Part shown: positions 1 through 64,000 of the stretch, one piece after another
How the letters are laid out: every line of letters starts with the position of its first letter
How positions within the stretch are numbered: the stretch's first letter is position 1
From: Lytechinus pictus
Taxonomy: Eukaryota
Direction: 5' to 3'
DNA length: 64,000 bases
Assembly (NCBI RefSeq): GCF_037042905.1
Contig: NC_087250.1
Coordinates: 19,408,001 to 19,472,000 of the forward strand
Notes under the pieces: generated by a model
What the model was told of the DNA's origin: nothing
What the model saw: the letters and a program-made list of their open reading frames with translations, nothing else
Database searches by the model: none
Made by a program: the position numbers and the translations under genes

Positions 1-519
1 GCCCATGCACTACTACTTCTTTCTTATCTCATTATGATCTCTCAGTTCCATATCCCCTCTCTCTCTCACTCTTTCTACGAGGACTCTTTTATCGTATATG
101 CATATCTTCCTTCGATTTCCTCCCCCCCCCCCTCTCTCTCTCTTTCCCTCTCCTGACTGCTGTTCCTTTATAGTTAATTCCCCTCTTTTCTCTCAAACCC
201 CCTTTCTGTCTCAACATCTTTGCCCCCCCCCCCCATCGGCTTCTCTCCCATTCGTAAATTTCATTCAATTATTCTACCCCTTTCAATATCTCCAACATGC
301 TTCTATACTCCTCAATGTGCCATACACACCTTGAGAGAGAGAAAAAAAACCCTCAAGAGATAAATGGGCAGAAATAGCATGGGTCAAAGAAAGAAGCATT
401 AATGGTTCAAGATTATGGGATTCACAGAATTTAATGCATATGTAGAGTAAATACATGATTATAGTGTAGTAACATATTTATAATGGCAGTTAAAAGGAGG
501 GTAATCCTTGTGACTTGGC

Positions 520-1875
520 CTTATAAAAATTTTGGCTCGCGACTTGCACTCGCATAAACGGTTAAAAATATTACCTGATACATCATATTCATAATTACAA
601 AAGTGCTTGAAATTTCCAGTTTTCATACCATGTTATCATCAGATTTCGCGTCTCATTAGGCATTTATAGATCAGATATTAATTGTAATGGTTAAATATTA
701 TTGTCCTTTCTGTTTCATCTCGCGCTTAGCAAGAGGAATAGGAAGATATCCATCACTTTCATGTCCCGGTCCTTTGTCAAATCCATCAGCTCTTTATTAA
801 GTGCGATCCAAATCCACCTCACAAAGTACTTGAGCTGAAATTGACCCCTTTTTCAGATCAGAATGTCAAATATTTTAAGGTCGCGCTTCGCGCTCGCTTT
901 GATTTTCAATTTCATGTTAAAATATATATTCAGAATTCCTAGATTGTAGGCCTAAATTGGAAACACGCGAGCGCATGTCTATCTAGATACTCAACTTGTT
1001 AGTATTTCAATCATTATCCAGTTTCTGAAAAACAAAATTCTGCTAGCGCTTTGTGCTCGCATTTTTTATGTAGGAAGAACCCCTATTACTCATCCTTATT
1101 ATACAAAACATGAATAGAGTGTCCCATTTTTTAAGGTCTAAATCTCGATTTTTTCCCGCTCGCGCTTCGCGCTCGCATTAATTGTTTTATAGCGACGATC
1201 CTGTTCATGGTCACAATAATTGATTAAAATTTTCCATTCTTTATGTAGAAGTGTAAAAAAAAATCGGCTCGCGCTTGCATTATTTTATTGTTGAAATATG
1301 TAACGTCTCCATGGCTAAGTGAAATAAGCAGTCCTTAACAGGTACCTTTTTGATCAGTTCAAAACGTATACAAAAATATTATGCTCGCGCTTTGTGCGAG
1401 CATTATTAAAGTAACAAAGATCGGCAATTTGACATCCTTTCCATGATGATTTAAAAGACATGACTAGACATGTCTCGTTTTTAGGTCTAAATCTTCCAAT
1501 TTTGTGCTCGCGCTTCGCATCAATTGCCAAGTTATATACCTATCCTGTTTAAGTTACAAAAAGTGCCTATGATTTCAATTCTGTTCGCACTTCGCGTTTT
1601 TAGTAATTATTTAGTTGCATACACATCTTTTTCATGATAAACATTGCCCAGAAATTTCAAACTTTGGGGAAAAACATAATTTTTTAAAATAAATTAGCTC
1701 GCATTATATAAAAAGGTTATGATATCATATATTTATGTTGATTTATAAGACAAAAGCTAAGAAGTGACAATTTCTTCATAGAAACAAATATAAATCATAT
1801 TCGCGCGGCCGATTGGGGAAAAATAATGGTGAAAAAAAATTTGCCCCCCCCCCCTTTGGCTGGATCCACCCCTTC
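520..1875. repeat. Degenerate interspersed repeat with periodic GCTCGCGCTTCGCGCTCGC motifs
   Basis: Motif recurs throughout; same family as 41509-42819 in the opposite orientation. Confidence 0.7.
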
Positions 1876-2739
1876 ATCCTATTTATTTCTCTCCTTCCGT
1901 CCATCTCTCCATTCTTCCAGGAGCCGCGGAATAGTTTTGAAAAATGTTTTTTTTTATATTTCTACCAATAAAATTATTAATGAAAATAATGCGGTACAAA
2001 AATCAATGTCATTCTTCTTCCTGTTTTAAACTATATATACGTGTACAAAAAACGCACCACCAGCTAAAAAAAAAAAAAAAACCTGGGGGTCACAACCCGA
2101 GCACCCCACTTCCCAGGGCCATATACAAGGATTCTAATTTATTAATTTTAAAGAAAGCATGAGACATCATTTGTTGAAAAAAAAATTAAAGAGACCTATT
2201 AATGACTGCATGTGGTCCTACCGGTACGCTAGATCTGCGCACAAAACTGCTTTCATATGACACGCAAAAGGGATGAATCTTAGTGGAAAAGTGGAATAAA
2301 GCAAACAGGATTTAGAAACTGCCTTCGTTGGCGTTCAATAATATGGGTGGTATGATACAAATTCTGCTAGCTTATTCGTACTATTATTTTTGGCCATTGT
2401 ACTTAGATCAAAATTTTAATGTGGAAACATTTTTTTTTTTTTTTAATGATACAAATCGAGCGAGGCAAGGACAATGATATGGGGCAGAGTTCCAAGTCTT
2501 CATGCCCCAGACTGAATATATTTTGACATCAACTTACTCTAAAAACAAGTGTTTATGTTTTATTTTGTATTATTCATTTTTTAAATATAAGGTAAAATTA
2601 TAAGTCTCGGAGTGTCAGTTAATGCTGCAAAAGATGTATAAGGCCTACTCTTTTGCAGCACTATCCAGCTACCGCGGCGAGGACGCCCTCCGAGAAGGTA
2701 GCCATATCAAAACTAAAAACAAAAAATTCCCCTTAGATT

Positions 2740-3420
2740 ACTGGTGGATCCAAGGGGCATAATTATCGAGAGCCAAAATTGTAATTTGTAATATAAGCAT
2801 GCCCTTTTTACCCAAGCATGCCCCCTTGAAAGTGAGGATATATATATATATATATGCCCTATTTTTTTGCTTGTCAATTTTTAGGGACGAAATGACTTTC
2901 AATTTTTGGTAAAAAAATATTTTGTAATGCTCATCAAATTCGCATCGGGAAAATGTGACCTCCATAGGCCCTGTCCCCCCTAAATTTGAGGTGGGGACCA
3001 TTGGCAGCGGAAATCAAAAATTTAGGGAGGGGGACCACCAAAATTTTGTGACAAGCCCCCTCCCCAAAAAAAGTTTATCAACCCAAATTTTAGGGGAGAC
3101 CACATGAATTTTTTAGGGGGGTCCACTGGAATTTAGGGGGCACGCAGGAAAAAAAATTGAACGGCAAAAAAATAGGTTATCAACAAAAAAATTAGGGGGG
3201 GGGGACGATCGTCCCCCCACCTCAAATTTAGGGGGGGGCACGACCCCCCCCCGCTGCCTATGGGGGATGTTGTTAGCTTTTTTGGGGGCTAAATTTTTTT
3301 TTCGGCCCCCCCCCCTTTGATAACCTTTTTTTGTCAAAAATTTTGGTGCCCCCCTAAATTTTTTGACTGCCGCCGCTAAAAGTGCCCCCCCCCCCCCTTT
3401 GGAAATCCTGGACCCTCCCT
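2740..3420. repeat. Cluster of poly-G/poly-C short MITE-like repeats
   Basis: GGATCCAAGGGG, CCCCCCTAAATTT and GGAAATCCTGGA motifs; related copy at ~14918-15015. Confidence 0.5.
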
Positions 3421-4552
3421 TAATTGCCTAGATATAGATGTTTAAATAATTAATTATTTTGAAAGTCAGAGTGCCCTCGCCCCCCCCCCCCATGCTTTAG
3501 TTATCATGGCATAAAACTTATGTCATATCTAATCCTTATATCAGCAAGAGGTCAGAGCATACTATCCGTCACCAAACGACTGCATTTGAGCCATTAATTT
3601 TCCCTTTTCTCTTCTTTCTATTATTTTCTTGTTATTTAATCATTGTTTATTTGTATAAGCTCGGATCCGAGACTAACTGATACGGTGAACGCACTTTCGT
3701 TCGAGTTGTGTATTTGCGTAATAATAGACCGAGGCGAGAAAGGACACGCCCACAATCCCTCGTTCAGTGCCGAGCTCTGTGCGTACGTGTCGACCAAATT
3801 TCAAAGAGAAAATTTGTACACAAATCTGTCACAATTCGGACCTAATTTCGCCTCAGATTAACAGATATTTAGATCTCTTTGGAACACTAAAAGTCATTCA
3901 CTTGGGGTTTTTGAATATGCTGATTCAGGTGAGGTACTTTTCAATGCTTTTAAACATAGATTTAAAAAATTAGATTTTCGTTTTGGGATCCCTACCAGGA
4001 GGATAGAATCATCCTTCAACAAATTAAAAAAATGGAATGTACCTACCAAGATTTATCATCATCTCATAGTTTTCTTTGACATTCTTGATACATGTTCTCT
4101 CATAAACGCTGATCTTTGCCCATTCCTTGGCTGTAAAGTAAACCTGGACATCTGAATATTGATCCATCTCTGGAAGGGACATGGTGACTTACTTCCAACC
4201 CAACGGCACAAAGACTTTCCTGTGATATGCATCAAATAGTAGAAATAAAATTTGCATTTAAAAGTAGAAATAATTGTGAAAGTTTAATTAAAGCTAAATG
4301 AACGTAGTTGCAGTAAAACACTGATTTTGTGAGAAAGTCTGTAAAACCAAGGTAAAGTATTATATCATCGTGGATCTAGATCTGGTACAGTTACATAAAC
4401 TGAACTTTGTGAAATCATAATATCTAGCTAAAAACGATCACACTGAAGATCGCCAACACAGATAGGCACACGTGGGACAGTGTATTATTATTGCTGGAAT
4501 AAAGACCCGACGGAAGTGACCGAATCCGCGCTTATTTTGCTTATTTCTCAGC

Positions 4553-5862
4553 AATAAGCCTGTTCACGGTTGTAAACTGTGCACGAGCAGAAAAAGGTCA
4601 TTGGAGACAACCATGAAGGTGGCTTTCAAATTCACTGACATAGGCATTTGTGATTTGATGATTATTCATGTATTCCTTTCATAATATTTATCACATCCAA
4701 GCTGAAGAGTAATAAATAGAGCCTTCACAATCACTGGTATTTGACAGTAGCCTAAACAATAGTCAAATGTGCCAAAGGCAGACAATAAAACAGATTTCCA
4801 AACTTTATCCCTGATGTACTATTCTTGTCACCTGGTCTATACAATGCCTTTTGTTCTTAGAATTTAAATACTCTACGTAGAGCTTACGCAACATCTACAT
4901 TTCAGAATGATAGTGCTTATCCTAATGAAAAATCACAAACGTCATTTGAGAAAAGTTGATCATGAGCTAACCGTGAACTGGCTTATACATCAGAATGACA
5001 TCTCTAAGCACTTTACAGATAAATTATTACCCAAGCCATCAGATCCTGGCATGCCAGCACACAATATCTACACATTCTCCACTCACTGGGGAGCATTCCA
5101 ACAAGAGTTCTAAGATTCAATTGTTAGATATACTACTTAGATTTTTGCATCCTACTCATTTAACACCTGGGTTGAGAGTGGCAAAATGTGGATTGATGCC
5201 TTGCCACAGGACGATAGGCCAAAGTGGGATTCAAACACGCAACCCTCTGTAACATGGCGAGAGTCAGTACTGGTACTCCAAGACTATTTACATATGATGT
5301 GTATGGTATGGATACATAATAATAATATCTTGCTTTGAAATCTGCCTATCATAATGAAAGAAATGAAAGGTCATTTGAGAAAAGTTGATCATGAGCTAAC
5401 CGTGAACTGGCTTATAGACCAGTTCGTAGTTACCTCATGGACAATTTTGGTCAAATGACCTTTCATTTCTTTCATTATGATAGGCAGATTTCAAAGCAAG
5501 ATATTACATAAGCTTGCCTTACATAGCAGGATGAAGAAATTGAATAGACTAGATGACTAGAATAGCACACCAATGAACACTTTATGAAGGTATTTGTTGC
5601 ATTCCTACTTTGAATGCATATCATAGCATGTTGCACAATGTACTTGGCAAAGTGTGAAATACCAGTCGTTCGTGGACGCATTGTTGTTTTTTGATGTAAA
5701 TGAAAACCACAATTCAAAAGAATATATGAATAATCAAGACATCAAAGTTGGTGCTTATCTCATTAGATTTTAAACCACCATGTCCCTTTAGTACAAATGA
5801 TCTTCCTCTGATCATGCGTAGAATCTTTTGATCATGCGCAGAAAGGAACTACGAACTGGCAT
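4553..5862. mobile_element. Two adjacent related short-TIR MITEs
   Basis: TAAGCCTGTTCACGGTT...AACCGTGAACTGGCTTA (4553-5416; right end duplicated at ~4940-4987) and CCAGTTCGTAGTT...AACTACGAACTGG (5417-5862). Confidence 0.55.
5030..5280. mobile_element. SINE-like fragment
   Basis: TACTCATTTAACACCTGGGTTGAGAGTGGC...GCCTTGCC...GGGATTCAAAC pattern, typical of SINE bodies; family not identified. Confidence 0.45.
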
Positions 5863-5936
5863 ATTACAAAATTTCTTCCAGAATCCTTCGGCACATATTT
5901 TTATTCATACAAACAGACACTTTGGTGATCATTATA

Positions 5937-7701
5937 CAGTGCATCCCCCCAAAAAATATACACTTTTGAAATGGCTGCCAAATAAAAAATGTAGCACTTT
6001 GGGGGAAGAGACTTATAGATATGGAAAGCCAATAAAGTCAACTTTCAAATGACACCAAAAAGTTGGAAAACTATTCATGCTTGAGCGAGCACTGCCCACT
6101 GAAACAAAGGGTATGAAAATTAGGGTGGGCCGGAATTAGCCTTCCAATTTCTTTCAGGTTTTTTTTGTTTGGTACTTGCAAAGTTGAGGGTTATTTGGTG
6201 AATTAAAGATCAGTTGTGATCAGTTTGTTGTTTGTGAAAATTTTTGCGTTATTAAATTTAAATTTAATGCATGAGTGATCTTGAATAGCAATTTTTAGTG
6301 CAGCATTTTGTCATTATTATGTGGATCTCAACAATGTGTTCATGACAGTCAGAAGAGGGGGTAATATGACTTAGGTAGGTGAAGTATACTTACGTTGATG
6401 GGATAAAGGTCAACAGAACATTTAGCACCCCTCTCTCATCTCACCCCCCCCCCCCACGCTTCTCTCCTCCTGAGAGACTATAAGCTCGGCTAGGCTAGGC
6501 AGGAATTAGCCTTAAAGTTTTGTTTTAGTGGTTAGTCCTTTGGAACTTGCTAAGCTAAATTAATAAGTGAGATAAGTTTTGGTTTCTTAGGCAAATTTTA
6601 TGAGTTACTAAATTGAAATGTAATGCATGAGTGAACAGGAATTGTAATTTTAGTGTAGCATATTCATCTTGTGGACCTCAGAAATGTGATCGTGAGAGTC
6701 AGAGTAATGTGATGGTACCTGGGGCATTCCTCTTCTTTTTGTCCTTTTACAAATTAAAAGTCATATGTACCCTCCCCTCTCCACCTCCATTTCCCAGCCC
6801 CCCTCTCCCTCTCTCTGTCTCACTTCGTGGATTGTAGCCTATTCAAAATTTAACTGCCACTAAAATGACCGGTGGCTGATGGTCAGTTTTTCTATTGAAT
6901 GATTACCAAGAAATTTAATGATTAGGAGGATTAATGAAATAATTTATTGAAAAAAATGAATGTTTGATTGATCACATTGCACATTGAATGAGTTGATTTA
7001 CTGATAAATTATTGATTAAATGATTGATACGAAAAAGTTGATGCCCCAATTCAGAATTAATCATTAAATCAACATTCTGCTCTGGACTTCACGCGTACAT
7101 GACAATAGCAATCAGTCTCTCAACAGGAGGGGAGGGCGGGAAAGAGGGAGGGGGCGGGGCTGAATGTTTTGTTGACCCTTATTCCATCAACCTACTTCTC
7201 CCACTTAAGTCCTATCTCACCCCCTATTCTCCCGACTCCCATGAACACATTGCTGAGATCCACATGATAAAGTTGAAATGCCACCCAAAAAGAGATCTAA
7301 ATGATAAACTTGAAATGCTGCCCAAAAAGTGTAATTTGTGTTCACTCATGCATTAAAGTTCAATTTCATAATTCTTTTTTTATGAAATTTGCTTAAGCAA
7401 CCAAAACTGGTTACGGTTGATCATTAATTTATCACAACGCCCTTAACTTAACATGTTCAAAAGGATTTGCCTCTCAAAAACTGACATAAATTGGAAGGCT
7501 AATTCAAGCCCACCCTAATTTTCATAACCTTTGTTTCAGTGGGCAGTGCTCGCTTAAGCATGAATAATTTTCCAACTTTTTGGTGTCATTTTAAATTTGA
7601 CTTTATTGGCTTTCCATATCTATAAGTCTTTTCCCCCAAAGTGCTACATTTTTTATTTGGCAGCCATTTCAAAAGTGTATAGTTATTTTGGGGACGCACT
7701 G
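5937..7701. mobile_element. Tc1/mariner-like non-autonomous element
   Basis: TA-CAGTG...CACTG-TA with ~210-bp TIRs; explains the twin ORFs 5828-6052 and 7586-7915. Confidence 0.85.
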
Positions 7702-7759
7702 TATTAAATTCTGTAAAAAAGTCATTTTGAGATCGTTCCCACAACTGGAATTTATCTTT

Positions 7760-9290
7760 AAATAAAATATTATAAATTGTGAAAGTTTGCACTAAATAGT
7801 CGAAATAATTGTGAATGTTTCTATCAAACAAGTGGAATGCCTCTGGCCGTCTCACCTGCATCACGCGATTCAATATAGCAGCAGTGCTGATTTTGAAAAC
7901 TACTATAACTCGCACAAGATGTTCAGTGATACTTGGTTACTCTTATTTCCACGTTTTATGAACTAGACCAATACACTTATAGAGATATGATGGCAATTCA
8001 ACAAATACCCCCAACGTGGCCAAAGTTCTTTGACCTTACATGACCTTTGACCTTGATCATGTGACCTGAAACTCGCACAGGATGTTCAGTGATACTTGAT
8101 TACTATTATGTCCAAGTTTTATGAACTAGACCAACACACTTTCAAATTTATGGCTGTAATTCAACAAATACCCCAATTTGGCCAAAGTTCATTGCCCCTA
8201 AATGACCTTTGACCTTGATCATGTGACCTGAAACTTGCACAGGATGTTCAGTAATACTTGATTACTATTATGTCTAAGTTTCATGAATCAGATCCATAAA
8301 CTTTCAAAGTTATGATGGTAATTCAACAGATACCCCCAATTCGGCCAAAGTTCATTGACCCTAAATGACCTTTGACCTTGGTCATGTGATGTGAAACTCA
8401 TGCAGGATGTTCAGTGATACTTGATTAACCTTATGTATAAGTTTCATGAACTAGGTCCATATATTTTCTAAGTTATGATGACATTTCAAAAACTTAACCT
8501 TAGGTTAAGATTTTGATGTTGATTCCCCCAACATGGTCTAAGTTCATTGACCCTAAATGACCTTTGACCTTGGTCATGTGACATGAAACTCGGGCAGGAT
8601 GTTCAGTAATACTTGATTAACCTTATGGCCAAGTTTCATGAACTAGGTCCATATACTTTCTAAGTTATGCTGTCATTTCAAAAACTTAACCTCAGGTTAA
8701 GATTTGGTGTTGACGCCGCCGCCGCCGTCGCCGTCGGAAAAGCGGCGCCTATAGTCTCACTCTGCTATGCAGGTGAGACAAAAATAGAAATTGTGAAAGT
8801 TTGCATCGGAGGTTAGGAATAAGTGTGAAAATTCACACCAAATACATTAGAAATAAGTATGAAAGTCTGCATCAAAAAGTAGAAATAATTGTGAAATATA
8901 GCATCAATAGTAGAAATAATTGTGAAAAATTGCATCAAATAGAGTTTGTCAAATTTTGCATCAAGAAATACTCATAAAAGTTTGCATCAAAGAGTACAAA
9001 TGATTAAAAAATTTTGAAAGTTTGAATCTAATACATAGCAGAAATAATTGTGAAAGTTTGCATCAAATCTAAATATAAGAAGACTTCATGTATTAAATTG
9101 AGATGACCTTGGCCTAAAAAAATATAGATTGTCAAATTTTGCATCAACAAATACTTGTGAAAGTTTGCATCAAAGAGTACATAATTCAAAAATTGTGAAA
9201 GTTTGCATCTGATACACTGTAGAAGAAATAATTGTGAAAGTTTGCATCAAGAAGACTTAATGGATTCAATTGAGATGGTCTTGGCCTAAG
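7760..9290. repeat. ~31-bp minisatellite (AGTAGAAATAATTGTGAAAGTTTGCATCAA)
   Basis: Units at 4228-4287, 7760-7825 and 8785-9290, separated by nested elements. Confidence 0.75.
7826..8784 (-). mobile_element. Helentron/HINE-like non-autonomous element with internal ~160-bp TGACCTTTGACCT repeats
   Basis: Subterminal inverted repeat GTCTCACCTGCAT/ATGCAGGTGAGAC, terminal hairpin, (GCC)n tract, inserted in an A run with no TSD. Confidence 0.7.
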
Positions 9291-11661
9291 AAAAAAATCA
9301 GATTTTTGTTTCAAAATAAATTATGGATTTTCAATTTTTCTTTCTCTCTACCTCTTTGAAAGACTTTGATGCTCGAAGTAGGTTAAGCGTACAATCGTGT
9401 ATGATCAAAGAGGATAGGAAATACAGGATCTCTCAGTCTCAACATCAAGAATCTCTCCATTTCAATCTGTTTTTGTTGGACATACATACAGTACATTACA
9501 TGTAGGGTTGGAAACTTTCCAGAAATTTTAGTGTAATTTACACTATCTTTCATTTTTCTTTATGGGTCAATCCATGTCAAATCAACCAATGCTTGTCACC
9601 CGACCCTCTTCGATTTTCTTTAAACTCGCACCAAATGTTGCCCCAAGTGTGTGACGGAAAAATCTGAAATATTTTGCCCCAAGGTCAAATGGTTGCTAAG
9701 ATACGGCCTCCCATAGCAACCAATGCGCACACAAAGAAATTATTTTAAATAAAATTGCCTATTTTTGATTGACTACTGCAGCAAAGTTTGATTGATTAAA
9801 TTGGAAGAACTTTTTGGTCTAAACATGTAAGAGTATTCTGTAGCGCGGACCTGTCAACCGGATTTCGCACATGAGGTCACCGAAAATGGCGTTAAGCATC
9901 CGTGTTAATGATTTCAGAAGCATGTTTGGAGGCTCATAAATCCAAAACTAAATTAGCTTAGAACCAAATATTATTATGCACATTTATGGACTGTCATATA
10001 CTCAACAAAATTACAAAAAATTGACCCAAGAGTGTGTGTCGTTTTCCTGTAGGGCGCCCTCAAAGTTTGATTTTTTTCAAAAGATGCCAAGTTCAAGGTC
10101 ACAGATCACCTCCTGTCCCATCGAGGAGGGAGACCAATTTCTGTGTTTTTATAGACATTTACCCATATTTTCAAGTGTTACTTAAGAAATTTTGCTACCG
10201 GAATGTTTAGGGGCTGATTTGCGCATTCCAAAATGGTCGTAAACACCCTAAAATTGATGTTAATGACACATACTACATAGCCTACATGCTTTTCAACACT
10301 TTTCAAATTGTGATAACTCAAAGATGAAGAGCCAAAAGACATTGATATCTTCTGTGATGATAGTCTGGGCAAAATCGTGATATAGGCCCCGCTCGAGAAA
10401 AACTTGTAATCGATTATACTACCTCAATATCTAGGTTGCTAACTTCAACTCACTATATATACTCGTGATATAGGCCCCGCTGCTGTGTTGAATGGCTTTG
10501 AATGTCCGTTTGCGGGGCCTGTTTCACGAGTATAGTACTATAACCGTTATATAGACCCCGCACTACGGCACTTCAGGCACTCCAACACAGTAGCGGGGCC
10601 TATATCACGAGTATATATTAAGCTTGCATCCTAAGATAGTCGCGAAACTGGCCCCGTCCAATGCGCTTTTCACAGCATTCGCACGTGTGTGGGGCTCGGA
10701 TGACGGCTATTAGTATACTCGTTATCGAGGCCCCTTGCACTGTTATATAATGGAAAATAACGTGGTCGTGGGGCTTGTTTCCCCGGCCGGTGAGAATTAT
10801 CATGGGCGGCGCTGTAGGGGGCCGGGGGAGGCTCCAATTTATTTTCCAAATAAACAAGGAAAGAATATCATGGGTGGCGCTGTAAGGGGCGGGGGGGGGG
10901 GGGGCTCCTTATTTTCCAAATGAACAATTAAGGAGAGATAAGGATTTACTTCTTCAGAAATTTATTTGTGGATATTTATTCATTAATCATTTGATTTATT
11001 TGTTTTCATTTTTTTTTCTTTTGTGATGTAGAGAGTCAGAGGTATCATTCGTTTTTAATTATTTTTATGTGTAAAATTTCATTTATTTATTTATCAATCT
11101 ATATATTTAAATTGATTAATTAATGTATTTATATTTATTCATTAATAATTTAATTCATTTTTTTTTCTTCTTCTTTTGTTATAGAGAGAGTCAGAGTTAT
11201 TCGTTTTTAATTCTTTTTATTTGTGGAAGTTCATTTAATTTATTTATCAATCTATTTTAATTGATTAATTAATGTAGGCCTATTTGTATTTATTTATTGA
11301 TCATTTAATTAATTTGTTTTCAGTTTTTTTTAATTTTGTGATATAGGGAGTCAGAGCTAGGTATCATTAGTTTTTAATTCTTTTAATGTGTGGAAGTTCA
11401 TTTAATTATTTATCAATCTATTTTAATTGTTTTATTAATGTATTTATATTTATTTATTAATCATTTAATTTATTTGTTTTCAGTTTTTTTATGTGATAAA
11501 GAGCGTCAGAGGTATCATTCGTTTTTAATTCTTTTTATGTGTGGAAGTTCATTTATTTATTTATTATCTATTTATTCATTTATTATATTTTCATCTCTTT
11601 GTTATCTGAGGTCTTATGTTGATACAGGGTCATACATTTCATTTATTTTTCATTTATTTAA

Positions 11662-12209
11662 AGGTCAAGTTCACCCCAGAAAAAAATGTTGATTTGAATA
11701 AATAGAGAAATATTAAACTAGCATAACGCTGGAAATTTCATCTAAATCGGATGTAAAATAAGAAAGTTGTGATATTCTAAAGTTTCGCTTATTTTTCACA
11801 AAAAAAGTGCACAACTCATTTGGATGCAAATGATACAGTTCCGGACTCGCTTTTTTTTTATTGTTTGAATTATACAATATTTCATTTTTCACAGATTTTA
11901 CAATAAGGGCCAACGTGAATGAACCATATGTTCAGGGAGGAATTGTTTCACTTGACAATGAGAAGAAATTGGAAAATATATTTCATATAATACAATACTA
12001 AAGAAATAGTGAGTGGATGGCGTCATCAGTTTCCTCATTTGCATACCGACCTGGATGTGCATATATAACTATTATTTTAAATTAAACTAAACTTCAAAAT
12101 GTTATAACTTTCTTATTTTATCTGACTTTGATGAAATTTTTAGCGTTATGATCGTTCGATTTTCCTCTTTTTATTCAAATCAACTTTTTTGTTGGGGCGG
12201 ACTTGTCCT
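11662..12209. mobile_element. Kolobok-like MITE
   Basis: TTAA-flanked AGG...CCT termini with long imperfect TIRs. Confidence 0.75.
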
Positions 12210-13509
12210 TTAAATTAAACAATTGATATATTTGTTTGTATTAAACTTTTTTGTTTTATTTGATGTTAGACCATTGCAACCATTATCGTTAATTTATCTT
12301 TTTTTGCTTATGGATTTGATCTCTCTGTGTACCATATATTATTATACAAAATATATTTTGTTACCTCATTGAAGCCAATACGCGAAACGTTAGAAAGAGA
12401 GAGAGAGAAAGAGAGATGGCCTAATGCGCATTACTATTTCAAGTTCTCCTTCGTATTGTTTCACTTACTTATTCATTTCCTGGTTTATTCATATATTCAT
12501 TTATTCGTTCATATTTGCACTGTTTTGGGAAAAGATGTTGTCTATCAATTGACACGATAGGCCTACCCTTCAAGGGGGCAGTTTACCCTGACGCAAAGTT
12601 GATGATAATCAAAGCAGAAACATAGAAAAAATATTCGTAACCTAAAGGTTTGATGAAAATGTATATTTTTATTGTCACGCATTTCGGTTAAGAAGTTCGA
12701 TATTCTCTGATCAAATATTGCCATTCTCATACTTTAATTAGTGTTTATTATATGAAATAGTACTCTACTCATTTATGTTATGAATGTCTTGCTAAGATAA
12801 ATTGTGAATGTCACTTTCACTTGCCCAGTAACCTACACAATCAAGGTATTAATGGATAATTTGTTTTTCTGTTCCAATCATGTAGAAGCGAAAACGGAAA
12901 TCAGCCCCCTTAGTTTGGTTTTTGAAAACACAAAAACGAAATCACAACGAGAAAAACGTGTTGTCATTTGGCATTTGTATAAAAAAAAAAAACAGAAAAA
13001 TGAAATTAGAAATACTTTTGTGCTTTATCTGATTTCTCATTCTAAATTTGTGTTTTTATATATAAAAAACAATCTCAGAACATGCCACGAATCGTGATCT
13101 CACTGTCAACTAAGTAATATGTACGATGCAACTGCATGACAAACAGCGCCTGTTGGATGTCGCCTAGCAACAGGATACTATGTGAGTGGTAATTAAACTA
13201 CATGTAAATCAATGTAAAATAGTGATATTTACAGATAAAGTGTTGAACAAGATGTCCCCCCCCTCTCTCTCTCTCTCACTCCTACATGTCAGCAGTGCTT
13301 AAAAACGTACCCTTTTCGTGTCGATATATATCAACAAAATTCTTCTCGAACTTAAATCGCATTCGCATCCTATTTTCAAGTGTGAAAAATTCAGTTCGCG
13401 CTCCTCTTTCATATCTTGTTCATGCGTTACCGTAAAGTCCTTTTTCCATTTTCAGTTTAGTAATTAAATATTGAATAAACGTTTGCTGTTTAGGGTTAAA
13501 GAGAGCTTA

Positions 13510-13574
13510 CCCAGTCAGCAAAGTATCTGGCCCAATATGGTGCCCATATTGGCCCAGATACTTTGCTGACTGGG
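13510..13574. mobile_element. 65-bp palindromic mini-element with CCC...GGG termini
   Basis: 31-bp arms (one mismatch) and a 3-nt loop; TA on both sides. Confidence 0.7.
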
Positions 13575-16125
13575 TAGTGTGCTCCATTCATATAGCTTTT
13601 AACACATGGATTATAATTTTTTTTAAATGTTCAGTTATCTCGTTTAGTTCGGCCGTATAATCATGGTAGGCATATCTTGTTGGTAAAAATTAAATTAAAA
13701 TGTACATAAACTTCCATAGCACAACCCCCCCCCCCCAAAAAAAAAAAAAAAAAAAAAACACTTTTACTTCTTCCTCTTTGACTGGCCGACTATGGATTTC
13801 ATGAATGGCAATGTGTCCGAACAGCCTGTATCCCCGCCCCTTTAAAAATACTGGACCCGTCAGTACCTGTGTGTATATTTTTTTCCTGACAAATTCAACC
13901 AGACAGACCACCAACTGTCTTCTCAAATTTGAGCTCCCCCCCCCCCCCCCCCGCTACGAAATCTCGGATCTGGGGGACACATTAAACTCCTGAAATAAAA
14001 TATCACAGAAAGGGAAATAGTAGAATAATTCGTGCATAAAAATAAATTATAAGAACACATTGAGACACTTTTTCCGAAATTATTAAATATTTTAATAAAA
14101 ACAAGAAATCGGGGGGGGGGGGGGCAAGGGTGTATGAATGAGTAAATAAATGAATACCATATAGGCGAAGAAAAAATGCGATATTTGGATGGTGAATTAA
14201 TGAAATGACGATCAATCAATATTTTTTTGATGAAATTTTCGGCATATTATGCTCAGTGAATTCTACTCTATTTATTAAGCTATAAATACTTTCAACCCGG
14301 ACCATCCATTTAGGTTTTAAAATGAATGCAGGAAGAGAAAATAGGTTAGCTGTAGAAATACTGGCATATCAATGAACGGTATAGCTTTTTAAAAAACAAA
14401 AGGTTATTAAGGTTAAAAAAAAAGTACTTTGAAAGAAGGGCCTACTTTTATACGCAAAATGAATAATATACATAATGATAGGCCTATCCCCAATTGCCGG
14501 GGGGGGGGATAAGTCTCAGTAAAATATAGATTAATTTAATTAAGTGTAGATATCCCTCAAGCAATAATGAAATTGACCAAAAGAAAATTAATAAATCTTC
14601 CCCGAATGAATATACCTATTTGTTTTCTTTTTCGAACTTAAATGGATGAAAAGTGGGGAGGCGGAGGAGGCATTTATGTAAGGAATGAAATAAAAAACCA
14701 AATATACACAGGAAGCCAGATGAGTGATTCAATATTGAATAAGAGAAGAAAGCTGATTTCAAAAAAATATTGACTATACTTACATCCAGGTGATTATAAA
14801 TAGATATATGATACATGAATGAATAAATGGATTCAATTGCAGCATTACGTCAAGTGAAATATTGGGGGAAAATCATTTACAAGAACTATGTAATTTGATT
14901 ATTGATGACACCTCCCCATAGGCGGCGGAAGCGGGGGGGGGGGGGGGGGGGGACAGGTCCCCCCTAAATTTGCGGTGGGGGGACGGTCCCCCCTAAAATT
15001 GAGGTTGATAACCTTTATGCACCTCCCTCCCCGCAAAAAATATAATTAAAATGAAATGCAGGGGGGCTCCAATTTATTTTATAATAATAATATTATAATA
15101 ATAATGAACTTCCACACATAAAAAGAATTAAAAACGAATGATAACTCGATCTGACTCTCTATATCACAAAAGAAAAAAAAAAACTGAAAACAAATAAATT
15201 AAATGATTAATGAATAAATATAAATACATTTATTTATCAATATAAATACATTTATTTATCATACATATTAATCAATTCAAATAATAGATTGATAAATAAA
15301 TAAACGAAATTTCACACATGAAAATAATTAAAAACGAATGATACTCTGACTCTCTACATCACAAAAGAAAAAAAAAACTGAAAACAAATAAATTAAATGA
15401 TTAATGAATAAATATAAATATATTTATTTATCAATATAAATACATTTATTTATCATACATATTAATCAATTCAAATAATAGATTGATAAATAAATAAACG
15501 AAATTTCACACATGAAAATAATTAAAAACGAATGATACTCTGACTCTCTACATCACAAAAGAAAAAAAAAACTGAAAACAAATAAATTAAATGATTAATG
15601 AATAAATATAAATATATTTATTTATCAATATAAATACATTTATTTATCATACATATTAATCTATTAAAATAGATTGAAATAAATGAACTTCCGCACATAA
15701 AAATAATTAAAACAAATGATACCTCTGACTCTCTATATCACATAAGAAAAAAAAACTGAAAACAATAAATGATTAAATACATTAATTAATCAATACATAT
15801 AGATTGATAAATAAATCAATAAGTTAATAACTGTAATAACACATAAATAAATCGACAGATGAATTTCTGAAGATGTGAATTATTATTCTCTCTCCTTGTT
15901 TATTTGGAAAATAAATTGGAGCCCCCCCCCCCCGCCCCTTACAGTGCCGCCCATGATATTCTTTCCTTGTTTATTTGGAAAATAAATTGGAGGCTCCCCC
16001 CCCCTCCCCCGGCCCCCTACAGCGCCGCCCATGATAATTCTCACCGGCCGGGGAAACAAGCCCCACGACCACGTTATTTTCCATTATATAATAGTGTAAG
16101 GGGCCTCGATAACGAGTATACTATA

Positions 16126-16657
16126 CCCGGGGGGGGCACTCGACCAAAAAAGTGGTAGGGGTGTGCCGCGGGCGAGACAAAAAACGGGGGCCTTGGAGCG
16201 GGCTTATTGTAAAAAGGAGGGTCCTCGGAACGGAATTCGGAACTACAATTTTGTGAAAACGGGGGTCCTTGGAACGGATCGCCAGCGTGCGAGTACGTGC
16301 GTATGTACCCCTATGGAACGGGCATGCGTGCATGATGCATCCAGCGCGGCCTTCGCCGGGTGCGCTAGCGCAGAGACGATGGTCGGACAGCGCTCGGCTG
16401 CCGCTTTTCACCAAAATTGCAGCGGATCAATGCGACCGGAACGGCGTAACGAAAAATATGCGAAGCTTTGGAGCGGATTTTTTTTTTTTTTTTTTCTCGA
16501 TAAGAACAAATTGCTATGCCTTGGAGCGGCTTTCTTTGTTTTTTGTCTCAATAAGACAAAAATGCTATGCCTCGGAACGGAAATTTGAGTGTGAAAATGG
16601 GGGTCCCTTCCGCGGCACATACCCACTATGCATTATATACTGAGTGCCCCCCCCGGG
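16126..16657. mobile_element. MITE with CCCGGGGGGGGCACTC termini, inserted in the right foldback arm
   Basis: 16-bp TIR and 8-bp TSD ATACTATA; absent from the left arm (~10710). Confidence 0.85.
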
Positions 16658-17644
16658 ATACTATATAGTCGTCATCCGAGCCCCACACACGTGCGAATGC
16701 TGTGAAAAGCGCATTGGACGGGGTCGGGGCCAGTTTCGCGACTATCTTAGGATGCAAGCTTAATATATACTCGTGATATAGGCCCCGCTACTGTGTTGGA
16801 GTGTCTGAAGTGCCGTAGTGCGGGGCCTATATAACGGTTATAGTACTATACTCGTGAAACAGGCCCCGCAAACGGACATTCAAAGCCATTCAACACAGCA
16901 GCGGGGCCTATATCACGAGTATATATAGTGAGCTGAAGTTAGCAACCTAGATATTGAGGTATGATCGATTACAATTTTTTTCTCGAGCGGGGCCTATATC
17001 ACGAGTATGCCATACTAGTCTGTAATTATTAAAAGGATAGGCCTAGCCGCCTAGGTATATCTTCAGAAATAGTTTTTATTGTTGGTAATGACCTTGAAAA
17101 CACACCTAGTAAGTATACGTGTCGCTCATCTCGTCGTGCGACAGGCCCCATGGCCATAGTCCTACCCGTAGATTCCCCACAGGCCACAGGCAGGATGGTT
17201 GCAGTGAGCCAGTGTAGCAGCCGGTAGTGAAGTGGAGTGGATGGAGCCTACCAGTCAGACTGCAGGTCCCAAGAAAGTGGCTTCTTTCATCCAAGTGATA
17301 TTCATGACTTGAGATGTTTTGCATATTTAATGAGCTTGATGCGGACCAAAACACCTCTTTTCATTCGGTCATTGCTGCTCTAATTATGCATCGAATTTCA
17401 TGAATTTGGTACCATTGTAAAGAAGAAGAATAATTCTTTCAGGTCATGTGTTTGGATTTATTCAAAGATTTTGTAATATAGGTTAAAATTTTGATCTAAA
17501 ATATGCTACAAAATAAATATTTTCACCTGACAAAAGCTGCTATTTTCACACTTTATTTTTGTTTGAGCCCAAATGATATTTATATCATGATAAAGCTGAA
17601 TATGTATGCTTTGAAATGATAAAGGTTTCAAAATAAGAATTGGT

Positions 17645-17937
17645 TTAATCGGGTCAAGATCACACTTTTCATTTGCCAAGTACATAAAGCAGCTTGAAAA
17701 CAAGTATACTGCACTCTGATTGGTCAAAAAGACCACACAATGGCAAATTCCAACGGTTCCAGTGCCTGGGTTCGTGGGAAGGTCACACTTCCCATGTGGT
17801 AATCTCCTCAAATACCCCGCGCCTGTTGTTCTGTGAACCTTATCCAGCCAATCAGAACTCTGGATTTCATGCAAGTACAAAATTTCAGAAATCTCGTCTT
17901 GTACCTTGGTGGGAAAAGTGTGATCTTGACCCGATTA
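17645..17937. mobile_element. MITE with ~25-bp TIR
   Basis: TTAATCGGGTCAAGATCACACTTTTC ... GAAAAGTGTGATCTTGACCCGATTAA. Confidence 0.7.
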
Positions 17938-19357
17938 AAAGGTGCCGCATATCAAGAGTGGCATTGTGAGAAAGTACATAAGTTCAGCTTTATGGTGATA
18001 TAGATATCAGTGAGGCTCAAAATAAAAAGTTTTGCACAATTTGCAAAAGAAAACAGAGGAAGAAAATTCAGTTTTGAGGCACAATTTCAGGCCAGAAATT
18101 TACTTATTTAACAAAATATTGTATACAAAATAAATGACCAATATGAAAGAGTAACTTTTACTCTATCTGATGGTGCAATAATATTTCATTTAACTTGAGG
18201 TTAAAACAGGTAAATTCTTAGAGAAAGAAAATCTCACAAATCACGAGATTTTGCAAGGAGGAGGATTCAGCCACGAGATGATTTGGATGAATCTGGCCTT
18301 TTTGCTCATTAGCATAGGGACCTGCGGTCTGACTGCTACACGAACTTCGCTCGATCTCGAGCCTCGACTCGAGGTAGGTACACAGCCACAGGACTGTGCA
18401 CAGATTCACGTCTTACTCTTATTTACTATCTATAATATACTGCAGGTTCCCAGATCTGTCACGAAATCATAGTGAAAAAACTCACCAGACTCTGTCTCAA
18501 AAAGATTCAAGTCAGCTGTGCCTATGGCTGCGAAATTTATAAGGTCTCCATTTCTGTTGACTAGCTAAATAAGCGCGGCTCGTGTCGTCGATGTCCGTCC
18601 ACGTATGTTCACGGCCTCAACTCAGTGGAGCGCGCCATTGAAAGGCCTTTTCGCCTAGCAATATTGTTAGCGACGTTTGTTAGCATCACTTTGCTCACTC
18701 TCCAAAATGTCTGCGACATTAACATTCTAAAAACAATGGATTTGTTCAATTTTAGTGAGGCTATGAATGTTTATCATTTACATTGACTATCAGTGTACCA
18801 ACATATACCGAATTTACAAGCAAGTGTGGGTAAGACTTTGAATTATCAGTCATTTCGATGCAATCCCAAAATTGATGAAAATATAACAGAAATTTGATAT
18901 AGCATTGCAAAATCCTTATTTTCATATCCCCTTAATTTTTAATCATTTGCAAAAGCATCTTAGTACGTTTCCTAGAATTTTTCACAACTGATAACGGTGG
19001 TGGCTTATTGATTCTAGTTTTTTTTAAGAAATGGCAGGCATTTGAAATCAGGTAAATTGTTGTTATATTTTTAAAAGAAAATCGTTAGATTCGAACAACT
19101 TACTAATAGTTCTCCAAAAGAAGGGTTATATTCAATTATCTGTGTGTAAATGATACATGACGACAAATTTTACGAGTATATCATTGCATATTGGATAACC
19201 GTTTTCCACGATGAGTTTCGTAATTGAGAGAAAAATCAAGTTCATTCCTAGCACGCGAGCCGCAGAATGATAAATTTTAGCGTGCGCACACGGGCTGATC
19301 GCCGCGTCTGCGGGGACGGATATCTATGGAAGCAGGAGACCGTCAAAAACACGGATA

Positions 19358-19706
19358 TACGTCGTGTCGTAATTCAATTTACTACACGACGTAAATAATT
19401 ACGTAGTGTAGTAATTCGAATTACTACACGACGTAAATAATTACGTAGTGTAGTAATTCGAATTACTACACGACGCAATTCTGAATTACTGCCCAACGAT
19501 TTAATGTCATGACGTTAAATGAATTAGTGTCGCTACATCAAATGATTAAGGTCGTGTAGTAATTTGAATTACTACACGACGTAAATAATTACGTAGTGTA
19601 GTAATTCCAATTACTACACTACCTAAAGAATTACGTCGTGTAGTAAATAATTACTACACGACGTAATTCCGAATTACTGCTCAACGATTTAATGTCATGA
19701 CGTTAA
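19358..19706. repeat. Outer-domain palindromic repeats (TTACGTCGTGTAGTAAT / ATTACTACACGACGTAA)
   Basis: Alternating-orientation ~17-bp motif in ~41-bp units; mirrored at ~55995-56178. Confidence 0.9.
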
Positions 19707-20358
19707 ATCAACCAATGGGATCGTTCGTTATAAACCTATAAAGCAATGCCAGCGCGGGGGAACTTGAATGCCGGCCGATCGCGCTGGAGTTATCGACCAA
19801 TAGCGCCCGACCAATAAGGATTTTGAAGATAGTGAACTATAAATCAATAGATTTTGTGAACCGTGTCTCCAAAAGCACGAATTGAAATTGAAAGTAAGTT
19901 AAAAGATATCGGTATCAAGAGTAAACGATTATCTATTAAAGTTGAAACGAAAAAACTTATAAACATCGATTAGCATTGGTAATGATTAATAATTATGTAT
20001 TGGAAGATGTCTGACATTGTGTTTTATTGCAACACTTAAGGGGAAGAAAATGATGTTTAATTTATGAGTTTGTCAAGGTATGCATCAATTTGTAAAGACA
20101 TCCAACTTCTATTTGTTATATGTATTCTATTTTTTGTATGAATTGAAGTTGTAAAAAAAAACTACTGAATACAACAAAAAAATAATAATGATAAGAATAA
20201 AAAAACTCATACTGATTGGTGGTTGCGGGAGCCGGATGAGGGGCGCGTATGGATGACAACAAAACAAAGACGGTGATTTTTTGGGTCTTAAAAAAAAAAA
20301 ATTATGCCCACAATTCAAAACCAGGATAAAAACACACAGACAATGACCCATAGGAGTA

Positions 20359-20888
20359 GTTAATGGTGTATGTGTTTGGGAGGGAAGGGGCGACGGACAC
20401 AACTTTTGTTCTCTTCAGTGAGGATTTCTATTATTTTTTTTTGCTTTTTTTTTGTTGGGGAGGCTAGTTGTTTTTTGCAGGCGTAACCGTTAGTCCAAAA
20501 TAATTATGGGCCACGGGGGGGGGGGGGTGGCAAATATGGCGTAAAAGACATCAGTCACTCAAATTTAAAAAATATATTTCATTTCGAAAAACGGCACATT
20601 TCATTTTACGCTCTTGTGCATGCAACAAAATTGAGTGACTGATGTTTCTGTATAGTTTCATTTTTTTGCTCTCTTGCATTTTTAACAGATTTTGTCTTTT
20701 ACGCCATGTTTGCCACCCCCCCCCCCCCCCCCCGTGGCCCATAATTATTTGGAATAACGGTTACGCCTGCAAAAAACAACTAGCCTCTCCAACAACAAAA
20801 AAGCAAAAAAAATTAATAGAAATCCTCACTGAAGAGAACAAAAGTTGTGTCCGTCACCCCTTCCCTCCCAAACACATACACCATTAAC
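20359..20888. mobile_element. Palindromic MITE with ~190-bp TIRs
   Basis: GTTAATGGTGTATGTG...GGCGTAAAAGACA is mirrored by TGTCTTTTACGCC...CACATACACCATTAAC. Confidence 0.85.
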
Positions 20889-21445
20889 GGGTGTCTGGAA
20901 AACGAAGACCGAAGACCGGGGACTCATATCACACTCGTATGAAAGCGTTTGTAGTTCACGCCCGAAGTGTGTAACAAAGCAGTGCAAAGTGTGTACAAAA
21001 CACGTGCGCGGGTTAGAATGGACTTTGGACCTTGCCCCGACACATGTTCTCCCATTGACAATGCACGGGTCCCCGGTCTTCGATCTTCGTTTTCCAAACC
21101 TGTTGTTGGGTGTCTGGAAAACGAAGACCGAAGACCGGGGATCGCATTCGTTTAGCTAAGATACCACTTATAAATGTCATTATGAAGGCCTCTATTATTC
21201 AGCTAAAATTCAAGAATATTCTGATCTAGAATACATTAATGTCATTAATTGGCTGATAATGAAGTCATGTTAATTGCTTGTGTCAATAATTAGTATAAGT
21301 AGACCAGTTGAAGCGGGATAGGTCTCCCAGTTTACACCACTATTCCACTGAGACAAGTAACAAACTCCAGTAATCAATCAGACCAGTTTCAAATTTCCAG
21401 TTAAAGGTTAACTCTAGACCAGTAATTTCAGACCAGTTTAATTCT

Positions 21446-22245
21446 CCCTTGTAAAAAAGTACTGCGGTAGTACTGCGGTACAAGTACCGCAGTACTACCG
21501 CAGTACAAGTACTGCGGTAGTACTCGTGGTAAATTGGTCGGTACTACTGCGGTAGTACCGCGGTAGTACCGCAGTACCTGTACTGCGGTAGTACCGCGGT
21601 ACCTATACTGCGGTAGTACTGCAGTAGTACCGCAGTACAGGTACTGCAGTAGTACCGCAGTACAGGTACTGCGGTAGTACCGCAGTACCTGTACTGCGGT
21701 AGTACCGCGGTACCTATACTGCGGTAGTACCGCAGTAGTACTGCAGTAGTACCGCGGTACCTATACTGCGGTAGTACCGCAGTACAGGTACTGCGGTAGT
21801 ACCGCGGTACCTGTACTGCGGTAGTACCGCGGTACCTGTACTGCGGTAGTACCGCGGTACCTATACTGCGGTAGTACCGCAGTACCTGTACTGCGGTAGT
21901 ACCGCAGTACAGGGTACCTGTACTGCGGTACCTATACTGCGGTAGTACCGCAGTAGTACTGCCGTAGTACCGCAGTAGTACTGCCGTAGTACCGCAGTAC
22001 CTGTACTGCGGTAGTACCGCGGTACCTATACTGCGGTAGTACCGCAGTACAGGTACTGCGGTAGTACCGCGGTACCTGTACTGCGGTAGTACCGCGGTAC
22101 CTGTACTGCGGTAGTACCGCGGTACCTATACTGCGGTACTACCGCAGTAGTACCGCTGTACCTGTAAACCTGTACTGCGATAGTACTGCGATAGTACCGT
22201 GGTACCTGTACCATGGTACTACCCTGGTGCTACTGCGGTACTTGC
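21446..22245. repeat. Left subterminal array of GTACCGCGGTA/GTACTGCGGTA-type short repeats
   Basis: About 800 bp of 11-12-bp units in both orientations directly inside the TIR. Confidence 0.95.
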
Positions 22246-23166
22246 ACACCTTTATGAAAACGATCACAATTTCATTTAGCTTAATCACAGTAATAAGAAA
22301 ATTACAAAAGTATTAATATTATAAAAAGTTTATTTTGAGATATGTATATATATATATATATATATATATGTTTTAACATCTGTAATCATGTACTTTCTTA
22401 CTAACATGACTAAGTTTTGGCACACACAATGGCTAAATGGTTGGTTGAGGTAACGGGATTCCTGAAGTTTTAGCACACACAATGGCTGAATGGTTGGTTG
22501 AAGTAAAGGCAAGTTAAAGTTATATGCTTAATATTTTACATGATAAAAACTGTAGTGAAAATCATCTGTACTCGAGTTGCAACAAAAACAAAGATATCTA
22601 ACATCTCTACTTTAGTACTTTTATAACAACTATGACTAACGAGTTTTAGGTTCACGCACAATGTTTGTGGTGAAGGCAAGTTGAGATTACGCTTCATATA
22701 AAAAGTCTATACAATTTCCAAGAACTGTTGAGTTGTAAAACACTGTCCACGTACTTGTATCAAAGTTGCAACAAAAACATAAATCTTCCAATCTTTGACA
22801 AGGTAAGTAAATAGAAGTAAAACATGATTATTTAAAACCATTAAAACTAAACACATGCATCATATATGTAGAAATTGCAGCAGATAATCTATCAATAATA
22901 TCTCAAAACTGTAGTTAAAAACATCTCTACTGAGTTGCAACAAAAACATGTAGATATCTAACATCTCTACTTTAGTACTTTTTTATAACTACTATGACTA
23001 ACGAGTTTTAGGTTCGAGCACAATGTTTATGGTAAAGGCAAGTTGAGATTACGCTTCATATAAAGTCTATAAAATTTTCAAGAACTGTTGAGTTGTAAAA
23101 CACGTACTTGTATCCAAGTTGGAACAAAAACATACATCAATCAAGTTCCTTCCAATCTTTGACAAG

Positions 23167-23619
23167 TAACACGAATAATACAGTCAATTCAATCTTTATT
23201 TCCAAATAAAGATTGAATTGAGCGGAGAATTAAACTGACCATAAATATATATTATAGGTAATAAAGAGCAAAGAAAATGGGGTTCCATCGGGATTCGAAC
23301 CCGAGACCTCCGGATTGCTAGCCCGGTGCTCTACCGACTGAGCTATGGACGGCCCTAGTCGATAATTCGTCCCATAAACCCCTTAACTTTCAATGCTCGT
23401 ATGGTCAGAAGCTATAGAAACCTGACATAAACCCAAAGGATAGAATCAACTTTATAGGCCTATGCGAGGGATCACGGCGAAGTGATGCAGCTTTTTGAAT
23501 ATATAATTAACACGAATAATACAGTCAATTCAATCTTTATTTCCAAATAAAGATTGAATTGAGTGGAGAATTAAACTGAACATAAATATATATTATAGGT
23601 AATGAAGAGCAAAGAAAAT
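23167..23619. mobile_element. 453-bp insertion: 112-bp direct repeats flanking a tRNA-like core
   Basis: Repeats at 23167-23278 and 23508-23619. TSD CTTTGACAAG (23157-66 / 23620-29); empty site at ~22794. Confidence 0.8.
23278..23352 (-). pseudogene. tRNA-Ala(AGC)-like sequence (tRNA pseudogene or SINE-type head)
   Basis: A box TAGCTCAGTCGG, D stem GCTC/GAGC, anticodon arm CCGGG-CTAGCAA-TCCGG, T arm TCGGG-TTCGAAT-CCCGA. Acceptor stem pairs at only 4 of 7 positions; followed by TTTT. Confidence 0.7.
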
Positions 23620-25175
23620 CTTTGACAAGGTAAGTAAATAGAAGTAAAATATGATTATTTAAAATAATGAATCATAAATAAATAAATGAATCATATATGT
23701 AGAAATTGTAGCAGATAATCTATCAATAATATCTCAAAACTGTAGTTAAAAACATCTGTACTGAGTTGCAACAAAAACATGAAGATATCTAACATCTCTA
23801 CTTTAGTACTTTTTTATAACTACTACAGATAATCTATCAATAATATAACAATATTTGTTACAGCACTTTATCAATGTGACCTTACACAACAAATAAGTAG
23901 GGTAAATATATTGTGTACACATATAGAAGACAATGCCTTTAAAATGTTACATGAGCATACTTTGTTATTTGGCACAAGGCAAAGTTTTTAAAGGACGAGA
24001 GGAAATTTGCCACTTAAATAAATGGCGTCAAACGCATACACATTATCAAAGTTATTTTTCAGCACACAATGAATATATTTCAGCAATATCTTTGGCAAAT
24101 AGAGTACGGAACAATCAGGAACATGAAATAATTTGGTATATTCCCGTCATTCAAAATCATAACAAAAGCAATTTTAATTCCATTCGCTTTTGTTTAAAGA
24201 CCAGATTAACAATACCAAATGTCTCAAATTTTAATGCATGTTTGAGGCAATTTAGGTTCCCCATATAAATTTTGATGTCTTCCAAGAGACGTAGTTTCTT
24301 GTTAGTCTGATTTGATTCCATTCTTCAAGGTGAATTTGGGCTTTTATCCGTAGATCATATATAAATGCCATTTTTTGCACAAAAAAATCTCAAATTGTTT
24401 CCTTATCAGATCAAAATTTACTCAACAAGAAAGTTCTTGACACTTATTTGTTTAGAAGGGTGCCAACAAAGAACACTGATTGATGCGTGCGCACTGTCAT
24501 TTGATATCCACATGCCAAAACATAAAATTTAATATATTAGTACCAGCTGGACGGAAAACACAATACATGCCTAGAATTGATGTGATGGCCCATGAAGAGC
24601 TTTTTATCAAAATAGCTTTAGAAACAGGTGAAATGTTAAAGATCATCAAGCGTTGGGATGCTACGCTACAGATCGCCATTTTGAACTAGGCTAGTTTGTG
24701 CGCAAGATGGCACTGTGTGTATGATAAACGATGCAGGAGCACCTTTAATATATCAGATAAGGATAATTCTGGCCCCTATTAAAACATTATTATTATTTTT
24801 TTTAATGTTGGTCTGTAGCAAGCATTATAGCAATGCCTGTGGTCTAAAACATATTCCAATCAACCAAAAAAATACACAGGAGCGACGGGCGATTCAGAAG
24901 TGCCAGAAACGTACCAAACATGGCATACTCGGATAGGTCGCATCATGATGATCATACTAAATTATATTTGGAACAGAATATGCATGTGCTTGTTATTAAA
25001 GTCCTCTGATGCTGGCAGTGTTCGGCAGGCCCATGTTACTGACCTCGTCACTGAATGGTGCGAAGAATGTGGCAGGTCGCGCAAATTTGCCTCCTCTGGA
25101 CAGTGAACAGGGGATAATTAGTAAGTAACAAGACTTAGCTCATTATTAATTAATTAGTCATCTTGACAAAGTGCT

Positions 25176-28100
25176 TCATTCGGTCTCATCTTGTGGTTCT
25201 TGGTTTAATTCTTTGGCTTGGTTTTCTTTGGCTTGGTTCTCTTTCGGTTGAGATCTACGTTTGGCCAACTTAATTTCGTTGCCAACTTTGTTCCGCATAA
25301 CGATGCGGATTTCCGATGATGACACTCCTGGGAACTTTGACTTGACATGACCTGCAAAGGAACACGTAAAAAACAAAAAAAAAAAGATTATAGTCAAGGT
25401 AGGTAAATGAGAATCATAGCACGACTTGGGTGCCAATGGCCACTTGAAATTTTATTTGGCCACTAGAAATAAGAAAGAAGCTCTGTATTAGCCACAAACT
25501 TGTTAGGTTCTACAACACACAAGTCTATGATCAAATATATTTAATGTGTTATGTTCACCTGTAAATAAAAAGCTAAGCACTAGCCCTGCATAGATTGGGC
25601 AGTGATATCTTTTTATAATAAGTAGGCTGATACGGGCTATTCCAGAGTCAAAGACATTACAAATATGAACTAGATGGATCTTCGATTGCGAACTATAAAA
25701 AATCCTGCTTCCGCTATCGCACAATTTAAAGGATGTAACTTGTACTTTGAATACAAAGCTATGAACAAGTTTATACACTACAAGTTTACAAACATTTGGC
25801 TCATCAAATGTTCAGCTATTTCATAAAATGTGTACCATCAGGATCCATTACATAATTTGCCCAAATATGTAATGTCCATGATGGCACACATTTTCCACTA
25901 TAAACGAACAATGAATGAAGAAAATATTATCAAATCAAAATTGCTGGTAGCTTTGTAATCTGAGTAAAAATTACATAATGGACGGGTACATCTGTCAGAA
26001 GTGATCATGATATTGGGAAACCCTGTTATAACGAGCTCGCTTATAATGAAGTACAGGTAACCCTGTTTTAACAAGGTGGTCGGGACCATCAAATTTACCT
26101 CGTTATATTAAGCGGTACTTCGTTATAAACGGCAGATTTAATAATACATATAAAACACAGATTTACGATCGGGACCAAAGGATTCCCCTCGTTATAAGCG
26201 AGTTCGTTATAACGGGGTTTCCCTGTACCGCTTATAACGAGGAGAATCCTTTGGTCCCAATTGTAAATGTGTTTCTATATGTGTTATTGAATCTGCCGTT
26301 TATAACGAGATACCGCTTATGACAAGGTAAAATCGATGGTCCCAAACACCTCGTTATAAGGGGCCGAGATTTCTTGTGGGGGGGGGGGTGCGGGCTATAG
26401 ACTAACCTGGCCTGGTGAGGACTAAATACTGTTAACAATATTGACAGTACACACTTAATGCAACAAATAAATGTTTCTGAAATATTTTGCCGATTTGCAA
26501 GCTCGAACCATCATATAATTAGAAATTGTTATCTTGTATACGAGCAGTAATCAATGTTAATCATGGTTATGTACAAATTTTCTTTTTGAATCTGGGCCAC
26601 TTAGTCGAACTAAAATATTTATACATGAAGTAATTACCTGTGGTCGTGCTGATGATGGCGAGGATTGGGTGGAGGACTGGGTGGAGGAACGAGCGGGCGA
26701 GGATGATGGACAGTGCATCTCTTCATGATCAGCCTGCCAATGAAAACGAAAATCCATATTTCATACCATCAAATATTTACCAAGATTTTACTGCAAAGTA
26801 GGTCAAGCAATCAAAGGAAACAAAAGCAAACAGAAAATAGCAAATAGCATAAGAGATTTGCATGCATGTTTCCTCCTCTAAAAAATGACTTCTAAATAGT
26901 TACTAATTCCCACTGATTCAGTTTTCATAGACCTATACAATATAACGATCCATCCAGAGTAATTCATCATAAACACAAATGCACGCTGGCCTGGAATCGC
27001 TTTGCCTAAAGGAGTGATCACACAGTCATGACTATACCCACAAATGCTGTACACATTTGCCTGCGGTATTAACCTGTACGATCGTAGTTCGCCATGTATC
27101 GACCATACCTACATATGCTCAATGCATACTGTATGCATATTTGCGAATGCCACAAGAATGCAGTGAGACAGCAGTAAATATGCGATACTCTTCCATCAAG
27201 AAAGAAGAACCAGTACGAGGGTTACACACTTGGTACAATTGCAGTAAGAATGTCATAGGTATTGTCCACCATTCTTACTGCAATCATACTGAGTTCGCAA
27301 GACATCGTACTGGTTCTTCTCCATTCTTGATGGAAGTGTTATCGGATTCTTACTGCTTTCTCATGGCATTGGCAAATATGTGAACAGTAGACATAGAGCA
27401 CTAGTTCGTACCACATGCATACAGCAAATTCGTGGGTATAGTCATGTCCAGTGTGACCACCCCTTAAGATTCACAACATACCTTGAGTCTCGACATCTCC
27501 TCCATATCCACTATGAACCCTTTAAAGGTTTCGATGAATTTAGGCACTCCTTGAACAAAAACAAAATAACATAGATATTTATTCATACCACTAAAAATTG
27601 AACTATTTAAAACTATGAAGGTATTATATGAAGAAAAATTTGCCAAACCGAAGCTGAATACTCTAGAATGGAGAAGAGAGCTGGAGATTTAATACAAACA
27701 TAAGATCATGACACAGATAAAAAAAAGTAGAAAACTTCTTTGAGAGATTGGGATACCTCAGAAAAAGAAGCCACTCCATGAATTTCACAAAGTTCAGAAG
27801 GCTTATACAGAGTTGTTAACATATGGAACAAGTCCCCTCATTCCAACTTTTTTTTTTACCAACTATTCAACATGAATTATTTAAATGGGCTCAAAAGGGC
27901 ACCATAAACTAAAGGTTTGTTTAACGAATATGTGAGGTATATGACTATGAGGTATTGTCCAAGCATTTGAATACTAAATAATGGGAGGAAATACTGTACC
28001 TTGCAAAAACAACAGCTGTTGCTGTATCTTTTCCCTAACTGCCTTCTCCTTAGTCAGCTTCACCTGCAGATCCTCAGTCTCTCTCCTTGATTTCTCCAAC

Positions 28101-31100
28101 TGCTTTTTCAGGTCAATTATCTCACCACTTGTTCCACTTCCCGTTGCCGTACGTCCATTTGATTTTTTCTGTCAGAATGATAACAAATCGGACACTAGTT
28201 AAAAAGTATGGTTTATGAATGTGAACCAGCGCAATTACCTCGTCATAACAGGATTTAGTTAATTTTGACCAATAACAAGGTTTCACTGTGAATTAGGATT
28301 TGTAAGATTTTACATGGCAATTAGCATACTTATCTAACTAAATATATTGACTTTGTACATTTATAATGTTTAATTACTTAGCTAAATATGTTCAATGAAA
28401 ATTTTAAAGGATTCATTCAAATGTGTTAAAATTGTAGCAATCAATAGGAGGGCAAGTCCAAGATAAGGTCCCCTGAGAAGACAAAATTTCATCTTTGCTC
28501 AACATTGAAATGTTTGGTGTCATTTTGAAGCATGATAGTTGAAATTTAAAATTCTGTGAAGGAATAAATTGTATCATGCAAATTTATGCAAATTTCAGTG
28601 ACTTAATTTGCATAAATTAGAAATGCTGTGTTACGTATGGGACAAATATAAAAAAATCATTATTATTTAAAGAGGAAGATCAGTAGTGGGCGAGAGGGCG
28701 TTGGAACCATTTAACTATTTTGGGAGCTGGAATGAAAATAACTAAAAATACTGAAGTAAGATCATTAATTTTAAACAAATGTCACGTTTATTTGATCAAA
28801 ATCGGTTCAGAAATGGCTGAAATATCAAAGAAAACATATTTACTTTTGTACGTGGCCCACGTACAAAAGTCGATAACGGCCGTGTGTATTGATATTTGAA
28901 TTTTACGAACGAATTTTCGCTCTTCGATGGATACAAGATCAACCTTTTTTCATTCATAAAATCACACAGAAGTAAAATTAGGTGTCCAAAATTCCACGAT
29001 AGTTCTTTAATGATGTTTTCTTTATATAAATACCCATTAACCTGATTTCAAATACATTTCGAGTTCCTAAACCACTACTGATCTACACCTTTAAAGGAAC
29101 ACAATTGAAATTTTATTAATATGTGGACCTAAGAGGTTCATCATCTATTTTAATTTGGTATGAAAATTTATGCACGACGCAATTAATTATGCAAATTAGG
29201 TCGCGTCCTATCAGCGATTGTCCCATACGTAACAAATTGAGGACATTTTTTTAGTTTATTTCTGAATTTGTAAAAGTTATTGCAGTGCTATTCTGGGAAG
29301 TTCTAATTTATTGTGTTAAGAAGTTAGATACTGGTTAGAAAGAAAAGAAATAACAATTAGACCCATTTTTAATTAGCAAATGAAATAATGTTACGTATGT
29401 GACAATGTGTTACGTATGGGACATCCCCATATATATTGCATGCGAATGTACATGCAGCAGGCATCAATAGTTTCTCAGTACATGAATGGTCAATGAGCCT
29501 GCAGCATGCATCCCAATCTTGCAGCCACTGTCTTGAGACAATACTAGACTGCTGCATTCTAAATGGGGAGAGGTAGGTAAAATAAATCAGCATGAAATGT
29601 GTAAAATATATTAATTTAGGTAGAGCATAATCCATACAGAAGTCATCACTTCATTTGAGAACAATCTGAATATGAAGGAGCACATTTGTTCTTCAAGAAA
29701 TGCAACAACATTAAGCCATCCAGAAGAACCTGATTCAGATTGAAAGAATGCTATAATTTGATTAAAAAATACCCTCTTATTTATTAATTTGTAAGAAAGG
29801 TGAAAATATATGACATTCAGACAGTTGCCATTACTGTCAGCCTCGGAATCATGAGGAAGAAAACAAGTCTTGCAAAACAAAGTTCAGCTTTGCTAATGAA
29901 CCAGAGACAGATTTTTTTTTTTTACCTCCACCAGTTACTACCAATCAAGAAATTCACATCTTTACAGAGGAAAGTGTAGCTACTGAGTAAGATAAATACA
30001 GTGAAGAGGGATAACAAAAAAAAAAAAGAACAAATTTTACAAAAATTATGTGATGATGCAGAAGATGCCCATAAAAAATAGCCTTTCAGAAAAGTTTTGT
30101 TAGAAACTGTGACAACATCAAGAATTTTAACTGTGTATTATTTCATATTGTGGCCCCCCTGTTCAAGATTAAATCTACAGGTAGTAAAGATGTATTTGAT
30201 AAAAGCAAGGGTGTGTATGCTTTCATTTTAGAAATCATGCAACTGTTTCATGGCATTTCATATTTAGGGAAAATACACTAATATAGACCAAGAACGGTGC
30301 ACGGTGGTTCATTATATTCGCACAGAATGATCATACTTGTTTGTAGATCTATAGCTGGTATTACTCAAGTGGTTCTTCTTGAACAATAGAAAAGGCATTT
30401 TCACACAGTTTAATTATACAACTTAAAAGCCCAGTGAATGTATAAAAATTGCCCCCACCCCCAAATAAAAAAAAAAAAAAAAATATCATCAAAACTTCTA
30501 TAATAATTAGCACTAGTAAATACATGTTCAAATCAGTTAGTGGTTGATTAGCAGCATGCCCGTATGAAACAAAATAGATAAAAATGAAAAATATAATCAA
30601 ATATGATTATGGTTGTAAATTTTATTGGAATTTCATTTTCCTGACAATTTGCAAACAAATCTGATTAATTACAGCTTATTTCACTTTGGTAACCAGACCA
30701 AAAATCCAATATACGCTTTCCACACACTAAACGAATAGGGGAAAAAATGTCCCATACGTAACACGTCATATCTGTCTTTAATCAGAGCCTGTACTTAGAG
30801 CTTTCTGCCTTTTTACATGAAATTTATCCTTGGTAAACTTGAGTGCTGTGACTTTTATCACAGTGAGTTTCAAGGTTTTAAATGAAATACTTTCTGAGCA
30901 ATTTCAACTTGAAAAAGAAATTAAAAAAATCTCTTTTCTTCTGGTCCCATACGTAACAGCACACATTTTCTCTTCTAAAATCTCATTGTCAAGGTCATTT
31001 CTCACAATTTTTTACATGAATACACTTCTCCTGGATATCAATCACCATGGTTAAATTCAATGCAATCAAAGTTCCTTTACACCATTTTTCTGGAAATAAA

Positions 31101-34100
31101 AGCCTCTGAAATGTCCCATACGTAACACGCGCGTTATCTTGGACTTGCCCAGGACTGAGCATTTAGTTAATTGTCATATAACAGTGATTTTAGGACACTT
31201 TGCATATGTGAACAAACTTATAGCTTACTATGCATCAACAGGTACCTTAGATTAATCACGCTTGCAAGTTGCAATTCCAAGGTGTTTAAATAGCTGCACA
31301 TACCGTTTCATTGGCACCAAACATTTGCTTCCTGAGATCCCTGGCCATCTCATTGCACTGTGAAATTTTTGATTTTGATTTCTGAAAAAGGAAAAGATAG
31401 AAGTAAAAACAATTTTATGATTTTTTTTAAATAGTACTGTTTAGCATCTTGGGAATTGTCTAGGCACACAAGTTACACAACCATTGGCGATTGCAGTTAC
31501 TTCATGAAGAAAAATTTAGCAATATGTAGACGCTTAGAACCATCTGTATTAAGCACCCAAGAAATTTAAAAAAAGAGCAAAAACATGTTATTCTGTTTCT
31601 ACAAATTGAAAACAAATATCCCTCCTTATACATTTTAACCAGAACATTTGTTTATAAATATGATTGAGCTGCATAATATTGAAACAAAGCCAACAATGTT
31701 ATTTCTGTAAACTGTAAAGGATTTATTGACTATGTTTGTTGATGAGTTTGTAAATGATAACTGGATAGAAAGATTTTGTTAATCTGTCAGTCATCAAAAA
31801 TTACTTCCAGTGTTGGGATATCATATGACACATGTACACACACCTTTGTTTCTTTTGGTTGAGGCTCCTCATCATCCGTCTCCAACTCCGAAGATGAATA
31901 CATGTATGTGCGTGTTGGTTTCTTCTTTCTCTTCCCTCTCCCAGTTTCCTTATCAGTCTCCATTGATTGCCCGTCACACATCTTGTTCCTTTTTCTGATG
32001 AGATTATCCTTGGATCCTTTAAACAATTTTGAAACAAATTAAAAAATTAACTATACAATTTCAAACAAACTCACTTGGAGCTTTCCCACTCCTCATTTGG
32101 TTTGGTTTATGGAAATAATTAATACAAAAATCACTTTTCAAATGTCTCCATAATCATGATAATTGCTTTAACATATCAGGGAGACCCCGAAAATTTTTTT
32201 TAACAGGCTAGGGCACTTCTAAAAAATAATCATGCACATAATCATGTTTATGTCAGATTGTCAATTTCTAGTACCTACCTCATCATTCATGCAGCTCGTC
32301 AGCGCCACACATACAGACATAACTCTGGGGCGATCCGAATCCACTCAAAAGTGAACAAAAAACTAAAAAAGTTCACATTTGTGCAGTTGGCCACGGGAGG
32401 GAAGTCTCGGAAGCCATTAAATGACTGAATTTGTGCCGAATGGAGGGGGAAATCCGATTCTTTTATGGAGGCACAGCAAAGCTAGCATATTGCGTCATAT
32501 TTTGGTGGTAATTAAGTATTGCATGATTTTATTATTTTAAAGCTGAATTCAGCTGCACAAATGTGAACTTTTTTTGTTCACTTTTGAGTGGATTCGGATC
32601 GCCACGCGCAGCGTGGCAATCCTCGGAGTTAACAGACATGTAACTCCGGGGATCGCTAGCGCGACAGCGCTAGTGATCCGGAGCCAAAAATGTCTAATGG
32701 GAGTAATGCGCAGCGAAAAACTGCTTTAAAATAATTTAAAAAAAAAAAAAAAAAAAAATCTGCTAGCGATGCCCGGAGTTAAATAACAGACATGTTGATA
32801 ATGCATGTGAGGCTTGGTCTTGGAAATTTACTAGTACTACGTGATCATGTGGTCAGTGCCACTGTTTACATCGCACTCACTGCAATATACCAACATCATG
32901 GCAATGTACGAACATCAGAACATAAATCACAGACAATGTTTATAATATAGAAGAGTAGCTAGTAGAACATTCAAATACAAAGTCAAATTCAGTTAACAAA
33001 AATAACGGTAAAGCCTAAAGGTCTACAATTGCACACCCCCCTGGCATTTCAAAAGTGTATGGCCGATTGAGATGAAATTTGCACAAATTGATGCTCTAAT
33101 AATGATTAATACATTACGATATCGGCATCGACATCCAATGCGATCGCAATGGAGAGTAGTTGTTGCCTCCGATCGTACAACCAATTGTGATCAATCCCAA
33201 ACAATAATAACGCTGATCATAACATGTGATAAACTTTTTTCCATTATGAATATAAATTATAAGGGAAAAAATAACAGAAAAAAATGTAAAAAGTCTTGTT
33301 AATGTTATCACACTCACAGCGTTATAATTGTTTGTGATCCATCACAATTGGTTGTACGATCGGAGGCAACAACTACTCTCCATCGGCATCGCAATCGCAG
33401 CCATTGCCATGTTGACACCGATAAGGCGATATCGTGAGTTCCCGCCTTCGAATTTCTTTGAAATTTTTGTCACATATCAATCATTATTAGTTAGACTTAG
33501 AGCATCAATTTGTGCAAATTTCAATCGGCCAAATATTTGTTGAAATGCCAGGGGGGTGTGCAATTGTAGACCTTTTTTTACCAAAATAACAATTTGAATC
33601 AATATAGATCTAATTAATAGTACATTGACTGTAGGTAGTGGTACAAGTCAATGGACCATGTCAATTGACTGTTAACCCATCAGTGCCTAAGGCTAAGCCC
33701 CGCATATTTGTGGGATGGTAGTGATATTTTAACGAATAATGGCCAACAAAATTTACGACAAATACGAGTTGCCAATTTGTAGAGGAAAACAATGATCAAT
33801 TTGGCCTTTAGCCTTTAGGCTTTAAATAGCTCTCGTCCTTGATGGGTTAATGAGTCACAAGTAGATCTAGTACTAACATACACAAGGTGTTTTACACATA
33901 TGACAAGAATATATAGGATTAGGAATGGTGGCAGTGAGTGAGCATGTCAACAATAATGTTACATTCCCATGGCCATGCACACGTTTGTCTTCGGCTTCGC
34001 AGACGCAGTTTCTTTTTGGAAGGTTTAGGCTAGATCTATTTGAAAGTCGATTTGAACTTGAAGAAAAATATGTAGGCCTACGTTAAATTCTTTAGACTTA

Positions 34101-34482
34101 AATATTGTATGACATCAGATGTGTTCATTATGAGATTGTGCAGCCGATCATATAATTTTCAATTTGATTTTATGCAGAGAATATGTATTTTTGACATTAT
34201 TCGTTGACATGTACGTCATTGTTAGTAATGCATGCATGATGCATGGGACTGAGTTGCATGGGTACACCGTACGGACTTACTATTTACAGCCAACACTGTT
34301 GCTCGATACTTCTCCGTTTTGCTGCCACTGACCCACATAACTTCAACAGCTTGATCGACATAGCTTTCAGGATCCACATCCTTGTCCGTGTCTAATATCC
34401 AAGAAAATGGTCCAATTTCGACGCTGTCATCGCTTTCAAATTCAAAAAGACAGAAGAACTCGTCTGAAGCTGGTGGCGGCAT
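25176..34482 (-). CDS. Spliced gene: BEND5-like N-terminal region, acidic/basic linker, coiled coil, Ser-rich linker and partial BEN domain (possibly internally deleted)
   Basis: Exons 34482-34281, 32016-31844, 31381-31304, 28168-28000, 27549-27482 and 26733-26638 have GT-AG boundaries and matching phases (1,0,0,1,0). They give 262 aa: MPPPASDEFFCLFEFESDDSVEIGPFSWIL...KYRATVLAVNRSKDNL...DLKKQLEKSRRETEDLQVKLTKEKAVREKIQQQLLFLQGVPKF...SSPSSARPQ. The last exon 25351-25176 reads HVKSKFPGVSSSEIRIVMRNKVGNEIKLAKRR, resembling BEN C-terminal helices (recognised by eye), but needs phase 1. Confidence 0.75.
26015..26365. repeat. Intronic MITE-like repeat with CTCGTTATAAC motifs
   Basis: Multiple GTTATAAC(G) motifs and an internal inverted duplication (GGGACCAAAGGATTC / GAATCCTTTGGTCCC). 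Confidence 0.6.
27019..27455. mobile_element. Intronic MITE with CAC...GTG termini
   Basis: CATGACTATACCCAC / GTGGGTATAGTCATG TIR and further internal inverted matches. Confidence 0.7.
28450..31150. mobile_element. Sola2-like non-autonomous element in intron 3 of the BEN-like gene
   Basis: 17-bp TIR GGGCAAGTCCAAGATAA, 4-bp TSD AGGA, repeated internal motif TGTCCCATACGTAACA. Sola2 inferred from GRG termini and 4-bp TSD. Confidence 0.75.
28671..29090. mobile_element. Kolobok-like MITE nested in the Sola2-like element
   Basis: TTAA-AGAGGAAGATCAGTAGTGG ... CCACTACTGATCTACACCT-TTAA. Confidence 0.75.
33018..33574. mobile_element. Intronic palindromic MITE
   Basis: ~80-bp TIR AAGGTCTACAATTGCACACCCCCCTGGCATTTCAA... 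plus inner inverted repeats. Confidence 0.8.
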
Positions 34483-34499
34483 AGTGAAGCTGAGATCTT

Positions 34500-34640
34500 G
34501 AATGAAAAATAGACGATCGCGCGCGCCTTTCTACGATCCAATAAAAAAGGTGCACGCGCGTCACGTGATTTTTCGAGATACGCGCATGCGTCCTTCAGGT
34601 GATCACGATTGTCAAACAATCGCGTACATATTACATCGCA
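34500..34640 (-). promoter_or_regulatory. Putative CpG-rich promoter of the BEN-like gene
   Basis: Local CpG enrichment just upstream of ATG 34482, with an E-box GTCACGTGAT (~34560) and an NRF1-like GCGCATGCG (~34582). Confidence 0.5.
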
Positions 34641-35007
34641 TGATTTTACTGTTCAATGTCCATATTGCATGTAAAGATTAATTAGCCTATATAAATTTGT
34701 GTACAAATCCTGTGGGAATTGTTTTTTTTTTCAAAGAATAGTCAAAACCCTCATTATTTTTCTTTTTCATCACTGCAATCATTTGATTTGGGGCTAAAAG
34801 TTGTTGAATAATGTTCAATATTTTTTCCATAAAAAGAAAAACAAAAAAAATATAATATCAAACAAATACATAAGAAATTAAAAACCAAGAAATACATGAG
34901 GAATTTGTTGGCTATCACAATTTGTAATGTTAAAAACCAGTTTATTTAGTAAAAATGGATGTTGATACAGATAATAAGCATATTCTGAGCCATATTTAGT
35001 GATTAGG

Positions 35008-35437
35008 AGTACCACGGTAGTACCACGGTAGTACCACGATAGTACCACGGTTCTACAAGTACTTCAATTGTACCGCGGTACTATTGCAAGAGTACCACGG
35101 TAGTACCACGATAGTACCACGGTTCTACAAGTACTTCAATTGTACTGCGGTACTACTGCATAAGTACCACGGAAGTACCACGGTAGTACCACGATAGTAC
35201 CACGGTTCTACAAGTACTTCAATTGTACTGCGGTACTACTGCATAAGTACCACGGTAGTACCACGATAGTACCACGGTTCTACAAGTACTTCAATTGTAC
35301 TGCGGTACTACTGCATAAGTACCACGGTAGTACCGCGGTAGTACCGCGGTATACTACAAGTACTTCAATTGTACCGCAGTAGTACTGTGGTAGTACCGCA
35401 GTAGTACCGCGGTAATCGCAGTACTTTTTTACAAGGG
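35008..35437. repeat. Right subterminal array (AGTACCACGGT units within a larger ~65-76-bp repeat)
   Basis: Repeated gtaccacggtag and ctacaagtacttcaattgtactgcggtac blocks up to the TIR. Confidence 0.95.
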
Positions 35438-38400
35438 CTTAACTGGTCCAGTAAAGTGAACTCGACCAGTTAGACCAGTATGCCGTTTTTCCATTTTCCA
35501 GAATTACATTCTGTGAACTGGTTTTTCCTTCTTAATTGGCTGACATTAATTTGCAATTTTACTATACCATTGACATAACGCATGTCCCCGGTCTTCGGTC
35601 TTCGTTTTCCAAACCTGTTGTTGGGTGTCTGGAAAACGAAGACAGAAGACCGGGGATCGCGTCAATTCGTCTAGCTAAGATAGGCCTATAATATTCAGCA
35701 CCAGTTCAAGAATATTCTGATCTTGGATACGTCATCAGCTATGATTGGCTGCGGATAAGTTATGGTTATTTGTGTGAATATATATGCAGCTAGGGCATGA
35801 TAATAAGGATAACGTACATATTTCACCCACGGAATTCAGCCATTGCAATTCTGAAAACTGTCATGAAACTGAAAACTTGCATACAATACACCTCATACTG
35901 CGCAATCACGTACTTGTAAGCAGACTCAACTCAACTGGCGTTTGCAGTGCAACTATATTTTACTACCATTGACATTACGCATGTCCCCGGTCTTCGGTCT
36001 TCGTTTTCCAAACCTGTTGTTGGGTGTCTGGAAAACGAAGACCGAAGACCGGGGATCGCATTCGTTTAGCTAAGATACCACTTATAAATGTCATTATGAA
36101 GGCCTCTATTATTCAGCTCAAATTCAAGAATATTCTGATCTAGAATACATTAATGTCATTAATTGGCTGATAATGAAGTCATGTTAATTGCTTGTGTCAA
36201 TAATTAGTATAAGTAGACCAGTTGAAGCGGGATAGGTCTCCCAGTTTACACCACTATTCCACTGAGACAAGTAACAAACTCCAGTAATCAATCAGACCAG
36301 TTTCAAATTTCCAGTTAAAGGTTAACTCTAGACCAGTAATTTCAGACCAGTTTAATTCTTAACTGGTCCAGTAAAATGAACTCGACCAGTTAGACCAGTA
36401 TGCCGTTTTTCCATTTTCCAGAATTACATTCTGTGAACTGGTTTTTCCTTCTTAATTGGCTGACATTAATTTGCAATTTTACTATACCATTGACATAACG
36501 CATGTCCCCGGTCTTCGGTCTTCGTTTTCCAAACCTGTTGTTGGGTGTCTGGAAAACGAAGACAGAAGACCGGGGATCGCGTCAATTCGTCTAGCTAAGA
36601 TAGGCCTATAATATTCAGCACCAGTTCAAGAATATTCTGATCTTGGATACGTCATCAGCTATGATTGGCTGCGGATAAGTTATGGTTATTTGTGTGAATA
36701 TATATCAGCTAGGGCATGATATTAAGGATAACGTACATATTTCACCCACGGAATTCAGCCATTGCAATTCTGAAAACTGTCATGAAACTGAAAACTTGCA
36801 TACAATACACCTCATACTGTGCAATCACGTACTTGTAAGCAGACTCAACTCAACTGGCGTTTGCAGTGCAACTATATTTTACTACCATTGACATTACGCA
36901 TGTCCCCGGTCTTCGGTCTTCGTTTTCCAAACCTGTTGTTGGGTGTCTGGAAAACGAAGACAGAAGACCGGGGATTGCGTATTCGTCTAGCTAAGATAGG
37001 CCTATAATATTCAGCCCCAGTTTAAGAATATTCTGATCTTGGATACGTCATCAGCTATGATTGGCTTTGGATAAGTTATGGTTATTTGTGTGAATATCGT
37101 TATCAGCTAGGGCATGATATTAAGGATAACGTACATATTTCACCCACGGAATTCAGCCATTGCAATTCTGAAAACTGTCATGAAACTGAAAACTTGCATA
37201 CAATACACCTCATACTGCGCAATCACGTACTTGTAAGCAGACTCAACTCAACTGGCGTTTGCAGTGCAACTATATTTTACTACCATTGACATTACGCATG
37301 TCCCCGGTCTTCGGTCTTCGTTTTCCAAACCTGTTGTTGGGTGTCTGGAAAACGAAGACCGAAGACCGGGGATCGCATTCGTTTAGCTAAGATACCACTT
37401 ATAAATGTCATTATGAAGGCCTCTATTATTCAGCTCAAATTCAAGAATATTCTGATCTAGAATACATTAATGTCATTAATTGGCTGATAATGAAGTCATG
37501 TTAATTGCTTGTGTCAATAATTAGTATAAGTAGACCAGTTGAAGCGGGATAGGTCTCCCAGTTTACACCACTATTCCACTGAGACAAGTAACAAACTCCA
37601 GTAATCAATCAGACCAGTTTCAAATTTCCAGTTAAAGGTTAACTCTAGACCAGTAATTTCAGACCAGTTTAATTCTTAACTGGTCCAGTAAAGTGAACTC
37701 GACCAGTTAGACCAGTATGCCGTTTTTCCATTTTCCAGAATTACATTCTGTGAACTGGTTTTTCCTTCTTAATTGGCTGACATTAATTTGCAATTTTACT
37801 ATACCATTGACATAACGCATGTCCCCGGTCTTCGGTCTTCGTTTTCCAAACCTGTTGTTGGGTGTCTGGAAAACGAAGACAGAAGACCGGGGATCGCGTC
37901 AATTCGTCTAGCTAAGATAGGCCTATAATATTCAGCACCAGTTCAAGAATATTCTGATCTTGGATACGTCATCAGCTATGATTGGCTGCGGATAAGTTAT
38001 GGTTATTTGTGTGAATATATATCAGCTAGGGCATGATATTAAGGATAACGTACATATTTCACCCACGGAATTCAGCCATTGCAATTCTGAAAACTGTCAT
38101 GAAACTGAAAACTTGCATACAATACACCTCATACTGCGCAATCACGTACTTGTAAGCAGACTCAACTCAACTGGCGTTTGCAGTGCAACTATATTTTACT
38201 ACCATTGACATTACGCATGTCCCCGGTCTTCGGTCTTCGTTTTCCAAACCTGTTGTTGGGTGTCTGGAAAACGAAGACAGAAGACCGGGGATTGCGTATT
38301 CGTCTAGCTAAGATAGGCCTATAATATTCAGCTCCAGTTTAAGAATATTCTGATCTTGGATACGTCATCAGCTATGATTGGCTTTGGATAAGTTATGGTT

Positions 38401-39467
38401 ATTTGTGTGAATATCGTTATCAGCTAGGGCATGATATTAAGGATAACGTACATATTTCACCCACGGAATTCAGCCATTGCAATTCTGAAAACTGTCATGA
38501 AACTGAAAACTTGCATACAATACACCTCATACTGCGCAATCACGTACACTTTTTTGTAAGCAGACTCAACTCAACTGGCGTTTGCAGTGCAACTATATTT
38601 TACTACCATTGACATTACGCATGTCCCCGGTCTTCGGTCTTCGTTTTCCAAACCTGTTGTTGGGTGTCTGGAAAACGAAGACAGAAGACCGGGGATTGCG
38701 TATTCGTCTAGCTAAGATAGGCCTATAATATTCAGCACCAGTTCAAGAATATTCTGATCTTGGATACGTCATCAGTTATTGATTGGCTTTGGATAAGTTA
38801 TGGTTATTTGTGTGAATATCGTTATCAGCTAGGGCATGATATTAAGGATAACGTACATATTTCACCCACGGAATTCAGCCATTGCAATTCCGAAAACTGT
38901 CATAAAACTGAAAACTTGCATACAATACACCTCATACTGCGCAATCACGTACATGCAGACTCAACTCAACTGGCGTTTGCAACTATTTTACTTCCATTGA
39001 CATTACGCATGTCCCCGGTCTTCGGTCTTCGTTTTCCAAACCTGTTGTTGGGTGTCTGGAAAACGAAGACAGAAGACCGGGGATTGCGTATTCGTCTAGC
39101 TAAGATAGGCCTATAATATTCAGCTCCAGTTTAAGAATATTCTGATCTTGGATACGTCATCATATGATTGGCTGCGGATAAGTTATGGTTATTTGTGTGA
39201 ATATCGTTATCAGCTAGGGCATGATATTAAGGATAACGTACATATTTCACCCACGGAATTCAGCCATTGCAATTCTGAAAACTGTCATGAAACTGAAAAC
39301 TTGCATACAATACACCCCATACTGCCCAATCACGTACAAGCAGACTCAACTCAACTGGCGTTTGCAACTATTTTACTACCATTGACATTACGCATGTCCC
39401 CGGTCTTCGGTCTTCGTTTTCCAAACCTGTTGTTGGGTGTCTGGAAAACGAAGACAGGAGACCGGGG
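35438..39467 (+). repeat. Tandem array of ~400-bp (A) and ~521-bp (B) units, each with a 70-bp hairpin
   Basis: Hairpin CCCCGGTCTTCGGTCTTCGTTTTCCA-N18-TGGAAAACGAAGACMGAAGACCGGGG starts at 35586, 35985, 36506, 36904, 37302, 37823, 38221, 38625, 39013 and 39398. The array begins at 20889-21445, before the 14-kb insertion. Confidence 0.95.
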
Positions 39468-39680
39468 ATTTCATTTGTCAAGCTTATTTCCACATATAGC
39501 GTGCTATGGACACGTTTCCGTGCAATTGTACTTCGTTTTCTTCATGCTGGCTGATAAACAGACCTTAAAACAACCGATATACGTGGATACAATATTCCAT
39601 GAAATTGTCATATCGTTTTTAAAGAAAACAAATTTTCAAACTGAAAAAATGCATGCAATTAATAGATGCTTACATAGAAT

Positions 39681-40932
39681 CAGGGGCGTAGCAGCGTTCG
39701 GTGGCCAGGGGAGGGGGGGGGGGACGAGAGCCAGAAAATTCCCGGTCATTATCATCAGTGGCGTAATTAAGAAAAACGGGAAAAAGATAAAAGGGAGGGA
39801 GAAAGAAAGAAAGGGAAATGGGGAAGGAAATGTGAAAAGGAAAGGAGGAAAAGGAAAGGGAAAATTGAAAAGAAAACGAAGAAAAAAACTTTTTTTGGAA
39901 TGGAAAAGAAAGGAAAGCGGGAAAATATACGAAAGAAGAACATTTGAGAAAGAACACATCATTCCGAAATAGGCCTATGTAATGCAATAGCACGGTGGGA
40001 AATAATTTAAAAGATAACAAAATGGTATGAAGAGCGGGAAACGAAGGTAGAACGTAATTAATCAAAAGCTAAATTGGAAAAAAATACAAGGGAAAAAGGG
40101 ACAAGAAAAAAATAATAACACGACCGGGCTGCCGATGATTGAAAAGAGCGGGAAGAAAGATGGTCTGCATACAACATTGTGTTATAAGCTTGCTAGATTT
40201 TATGCAAATAAGCTACCGGGCCTTTGTCCCAGACCCCACGCAGTATGGGCTCTTCAGCATTTATAACCTTCAAATGGCTATATACCTACCCCCGTTCAAC
40301 AATGTTCAATCAATGGCATACAGGCGGGGGGGGGGGGGTGTTCCACACCCAAGAGGGAAAAAAAGAAATTATAGGAGACAAAGTATAATGAAATGAATGG
40401 ACAATGAAATGTGTTATTTGCTGAATATAATGGAAAATATATCACATAATTAGAATTTAATTTCAATAGGCAATTTTTTTCCAGCTCGCTTTGCACGCTA
40501 GCGAATTTTTACAATTTTTTCCCACGTTGGTATGCTTTGCCCTATAAATATTTGGTTCATTACGCAACTGGGTTGAATAAATGTGTTGTGTAAAAGCTAT
40601 AGTCTATGTAGAATGCGATTTGATTAAAATAGCGGCAATCTGCGAGGTTTAAATGGCTTTGATATCAAGGTGTTTTCAGGGGGCTCCGCCCCGGACCCCA
40701 ACCGCACATCACTGCGTATGGAAGTGTTGGGCCATTGGCCCAAAAAGTTGTACAAACAAAAACACAAAAAAAGCAGAGGAAAAGTGTAGGATATGATTTT
40801 ATTTACTGAATATAATGTCAAAAAATAGCTCAAAGTTAGATTCTCATGAAAAGGTGATTTTTTTTCTCGCTCGCTTCGCTCGGGACTTATATAAAACAGC
40901 TTTCTTTAGCACATGTGGTATACTCCACCCCT

Positions 40933-40967
<35 letters not shown>

Positions 40968-41294
40968 CTTCACGTTACAGCCGCAAAGAATCCTGTTCAC
41001 AGTGCGCGTACAGACGACAAAAAAGGAATCCAAAGAGAGAAGAGTGAAATATCATTCTCTGGACATCATGTCAAAATCTATCACAAAATTGGATTTTTGT
41101 ATTAAAAAGGTCAAAATTTTTGCTCGCTCGCATTTTTTAAAAGATAAATTCTGTCCGATGCACAATATCTGGCCTTCTCAAAATAGTGTCGGCTCATTAC
41201 GCCTGTTTATACCATATAATGTGACCAGGAAATATTTGGCTCTTGCCCGCCCCCCCCCCCCCGCCCCTGGCCACCGACCCCTGTTACGCCGCTG
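39681..41294. mobile_element. hAT-like non-autonomous element
   Basis: CAGGGGCGTAGCAG...CTGTTACGCCGCTG termini; flanks CATAGAAT/CATATCAT (6/8 match). Confidence 0.6.
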
Positions 41295-41508
41295 CATATC
41301 ATGGTGTGAAGAGCGGTCTGTCCCCTGGATAGGAACATCGGCAGTGGTTGGGCGATATCTTGAAGTTCACTAATTTGTGTCCCCTTATGATTGCGGCTAG
41401 TTGCGTACGTGAAATCAAAATAGGCTATTATATACACGTCATACCCACACACCAGCCGAGTCTTTCTTACCGTTCTTTATTTTCAACCTCGGTATCCCGG
41501 TTGTGTTC

Positions 41509-42819
41509 CAGTGGCGTAGCTAGGATTTTTTTCCTGGGGGGCACTGGGGGTCCTTGCTTTGAGTCAGGGGGGCACCATTTTTATCCGGTGTGTACTTGTC
41601 ACAAGGGCCCGAAATTATCTTCACTTATATTTTTCCCGATCAGTCACTTCTTCGTTATATTCTTATAAAACAGCACAAACATGAAATAATCTAATAAGCA
41701 TTATAAAAAGTGCGAGCGCGAAGCGCGAGCGATTTTTTTTTATTTGTTACTTTCATGTAATATTCTGGGCAATGTTATGTGTGATCCCGATCAGGATTCG
41801 AATGTAACTAGATGGTTACTGCGAACGCCAAGCGCGAGCAGAAATTTTTATTAACTGTTCTAGCATTATCGAAAAGGGACCTGTTAAGTGCACTTATATA
41901 GGTACCCACGAAGATGGTATATATTTTTATAATGCAATTTTTTTGACATTCCGACCTAAAAGAATGGTAATTCTAAGCACTTTTTGTATCAATAAATGGG
42001 ATAGGTATGTAACGAAACAATGGATGCGAGCGCGAAGCACGAGAGGAAAAAATTTGAGATTTTAGACCTAAAAGCGGGACACTATTCATATTTTGTAAAT
42101 CATAAATAGGATATAGTTAATTGGGTATCATTAATTATGCTATCGTAAAGCGCGAGCAGACAATTATTTATATTCTGATGTGAAACTGGATAATTCAAGT
42201 AGATTTTAAATAAAGAACATGCATGCTATCGCGCATGTTTTAGATTTAGACCTATAATCTGGGCATTCTGAATATATTTCTTTAATGGAACATTATGGAA
42301 TACATGTAGACAATAGGAACTTGGCAAATCAATCAATGTGACCACGCAGCGTGAGCTTTAAAAAAAAATGGTGATATGTAGACAATAAAACGGACATTTT
42401 ACAGAGCACTTAAATTTGTAAATGAAAAAAATATTGAAAGCTCGATGTCCGAGCTAATTATGTTTTGTATAATGACTTCAAAACTTGCTCCATATCAGCC
42501 TATTGAGCAAGATATGAATCTCATCGAACAGTCAATTCTGGCGCGAAGCGCAAGCAAAGATTTTTTATAGTAACATGAAAGAATTGTTTCTTTTTTGGCA
42601 AGTCTTCCCCTCACATTATTTCATTCATTCGTCTCCCTCCTCTTATTTTCCTCTTCTTTTTTCTTCTGTCTTTCTTCTTCTTTTTATTTTCTTCTTTCTC
42701 CCTTTTTTTTTTGCTCTACCAATTTTTTTCCAGGCGGGACACCTGATGGGGGCACACCAAATCCCAGGGGGGGGGGCTCCCAGCCCCCCCCCCCCCCCCC
42801 GTAGCTACGCCACTAGCTG
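41509..42819. mobile_element. hAT-like non-autonomous element
   Basis: CAGTGGCGTAGCTA TIR (small insertion at right end), 8-bp TSD TTGTGTTC, internal GCGAGCGCGAAGCGCGAGC motifs. Confidence 0.75.
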
Positions 42820-45408
42820 TTGTGTTCTTAATTTCTTTCTTTCCCCCTCTTGTTTTTTCTGTTTTCTATTCCGATTTCATGTTAGCATTTTCGCATCCCG
42901 TTTATTTTGGCCTCTCTTCCTTCCCTTTCCCGCCTAAAATTTCCGTTCCACTTTGCCATCTCTTTATTCCTAACCCCTTTCTCACTTGTTTATTAGTAGG
43001 CCCTATTTCAGGATGATTAGATTTGTTTGATCATTCCAATTATTGGCCCTTTTCCTTTCTCCTTTCTTCCTTCTCTTTCTCATTGTTTGTCTCACCCGCA
43101 AGAGGTGAAAGCGAGACTAAGAGATCCAAATGTCGTCCGCCCGTCGATTCCCAAAGAGGGTAAGCCGATTCTGCGGTGCAAGATAGACCAAAAGCCAATT
43201 CTGCATCGGCTTTTGGTTCTGAACCAAAAGCCGATGCACGTGTAAACAGGGTAATTTTCTTCCAAACGCGTACTGAATTGTTGCTCTCGAAATGTACGCG
43301 TGGGAACGTCTCGGGTTTAACCGCAAAGTAGTATACAAGCGACGCACTTGTGTTTCATGTGCGCCGACCGTATAGAAAACATCGCATACCGGCAACAGCA
43401 TTCTACAAAGGCACGCTTGCCACCTGTCTTAGGTCGATGACATTGCTTTCTATTACAATTAGGTTTATTTTATACGGAGCCTTTAAAGGGATGGTCCGGG
43501 CTGAAAGCATGTATAGCTTAATGAATAGAGTAAAATTCACTGAGCAAAATACCGAAAATTTCATCAAAATCGGATAACAAAGTTATTGAATTTTAAAATT
43601 TAGCAATATTTTGTGAATACAGTCGTCATGAATATTCATTAGGTTGGCTGATGATGTCACATCTCCACTTGTTCTTTTGTATTTTATTATATGAAATTAG
43701 GTTTATTCAAATGTTTTCATCCAAGAACAAAAAAGTAGAAAAATTGGATTGGCAACTGATTTAGTGCATTAAATATTTATTGCTGCAACTTATTTCATTA
43801 TAAGGGAGACATATTATTAGCACAAATATGAAATAATGTAAAAATTATGATTATATATAATTAACATAGGGAAACTGAGAGTGGAGATGTGACATCATCA
43901 GCTCACCTAATGAATATTCACGACGATCTGTTTTAACAATATATTGCTAAACTTTAAACTTCAATAACTGTTTACTTGTTATCCGATTGATGAAATTTTC
44001 GGCACATTGCTCAGTGACCCTGATAGCAGAAACTGGTAAAAATGACGTCATAATTACGTCAGTTTAACGACGAGTGTCACGTCATTTTGACGTCGTAACA
44101 TGACGTCTTATTGACGGGATCTTGCACCCGCGAATAACGTCATTATGACGTCGTATATTGACGTCATTATGACGTCTCCAAGAGTGACTACGACGTCTTA
44201 ATGACGTCTTAGCAACGTTTTTACAACGTTTTCCTGACCAGTATCAAGGGTCAGATTGACGTCGTGTATTGACGTGATTATGACGTCTTCGAGAGTCAAC
44301 AACGACGTCTTAATGACATCCGTGTAACGTGTTCCTGACCGGTTTTAGACGTCATATTGATGTAATTATAACGTCTTTAAAAGTCATCTACGACGTCTCA
44401 ATGACAACTTTGCGACGTATTCCTGACCAGTTTTAGACGTCATATTGATGTAATTATGACGTGTTTATAAGTCAACTACGACGTCTGAATGACGACTTTG
44501 CAACATATTGCTGACTAGTAATAGACGTCATATTGACGTCACATATTGAAATGAATATGACGTCTTTTGGAGTCAACTATGATATCTTAACGTATTCTGA
44601 CGTGATAATGACCTAAACATTAAATTCTACATGCAATGTACATACACACATCACTTCAAAGACCTTGTCATTGAGGATTATCTATATTTGGTGAATACTG
44701 AGGTGGTCTGACAATGTCCAGCATTCCCAGTAACAATATAATGATCCTCCATGCCAGGGCCTTGCATAACTTGTCTCGGTCTCAAGAACATGACCCCCCC
44801 CCCCGAAAAAGAATATATACAAAAATGGAAAACGAAATCAAATACATGTACGCATTTCAATTACGAAATCGTGGCAAATATTCTATTAATAAATAAAAGT
44901 TGCATAACATATTACCAGCAAAAAAAAAAGGAATACAAAATGTTGAAAACTCTAAATAGATTGAAAAAAAAAACACTTTTCTATGAAAATGCAGTATTAG
45001 GGTCAAAGGAATGAAATTACAATGTCTGTTATACCAATACATACAATTGTACATGTATAAATACACATTAATACATAACAGAGGCATAATGATCTCCAAG
45101 AATAAAGCTTTTTCGTTGAAATTGTAATTAAATATACCTTCAACTTTAGACAACTATGTAATGTAGGTAAAAATAGACTGTATGTAAAAAAAAAATACCC
45201 GAGTTGGAATAGTTTCAGGATTTATGGAAGCTCGCATTTGGGTGAAAGAATCATACATGTACATTAATTCTAATGAAATGTTTGGGTTGTATTACACTAT
45301 CACTTAGGGCCAGGGGTAAAAGACAGTAGTTGCAGCAAACAATTATTTCTTCGGAAAGTCTTTTAAATTAAGGTTAATTGTCAAAATATTGTACATAATC
45401 TAGATCTG

Positions 45409-45682
45409 GGCCCTGTCTTACAAAGAGTTACGATTGATCCGATCAATCATAACTCTATGGAAATCCATCAGTGTCATAATTTTTTCTACGAAAAAATTGC
45501 ACAATGTCCTTTGTATGCAAAGAGAAGCGCAGCGAATTTTTGAGAAAACAATGAATGCATGAACATACATCATAGCTAGAAAATATTTTGAACAAACATG
45601 CTTAATAGATCTATGTTAACGTTGCTGACCGTCCATAGTTGCGATTGATCGGATCAATCATAACTCTTTGTAAGACGGGGCC
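45409..45682. mobile_element. PIF/Harbinger-like MITE
   Basis: ~45-bp TIR GGCCCYGTCTTACAAAGAGTTA, 3-bp TSD CTG; empty site in the duplicated segment at ~46250. Confidence 0.8.
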
Positions 45683-46792
45683 CTGGTAAATTAATGTAAA
45701 CTTGTATCTTTGTAAAATCATGAATTTTGATCTTAAAATCAATAATTCTGATGATCACTAACACAGAAAAGCATATGTGGGACAGGACAGTGTATTATGA
45801 TTGATTTGAAAAATACCCGACATTTGATAGAATTACATGCTTATTTTGCTCATTTCTCAGCAATTACACACATTTTCTTCCCAAGCTTTTTGGCACACAT
45901 CTTTTATATATACATACACTTTGCTGGTAATTCTGTTGGATTCTGTTCGAACTCATTTTAAGATAGTTACTACTAGAGGTGCGCTATTAACTTAAGGCAA
46001 CTATGCAATGTAGGACAAAATATACTGTATGTAAAAAAAAAAAAAACCTGAGTTGCAAAGTTTTCAGGATTTATGGAAGCTTGCATTTGGGTGAAAGAAT
46101 CATGCATCAATAAGTCTGATGAAAATAGTTTGTGGAACTGTTGTATTACACTATCACTTAGAAGGAAAAGACAGTAGTTGCAGCAAACAATTATTTCTTG
46201 AGAAAATCTATAAAATCAAAGTTCATTGTCAATATATTGTACATAATCTACATCTGGTACATTAATGTAAACTTGTATCTTTGTAAAATCATGAATTTTT
46301 AAACTTAAAATCGATAATTCTGATGATCGCTGTAAACACAGAAAAGCATATGTGGGACAGTGTATTATAATCGATTCGAAAAATACCTGACATTTGAAAG
46401 AATTACATGCTTATTTTGCTAATTTCTCAGCAATTACGCATTTTCTTCCCTACATGTAGCTACGTAGGCTTTTTATGTGAGCTGAGAGATTTCATACCAG
46501 ATTTCCTTTGCTTGATGAAGTTCTTTAATATGATAGTCTGTGTATCAGCATAGCATGTGTTCAGTGTTTTGAACCCACTGGAAATTGTGCATCATATCTT
46601 TATGTATGGAAGTCATTTTGCGTCTGCGGTCTCCATGGTTTTTTCAGGATCTATGTGTTGACTAGACCAGTCCCATATTGATATTTTCGTGCTGTGTCAC
46701 TTTGGAAGGCCGTCTCTAATTGGTTGACATGGTGAGTTGGCAGATGCACAGCCCATCCCACTTTTCAATTATATCATTACGTAATCTCTAAC

Positions 46793-47410
46793 ATGTCTAA
46801 GATATCCACCAGATCAAGAGGCCGCTTGCACTCGGCTAATGCATGTACACAATCCTCTGCTTCATCATTAACTGGATCTAAACAAAGCCCAGCATACCTA
46901 GATCATATTGATACAGTCGTTCAAAGAGCGGTGGCCGTGGCAATGGAACGCGAGAGACAAAAACTCAATGATGACATGGATAAGCGCGAAAATAAATTGC
47001 GTGAAATTCTTGATGAAAAGCTCACTAGTCTACACGTTCTTGAAATATCTATCGATACTAAATTGAAGCAACTCCGTGATTTTGAAAAATCGGTTTCTGA
47101 TAACATGACTAACACCATAATGCTTTGTCAAATAGGCTTGACCACATCGAGCAGTACTCCTGTCGCAATAATATCCGTATCCGTATGAGATTGTTCGAAA
47201 TGTAGCAAAGCAGATTGGTATCGATCTTACTCCATGTGACATTGATCGATCCCATCACCTTTGCCGACCAACTAGCAGTCATGATGTTCAACCCAAAGGA
47301 TCATACCCCGGCGTGGCCCTGTAATGCCAACTTAGCAGCTCCACCAATCAATGTGAAATTCACTTCATACAGGCCGAAACAAACGATGATGAAAAATAGA
47401 GGAAAATGAA
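46793..47410 (+). pseudogene. Frameshifted LINE ORF1-like remnant (L1 ORF1/Transposase_22-type coiled coil + RRM)
   Basis: Coiled-coil ORF 46793-47188. After frameshifts: NRLDHIEQYSCRNNIRIR, VAKQIGIDLTPCDIDRSHHL and PPINVKFTSYRPK, matching the LEQYSRRNN / IDRSHR / PIIVKF motifs of this family. Confidence 0.75.
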
Positions 47411-48589
47411 AATGCTCAGGAACAGATGACTGGGTGCAGGCAGGCAAGGCAGTTCAGGTGGGATGAAAATTTATGGGCAGGACACCTTCCGTTCAAATTA
47501 CAGCATCTGCAAAAATAACAGAAGAGGAGAAACATAAAAACTTTTTCTACATAAACTATTTATTAATCTTCATTAAAAACTAGATGGTTTCAATATTAAT
47601 TTCCAATTTATTTTAAATGATTAAAAAACGATGTGGGGTTTGTTACATATTTTATACTTCAAATATTAACATGTTAAGTCAAGTCGGGGGGGGGGGGGGC
47701 ATGATGCCCTCAAGACCTTTAACCATCTCTGTATAAGGAAGGGAATTTTAGAATCAATTTATTTGACACATAAAACATATTCTTTTTTTATAATTACAAT
47801 TTTAATTCATGCCTTTTTTATGTGTTTTAAATGGTTATGGGGTAACCAGGACTGTCAGGACCGAGAATTCGAACTTCGAGGCTGAAATACAGCCATTCCC
47901 TATGCCTGATTTGGCTTAAATTCAGGTCAAGGATCAATTAAATATATATTTTGAAAAAAAAATCTGACAAATTTTGAGGTGGAATTAGTTTTCTGGCATC
48001 GCGAGATCGACCAATGCAAAATTTTATTAGCGCCAATTTACCATCTAAACTTGTCATTGAAATTAGAACGTCCAAACCGATCTAGTACCAGTACTAGCAC
48101 AATCATGACAATGAATCAATCAGCTATGCATGTGCACCAATTCTGTATTTCTTGCATACGTACGTCACTCGAGTTAAAGTTCATGTCATTGCGTTATATA
48201 GCATGGGAATTGTAAGAAAGTGATCCTTCAAAATTTTTACCTTCCAACAATTAACATTTTTTAAGCCTTTGTATGCATTTAGAGTACAAAAGCTTACAAA
48301 TTGGACAAATTAAATGTTTGCCCCAAAATTATTGTGGGAAGGGTGGATTTTCTAGGGAAATCCATCTTAGTGTACAAAGTTCTACAGGCAACAGAGACTT
48401 GTCTAGGCTCCGTGAATGAAAATACAATGAAAAAATATCACAGAGTCCTCGAAGTACAGTCAGGACCATTAACAGATTAAAAGGTGCCCCGAGTTTGTGC
48501 ACACCCAAATCTGCGTGATTCTGATAATAGAGATTCCCAATGATCCCCCCCCCAAAAAAAAAGGCTTTACATCTGAAATAGCCTTCTAA

Positions 48590-48780
48590 CTTACCTACTG
48601 CCCGATGCCTCCTATCATGTAGGGCAGCAACGAAGGATCTCCACTCCTGGCATCCAGCGATTCTGGGCCTTCTTCTGGAAACTCCCCCAGGCCAGGTCAT
48701 ATTCACTGACTTCATCTCCTCCTCAACTCCTCATGTGTGACACCGAGACAGGTGGTTTTGTGTCTCCCTCTCTTTCTCCT
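48590..48780 (-). mobile_element. 3' end fragment of an RTE-clade LINE
   Basis: Translates across frameshifts as GERKRGRHKTT...EEEMKSVNMTW...QKKAQNR...EWRSFVAAL, the typical RTE C-terminus. Confidence 0.7.
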
Positions 48781-48877
48781 GAAATGTCAAACAGATCTAT
48801 TCATTAAAAATCTTACTCATAATGGTGCTTTTGGTAGAAAAATAATGAATATAGGGCATTTCATGTGACGCCCTTAA

Positions 48878-49660
48878 CCCTTATTAAACTGGGGGGGGGG
48901 GTCAATTTGACCCCCCCCCCCTCAACAAATTTCATCACTATTCACTACGCTGTCGCACAAAAAATTTAGATCGCACCGCTCACTGACTTTTTACTTTCAA
49001 GTCTCGCGCAAATTTTGAGACCAAATTTGTGACGCCCGGGTACGCGGTTACGTCATTACGCAACATTATGTAAGTGCATGTCAGACCCAAAATTGCTCAT
49101 AAACATGATTTCATGTACAAATCCAATGCAAATTGTGTATTTAGCCAAAATTCATAAATTTATCATTATTTCTACTTTTACTGATTAAACTTAATTAATT
49201 TTGCCTTGTTTATGATTAGAATTAAGTCTAGAACGATTTCCATCGAAAATACAATAAAAAACAAAATGTGAAAAAACAAAGAAATATGATTTAAAAAAAA
49301 ATAAAATACATAAGAAATCGGTCTTTGGTACCAGATTTTTTTTCATTCACAATTGTTAGGAATGCTATAAAGAATATTTTCACCCAAAAAATAGCATTCT
49401 AGGAGCTTTATTTAGTGAATCAGAGCAAAAAGTATGATTTCATGAATAAATTAGCATAATTAATTCATATAAAATAAAAAAATATGAATTCAGTGAAATT
49501 TACCAATGCAACTACGTAGATTACGTCATTCTCTACCATCATGCAAATTTTCGTTGTGATCGTGCAATCCACGGCCGAGATCTTATAAGGGGGGGGGCAA
49601 TAATACCCCCCCCCCCCCCCGGGAATGACAAGAATCAAAATACCCCGGTAGATTTAGGAT
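48878..49660. mobile_element. piggyBac-like MITE
   Basis: TTAA-CCCT left end and decayed TTTAGGA-TTAA right end, with GGGGGG-N-CCCCCC subterminal palindromes. Confidence 0.6.
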
Positions 49661-50469
49661 TTAAAAAATAGTCAGTACGGTATATCATCGAGGATCTACA
49701 TAGTAGGATGGGGGATCGGGTGTCCGGACACTTTATATTTTTGAAGCCTTCTTTTTTGTCTTTGGATTACACTAAAAATATGAATTCAATAGTTATAATC
49801 ATCTTCGATTTTGTTCTCTCTAAGTAATATTTCCTAACATTTTGAACTAAAAATTGATGAAACTTCGCTTGTAAATTTTTCCAAATTACTTTCTAAAATT
49901 GATCGTCCGGACACACAACCTGTCCGGACACACAACAACTGGGTATACATGTAGATCTGGTACAGTTACATAAACTGAACTTTGTGAAATCTTGAAATCT
50001 ACGCTGAAAAATGTTCAAACTGAAGATCACCAACACAGATAAGAGCACGTGGGACAGTTATTATTGCTCTGATTAATGTCGGCCCGACGCTTGCCTTGGC
50101 TCGAGTTGACCCGAATCCTGTGCTTTTTTTGCTTATTTCGCAGCAATTACACAATGAAAGTTCCAGAATCCTTTGGCACATACGGTACCGGTATATTATT
50201 TATAAATATAGACAGACACTTTGGTGGTCATTTCATTGGATTCTGTACGAACTCATTTTGATATCGTTACCACAACTGGCATTTACCTTTAAGTGTGCAC
50301 TGTGTCTGTGCAGACTTGGGCCCTGAGCCCACCAGCGCAGCCTGTCCTATTCAGCATGCCGGCGCTCGGGGCAGCCACCCCGGCCGGGTAGTGTCAGTGC
50401 ACGAAATCTAAAGCCAAAGGCAAGCCGCGCTCCGAAAAGAAAATCTTAGAAGATGGTTATCTAACTTAC

Positions 50470-50720
50470 TGTTTGGTCTCCTGCGAATGCCTTCGAAGTC
50501 GTTATCCAAATCTGAACCGTGTTCTTAAAGTAGTAGAACTATTATTAACGGCCATCTTCGTCGCACTTAATTCTCGATCCAAAATTAGGCTGCAACATTT
50601 ACGGCGAAAAACGGGCGCATTCCTTTTTCAAATTAAATGGTTACGACTGCGCCAGTTGCATGCAGTGCAGCGCGCATGCGCAGGCTCGACGCCCGGCGGC
50701 GAATTAATTCTGCGGATCAT
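50470..50720 (-). promoter_or_regulatory. Putative inward-facing promoter and first exon of the 44018-51570 element
   Basis: CpG-rich; NRF1-like TGCGCATGCGCG (50671-82), YY1-like AAGATGGC (50551-58), donor ACA|GTAAGT at 50470. Duplicated at ~57040-57300. Confidence 0.45.
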
Positions 50721-51780
50721 GAATTTTTTATAGGGGGTGAGCCCGGGGGGCGTGCATGGGGGGGGGGGGGTGAGCTAACTAGATAGGAGGTTTGCATGAC
50801 ACCGGGGCATGACACCACTTGCGAAAAAAAAGTTTTAAAATAGATACAAACTTCTTTGACATATAAAGCTTCCTCTTGTTTGGTTGGCAACCAGTTAAGA
50901 AATGATTATTTTTGCCACTGCTTTTGAAACTTTTTTTCTTTGAAGAATTATATACTTTACCTAAAATAAAAAAAATTCTGTACTATTTTTTTTAAGTTTT
51001 ACTTTTCCTTTTATAAGTAGAAATAGCCTTGCTAACATGGCAAGGTTGAAAAAATGGCAAAATAGTATGTGGCTTTGAAATTAAACTTGTAAATTTCCTC
51101 GTCGTTGATTGGTAAAATTTGATGTCATAATCACGTCGTAATGTGGTCATATGAAAACGCAAATTTCTTTGTCGTTGTTTGGTAAATAAATGATGTCATT
51201 ATCACGTCATAATGTGGTCATATAAAAATGCAAATTCATTTGTTGCAGATTGGTCGATAAATGACGTCGTAATCACGTAATAATCTGGTCATATAAGAAA
51301 GCAAATTTATTTGTCGTAAATTGGTCAGTAAATGACGTCGTAATCACGTCATAATCTGGTCATATAAGAGAGCAAATTTACTTGTCGTAAATTGGTCAGT
51401 AAATGACGTCAAAATCACGTCATAATCTGGTCAAATAAAAATGCAAATGAAAGTTGCCATTCTAAGTCGTCAAAATGACGTCGTAAGAACGTCATAAATA
51501 CGACGACATGACGAGTATTACCACTTTACGATCCGTAATGACGTCATTACGACCGTGTCTGCTATCAGGGGAATTCTACTCTATGTATTAAGATATAAAT
51601 ATTTTCAGCCAGGACCATCCCTTTTACATGTTTTAATTGCCATCGACTTGGCGAGAAACTTAATTATGACATGTCGACATAATGTCGACATACGTTATCT
51701 CGCCATGTCGACATAATTATATGACCTTTTATAAGTCGACTTGGCGAGATATCGTATCTCGTCATCTTGGATGTGAACGA

Positions 51781-54700
51781 AATTCACACAAATAACCATA
51801 ACTTTTCGGCAGCCAATCATAGCTGATGACGTATCCAAGATCAGAATATTCTTGAACTGGTGCTGAATATTATAGGCCTATCTTAGCTAGACGAATACGC
51901 AATCCCCGGTCTTCTGTCTTCGTTTTCCAGACACCCAACAACAGGTTTGGAAAACGAAGACCGAAGACCGGGGACATGCGTAATGTCAATGGTAGTAAAA
52001 TATAGTTGCACTGCAAACGCCAGTTGAGTTGAGTCTGCTTACAAGTACGTGATTGCGCAGTATGAGGTGTATTGTATGCAAGTTTTCAGTTTCATGACAG
52101 TTTTCAGAATTGCAATGGCTGAATTCCGTGGGTGAAATATGTACGTTATCCTTAATATCATGCCCTAGCTGATAACGATATTCACACAAATAACCATAAA
52201 TTATCCGCAGCCAATCATATAGCTGATGACGTATCCAAGATCGGAATATCCTTGCACTGGTGCTGAATATTATAGGCCTATCTTAGCTAGACGAATACGC
52301 AATCCCCGGTCTTCTGTCTTCGTTTTCCAGACACCCAACAACAGGTTTGGAAAACGAAGACCGAAGACCGGGGACATGCGTAATGTCAATGGCAGTAAAA
52401 TAGTTGCAAACGCCAGTTGAGATGAGTCTGCTTGTACGTGATTGCGCAGTATGGGGTGTATTGTATGCAAGTTTTCAGTTTTATGACAGTTTTCAGAATT
52501 GCAATGGCTGAATTCCGTGGGTGAAATATGTACATTATAATTGTTATCTATCCTTATTAATCATGCCCTAGCTGATAACGATATTCACACAAATAACCAT
52601 AACTTATCCGCAGCCAATCATAGCTGATGACGTATCCAAGATCAGAAATATTCTTAAACTGGAGCTGAATATTATAGGCCTATCTTAGCTAGACGAATAC
52701 GCAATCCCCGGTCTTCTGTCTTCGTTTTCCAGACACCCAACAACAGGTTTGGAAAACGAAGACCGAAGACCGGGGACATGCGTAATGTCAATGGTAGTAA
52801 AATAGTTGCAAACGCCAGTTGAGTTGAGTCTGCTTGTACGTGATTGCGCAGTATGGGGTGTATTGTATGCAAGTTTTCAGTTTCATGACAGTTTTCAGAA
52901 TTGCAATGGCTGAATTCCGTGGGTGAAATATGTACATTATAATTGTTATCTATCCTTATTAATCATGCCCTAGCTGATAACGATATTCACAGAAATAACC
53001 ATAAATTATCCGCAGCCAATCATAGCTGATGACGTATCCAAGATCGGAATATCCTTGCACTGGTGCTGAATATTATAGGCCTATCTTAGCTAGACGAATA
53101 CGCAATCCCCGGTCTTCTGTCTTCGTTTTCCAGACACCCAACAACAGGTTTGGAAAACGAAGACCGAAGACCGGGGACATGCGTAATGTCAATGGTAGTA
53201 AAATAGTTGCAAACGCCAGTTGAGATGAGTCTGCTTGTACGTGATTGCGCAGTATGGGGTGTATTGTATGCAAGTTTTCAGTTTTATGACAGTTTTCAGA
53301 ATTGCAATGGCTGAATTCCGTGGGTGAAATATGTACATTATAATTGTTATCTATCCTTATTAATCATGCCCTAGCTGATAACGATATTCACACAAATAAC
53401 CATAACTTATCCGCAGCCAATCATAGCTGATGACGTATCCAAGATCAGAAATATTCTTAAACTGGAGCTGAATATTATAGGCCTATCTTAGCTAGACGAA
53501 TACGCAATCCCCGGTCTTCTGTCTTCGTTTTCCAGACACCCAACAACAGGTTTGGAAAACGGAGACCGAAGACCGGGGACATGCGTAATGTCAATGGTAG
53601 TAAAATAGTTGCAAACGCCAGTTGAGTTGAGTCTGCTTGTACGTGATTGCGCAGTATGGGGTGTATTATGCAAATTTTCAGTTTTATGACAGTTTTCAGA
53701 ATTGCAATGGCTGAATTCCGTGGGTGAAATATGTACATTATTATTGTTATCTATCCTTATTAATCATGCCCTAGCTGATAACGATATTCACAGAAATAAC
53801 CATAAATTATCCGCAGCCAATCATAGCTGATGACGTATCCAAGATCGGAATATCCTTGCACTGGTGCTGAATATTATAGGCCTATCTTAGCTAGACGAAT
53901 ACGCAATCCCCGGTCTTCTGTCTTCGTTTTCCAGACACCCAACAACAGGTTTGGAAAACGAAGACCGAAGACCGGGGACATGCGTAATGTCAATGGTAGT
54001 AAAATAGTTGCAAACGCCAGATGTGTTGAGTCTGCCTGTACGTGATTGCGCAGTATGAGGTGTATTGTATGCAAGTTTTCAGTTTTATGACAGTTTTCGG
54101 AATTGCAATGGCTGAATTCCGTGGGTGAAATATGTACGTTATAATATCATGCCCTAGCTGCATGATAACGATATTCACACAAATAACCATAACTTATCCG
54201 CAGCCAATCATAGCTGATGACGTATCCAAGATCAGAATATTCTTAAACTGGAGCTGAATATTATAGGCCTATCTTAGCTAGACGAATACGCAATCCCCGG
54301 TCTTCTGTCTTCGTTTTCCAGACACCCAACAACAGGTTTGGAAAACGAAGACCGAAGACCGGGGACATGCGTAATGTCAATGGTAGTAAAATAGTTGCAA
54401 ACGCCAGTTGTGTTGAGTCTGCCTGTACGTGATTGCGCAGTATGAGGTGTATTGTATGCAAGTTTTCAGTTTTATGACAGTTTTCGGAATTGCAATGGCT
54501 GAATTCCGTGGGTGAAATATGTACGTTATCCTTAATATCATGCCCTAGCTGATAACGATATTCACACAAATAACCATAACTTATCCGCAGCCAATCATAG
54601 CTGATGACGTATCCAAGATCAGAATATATTCTTAAACTGGAGCTGAATATTATAGGCCTATCTTAGCTAGACGAATACGCAATCCCCGGTCTTCTGTCTT

Positions 54701-55330
54701 CGTTTTCCAGACACCCAACAACAGGTTTGGAAAACGAAGACCGAAGACCGGGGACATGCGTAATGTCAATGGTAGTAAAATAGTTGCAAACGCCAGTTGA
54801 GTTGAGCCTGCTTGTACGTGATTGCGCAGTATGGGGTGTATTGTACGCAAGTTTTCAGTTTTATGACAGTTTTCAGAATTGCAGTGGCTGAATTCCGTGG
54901 GTGAAATGTGTACGTTATCCTTAATATCATGCCCTAGCTGATAATGATATTCACACAAATAACCATAACTTATCCGCAGCCAATCATAGCTGATGACGTA
55001 TCCAAGATCAGAATATTCTTGAACTGGTGCTGAATATTATAGGCCTATCTTAGCTAGACGAATTGACGCGATCCCCGGTCTTCTGTCTTCGTTTTCCAGA
55101 CACCCAACAACAGGTTTGGAAAACGAAGATCGAAGACCGGGGACCCGTGCATTGTCAATGGGAGAACATGTGTCGGGGCAAGGTCCAAAGTCCATTCTAA
55201 CCCGCGCACGTGTTTTGTACACACTTTGCACTGCTTTGTACACACTTCGGGCGTGAACTACAAACGCTTTCACACGAGCGTGATATGAGTCCCCGGTCTT
55301 CGGTCTTCGGTCTTCGTTTTCCAGACACCC
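51781..55330 (-). repeat. Inverted tandem array of the same ~390-400-bp hairpin unit
   Basis: Hairpins at 51904, 52304, 52706, 53107, 53509, 53908, 54295, 54684 and 55073, plus a half-hairpin at 55291. Reverse complement of unit A. Confidence 0.95.
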
Positions 55331-56178
55331 CACCATTAACTACTCCTATGGGCCATGGTCTGTGTGTTTTTATCCTGGTTTTGAATTGTGGGCATAAATT
55401 TTTTTTTAAAGACCCAAAAAATCACCTTCTTAGTTTTGTTGTCATCCATACGCGCCCCTCATCCGGCTCCCGGAACCACCAATCAGTATGAGTTTTTTTA
55501 TTCTTATCATTATTATTTTTTGTTGTATTCAGTAGTTTTTTTTTTTTTACAACTTCAATTCATATACAAAATAGAATACATATAACAAATAGAAGTTGGA
55601 TGTCTTTACAAATTGATGCATACCTTGACAACTCATAAATTAAACATCATTTTCTTCCCCTTAAGTGTTGCAATAAAACACAATGTCAGACATCTTCCAA
55701 TACATAATTATTAATCATTACCAATGCTAATCGATGTTTATAAGTTTTTTCGTTCCAACTTCATTAGATAATCGTATACTCTTGATACCGATATCTTTTA
55801 ACTTACTTTCAATTTCAATTCGTGCTTTTGTAGACACGGTACACAAAATCTATTGATTTATAGTTCACTATCTTCAAAATCCTTATTGGTCGGGCGCTAT
55901 TGGTCGATAACTCCAGCGCGATCGGCCGGCATTCAAGTTCCCCCGCGCTGGCATTGCTTTATATGTTTATAACGAACGATCCCATTGGTTGATTTAACGT
56001 CATGACATTAAATCGTTGAGCAGTAATTCGGAATTACGTCGTGTAGTAATTATTTACTACACGACGTAATTCTTTAGGTATAGTGTAGTAATTGGAATTA
56101 CTACACTACGTAATTATTTACGTCGTGTAGTAATTCGAATTACTACACGACCTTAATTATTTGATGTAGCGACACTAA

Positions 56179-57987
56179 CCCTGATAGCAGACACGGTCGT
56201 AATGACGTCATTAACTGATCGTAAAGTGGTAATACTCGTCATGTCGTCGTATTTATGACGTTCTTACGACGTCATTTTGATGACTTAGAATGGCAACTTT
56301 CACTTGCATTTTTATTTGACCAGATTATGACGTGATTTTGACGTCATTTACTGACCAATTTACGACAAGTAAATTTGCTCGCTTATATGACCAGATTATG
56401 ACGTGATTACGACGTCATTTACTGACCAATTTACGACAAGTAAATTTGCTTTCTTATATGACCAGATTATTACGTGGTTACGACGTCATTTATCGACCAA
56501 TCTGCAACAAATGAATTTGCATTTTTATATGACCACATTATGACGTGATTATGACATCATTTATTTACCAAACAACGACAAAGAAATTTGCGTTTTCATA
56601 TGACCACATTACGACGTGATTATGACATCAAATTTTACCAATCAACGACGAGGAAATTTACAAGTTTAATTTCAAAGCCACATACTATTTTGCCATTTTT
56701 TCAACCTTGCCATGTTAGCAATTAAGGCTATTTCTACTTATAAAAGGAAAAGTAAAACTAAAAAAAAAAATAGTACAGAATTTTTTTTATTTTAGGTAAA
56801 GTATGTAATTCTTCAAAGAAAAAAAGTTTCAAAAGCAGTGGCAAAAATAATCATTTCTTAACTGGTTGCCAACCAAACCAAACAAGAGGAAGCTTTATAT
56901 GTCAAAGAAGTTTGTATCTATTTTAAAACTTTTTTTTCGCAAGTGGTGTCATGCCCCGGTGTCATGCAAACCCCCTATCTAGTTAGCTCACCCCCCCCCC
57001 CCCCCATGCACGCCCCCCGGGCTCACCCCCTATAAAAAATTCATGATCCGCAGAATTAATTCGCCGCCGGGCGTCGAGCCTGCGCATGCGCACTGCACTG
57101 CATGCAACTGGCGCAGTCGCAACCATTTAATTTGAAAAAGGAATGCGCTCGTCTTTCGCCGTTAAATGTTGCAGCCTAATTTTGGATCGAGAATTAAGTG
57201 CGACGAAGATGGCCGTTAATAATAGTTCTACTACTTTAAGAACACGGTTCAGATTTGGATAACGACTTCGAAGGCATTCGCAGGAGACCAAACAGTAAGT
57301 TAGATAACCATCTTCTAAGATTTTCTTTTCGGAGCGCGGCTTGCCTTTGGCTTTAGATTTCGTGCACTGACACTGCCCGGCCGGGGTGGCTGGCCCGAGC
57401 GCCGGCATGCTGAATAGGACAGGCTTCGCTTCGCTGGTGGGCTCAGGGCCCAAGTCTGCACAGACACAGTGCACACTTTAAGGTAAATGCCAGTTGTGGT
57501 AACGATATCAAAATGAGTTCGTACAGAATCCAATGAAATGACCACCAAAGTGTCTGTCTATATTTATAAATAATATACCGTATGTGCCAAAGGATTCTGG
57601 AAGAAATTGTGTAATTGCTGCGAAATAAGCAAAAAAAGCACAGGATTCGGGTCAACTCGAGCCAAGGCAAGCGTCGGGCTGACATTAATCAGAGCAATAA
57701 TAACTGTCCCACGTGCTCTTAAGTCTTATCTGTGTTGGTGATCTTCAGTTTGAACATTTTTCAGTGTAGATTTCAAGATTTCACAAAGTTCAGTTTATGT
57801 AACTGTACCAGATCTACATGTACTAATATGTAGATCCTCGATGATATACCGTACTGACAATTTTTTTAATCCTAAATCTACCGGGGTATTTTGATTCTTG
57901 TCATTCCCGGGGGGGGGGGTATTATTGCCCCCCCTTATAAGATCTCGGCCGTGGATTGCACGATCACAACGAAAATTTGCATGATGG
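56179..57987. mobile_element. Truncated inverted copy of the right end of the 44018-51570 element
   Basis: Starts CCCTGATAGCAGACACGG and is the reverse complement of ~49537-51570, with few substitutions and an internal deletion of about 49705-49950. Confidence 0.9.
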
Positions 57988-59251
57988 GGCCAAATTCGCT
58001 ATTGTGCCCAAGCGCCATTAAAACTGCTCAGCCCAGTGAAAATTCTTATCGCTAGACGTGCGTAAGAGCATGTGCGACCGGTGTCACACATGACCGCACA
58101 ATAACAAAGCTCAGTCAGCGGGATATCGGCGTTCAGTGAAGTGGCGTGTTAATGGGTATTTCAGCTGTGCGAGAGGGGGGCGGGGATTAGGGATTGGGGG
58201 GGGGGGGAGAAGGGGCACTAAAATATATGAAATCGGCGGGTTTTCAATAAAATACTATGTGCATCGTATTTTCGTTTTCTTTTTGTGTTTCCTGTATGAT
58301 ACATGGTGGGTGGATTTATTCCTCATTCATTCTTTCCATCCAATTTATTCATCATACTGTACATTTCATTTCATATTATATTACATAACACTGTTTTACT
58401 AACCTTATTTTTTCTGCCCTTGATGGGAATCGAACTCGAACCTTTTGATCTGCAGTCCAGCATCGTAGTCAGCACGCCACATGAGATGAGCTGACAGCCG
58501 AACCTGGTTTAGCGCTCAAGTCGTACGGAGGTTTCCCGATCCCCGGCGGCAGTTAGCAGGCCAGGGAATCAACGATCAGTGATTTAATTAATTAGAAAAT
58601 ATATATATTTTAGGATCCAGGGGCTATAGATAATGGTACCAATAATTCCAAACAGGATTTTGTTATTTTTTTCACTTCGTTTATATTATCGCTATGTATT
58701 TTAACACGATGTGCGTTTACTATTGAGTATATTGAGTCACCTGAAATAACACCCGGAACATTTCTCTGTTTAGGCAACAGGGGGCCTAAACATGGAACAA
58801 AAAACTCACGCAACTAGTTTGCACTTGATGTTCGTAGTCGGCGTGTAGGCCTAAAACTTAATTTTAACATATATATAGCTTCCTTTTTTTTCATTCTAAA
58901 CTCCCAAGTTATCCTCTCTACAGCAAACATCATGTCGCTATCGGTCCGCCAATATACGATCTTCTCGGATATTTTCAAATAAATGTGGCATTTTGGTAGG
59001 CACGGCAAAATTGAAAAAAAAAGTATGCACAAGAAATTGTAAATAATTTCATATACTCACTTTTGCAATATCCTTCTTGGTTATATATAAATACCCCGTT
59101 ATATTGAATTTTAACCTCCTTCACTCCTTCCGCCAAAATATTCCAAGTCAACAAATTTCCTCATTTTTTTTTCGCCCGGCAAGCTCATCAATCATCTCTC
59201 TCATTAAACCTTTCTTTCTTCACTCTAATCCTCTCAAACACTCTAATCCTC

Positions 59252-62200
59252 TTGTTTATAGTCTTCATTCTTTATGGTGTATATTGCTTTATTACGTGTC
59301 TCTGTGTCTCTGTGTCTTTTTTTTCTTTTTTTCATCTGTTCATGATTTTATTTATTCATGAACTTTCACTTTATGCTGTATTTTTATGTTGTTTCTCAAT
59401 TTTCTTCCTTCGCAATATTGCTTTATTCCGTAATTGTTAAACTCTATATAGGGCATTTTATTATGTCCAACATTTTTGCGTATCTTTTCTACTCTTCCAT
59501 CGTCACCCTATCATAAATGGATTTTGTCAATGTTAGCTTATTTTTATTTTCCTCAAGAAAGAGCAAGACGAACTTTTAATGGTACAGATGTATATTTCAA
59601 AGGTGATTAGCTGCAAATATACGGAATAAAGGAAAAACACATGTTAAAACGCAATTTGATTTTTTTGATGGGCAAATTGATTAAGGTGCTAGTATAGTGA
59701 CAAACTTCACTAAATACGGGATAAAGTTTATAGAGAAAACGGAAAACTTGGTGAGCATAGGGACGAATCAACCGAGATTCTAATAATTACTATTGACCGG
59801 AGGGTGGGAAAAGTGGTGTTCTGGGTTTGAAATGTCTGGCTGGGCGGGGGGTAGAGCGAAGAAAAAGTATATAAGGCAACAAAAATGGGAGGCATATTCG
59901 GGTGTTAGTATAAAATCTTCAACAAAATACGTAAAAACCGATATAGTAAAGTTGAAACGCAATAATAGATTTTTTTTTTTTTTTTGGGGGGGGGCATAAT
60001 TATTTAGGTGCTAATAAAGAGTGACAATTAAGCTTCACCAAAATACGGAATAAAGTAATAAAGAAAAGTTTGTGGGCATAAAGTACTAAGTGATGATCGA
60101 GCCAAGATTCTTAATTCTCTATTGCTTTAGTCCGTATCAATTTGATGCAGTATAGAGTGACTGCATAAAAAAATAAAATAAAGCAATACAGAAATGTTGG
60201 CATATTAAGGTGCTGGTATAAAGTGACAAACTTATCAAAATACGGAATAAAGCGATATAGAAAATTTTAACACAATTTAATATTCTGTGGGTATATTAAG
60301 GTGCTAGTATAGAGTGACAAACTTCATAAATATACGGAATAAAGCAATATAGAAAAGTTGGGCATATTAAGTTGCTAGTATACATGCAGGCCCAAATTTC
60401 TTGAAATATGGAATAAAGCAAGAGAGAAATGTTCTCCTTTCATTGATTCCTCAAAAAATAAATATGTTATTTTTATACAATTGTTTTACTAGTGATGATT
60501 CTGATTTTAATGTTATTGATATCGAATTCATTCACTATTTGTATAGAACCTAAGTTACACCTTTATCTTTTTGTATATATTGTTATTTCATTTTAACAGG
60601 ACCATGTTTAAAAACAGTGAATCTGAGCTTGTTATCCTGTATAAAGATATTTAAATAAATAAATAAATTTGTTATATTTGTTTATAGTCTTCATTCCTTA
60701 TGGTGTATATTGCTTTATTACGTGTCTCTGTGTCTTTTTTTTCTTTTTTTCATCTGTTCATGATTTTATTTATTCATGAACTTTCACTTTATGCTGTATT
60801 TTTATGTTGTTTCTCAATTTTCTTCCTTCGCAATATTGCTTTATTCCGTAATTGTTAAACTCTATATAGGGCATTTTATTATGTCCAACATTTTTGCGTA
60901 TCTTTTCTACTCTTCCATCGTCACCCTATCATAAATGGATTTTGTCAATGTTAGCTTATTTTTATTTTCCTCAAGAAAGAGCAAGACGAACTTTTAATGG
61001 TACAGATGTATATTTCAAAGGTGATTAGCTGCAAATATACGGAATAAAGGAAAAACACATGTTAAAACGCAATTTGATTTTTTTGATGGGCAAATTGATT
61101 AAGGTGCTAGTATAGTGACAAACTTCACTAAATACGGGATAAAGTTTATAGAGAAAACGGAAAACTTGGTGAGCATAGGGACGAATCAACCGAGATTCTA
61201 ATAATTACTATTGACCGGAGGGTGGGAAAAGTGGTGTTCTGGGTTTGAAATGTCTGGCTGGGCGGGGGGTAGAGCGAAGAAAAAGTATATAAGGCAACAA
61301 AAATGGGAGGCATATTCGGGTGTTAGTATAAAATCTTCAACAAAATACGTAAAAACCGATATAGTAAAGTTGAAACGCAATAATAGATTTTTTTTTTTTT
61401 TGGGGGGGGGCATAATTATTTAGGTGCTAATAAAGAGTGACAATTAAGCTTCACCAAAATACGGAATAAAGTAATAAAGAAAAGTTTGTGGGCATAAAGT
61501 ACTAAGTGATGATCGAGCCAAGATTCTTAATTCTCTATTGCTTTAGTCCGTATCAATTTGATGCAGTATAGAGTGACTGCATAAAAAAATAAAATAAAGC
61601 AATACAGAAATGTTGGCATATTAAGGTGCTGGTATAAAGTGACAAACTTATCAAAATACGGAATAAAGCGATATAGAAAATTTTAACACAATTTAATATT
61701 CTGTGGGTATATTAAGGTGCTAGTATAGAGTGACAAACTTCATAAATATACGGAATAAAGCAATATAGAAAAGTTGGGCATATTAAGTTGCTAGTATACA
61801 TGCAGGCCCAAATTTCTTGAAATATGGAATAAAGCAAGAGAGAAATGTTCTCCTTTCATTGATTCCTCAAAAAATAAATATGTTATTTTTATACAATTGT
61901 TTTACTAGTGATGATTCTGATTTTAATGTTATTGATATCGAATTCATTCACTATTTGTATAGAACCTAAGTTACACCTTTATCTTTTTGTATATATTGTT
62001 ATTTCATTTTAACAGGACCATGTTTAAAAACAGTGAATCTGAGCTTGTTATCCTGTATAAAGATATTTAAATAAATAAATAAATTTGTTATATTTGTTTA
62101 TAGTCTTCATTCCTTATGGTGTATATTGCTTTATTACGTGTCTCTGTGTCTTTTTTTTCTTTTTTTCATCTGTTCATGATTTTATTTATTCATGAACTTT

Positions 62201-64000
62201 CACTTTATGCTGTATTTTTATGTTGTTTCTCAATTTTCCTCCTTCGCAATATTGCTTTATTCCGTAATTGTTAAACTCTATATAGGGCATCTTATTATGT
62301 CCAACATTTTTGCGTATCTTTTCTACTCTTCCATCGTCACCCTATCATAAATGGATTTTGTCAATGTTAGCTTATTTTTATTTTCCTCAAGAAAGAGCAA
62401 GACGAACTTTTAATGGTACAGATGTATATTTCAAAGGTGATTAGCTGCAAATATACGGAATAAAGGAAAAACACATGTTAAAACGCAATTTGATTTTTTT
62501 GATGGGCAAATTGATTAAGGTGCTAGTATAGTGACAAACTTCACTAAATACGGGATAAAGTTTATAGAGAAAACGGAAAACTTGGTGAGCATAGGGACGA
62601 ATCAACCGAGATTCTAATAATTACTATTGACCGGAGGGCGGGAAAAGTGGTGTTCTGGGTTTGAAATGTCTGGCTGGGCGGGGGGTAGAGCGAAGAAAAA
62701 GTATATAAGGCAACAAAAATGGTAGGCATATTCGGGTGTTAGTATAAAATCTTCAACAAAATACGTAAAAACCGATATAGTAAAGTTGAAACGCAATAAT
62801 AGATTTTTTTTTTTTTTGGGGGGGGGGCATAATTATTTAGGTGCTAATAAAGAGTGACAATTAAGCTTCACCAAAATACGGAATAAAGTAATAAAGAAAA
62901 GTTTGTGGGCATAAAGTACTAAGTGATGATCGAGCCAAGATTCTTAATTCTCTATTGCTTTAGTCCGTATCAATTTGATGCAGTATAGAGTGACTGCATA
63001 AAAAAATAAAATAAAGCAATACAGAAATGTTGGCATATTAAGGTGCTGGTATAAAGTGACAAACTTATCAAAATACGGAATAAAGCGATATAGAAAATTT
63101 TAACACAATTTAATATTCTGTGGGTATATTAAGGTGCTAGTATAGAGTGACAAACTTCATAAATATACGGAATAAAGCAATATAGAAAAGTTGGGCATAT
63201 TAAGTTGCTAGTATACATGCAGGCCCAAATTTCTTGAAATATGGAATAAAGCAAGAGAGAAATGTTCTCCTTTCATTGATTCCTCAAAAAATAAATATGT
63301 TATTTTTATACAATTGTTTTACTAGTGATGATTCTGATTTTAATGTTATTGATATCGAATTCATTCACTATTTGTATAGAACCTAAGTTACACCTTTATC
63401 TTTTTGTATATATTGTTATTTCATTTTAACAGGACCATGTTTAAAAACAGTGAATCTGAGCTTGTTATCCTGTATAAAGATATTTAAATAAATAAATAAA
63501 TTTGTTATATTTGTTTATAGTCTTCATTCCTTATGGTGTATATTGCTTTATTACGTGTCTCTGTGTCTTTTTTTTCTTTTTTTCATCTGTTCATGATTTT
63601 ATTTATTCATGAACTTTCACTTTATGCTGTATTTTTATGTTGTTTCTCAATTTTCTTCCTTCGCAATATTGCTTTATTCCGTAATTGTTAAACTCTATAT
63701 AGGGCATTTTATTATGTCCAACATTTTTGCGTATCTTTTCTACTCTTCCATCGTCACCCTATCATAAATGGATTTTGTCAATGTTAGCTTATTTTTATTT
63801 TCCTCAAGAAAGAGCAAGACGAACTTTTAATGGTACAGATGTATATTTCAAAGGTGATTAGCTGCAAATATACGGAATAAAGGAAAAACACATGTTAAAA
63901 CGCAATTTGATTTTTTTGATGGGCAAATTGATTAAGGTGCTAGTATAGTGACAAACTTCACTAAATACGGGATAAAGTTTATAGAGAAAACGGAAAACTT
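59252..64000. repeat. ~1417-bp tandem satellite, at least 3.3 near-identical copies, extending past the window
   Basis: Unit starts at 59252, 60678, 62094 and 63511; internal subrepeats ATTAAGGTGCTAGTATAGAGTGACAAACTTC...ACGGAATAAAG. Confidence 0.97.

Follow-up and report, generated by a model that had tools for sequence, protein, structure and literature searches.

A BEND6-like gene in a very young, probably CMC/En/Spm-like DNA transposon family of the sea urchin Lytechinus pictus

The maize transposon En/Spm, a CACTA element, encodes the transposase TnpD and a second protein, TnpA, which binds the subterminal repeats; both proteins arise by alternative splicing of one transcript, the ends read CACTA, and the target duplication is 3 bp long. 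Ends of the CCC...GGG type are a hallmark of piggyBac-type elements. CMC elements have been described with CAC...GTG or CA...TG ends (PMC4079192, PMC6004678, PMC12730594), and 2-bp target duplications have been reported for animal CACTA elements (PMC6004678). BEN domains bind palindromes of 10–12 bp with a CGCG (BANP) or CATG (NACC1) core, two molecules per site (PMC11472053). Among the best-ranked papers of a larger literature listing, no description of a BEN protein as a transposon helper was found.

In the stretch of Lytechinus pictus DNA analysed here (64,000 nucleotides, hereafter the window), positions 21446–35437 are occupied by a 13,992-bp transposon bounded by terminal inverted repeats (TIRs). 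The left 21-nt TIR (21446–21466, plus strand, CCCTTGTAAAAAAGTACTGCG) starts with CCC, and the right one (35417–35437, minus strand), its exact complement, ends with GGG. The dinucleotide CT is duplicated on the two sides (21444–21445 and 35438–35439), while uninterrupted copies of the host repeat at 36359 and 37676 of the same window, reading ...tttaattct/taactggtcc..., contain a single CT each. Both the exact TIRs and the CT duplication with its empty sites, proposed in the initial annotation, are thereby borne out. A genome-wide search with the exact 21-mer gave 40 family ends, all reading CCCTTG...CAAGGG, from about 21 copies on 16 contigs, and the flanks differ at every copy. The 2-bp duplications match in 11 of the 13 paired copies and have no fixed sequence (AA, TA, CC, AT, AG, GG, CT, TC, GA, TT, and CG were seen). 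The element moves as a unit between its exact 21-nt TIRs, making a 2-bp duplication. A reading without any transposon, in which a host cluster of BEN genes spread by segmental duplication, can draw on the introns and promoter described below and on nothing more; it is already refuted by the empty sites and the 2-bp duplications, the exact TIRs, the changing flanks and the spread over 16 contigs also speak against it, and its probability is practically negligible.

As to the superfamily, the family ends are not of the 5′-CAC...GTG-3′ type (CACTA in plants) by which CMC elements are recognized; the 2-bp duplication does lie in the short range of 2–4 bp expected of that group. Because the 2-bp duplication varies in sequence, piggyBac (TTAA), ISL2EU (AT), and Tc1/mariner (TA) are excluded (PMC4482050). 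For piggyBac, the CCC...GGG ends would fit, but TTAA is needed instead of two unfixed base pairs. ISL2EU, of the PHIS superfamily, duplicates AT and has TIRs starting with GG (PMC4482050), whereas here the duplications vary and the TIR starts with CCC. The combination of CCC...GGG ends with a 2-bp duplication was not found described in the literature examined.

Dense subterminal arrays, likewise recognized at the outset, underlie both ends. The left array (21457–22210) is built of an 11–12-bp palindromic motif, GTACYGYRGTAC, in both orientations with periods of 25 and 50 nt, and the right one (35008–35414) of a 72-nt unit repeated 5.2 times with the motif AGTACCRCGGT. These repeats are densely packed palindromes of the GTACCGCGGTAC type. 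The left array contains the 10-mer TAC[YRYR]GTA 55 times and the right one 16 times (71 instances in total); elsewhere in the 64-kb window it is absent. Subterminal arrays in which short repeats run both ways are a further feature expected of CMC elements. A unique right-end module at 34695–35004, with an indel boundary seen at 34698, has a second copy, 75% identical, within a 1.26-kb segment present in longer members of the family.

A small family of MITEs agrees with the BEN-gene family in its outermost 17 nt and in duplicating 2 bp of target, the duplications matching in 8/8 cases; its repeats carry CCATGG where the BEN-gene family has CCGCGG (MITE form, GTACCATGGTAC). No TIR pairs beyond these two families were found in the assembly, nor was a canonical autonomous element. 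Several candidates were rejected. The 25.9-kb copy on contig C16, considered as an autonomous element, owes its extra DNA to nested copies of other repeats, and a 972-bp MITE (L063) has a copy of an abundant, unrelated repeat nested inside it. Solo matches to the terminal 14 nt yielded no transposase; they were traced to MITEs whose second end is mutated, to chance, to a 240-bp MITE, and to one old, interrupted element lying next to a retroelement-like ORF.

The gene carried by the window copy lies on the minus strand and, according to junctions in contigs and in RNA reads (three RNA runs picked by species label), has seven exons, six GT..AG introns, and a 310-aa product. Stranded RNA reads contain three of the six junctions, and the spliced X1 contigs contain them all. 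A spliced gene is thus confirmed; the six-exon, 262-aa frame originally drawn is superseded, and a hand-built exon at 27837–27750 is not used by the RNA junctions. The 5′ UTR and promoter region (34483–34640) is CpG-rich, with an observed/expected ratio of 2.14 against 0.67 in the element interior, and the RNA depth of run X9 falls to 0 above 34575; the claim that the gene has its own CpG promoter holds. The coding part of exon 1 (34281–34482, with the ATG at 34482) encodes a Tudor-like N-terminal domain. Exon 2 (31844–32016) adds a basic NLS-like stretch followed by an acidic one, and exon 4 (28000–28168) a coiled coil; exon 6 (26638–26733) is Ser-rich and bears a private in-frame 33-nt deletion. 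These three exons are defined by RNA junctions, exon 3 (31304–31381) by junctions in the reads of X9 and X11, and exon 5 (27482–27549) solely by X1 contigs. Exon 7, the last (24118–25351; joint 25349/26636, contig 24118–25349), is coding from 25351 to 25208 in the VMSSQ... frame, with the stop at 25207–25205; the remainder is 3′ UTR, extending to at least 24118.

It is in this last exon that a BEN-like sequence had been noticed. The frame at 25349–25179 is 100% identical to residues 328–384 of P0003, the BEN protein of a longer copy, and is therefore a genuine remnant, namely the C-terminal third of the BEN domain with its tail (25179–25349, minus strand), although the mRNA of the window copy reads another frame. 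In long copies, the BEN exon joins the last exon in phase 1; the last exon alone gives no BEN match in Pfam. At 26363–26364 lies the junction of a 1.26-kb deletion by which the main BEN exon (211 nt) was lost; hence, the 310-aa product of the window copy's mRNA lacks a BEN domain, and the short-form protein P0002 shows no match to Pfam BEN. The window copy is unable to make the BEN protein. Its 3′ UTR also contains an inverted partial duplicate of the BEN exon (24976–25122, plus strand), which corresponds to P0003 residues 283–327 with 71% identity, the DNA being 88% identical to the long-copy exon.

In intact long copies, the product is 401 aa long and combines a Tudor-like domain with a coiled coil and a BEN domain. 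Pfam BEN (PF10523) recognizes the long-form protein P0231 with 34.3 bits (E 2.7e-8), P0003 with 34.4 bits, and the homolog P0005 with 40.1 bits, the cut-off being 23.2, so that the proposed Pfam check succeeds with the full-length long-copy protein. A structure model of P0005 matches the BEN structures of Insv, BEND6, and Elba1 with TM values of 0.80–0.83, and by sequence BEND6 ranks first among the solved structures (E 0.001). Full-length relatives in Lingula, Ptychodera, Amia, and caecilians are named BEND6, and those of caecilians, Lingula, and Ptychodera have the Tudor-like N-terminal domain as well; BEND5 is absent among the named matches. By its architecture and its nearest named and solved relatives, the element protein probably belongs to the BEND6 family. 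The BEND5-like protein of the initial annotation is thus confirmed as a BEN-domain protein, but among named proteins it stands closest to BEND6, sister of BEND5. As in the 'BEN-solo' factors BEND6 and Insensitive (PDB 7yul, 7yun, 4ix7), its one BEN domain lies at the C terminus, behind a coiled coil; the overall identity to them is only 17–28%, and orthology to host BEND6 is at most putative. Unlike theirs, the element gene exists in many copies, all of them within TIR elements and most of them decaying.

The family is very young, its copies diverging from the consensus by about 0.1% (0.07–0.12% in unique regions). The BEN exon is present in 8/21 copies, and 13/21 are without the 1.26-kb segment; the predominance of BEN-less over BEN-bearing copies counts against a helper role of the protein. 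All 107 genome matches to the protein fall in TIR-bounded copies, so the gene is not a host locus lacking these TIRs, and the element, with its empty sites and multiple copies, is indeed a mobile TIR element whose sole gene is BEN-related. No purifying selection is seen among the copies: there are 3 synonymous and 13 non-synonymous substitutions (pN/pS ~1.2), and exons diverge by 0.12% versus 0.07–0.09% for introns. Conserved coding, which the suggested dN/dS comparison might have revealed, is therefore not observed. Reading frames are broken in 7/11 copies examined.

Such decay would suit a gene that is host cargo, a BEND6-like gene taken up by gene capture or transduplication and having no part in transposition. 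BEND6 is a conserved bilaterian host family with the same three-part architecture, the gene is host-like in having introns (six in the window copy, seven given for the gene) and a CpG promoter of its own, and BEN-less copies have multiplied. However, no TIR-less parent gene exists in the genome, where the nearest outside matches are fragments on contig C8 with 42–47% identity, and intact homologs in L. variegatus are merely 48–62% identical, which indicates an old, fast-evolving lineage and not a recent capture. Moreover, the arrays consist of palindromes of the kind bound by BEN domains, and the gene stands beside a tnp2 transposase in two species (in L. variegatus as judged from id numbers). 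Capture is therefore considered unlikely, though it is the most serious of the rival readings.

No transposase was found in the window element when 81 of its 95 stop-to-stop ORFs of at least 50 aa were scanned against Pfam (the 14 left out lie in arrays or flanks), and tblastn with the candidate transposase P0087 gave no match either to the window or to 10 further copies, in agreement with the original observation. The suggested search for copies with a CACTA transposase did, however, lead to a tnp2 gene beside the chromosome-10 copy. Twelve matches to PF02992 (tnp2-type) were scored in 812 Mb, and one of them adjoins that copy. P0087 is an intact gene for a tnp2/Transposase_21-type transposase of 775 aa (Pfam 6e-10), in which D310, D395, CxxC, HxxxH, and E645 fall in conserved columns; C(2)C and H(3–4)H motifs are expected of the DDE transposases of CMC elements. 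Its first coding exon begins 974 nt from the TIR tip of the chromosome-10 copy and shares the strand of the BEN gene there; the transposase gene sits in 17.4 kb between the L-end TIR of this copy and a 235-bp R-end with an exact TIR. The chance of a PF02992 match in the 17.4-kb interval is ~3e-4, and within 20 kb of any copy ~0.01. The BEN-family protein LOC129268705 directly follows the transposase LOC129268704 in id numbering, and in L. variegatus the BEN protein LOC121412415 and the tnp2 transposase LOC121412416 have consecutive ids on one contig, which suggests, from numbers rather than coordinates, that the two genes are adjacent there too. An 'AT' duplication around the whole chromosome-10 complex has a boundary ambiguous by one base (CA or AT) and was not counted. 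A predicted complex of P0087 with residues 1–225 of the short form scored 0.15 (mark 0.34), which is evidence neither way.

The locus is nevertheless rearranged: its two TIRs are in the same orientation, and the BEN copy is without its last 744 nt. No homology of the transposase-side sequence to the element was found in the approximately 11 kb examined of the 33-kb locus, nor in the 801 nt downstream of the transposase. The family might thus belong to another or undescribed superfamily, the chromosome-10 tnp2 gene being a chance neighbour and the true transposase absent from the assembly or unrecognised. The non-canonical arrangement, a transposase region without homology to the element, ends of piggyBac rather than CMC type, and a chance of ~0.01 that is not negligible with 12 tnp2 matches scored all point that way; the unfixed 2-bp duplication, excluding piggyBac, ISL2EU, and Tc1/mariner, and the same gene pairing in L. 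variegatus by id numbering argue against it, and this reading appears quite improbable. The CACTA/EnSpm-like assignment originally made gains support from the tnp2 gene 974 nt from a TIR and from the L. variegatus pair, but the CCC...GGG ends speak against it.

The window element belongs to a very young family of cut-and-paste DNA transposons, in which it is a non-autonomous and internally deleted member; it probably arose by deletion from a two-gene CMC/En/Spm-like transposon that had a BEN helper. The ancestor would have been an element of CMC/En/Spm type with P0087 as its DDE transposase and the BEN protein as its second protein. Acting in trans, P0087 may serve the TIRs both of the ~21 BEN-gene copies and of the MITEs, whose terminal 17 nt are the same. 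As a dimer held together by its coiled coil, the BEN protein would bind the GTACCGCGGTAC-type palindromes under both ends and, once bound, might bring the ends together, recruit the transposase, or regulate the element. This putative role as an accessory factor of transposition would parallel that of TnpA of maize En/Spm or of the Myb-like protein of PIF/Harbinger.

The likeness to maize En/Spm extends to a large element with short TIRs and long two-orientation subterminal arrays of a short motif, a tnp2/Transposase_21-type candidate, a presumed DNA-binding partner, and many non-autonomous deletion derivatives. The urchin family differs in its CCC...GGG ends and 2-bp duplication, in its second protein, whose Tudor, coiled-coil, and BEN parts are unrelated to TnpA, and in producing its proteins from separate genes, the two-gene element being known only from a rearranged locus. 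ENS1_Cis of Ciona savignyi and the CMC-NA MITEs resemble it in their 2-bp duplication, animal genome, and MITE derivatives, but have invariable CAC...GTG ends, and no BEN gene is described for them (PMC6004678). With PIF/Harbinger, the family has in common a catalytic DDE protein without an evident DNA-binding domain and a separate sequence-specific DNA-binding protein (Myb/MADF there); PIF/Harbinger differs in its own transposase fold family, its 3-bp TWA duplication, and its other DNA-binding domain (PMC4482050; 10.64898/2026.05.26.728016).

A broader proposal, which we put forward as tentative, is that animal CMC/En/Spm-type transposons use a BEND6-like helper on CGCG/CATG palindromes and that the bilaterian BEN-solo factors (BEND5/6, Insensitive) share its ancestry, by domestication or capture. 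The family offers parts with which this could be tested, namely natural intact genes for P0231 and P0087 and mini-elements of 65–133 bp. If the BEN protein is a CMC helper, animals would have a first counterpart to the TnpA/TnpD pair of En/Spm, one with a defined and structurally understood DNA-binding domain, and it would point to a transposon connection of the BEND5/6-Insensitive transcriptional repressors. In L. pictus itself, the family would represent a very young (~0.1% diverged) and probably still active two-component system in a sea urchin kept in laboratories.

The element occupies exactly positions 21446 to 35437 of the window, ends in an exact inverted repeat of 21 nt that begins with CCC and finishes with GGG, and is flanked by CT on both the left and the right. 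Since two copies of the host repeat that lack the insertion (window positions 36359 and 37676) carry a single CT and read straight through, the limits of the element and the 2-bp duplication are proven, not inferred. Tandem arrays extend for about 750 nt beneath the left end and about 430 nt beneath the right end; their building block is a palindromic motif of 11–12 bp, GTACCGCGGTAC, accompanied by its CpG-to-TpG/CpA variants. The 10-mer TAC[YRYR]GTA occurs 55 times in the left array, 16 times in the right array, and not once in the remainder of the 64-kb window. Thus, the exact TIR, the CT duplication backed by empty sites, and the dense subterminal arrays described in the initial annotation are all borne out. 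The insertion host is a composite repeat (35438–39470 and 21300–21445) with units of about 1317 bp, which hold 385–398-bp tandem repeats and numerous 'gaccagt' words; the 146 nt to the left of the insertion recur at 99–100% identity in at least 40 genomic places.

The genome contains 40 instances of the 21-nt end, none with a mismatch. These ends pair as 17 copies of 13.1–16.1 kb and three longer ones (18.5, 25.9, and 43 kb), with a few left unpaired on C3, C6, and C10. Ten copies compared in full align collinearly with the window copy apart from indels, and the surplus DNA of the 25.9-kb copy (C16) consists of nested copies of other repeats; another repeat family in the window (47569–51570 and 56179–57919) is 88–93% identical to this nested DNA. 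Matching 2-bp duplications flank 11 of the 13 paired copies (AA, TA, CC, AT, AG, TA, GG, TA, CT, TA, TC). The other two, on C13 and C9 (8.59 Mb), are flanked by dinucleotides that do not match (tc/ga and ta/ac), which may reflect recombination between copies or rearrangement of the flanks. The family is a very recent burst, because the 11 aligned copies diverge from the majority base in only 0.07–0.12% of cells in unique regions.

The terminal 17 nt are common to the BEN element and a small MITE family of about 15 copies of 65–240 bp (loci L060–L067, L068, L071, L080, and L087 of the assembly, G000), which has perfect 2-bp duplications in 8/8 cases. The subterminal repeats differ, being GTACCATGGTA in the MITE family versus GTACCGCGGTA in the BEN element family; CCATGG of the MITE repeats equals CCGCGG doubly deaminated and is also a palindrome with a CATG core. 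At L088 (G000:C3:60,689,479–60,693,278) lies a diverged and older element end that has the same 14-nt terminus and some 700 nt of subterminal repeats rich in GTAC; a retroelement-like ORF follows it on the opposite strand.

Junctions were mapped on window positions 22250–34990 using three RNA runs labelled as the same species and a contig set, X1. Six junctions with CT..AC ends, i.e., GT..AG on the minus strand, were found. Stranded reads cover junctions 32015/34280 (6 in run X9), 31381/31844 (2 in X9 and 3 in X11), and 28168/31304 (2 in each of X9 and X11), and spliced X1 contigs carry all six at a depth of 76–384, the three 3′-most being seen solely in X1. The gene accordingly has seven exons on the minus strand, with the ATG at 34482 and a product of 310 aa in the window copy, in place of the six-exon, 262-aa frame proposed from sequence. 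Its 5′ region is CpG-rich (o/e 2.14), in keeping with the suggested CpG promoter of its own, and RNA depth ends near 34575. In intron 1, T>C changes (A>G in the minus-strand transcript) appear in RNA reads at 33163, 33185, 33186, 33355, and 33374, within the arms (33124–33215 and 33317–33408) of an inverted repeat of 85% complementarity, while DNA has T at these five sites in 11/11 aligned copies. Three A>G sites at 26073–26097, where DNA has A in 11/11 aligned copies, come from oppositely oriented reads. These changes resemble A-to-I editing of hairpin RNA, though about ten copies outside the alignment could carry such variants.

The window copy is a short form: a 1.26-kb segment is missing at 26363, which in other copies (long form) holds a 211-nt exon, entered in phase 0 and left in phase 1, encoding the first two thirds of the BEN domain. 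Exon-wise search found this exon in 8/21 gene copies (C1, C3, C5, C6:8.78 Mb, C9, C10, C16, and C21). Because its deletion shifts the frame, the last exon, noted earlier as BEN-like, is read in that frame in copies with the BEN exon but in another (VMSSQ...) in the window copy. An in-frame deletion of 33 nt in exon 6 is private to the window copy, whose 3′ UTR also holds part of the BEN exon duplicated in inverted orientation (24976–25122). The 1.26-kb segment (e.g., positions 4873–6132 of the C21 copy) also carries a second, 75% identical copy of the unique right-end module 34695–35004, a hint that an older element, nested or rearranged, figured in the history of the family.

The NCBI long-copy models P0003, P0219, and P0231 pass the Pfam BEN cut-off, with an E of 2.7e-8 for the intact 401-aa P0231; short-form P0002 has no Pfam BEN match. 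The intact 421-aa L. variegatus homolog P0005 is 62% identical in the BEN part and covers 73/76 BEN profile positions. Its AlphaFold model comprises a small N-terminal beta-barrel, a long helix (169–239), and a helical BEN domain (288–395). In Foldseek, the BEN part matches Insensitive (E 3.6e-6), BEND6, and Elba1 with TM 0.80–0.83, and the N-terminal part weakly matches Tudor domains (E 0.08–0.3). The nearest solved structure by sequence is human BEND6 (E 0.001). Exhaustive HMMER search returned 82 relatives; the four checked for a name are annotated as BEND6 or BEND6-like and come from a caecilian, Lingula, Ptychodera, and Amia. The first three align over the whole length, and the Amia protein lacks the N-terminal domain. 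"BEND5-like" was therefore right in kind, but the structure match and the named relatives give BEND6.

All 107 genome matches of P0003 lie inside TIR-bounded copies. With the L. variegatus protein as a query, element copies are again best (59–61% identity), and the sole matches elsewhere are three weak fragments on C8. By either query, the genome has no TIR-less parent gene. Frames are open in 4/11 copies (window, C8a, and C9a of the short form, C9b of the long form), and 7/11 have stops or frameshifts, some common to several copies. Substitutions relative to the majority comprise 13 non-synonymous and 3 synonymous changes, and conservation in exons does not exceed that in introns among aligned copies. 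Individual copies are therefore decaying neutrally, like transposon copies, which says little about selection in the active lineage.

As initially reported, the window copy has no transposase: a scan of 81 of its 95 ORFs of at least 50 aa (the others lie in arrays or flanks) was empty, as was tblastn of the window and ten other copies with P0087, a candidate L. pictus transposase. No other elements with these ends were found in the assembly. A genome search with Pfam Transposase_21 (tnp2, En/Spm type) gave 12 matches, one of which (C10:30,079,926) sits between two TIRs of the BEN element family, namely, the L-end of the C10 BEN copy (30,073,089) and a right-end piece of only 235 bp finishing at 30,090,493. 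This gene has an open frame of 657 codons (P0087; NCBI model LOC129268704, 775 aa), and Pfam confirms its family (E 6e-10). When the protein is aligned with 31 echinoderm, fish, tick, and ant homologs, D310, D395, C414, and C417 are conserved, with H621, H625, and E645 in at least 90% of rows; by our reading of the alignment, these would be the D, D, C(2)C, H(3)H, and E motifs given for the tnp2 transposase clade in PMC12730594. The first coding exon, which shares its strand with the BEN gene, begins 974 nt past the L-end TIR tip. The next number, LOC129268705, is an L. pictus BEN-family protein, and in L. variegatus, BEN protein P0006 (LOC121412415/XP_041461160) and tnp2 protein P0094 (LOC121412416/XP_041461161) share one 66.4-Mb contig; by numbering alone, the consecutive identifiers in both species hint at BEN–tnp2 linkage. 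The C10 locus is no canonical element: both TIRs face the same direction, and the BEN copy lacks its last 744 nt, with homology ending at the border of a 132-nt G/C-rich segment. Within the roughly one third of the locus covered, the stretches adjoining the L-end TIR, lying upstream of the 235-bp piece, and directly following the transposase showed no similarity to the element. Either of two events would produce this order: inversion of a two-gene element's left arm, or inversion subsequent to a nearby insertion.

A 2-bp duplication that varies in sequence rules out piggyBac (TTAA), ISL2EU (AT), Tc1/mariner (TA), and Chapaev (3–4 bp), as these are characterized in PMC4482050 and PMC4079192, and fits animal CACTA elements as described in PMC6004678. 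The CCC...GGG ends of the family go against the CAC...GTG rule of CMC elements. Given the transposase linkage, the family probably belongs to the CMC/En/Spm clade as a variant with unusual ends. The CMC assignment in the initial interpretation gains from the tnp2 gene beside a family TIR but is weakened by the ends. The initial observation was largely right and its exon model wrong; its interpretation is partly supported and now concretely testable. Our searches of the open-access literature turned up, among the best-ranked matches, no transposon described as having a BEN helper.

The element is mobile in trans by cut-and-paste, and its gene is transcribed and spliced, the window copy having lost the BEN exon. 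Since BEN-less copies succeeded, the BEN protein is dispensable in cis. Structures published in PMC11472053 show two BEN domains binding palindromes of 10–12 bp with a CGCG (BANP) or CATG (NACC1) core. The same two cores separate the BEN-family repeats from the MITE repeats, which is suggestive, though not evidence of binding. Because 71 palindromic motifs are confined to the arrays and the gene is found only in these elements, and given the published structures, we infer a helper: a tnp2 protein would cut the TIRs, and the BEN protein, dimerizing via its coiled coil, would bind the palindromic repeats under both ends, in a proposed parallel to TnpA of En/Spm, which binds subterminal repeats.

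What the first reader, a model, noticed from the sequence alone, without database searches (positions are those of the whole stretch)
35586..39467. Regularly spaced 70-bp hairpins with alternating spacer types
A conserved hairpin (26-bp arms, 18-nt loop) recurs 20 times in the window. Spacers fall into three classes: A ~330 bp, B ~450 bp and C ~150 bp. On this arm the order is C,B,A,B,A,A,B,A,A,A,A, including a 1317-bp BAA higher-order repeat. The hairpin is almost invariant while A and B are clearly diverged homologues. This suggests the hairpin is the constrained unit or a recombination point (cruciform, protein site or small-RNA precursor; inference).
Basis: partly seen in the sequence, partly recalled or inferred. 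Interest (0 to 1): 0.7.

Follow-up and report, generated by a model that had tools for sequence, protein, structure and literature searches.

The report
Foldback transposon with hairpin-jointed modular arms
The evenly spaced hairpins are back-to-back copies of a jumping element's own end, repeated inside the two mirror-image arms of one gene-less transposon, which makes this an unusual version of a known kind of element rather than a new RNA or satellite system.

Summary
The hairpins, spacer classes and BAA repeat are real. They lie in the left arm of one 34,442-bp foldback transposon (20889-55330); the minus-strand array at 51776-55330 is its right arm. It has a 10-bp target duplication, confirmed against the other arm of the older palindrome it landed in. 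Each hairpin is a truncated inward-facing copy of the element's end, 11 nt of linker, and a complete outward-facing end. The same end bounds dispersed elements with 9-10-bp duplications in metagenome contigs; one related family also carries internal palindromes of the motif, with 8 instead of 22 nt between the cores. The hairpin varies less than A spacers (2 of 70 against 34 of 307 sites, p=0.035), with no compensatory change, and 17 of 20 copies carry a stem mismatch. Sequence is conserved rather than pairing. Most likely these are extra transposase-binding sites of a Mutator-like element (inferred; no transposase found). The scan noted this architecture before in this genome (e1-7787382), and that note led me to test the foldback reading.

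The parts
20889..55330 (.). Whole non-autonomous foldback element F, 34,442 bp including nested insertions
   Evidence: Matching inverted termini, 10-bp TSD and gap-free empty-site test; outer ~255 bp of the two arms 248 identities, 3 mismatches, 8 gap positions
20879..20888 (+). Left target-site duplication CACCATTAAC
55331..55340 (+). Right target-site duplication CACCATTAAC
   Evidence: comparison with the host's other arm is gap-free only when 10 nt are dropped (0, 8, 9, 11, 12 leave gaps)
20889..20921 (+). Left terminus, 33 nt, equal to the last 7 loop bases plus the right arm of the hairpin
55291..55330 (-). Right terminus, 40 nt (one extra 7-nt subrepeat)
20922..21070 (+). Module C spacer, outermost in the left arm (right-arm copy 55143-55290, 146 of 148 aligned positions identical)
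21071..21140 (+). First hairpin of the left arm
21141..21445 (+). 5' part of the first B spacer; its 3' part resumes at 35438-35585
   Evidence: The two parts together match intact B units at 518-519 of ~521 positions
21446..35437 (.). Nested 13,992-bp CACTA/EnSpm-like insertion, CCC...GGG ends, 2-bp TSD CT, subterminal GTAC-rich repeats
35586..39467 (+). The finding: 10 hairpins with spacers A,B,A,A,B,A,A,A,A. Each hairpin = 26-nt inward end copy lacking the last 7 terminal bases + 11-nt linker + intact 33-nt outward end
35985..38624 (+). BAA higher-order repeat, two copies (1317 and 1323 bp)
39468..39680 (+). Module D, truncated, a strongly diverged homologue of A
   Evidence: 1 of 1000 shuffles scores as high
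39681..51775 (.). Interior of F, mostly nested elements (39681-41294; about 41510-42816; about 43487-51624, itself holding a CCC-ended element 44018-51570 with TSD GA). No transposase found
   Evidence: Pfam on open frames
51776..55330 (-). Right arm: terminus, C, 9 hairpins, 8 full A spacers and a truncated ninth; no B
19524..20888 (.). Older palindromic host element into which F inserted; its right arm continues at 55341-56178
   Evidence: Outer arms 824 identities, 18 mismatches, 9 gap positions

Best explanation
The array is part of the long terminal inverted repeat of a gene-less foldback DNA transposon, probably Mutator-like (MULE). Shown: two inverted arms, identical ends, a 10-bp target duplication, and hairpins made of an inward end copy missing its last 7 bases, an 11-nt linker and a complete outward end. 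Inferred origin: two short elements of the family came to lie tail-to-head; a deletion of about 6 nt across the junction destroyed the inward end, so modules could no longer leave singly; unequal exchange then multiplied the module and its interior diverged into A, B, C and D. Inferred function: each junction gives two extra binding sites for the transposase, supplied in trans, which helps the element's ends pair and move. The junction stays uniform through that constraint and because it is the one long stretch shared by all module types and so is exchanged among all of them.
For: TSD and empty-site test. The terminus matches 8 of 9 end bases plus the core motif of dispersed elements in 6 of 32 metagenome loci; 7 of 32 loci hold both ends (4 distinct sites) with TSD 10/10, 9/10, 8/9 and none. 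A related 837-bp element (L030) has modular arms with internal palindromes of the same core motif; 4 of 33 loci show such palindromes. The position-59 variant follows the downstream spacer type (C before B in 3 of 3, A before A or D in 17 of 17) and the position-13 variant follows an upstream C (2 of 2), so the halves belong to neighbouring modules. Hairpin 2 of 70 against spacer 34 of 307 variable gap-free columns, p=0.035; none of 248 70-column spacer windows has 2 or fewer. In DNA run X5 depth falls from 73,624 at the terminus to 1.6 two bins outside it. Papers: MULE TSDs are 8-10 bp and more subterminal repeats raise Muta1 binding and excision (PMC5499845, passages); deletions across tandem junctions are common (PMC5932611, passages).
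Against: No transposase was found in the window (12 and 67 open frames) or in 43 frames near related ends, so superfamily and binding are inferred. Internal outward ends are complete, yet both arms start at module C; in tomato multi-TIR MULEs the internal TIR start is more diverged (PMC3310237, passages). The 11-nt linker is invariant in 20 of 20 copies though it is not part of the end motif. Core-to-core spacing differs between families (22 against 8 nt), which argues against a fixed binding geometry. The conservation test is modest, uses related copies from one locus, and counts sites, not events. The four loci with internal palindromes come from one assembly, so they are one observation. 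One two-ended site (L024/L026) has no TSD.
Confidence: 0.65

Rival explanations
1. Same foldback anatomy, but the junction has no function: it is uniform only because it is the one long homology shared by all module types and is homogenised by conversion and unequal exchange.
For: The linker is as invariant as the motif. A-B similarity fades with distance from the junction. Exchange inside A spacers is frequent, 60 of 190 site pairs. The spacing between cores is not kept between families.
Against: Within A units alone, where hairpin and spacer have similar numbers of donors, the hairpin is still less variable (p=0.035). A related family also keeps internal motif palindromes.
Confidence: 0.2
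2. The junctions are active cut or exchange sites: the transposase (or a site-specific recombinase) cuts at the complete internal ends and shuffles modules like cassettes.
For: All 20 junctions keep a complete outward end. The missing B in the right arm maps to an exchange between hairpin positions 13 and 59. Further spacer variants appear as loose ends in run X5.
Against: Spacers are partly homologous and non-coding, not a library of unrelated cassettes. Exchange also occurs within spacers. One mapped exchange in a 45-bp identical stretch needs no special enzyme. No recombinase gene was found.
Confidence: 0.08
3. The hairpin is kept as a structure: a cruciform or a small-RNA precursor.
For: It folds strongly as DNA (z -10.1) and RNA (-49 to -55 kcal/mol) at pre-miRNA size. 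In RNA run X23, 20 of 8.7 million reads were laid; those over the array (depth 1-5) all have the first mate on one strand.
Against: 0 of 26 pairs show a change on both sides; 17 of 20 copies carry a fixed mismatch; the loop is invariant; no Rfam family matches the array. Any pair of inverted ends folds, so folding is no evidence of function.
Confidence: 0.05
4. Two independent satellite arrays that happen to lie in opposite orientation.
For: The arms differ in content (B only on the left) and the right arm is cut short at 51776.
Against: Both begin with the same terminus and module C, and they are bounded by one 10-bp duplication that restores the host palindrome without a gap.
Confidence: 0.02

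Closest known systems
Tetris, foldback transposon of Drosophila virilis (PMC4079207; passages read)
   Same: [quoted passage not shown]
   Different: In the passages read, TIR-220 units are one homogeneous type sharing a 37-bp stretch at ~80% with the flanking domain. Here four diverged module types are joined by a near-invariant palindrome containing a complete copy of the terminus.
Multiple-TIR MULEs of tomato, Arabidopsis, rice and maize (PMC3310237; passages and section 3.1 read)
   Same: Extra internal TIR copies at both ends, conserved relative to the interior, mostly non-autonomous.
   Different: Those have two pairs of TIRs at most, mostly in tandem orientation, and the internal TIR start is more diverged. 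Here there are 9-11 internal junctions per arm, each an inverted pair, with intact outward ends.
Muta1 of Aedes aegypti, a foldback-type animal MULE (PMC5499845; passages read)
   Same: 8-9-bp TSD, terminus beginning GGGT, repeated motifs in the TIR that increase transposase binding and excision.
   Different: Autonomous, with a 145-bp TIR of nine 12-bp direct repeats. No sequence homology to F was tested or is claimed.
Galileo (P superfamily; PMC3688188, abstract only) and Tm1 (Phantom/Mutator; PMC3169594, passages)
   Same: Long internally repetitive TIRs; in Galileo the internal repeats hold further transposase-binding sites.
   Different: Foldback shape does not fix the superfamily. Their repeats are not described, in what I read, as abutted inverted ends.
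Tandem transposon dimers and arrays, hobo and Bari1 (PMC5932611; passages read)
   Same: Head-to-tail junctions, often with a deletion removing TIR sequence, copied identically through an array.
   Different: Those arrays are free-standing; here the arrays are the arms of a larger element that moved as one piece.
Sea-urchin TU elements and Drosophila FB (recalled; TU and FB are only cited in PMC4079207)
   Same: Foldback elements with repeat-rich arms.
   Different: Not compared by sequence; the primary papers were not read.

Membership tests
Foldback transposon (structural class) | Long terminal inverted repeats | tested here: met
   Arms of 4.6 kb (net of the insertion) and 3.6 kb in inverted orientation
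Foldback transposon (structural class) | Arms built of internal tandem repeats, number differing between arms | tested here: met
   11 against 9 hairpins
Foldback transposon (structural class) | Target-site duplication at the outer ends | tested here: met
   10 bp, with empty-site control
Mutator/MULE superfamily | TSD of 8-10 bp | tested here: met
   10 bp here; 10/10, 9/10 and 8/9 at 3 of 4 two-ended sites with related ends; range from PMC5499845
Mutator/MULE superfamily | Long TIRs (>100 bp) | tested here: met
Mutator/MULE superfamily | MULE DDE transposase in an autonomous member with the same ends | not testable with these tools
   No genome held; no transposase in 12 and 67 window frames or 43 frames near related ends. 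Membership is therefore probable, not shown.
Solo MITE (hairpin as the element) | Hairpin arms are the element's outer ends and are flanked by a TSD | tested here: not met
   The terminus lies in the loop, facing outward; flanks are constant spacer ends, not duplications
Structured small-RNA precursor | Covariation preserving the stem | tested here: inconclusive
   0 of 26 pairs changed on both sides, 3 depart only by unpaired cells, 22 never vary; only 6 distinct sequences
Structured small-RNA precursor | Discrete small-RNA products | not testable with these tools
   Only a long-RNA library was laid (X23)
Integron-like cassette array | Unrelated cassettes and a dedicated recombinase | tested here: not met
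   A, B and D share homology; no recombinase hit

The most novel reading that the evidence does not exclude
The junction is an evolved switch. The truncated inward copy binds transposase next to each complete internal end and usually blocks cutting there, so only the outermost ends move the element; occasional cutting at an internal end drives gain, loss and reshuffling of modules. If so, a widespread animal transposon family has repeatedly turned abutted ends into a self-editing modular arm.
Probability: 0.12. Interest if true: 0.7.

Novelty: new variant of a known kind. Interest (0 to 1): 0.36.

Why it matters
It explains the pattern as transposon-end anatomy and removes the need for a cruciform or small-RNA reading. 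It shows a route from short elements to long foldback arms and satellite-like arrays, through a damaged tail-to-head junction, with the same plan and a different spacing in a related family. It also poses a clean test: 20 complete internal ends are present, yet the element moved from its outermost ends. Finding what prevents internal cutting would bear on how foldback transposases choose ends.

Tried and rejected
No whole genome is held, so genome-wide copy counts and the search for an autonomous partner were not possible. Two pattern scans of viral contigs gave 0 matches. One scan of prokaryote genomes gave 1 match, in a Halobacillus genome, with no second end in the 140 nt printed; treated as chance. 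Rfam gave one tRNA outside the arrays (ARAGORN). Pfam gave no transposase and only sub-threshold hits. My first reading, a tandem array of independent MITEs with a copy-specific adjacent deletion, was dropped when the two arrays proved to share one TSD. Spacer ends are not detectably inverted repeats of each other beyond the hairpin arms (A 684, B 30, C 1000 of 1000 shuffles as high). In one search, 0 of 32 loci had an inverted arm just outside the matched end; internal palindromes showed up only in the wider tests. In one search I left out 8 of 32 loci that looked bacterial or unrelated (L004, L011, L017, L021, L022, L028, L029, L031); searches used all loci. One search used frames from 16 loci, after also dropping 4 duplicates of other loci. 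Run search: no RNA holder on record; the best share of words was 0.34. In one search no listed difference falls in the hairpin, but 84 rows and 178 loose ends were not shown and a known variant of this copy is also missing, so I draw nothing from that. Contigs ending at 55330 in X1 and X2 can be explained by a k-mer merge and are not used as evidence of the terminus. Depths are not copy numbers. Look-ups of earlier findings by sequence, relatives and words returned nothing. Paper searches listed no description of this family or of arms jointed by abutted ends; older sea-urchin papers are outside the library, and no supplements were read.

Full report
Setting. The window is AT-rich, repeat-dense and without long open frames. 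No whole genome is held. Earlier notes on the same genome call it a sea urchin; I did not test that.

The observation. A 70-nt hairpin with 26-nt arms and an 18-nt loop occurs 20 times, 11 on the + strand and 9 on the - strand. A 14-nt arm motif has 43 matches against 0.54 expected, and the hairpin folds with z = -10.1. Spacers are A (315-334), B (451) and C (148-149). The stated order is right when counted from 20922 across a 13,992-bp insertion that splits the first B. The two parts of that B match intact B units at 518-519 of about 521 positions, and the insertion has CCC...GGG ends and a 2-bp duplication. The BAA repeat is 1317/1323 bp with 3 mismatches. A and B share their first 134/162 nt (104 of 130 positions) and their last ~30 nt; their middles do not align above chance (194 of 1000 shuffles). 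D, after the last hairpin, is a diverged A (1 of 1000); C shares only a short end motif with A (4 of 1000).

What the hairpin is. Two half-hairpins exist, at 20889 and 55330. Each consists of the last 7 loop bases plus the right arm. A scan of metagenome contigs with the arm motif returned 32 loci. In most, the motif sits 9 nt inside a G-rich end; 6 of 32 share 8 of the 9 end bases with the window. Seven of 32 loci hold both ends of an element (4 distinct sites), with duplications of 10/10, 9/10, 8/9 and none. So the transposon terminus lies in the loop and faces outward. Each hairpin is an inward end copy lacking its last 7 bases, 11 nt of linker and a complete 33-nt outward end. Variants confirm that the halves belong to different modules: position 59 follows the downstream spacer (C before B in 3 of 3, A otherwise in 17 of 17) and position 13 follows an upstream C (2 of 2).

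What the arrays are. They are. The ends at 20889 and 55330 are inverted copies, flanked by the same 10 bp. The element landed in one arm of an older palindrome, which gives an internal control: that arm matches the other without a gap only when 10 nt are dropped (107 of 110 identical; 0, 8, 9, 11 and 12 leave gaps). The outer ~255 bp of F's arms differ by 3 substitutions, the host arms by 18 in about 840, consistent with F being younger, though the numbers are small. The interior is mostly nested elements. Pfam found no transposase in 12 and 67 window frames or in 43 frames near related ends. I could not check whether e1-7787382 is the same family; sequence look-ups returned nothing.

Related architecture elsewhere. 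L030 holds an 837-bp element with a 10-bp duplication whose arms contain loop-less palindromes of the same core motif, 141 bp apart. Such palindromes occur in 4 of 33 loci, with 8 nt between the cores against 22 in the window. All four come from one assembly, so this is one observation. Two intact ends around a 10-bp duplication would leave 28 nt between the cores (9+10+9); 22 and 8 fit separate deletions of 6 and 20 nt. That is inference. Deletions across tandem junctions are reported as common for hobo and Bari1 (PMC5932611, passages).

Public runs. Twenty of 24 listed runs, under three organism codes, hold part of the stretch; the best share is 0.34. Four were laid on 54754-55980. In X5 summed depth is 991,327 in the hairpin bin, 128,643-214,567 over C, 2,538-160,542 over A, 73,624 at the terminus and 1.6 two bins beyond. 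These are not copy numbers, but they place the edge of the repeated unit at the terminus and show C and the hairpin to be abundant. A-to-A joints appear in X2 and X5, a B-type end in X2, and further spacer variants in X5. RNA run X23 gave 20 reads of 8.7 million read; those over the array have depth 1-5 and one orientation. This is a trace in a long-RNA library and says nothing about small RNA.

Conservation. Among 15 A units, 2 of 70 hairpin columns vary against 34 of 307 gap-free spacer columns (Fisher p=0.035); none of 248 70-column spacer windows has 2 or fewer (minimum 5). Mean pairwise difference is 0.004 against 0.035. The copies are related and come from one locus, so the test is modest. 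Pairing is not what is kept: no pair of 26 changes on both sides (only 6 distinct sequences), 17 of 20 copies carry a mismatch, and the loop is invariant. Rfam has no match in the arrays. The missing B in the right arm maps to an exchange between hairpin positions 13 and 59, but exchange inside spacers is also common (60 of 190 site pairs), so the hairpin is not shown to be a special recombination site.

How it most likely works. Shown: a non-coding element moved as one piece from its outermost ends and left a 10-bp duplication. Inferred: the enzyme is a MULE transposase acting in trans (TSD 8-10 bp, long TIRs; PMC5499845, passages); the arms grew by unequal exchange from a module whose inward end was damaged; each junction adds binding sites, as internal repeats do for Muta1 and Galileo (PMC3688188, abstract). 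I put the anatomy at about 0.9, the MULE assignment at about 0.7 and the full account at 0.65. Unexplained: the internal outward ends are complete, yet both arms begin at C; and the linker is invariant. A blocking role for the inward copy would explain the first; it is untested.

Comparison and verdict. It works like Tetris (PMC4079207, passages) and the multiple-TIR MULEs of plants (PMC3310237, passages and section 3.1), and meets the structural tests for a foldback element. MULE membership lacks the defining transposase. Eight paper searches listed no account of arms jointed by abutted ends with several module types; a review was searched for passages without finding one (PMC12628747); older sea-urchin papers are outside the library. 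Earlier notes list several other foldback elements with repeat arms in this genome (not checked). Verdict: a new variant of a known kind, interest 0.36.

Noticed in passing
   Followed up: partly
window 44018-51570 and 56179-57987: A CCC-ended element with TSD GA inside F; an inverted copy of its right ~1.8 kb (96.5% identical over 1652 columns) starts at 56179, outside F, cutting the host's right arm. Either a second insertion or a rearrangement.
   Followed up: partly
window 19352-20888 and 55341-56178: Older palindromic host element with 42-bp subrepeats near its outer end; its arms differ by about 2-4%.
   Followed up: partly
window 59252-64000: Tandem repeat of 1416-1418 bp, over 99% identical, running off the window; internally repetitive and unrelated to F.
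   Followed up: no
window 23278-23351 (-): tRNA-Ala (AGC) called by ARAGORN and Rfam, lying inside the 14-kb nested element.
   Followed up: no
window 51974-52373 against 36904-38624: The innermost full A unit of the right arm is closer to left-arm units (distance 9-11) than to its neighbours (13-22), suggesting exchange between the arms.
   Followed up: partly
window 52374-53977: The right arm has its own higher-order repeat, a dimer of two A variants (796 identities, 5 mismatches, 2 gap positions).
   Followed up: yes
L030:1887-2723; L008, L009, L015: An 837-bp element with 10-bp TSD and modular arms jointed by 38-bp loop-less palindromes of the same core motif, 141 bp apart.
   Followed up: yes
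window 46736-47188 (+): 150-aa open frame with a coiled-coil-like stretch resembling non-LTR retrotransposon ORF1 (recalled resemblance); no Pfam hit.
   Followed up: no
window 10368-17011: Another long inverted pair (10368-11553 against 15103-17011) with 160-194-bp AT-rich tandem units, possibly a further foldback element.
   Followed up: no
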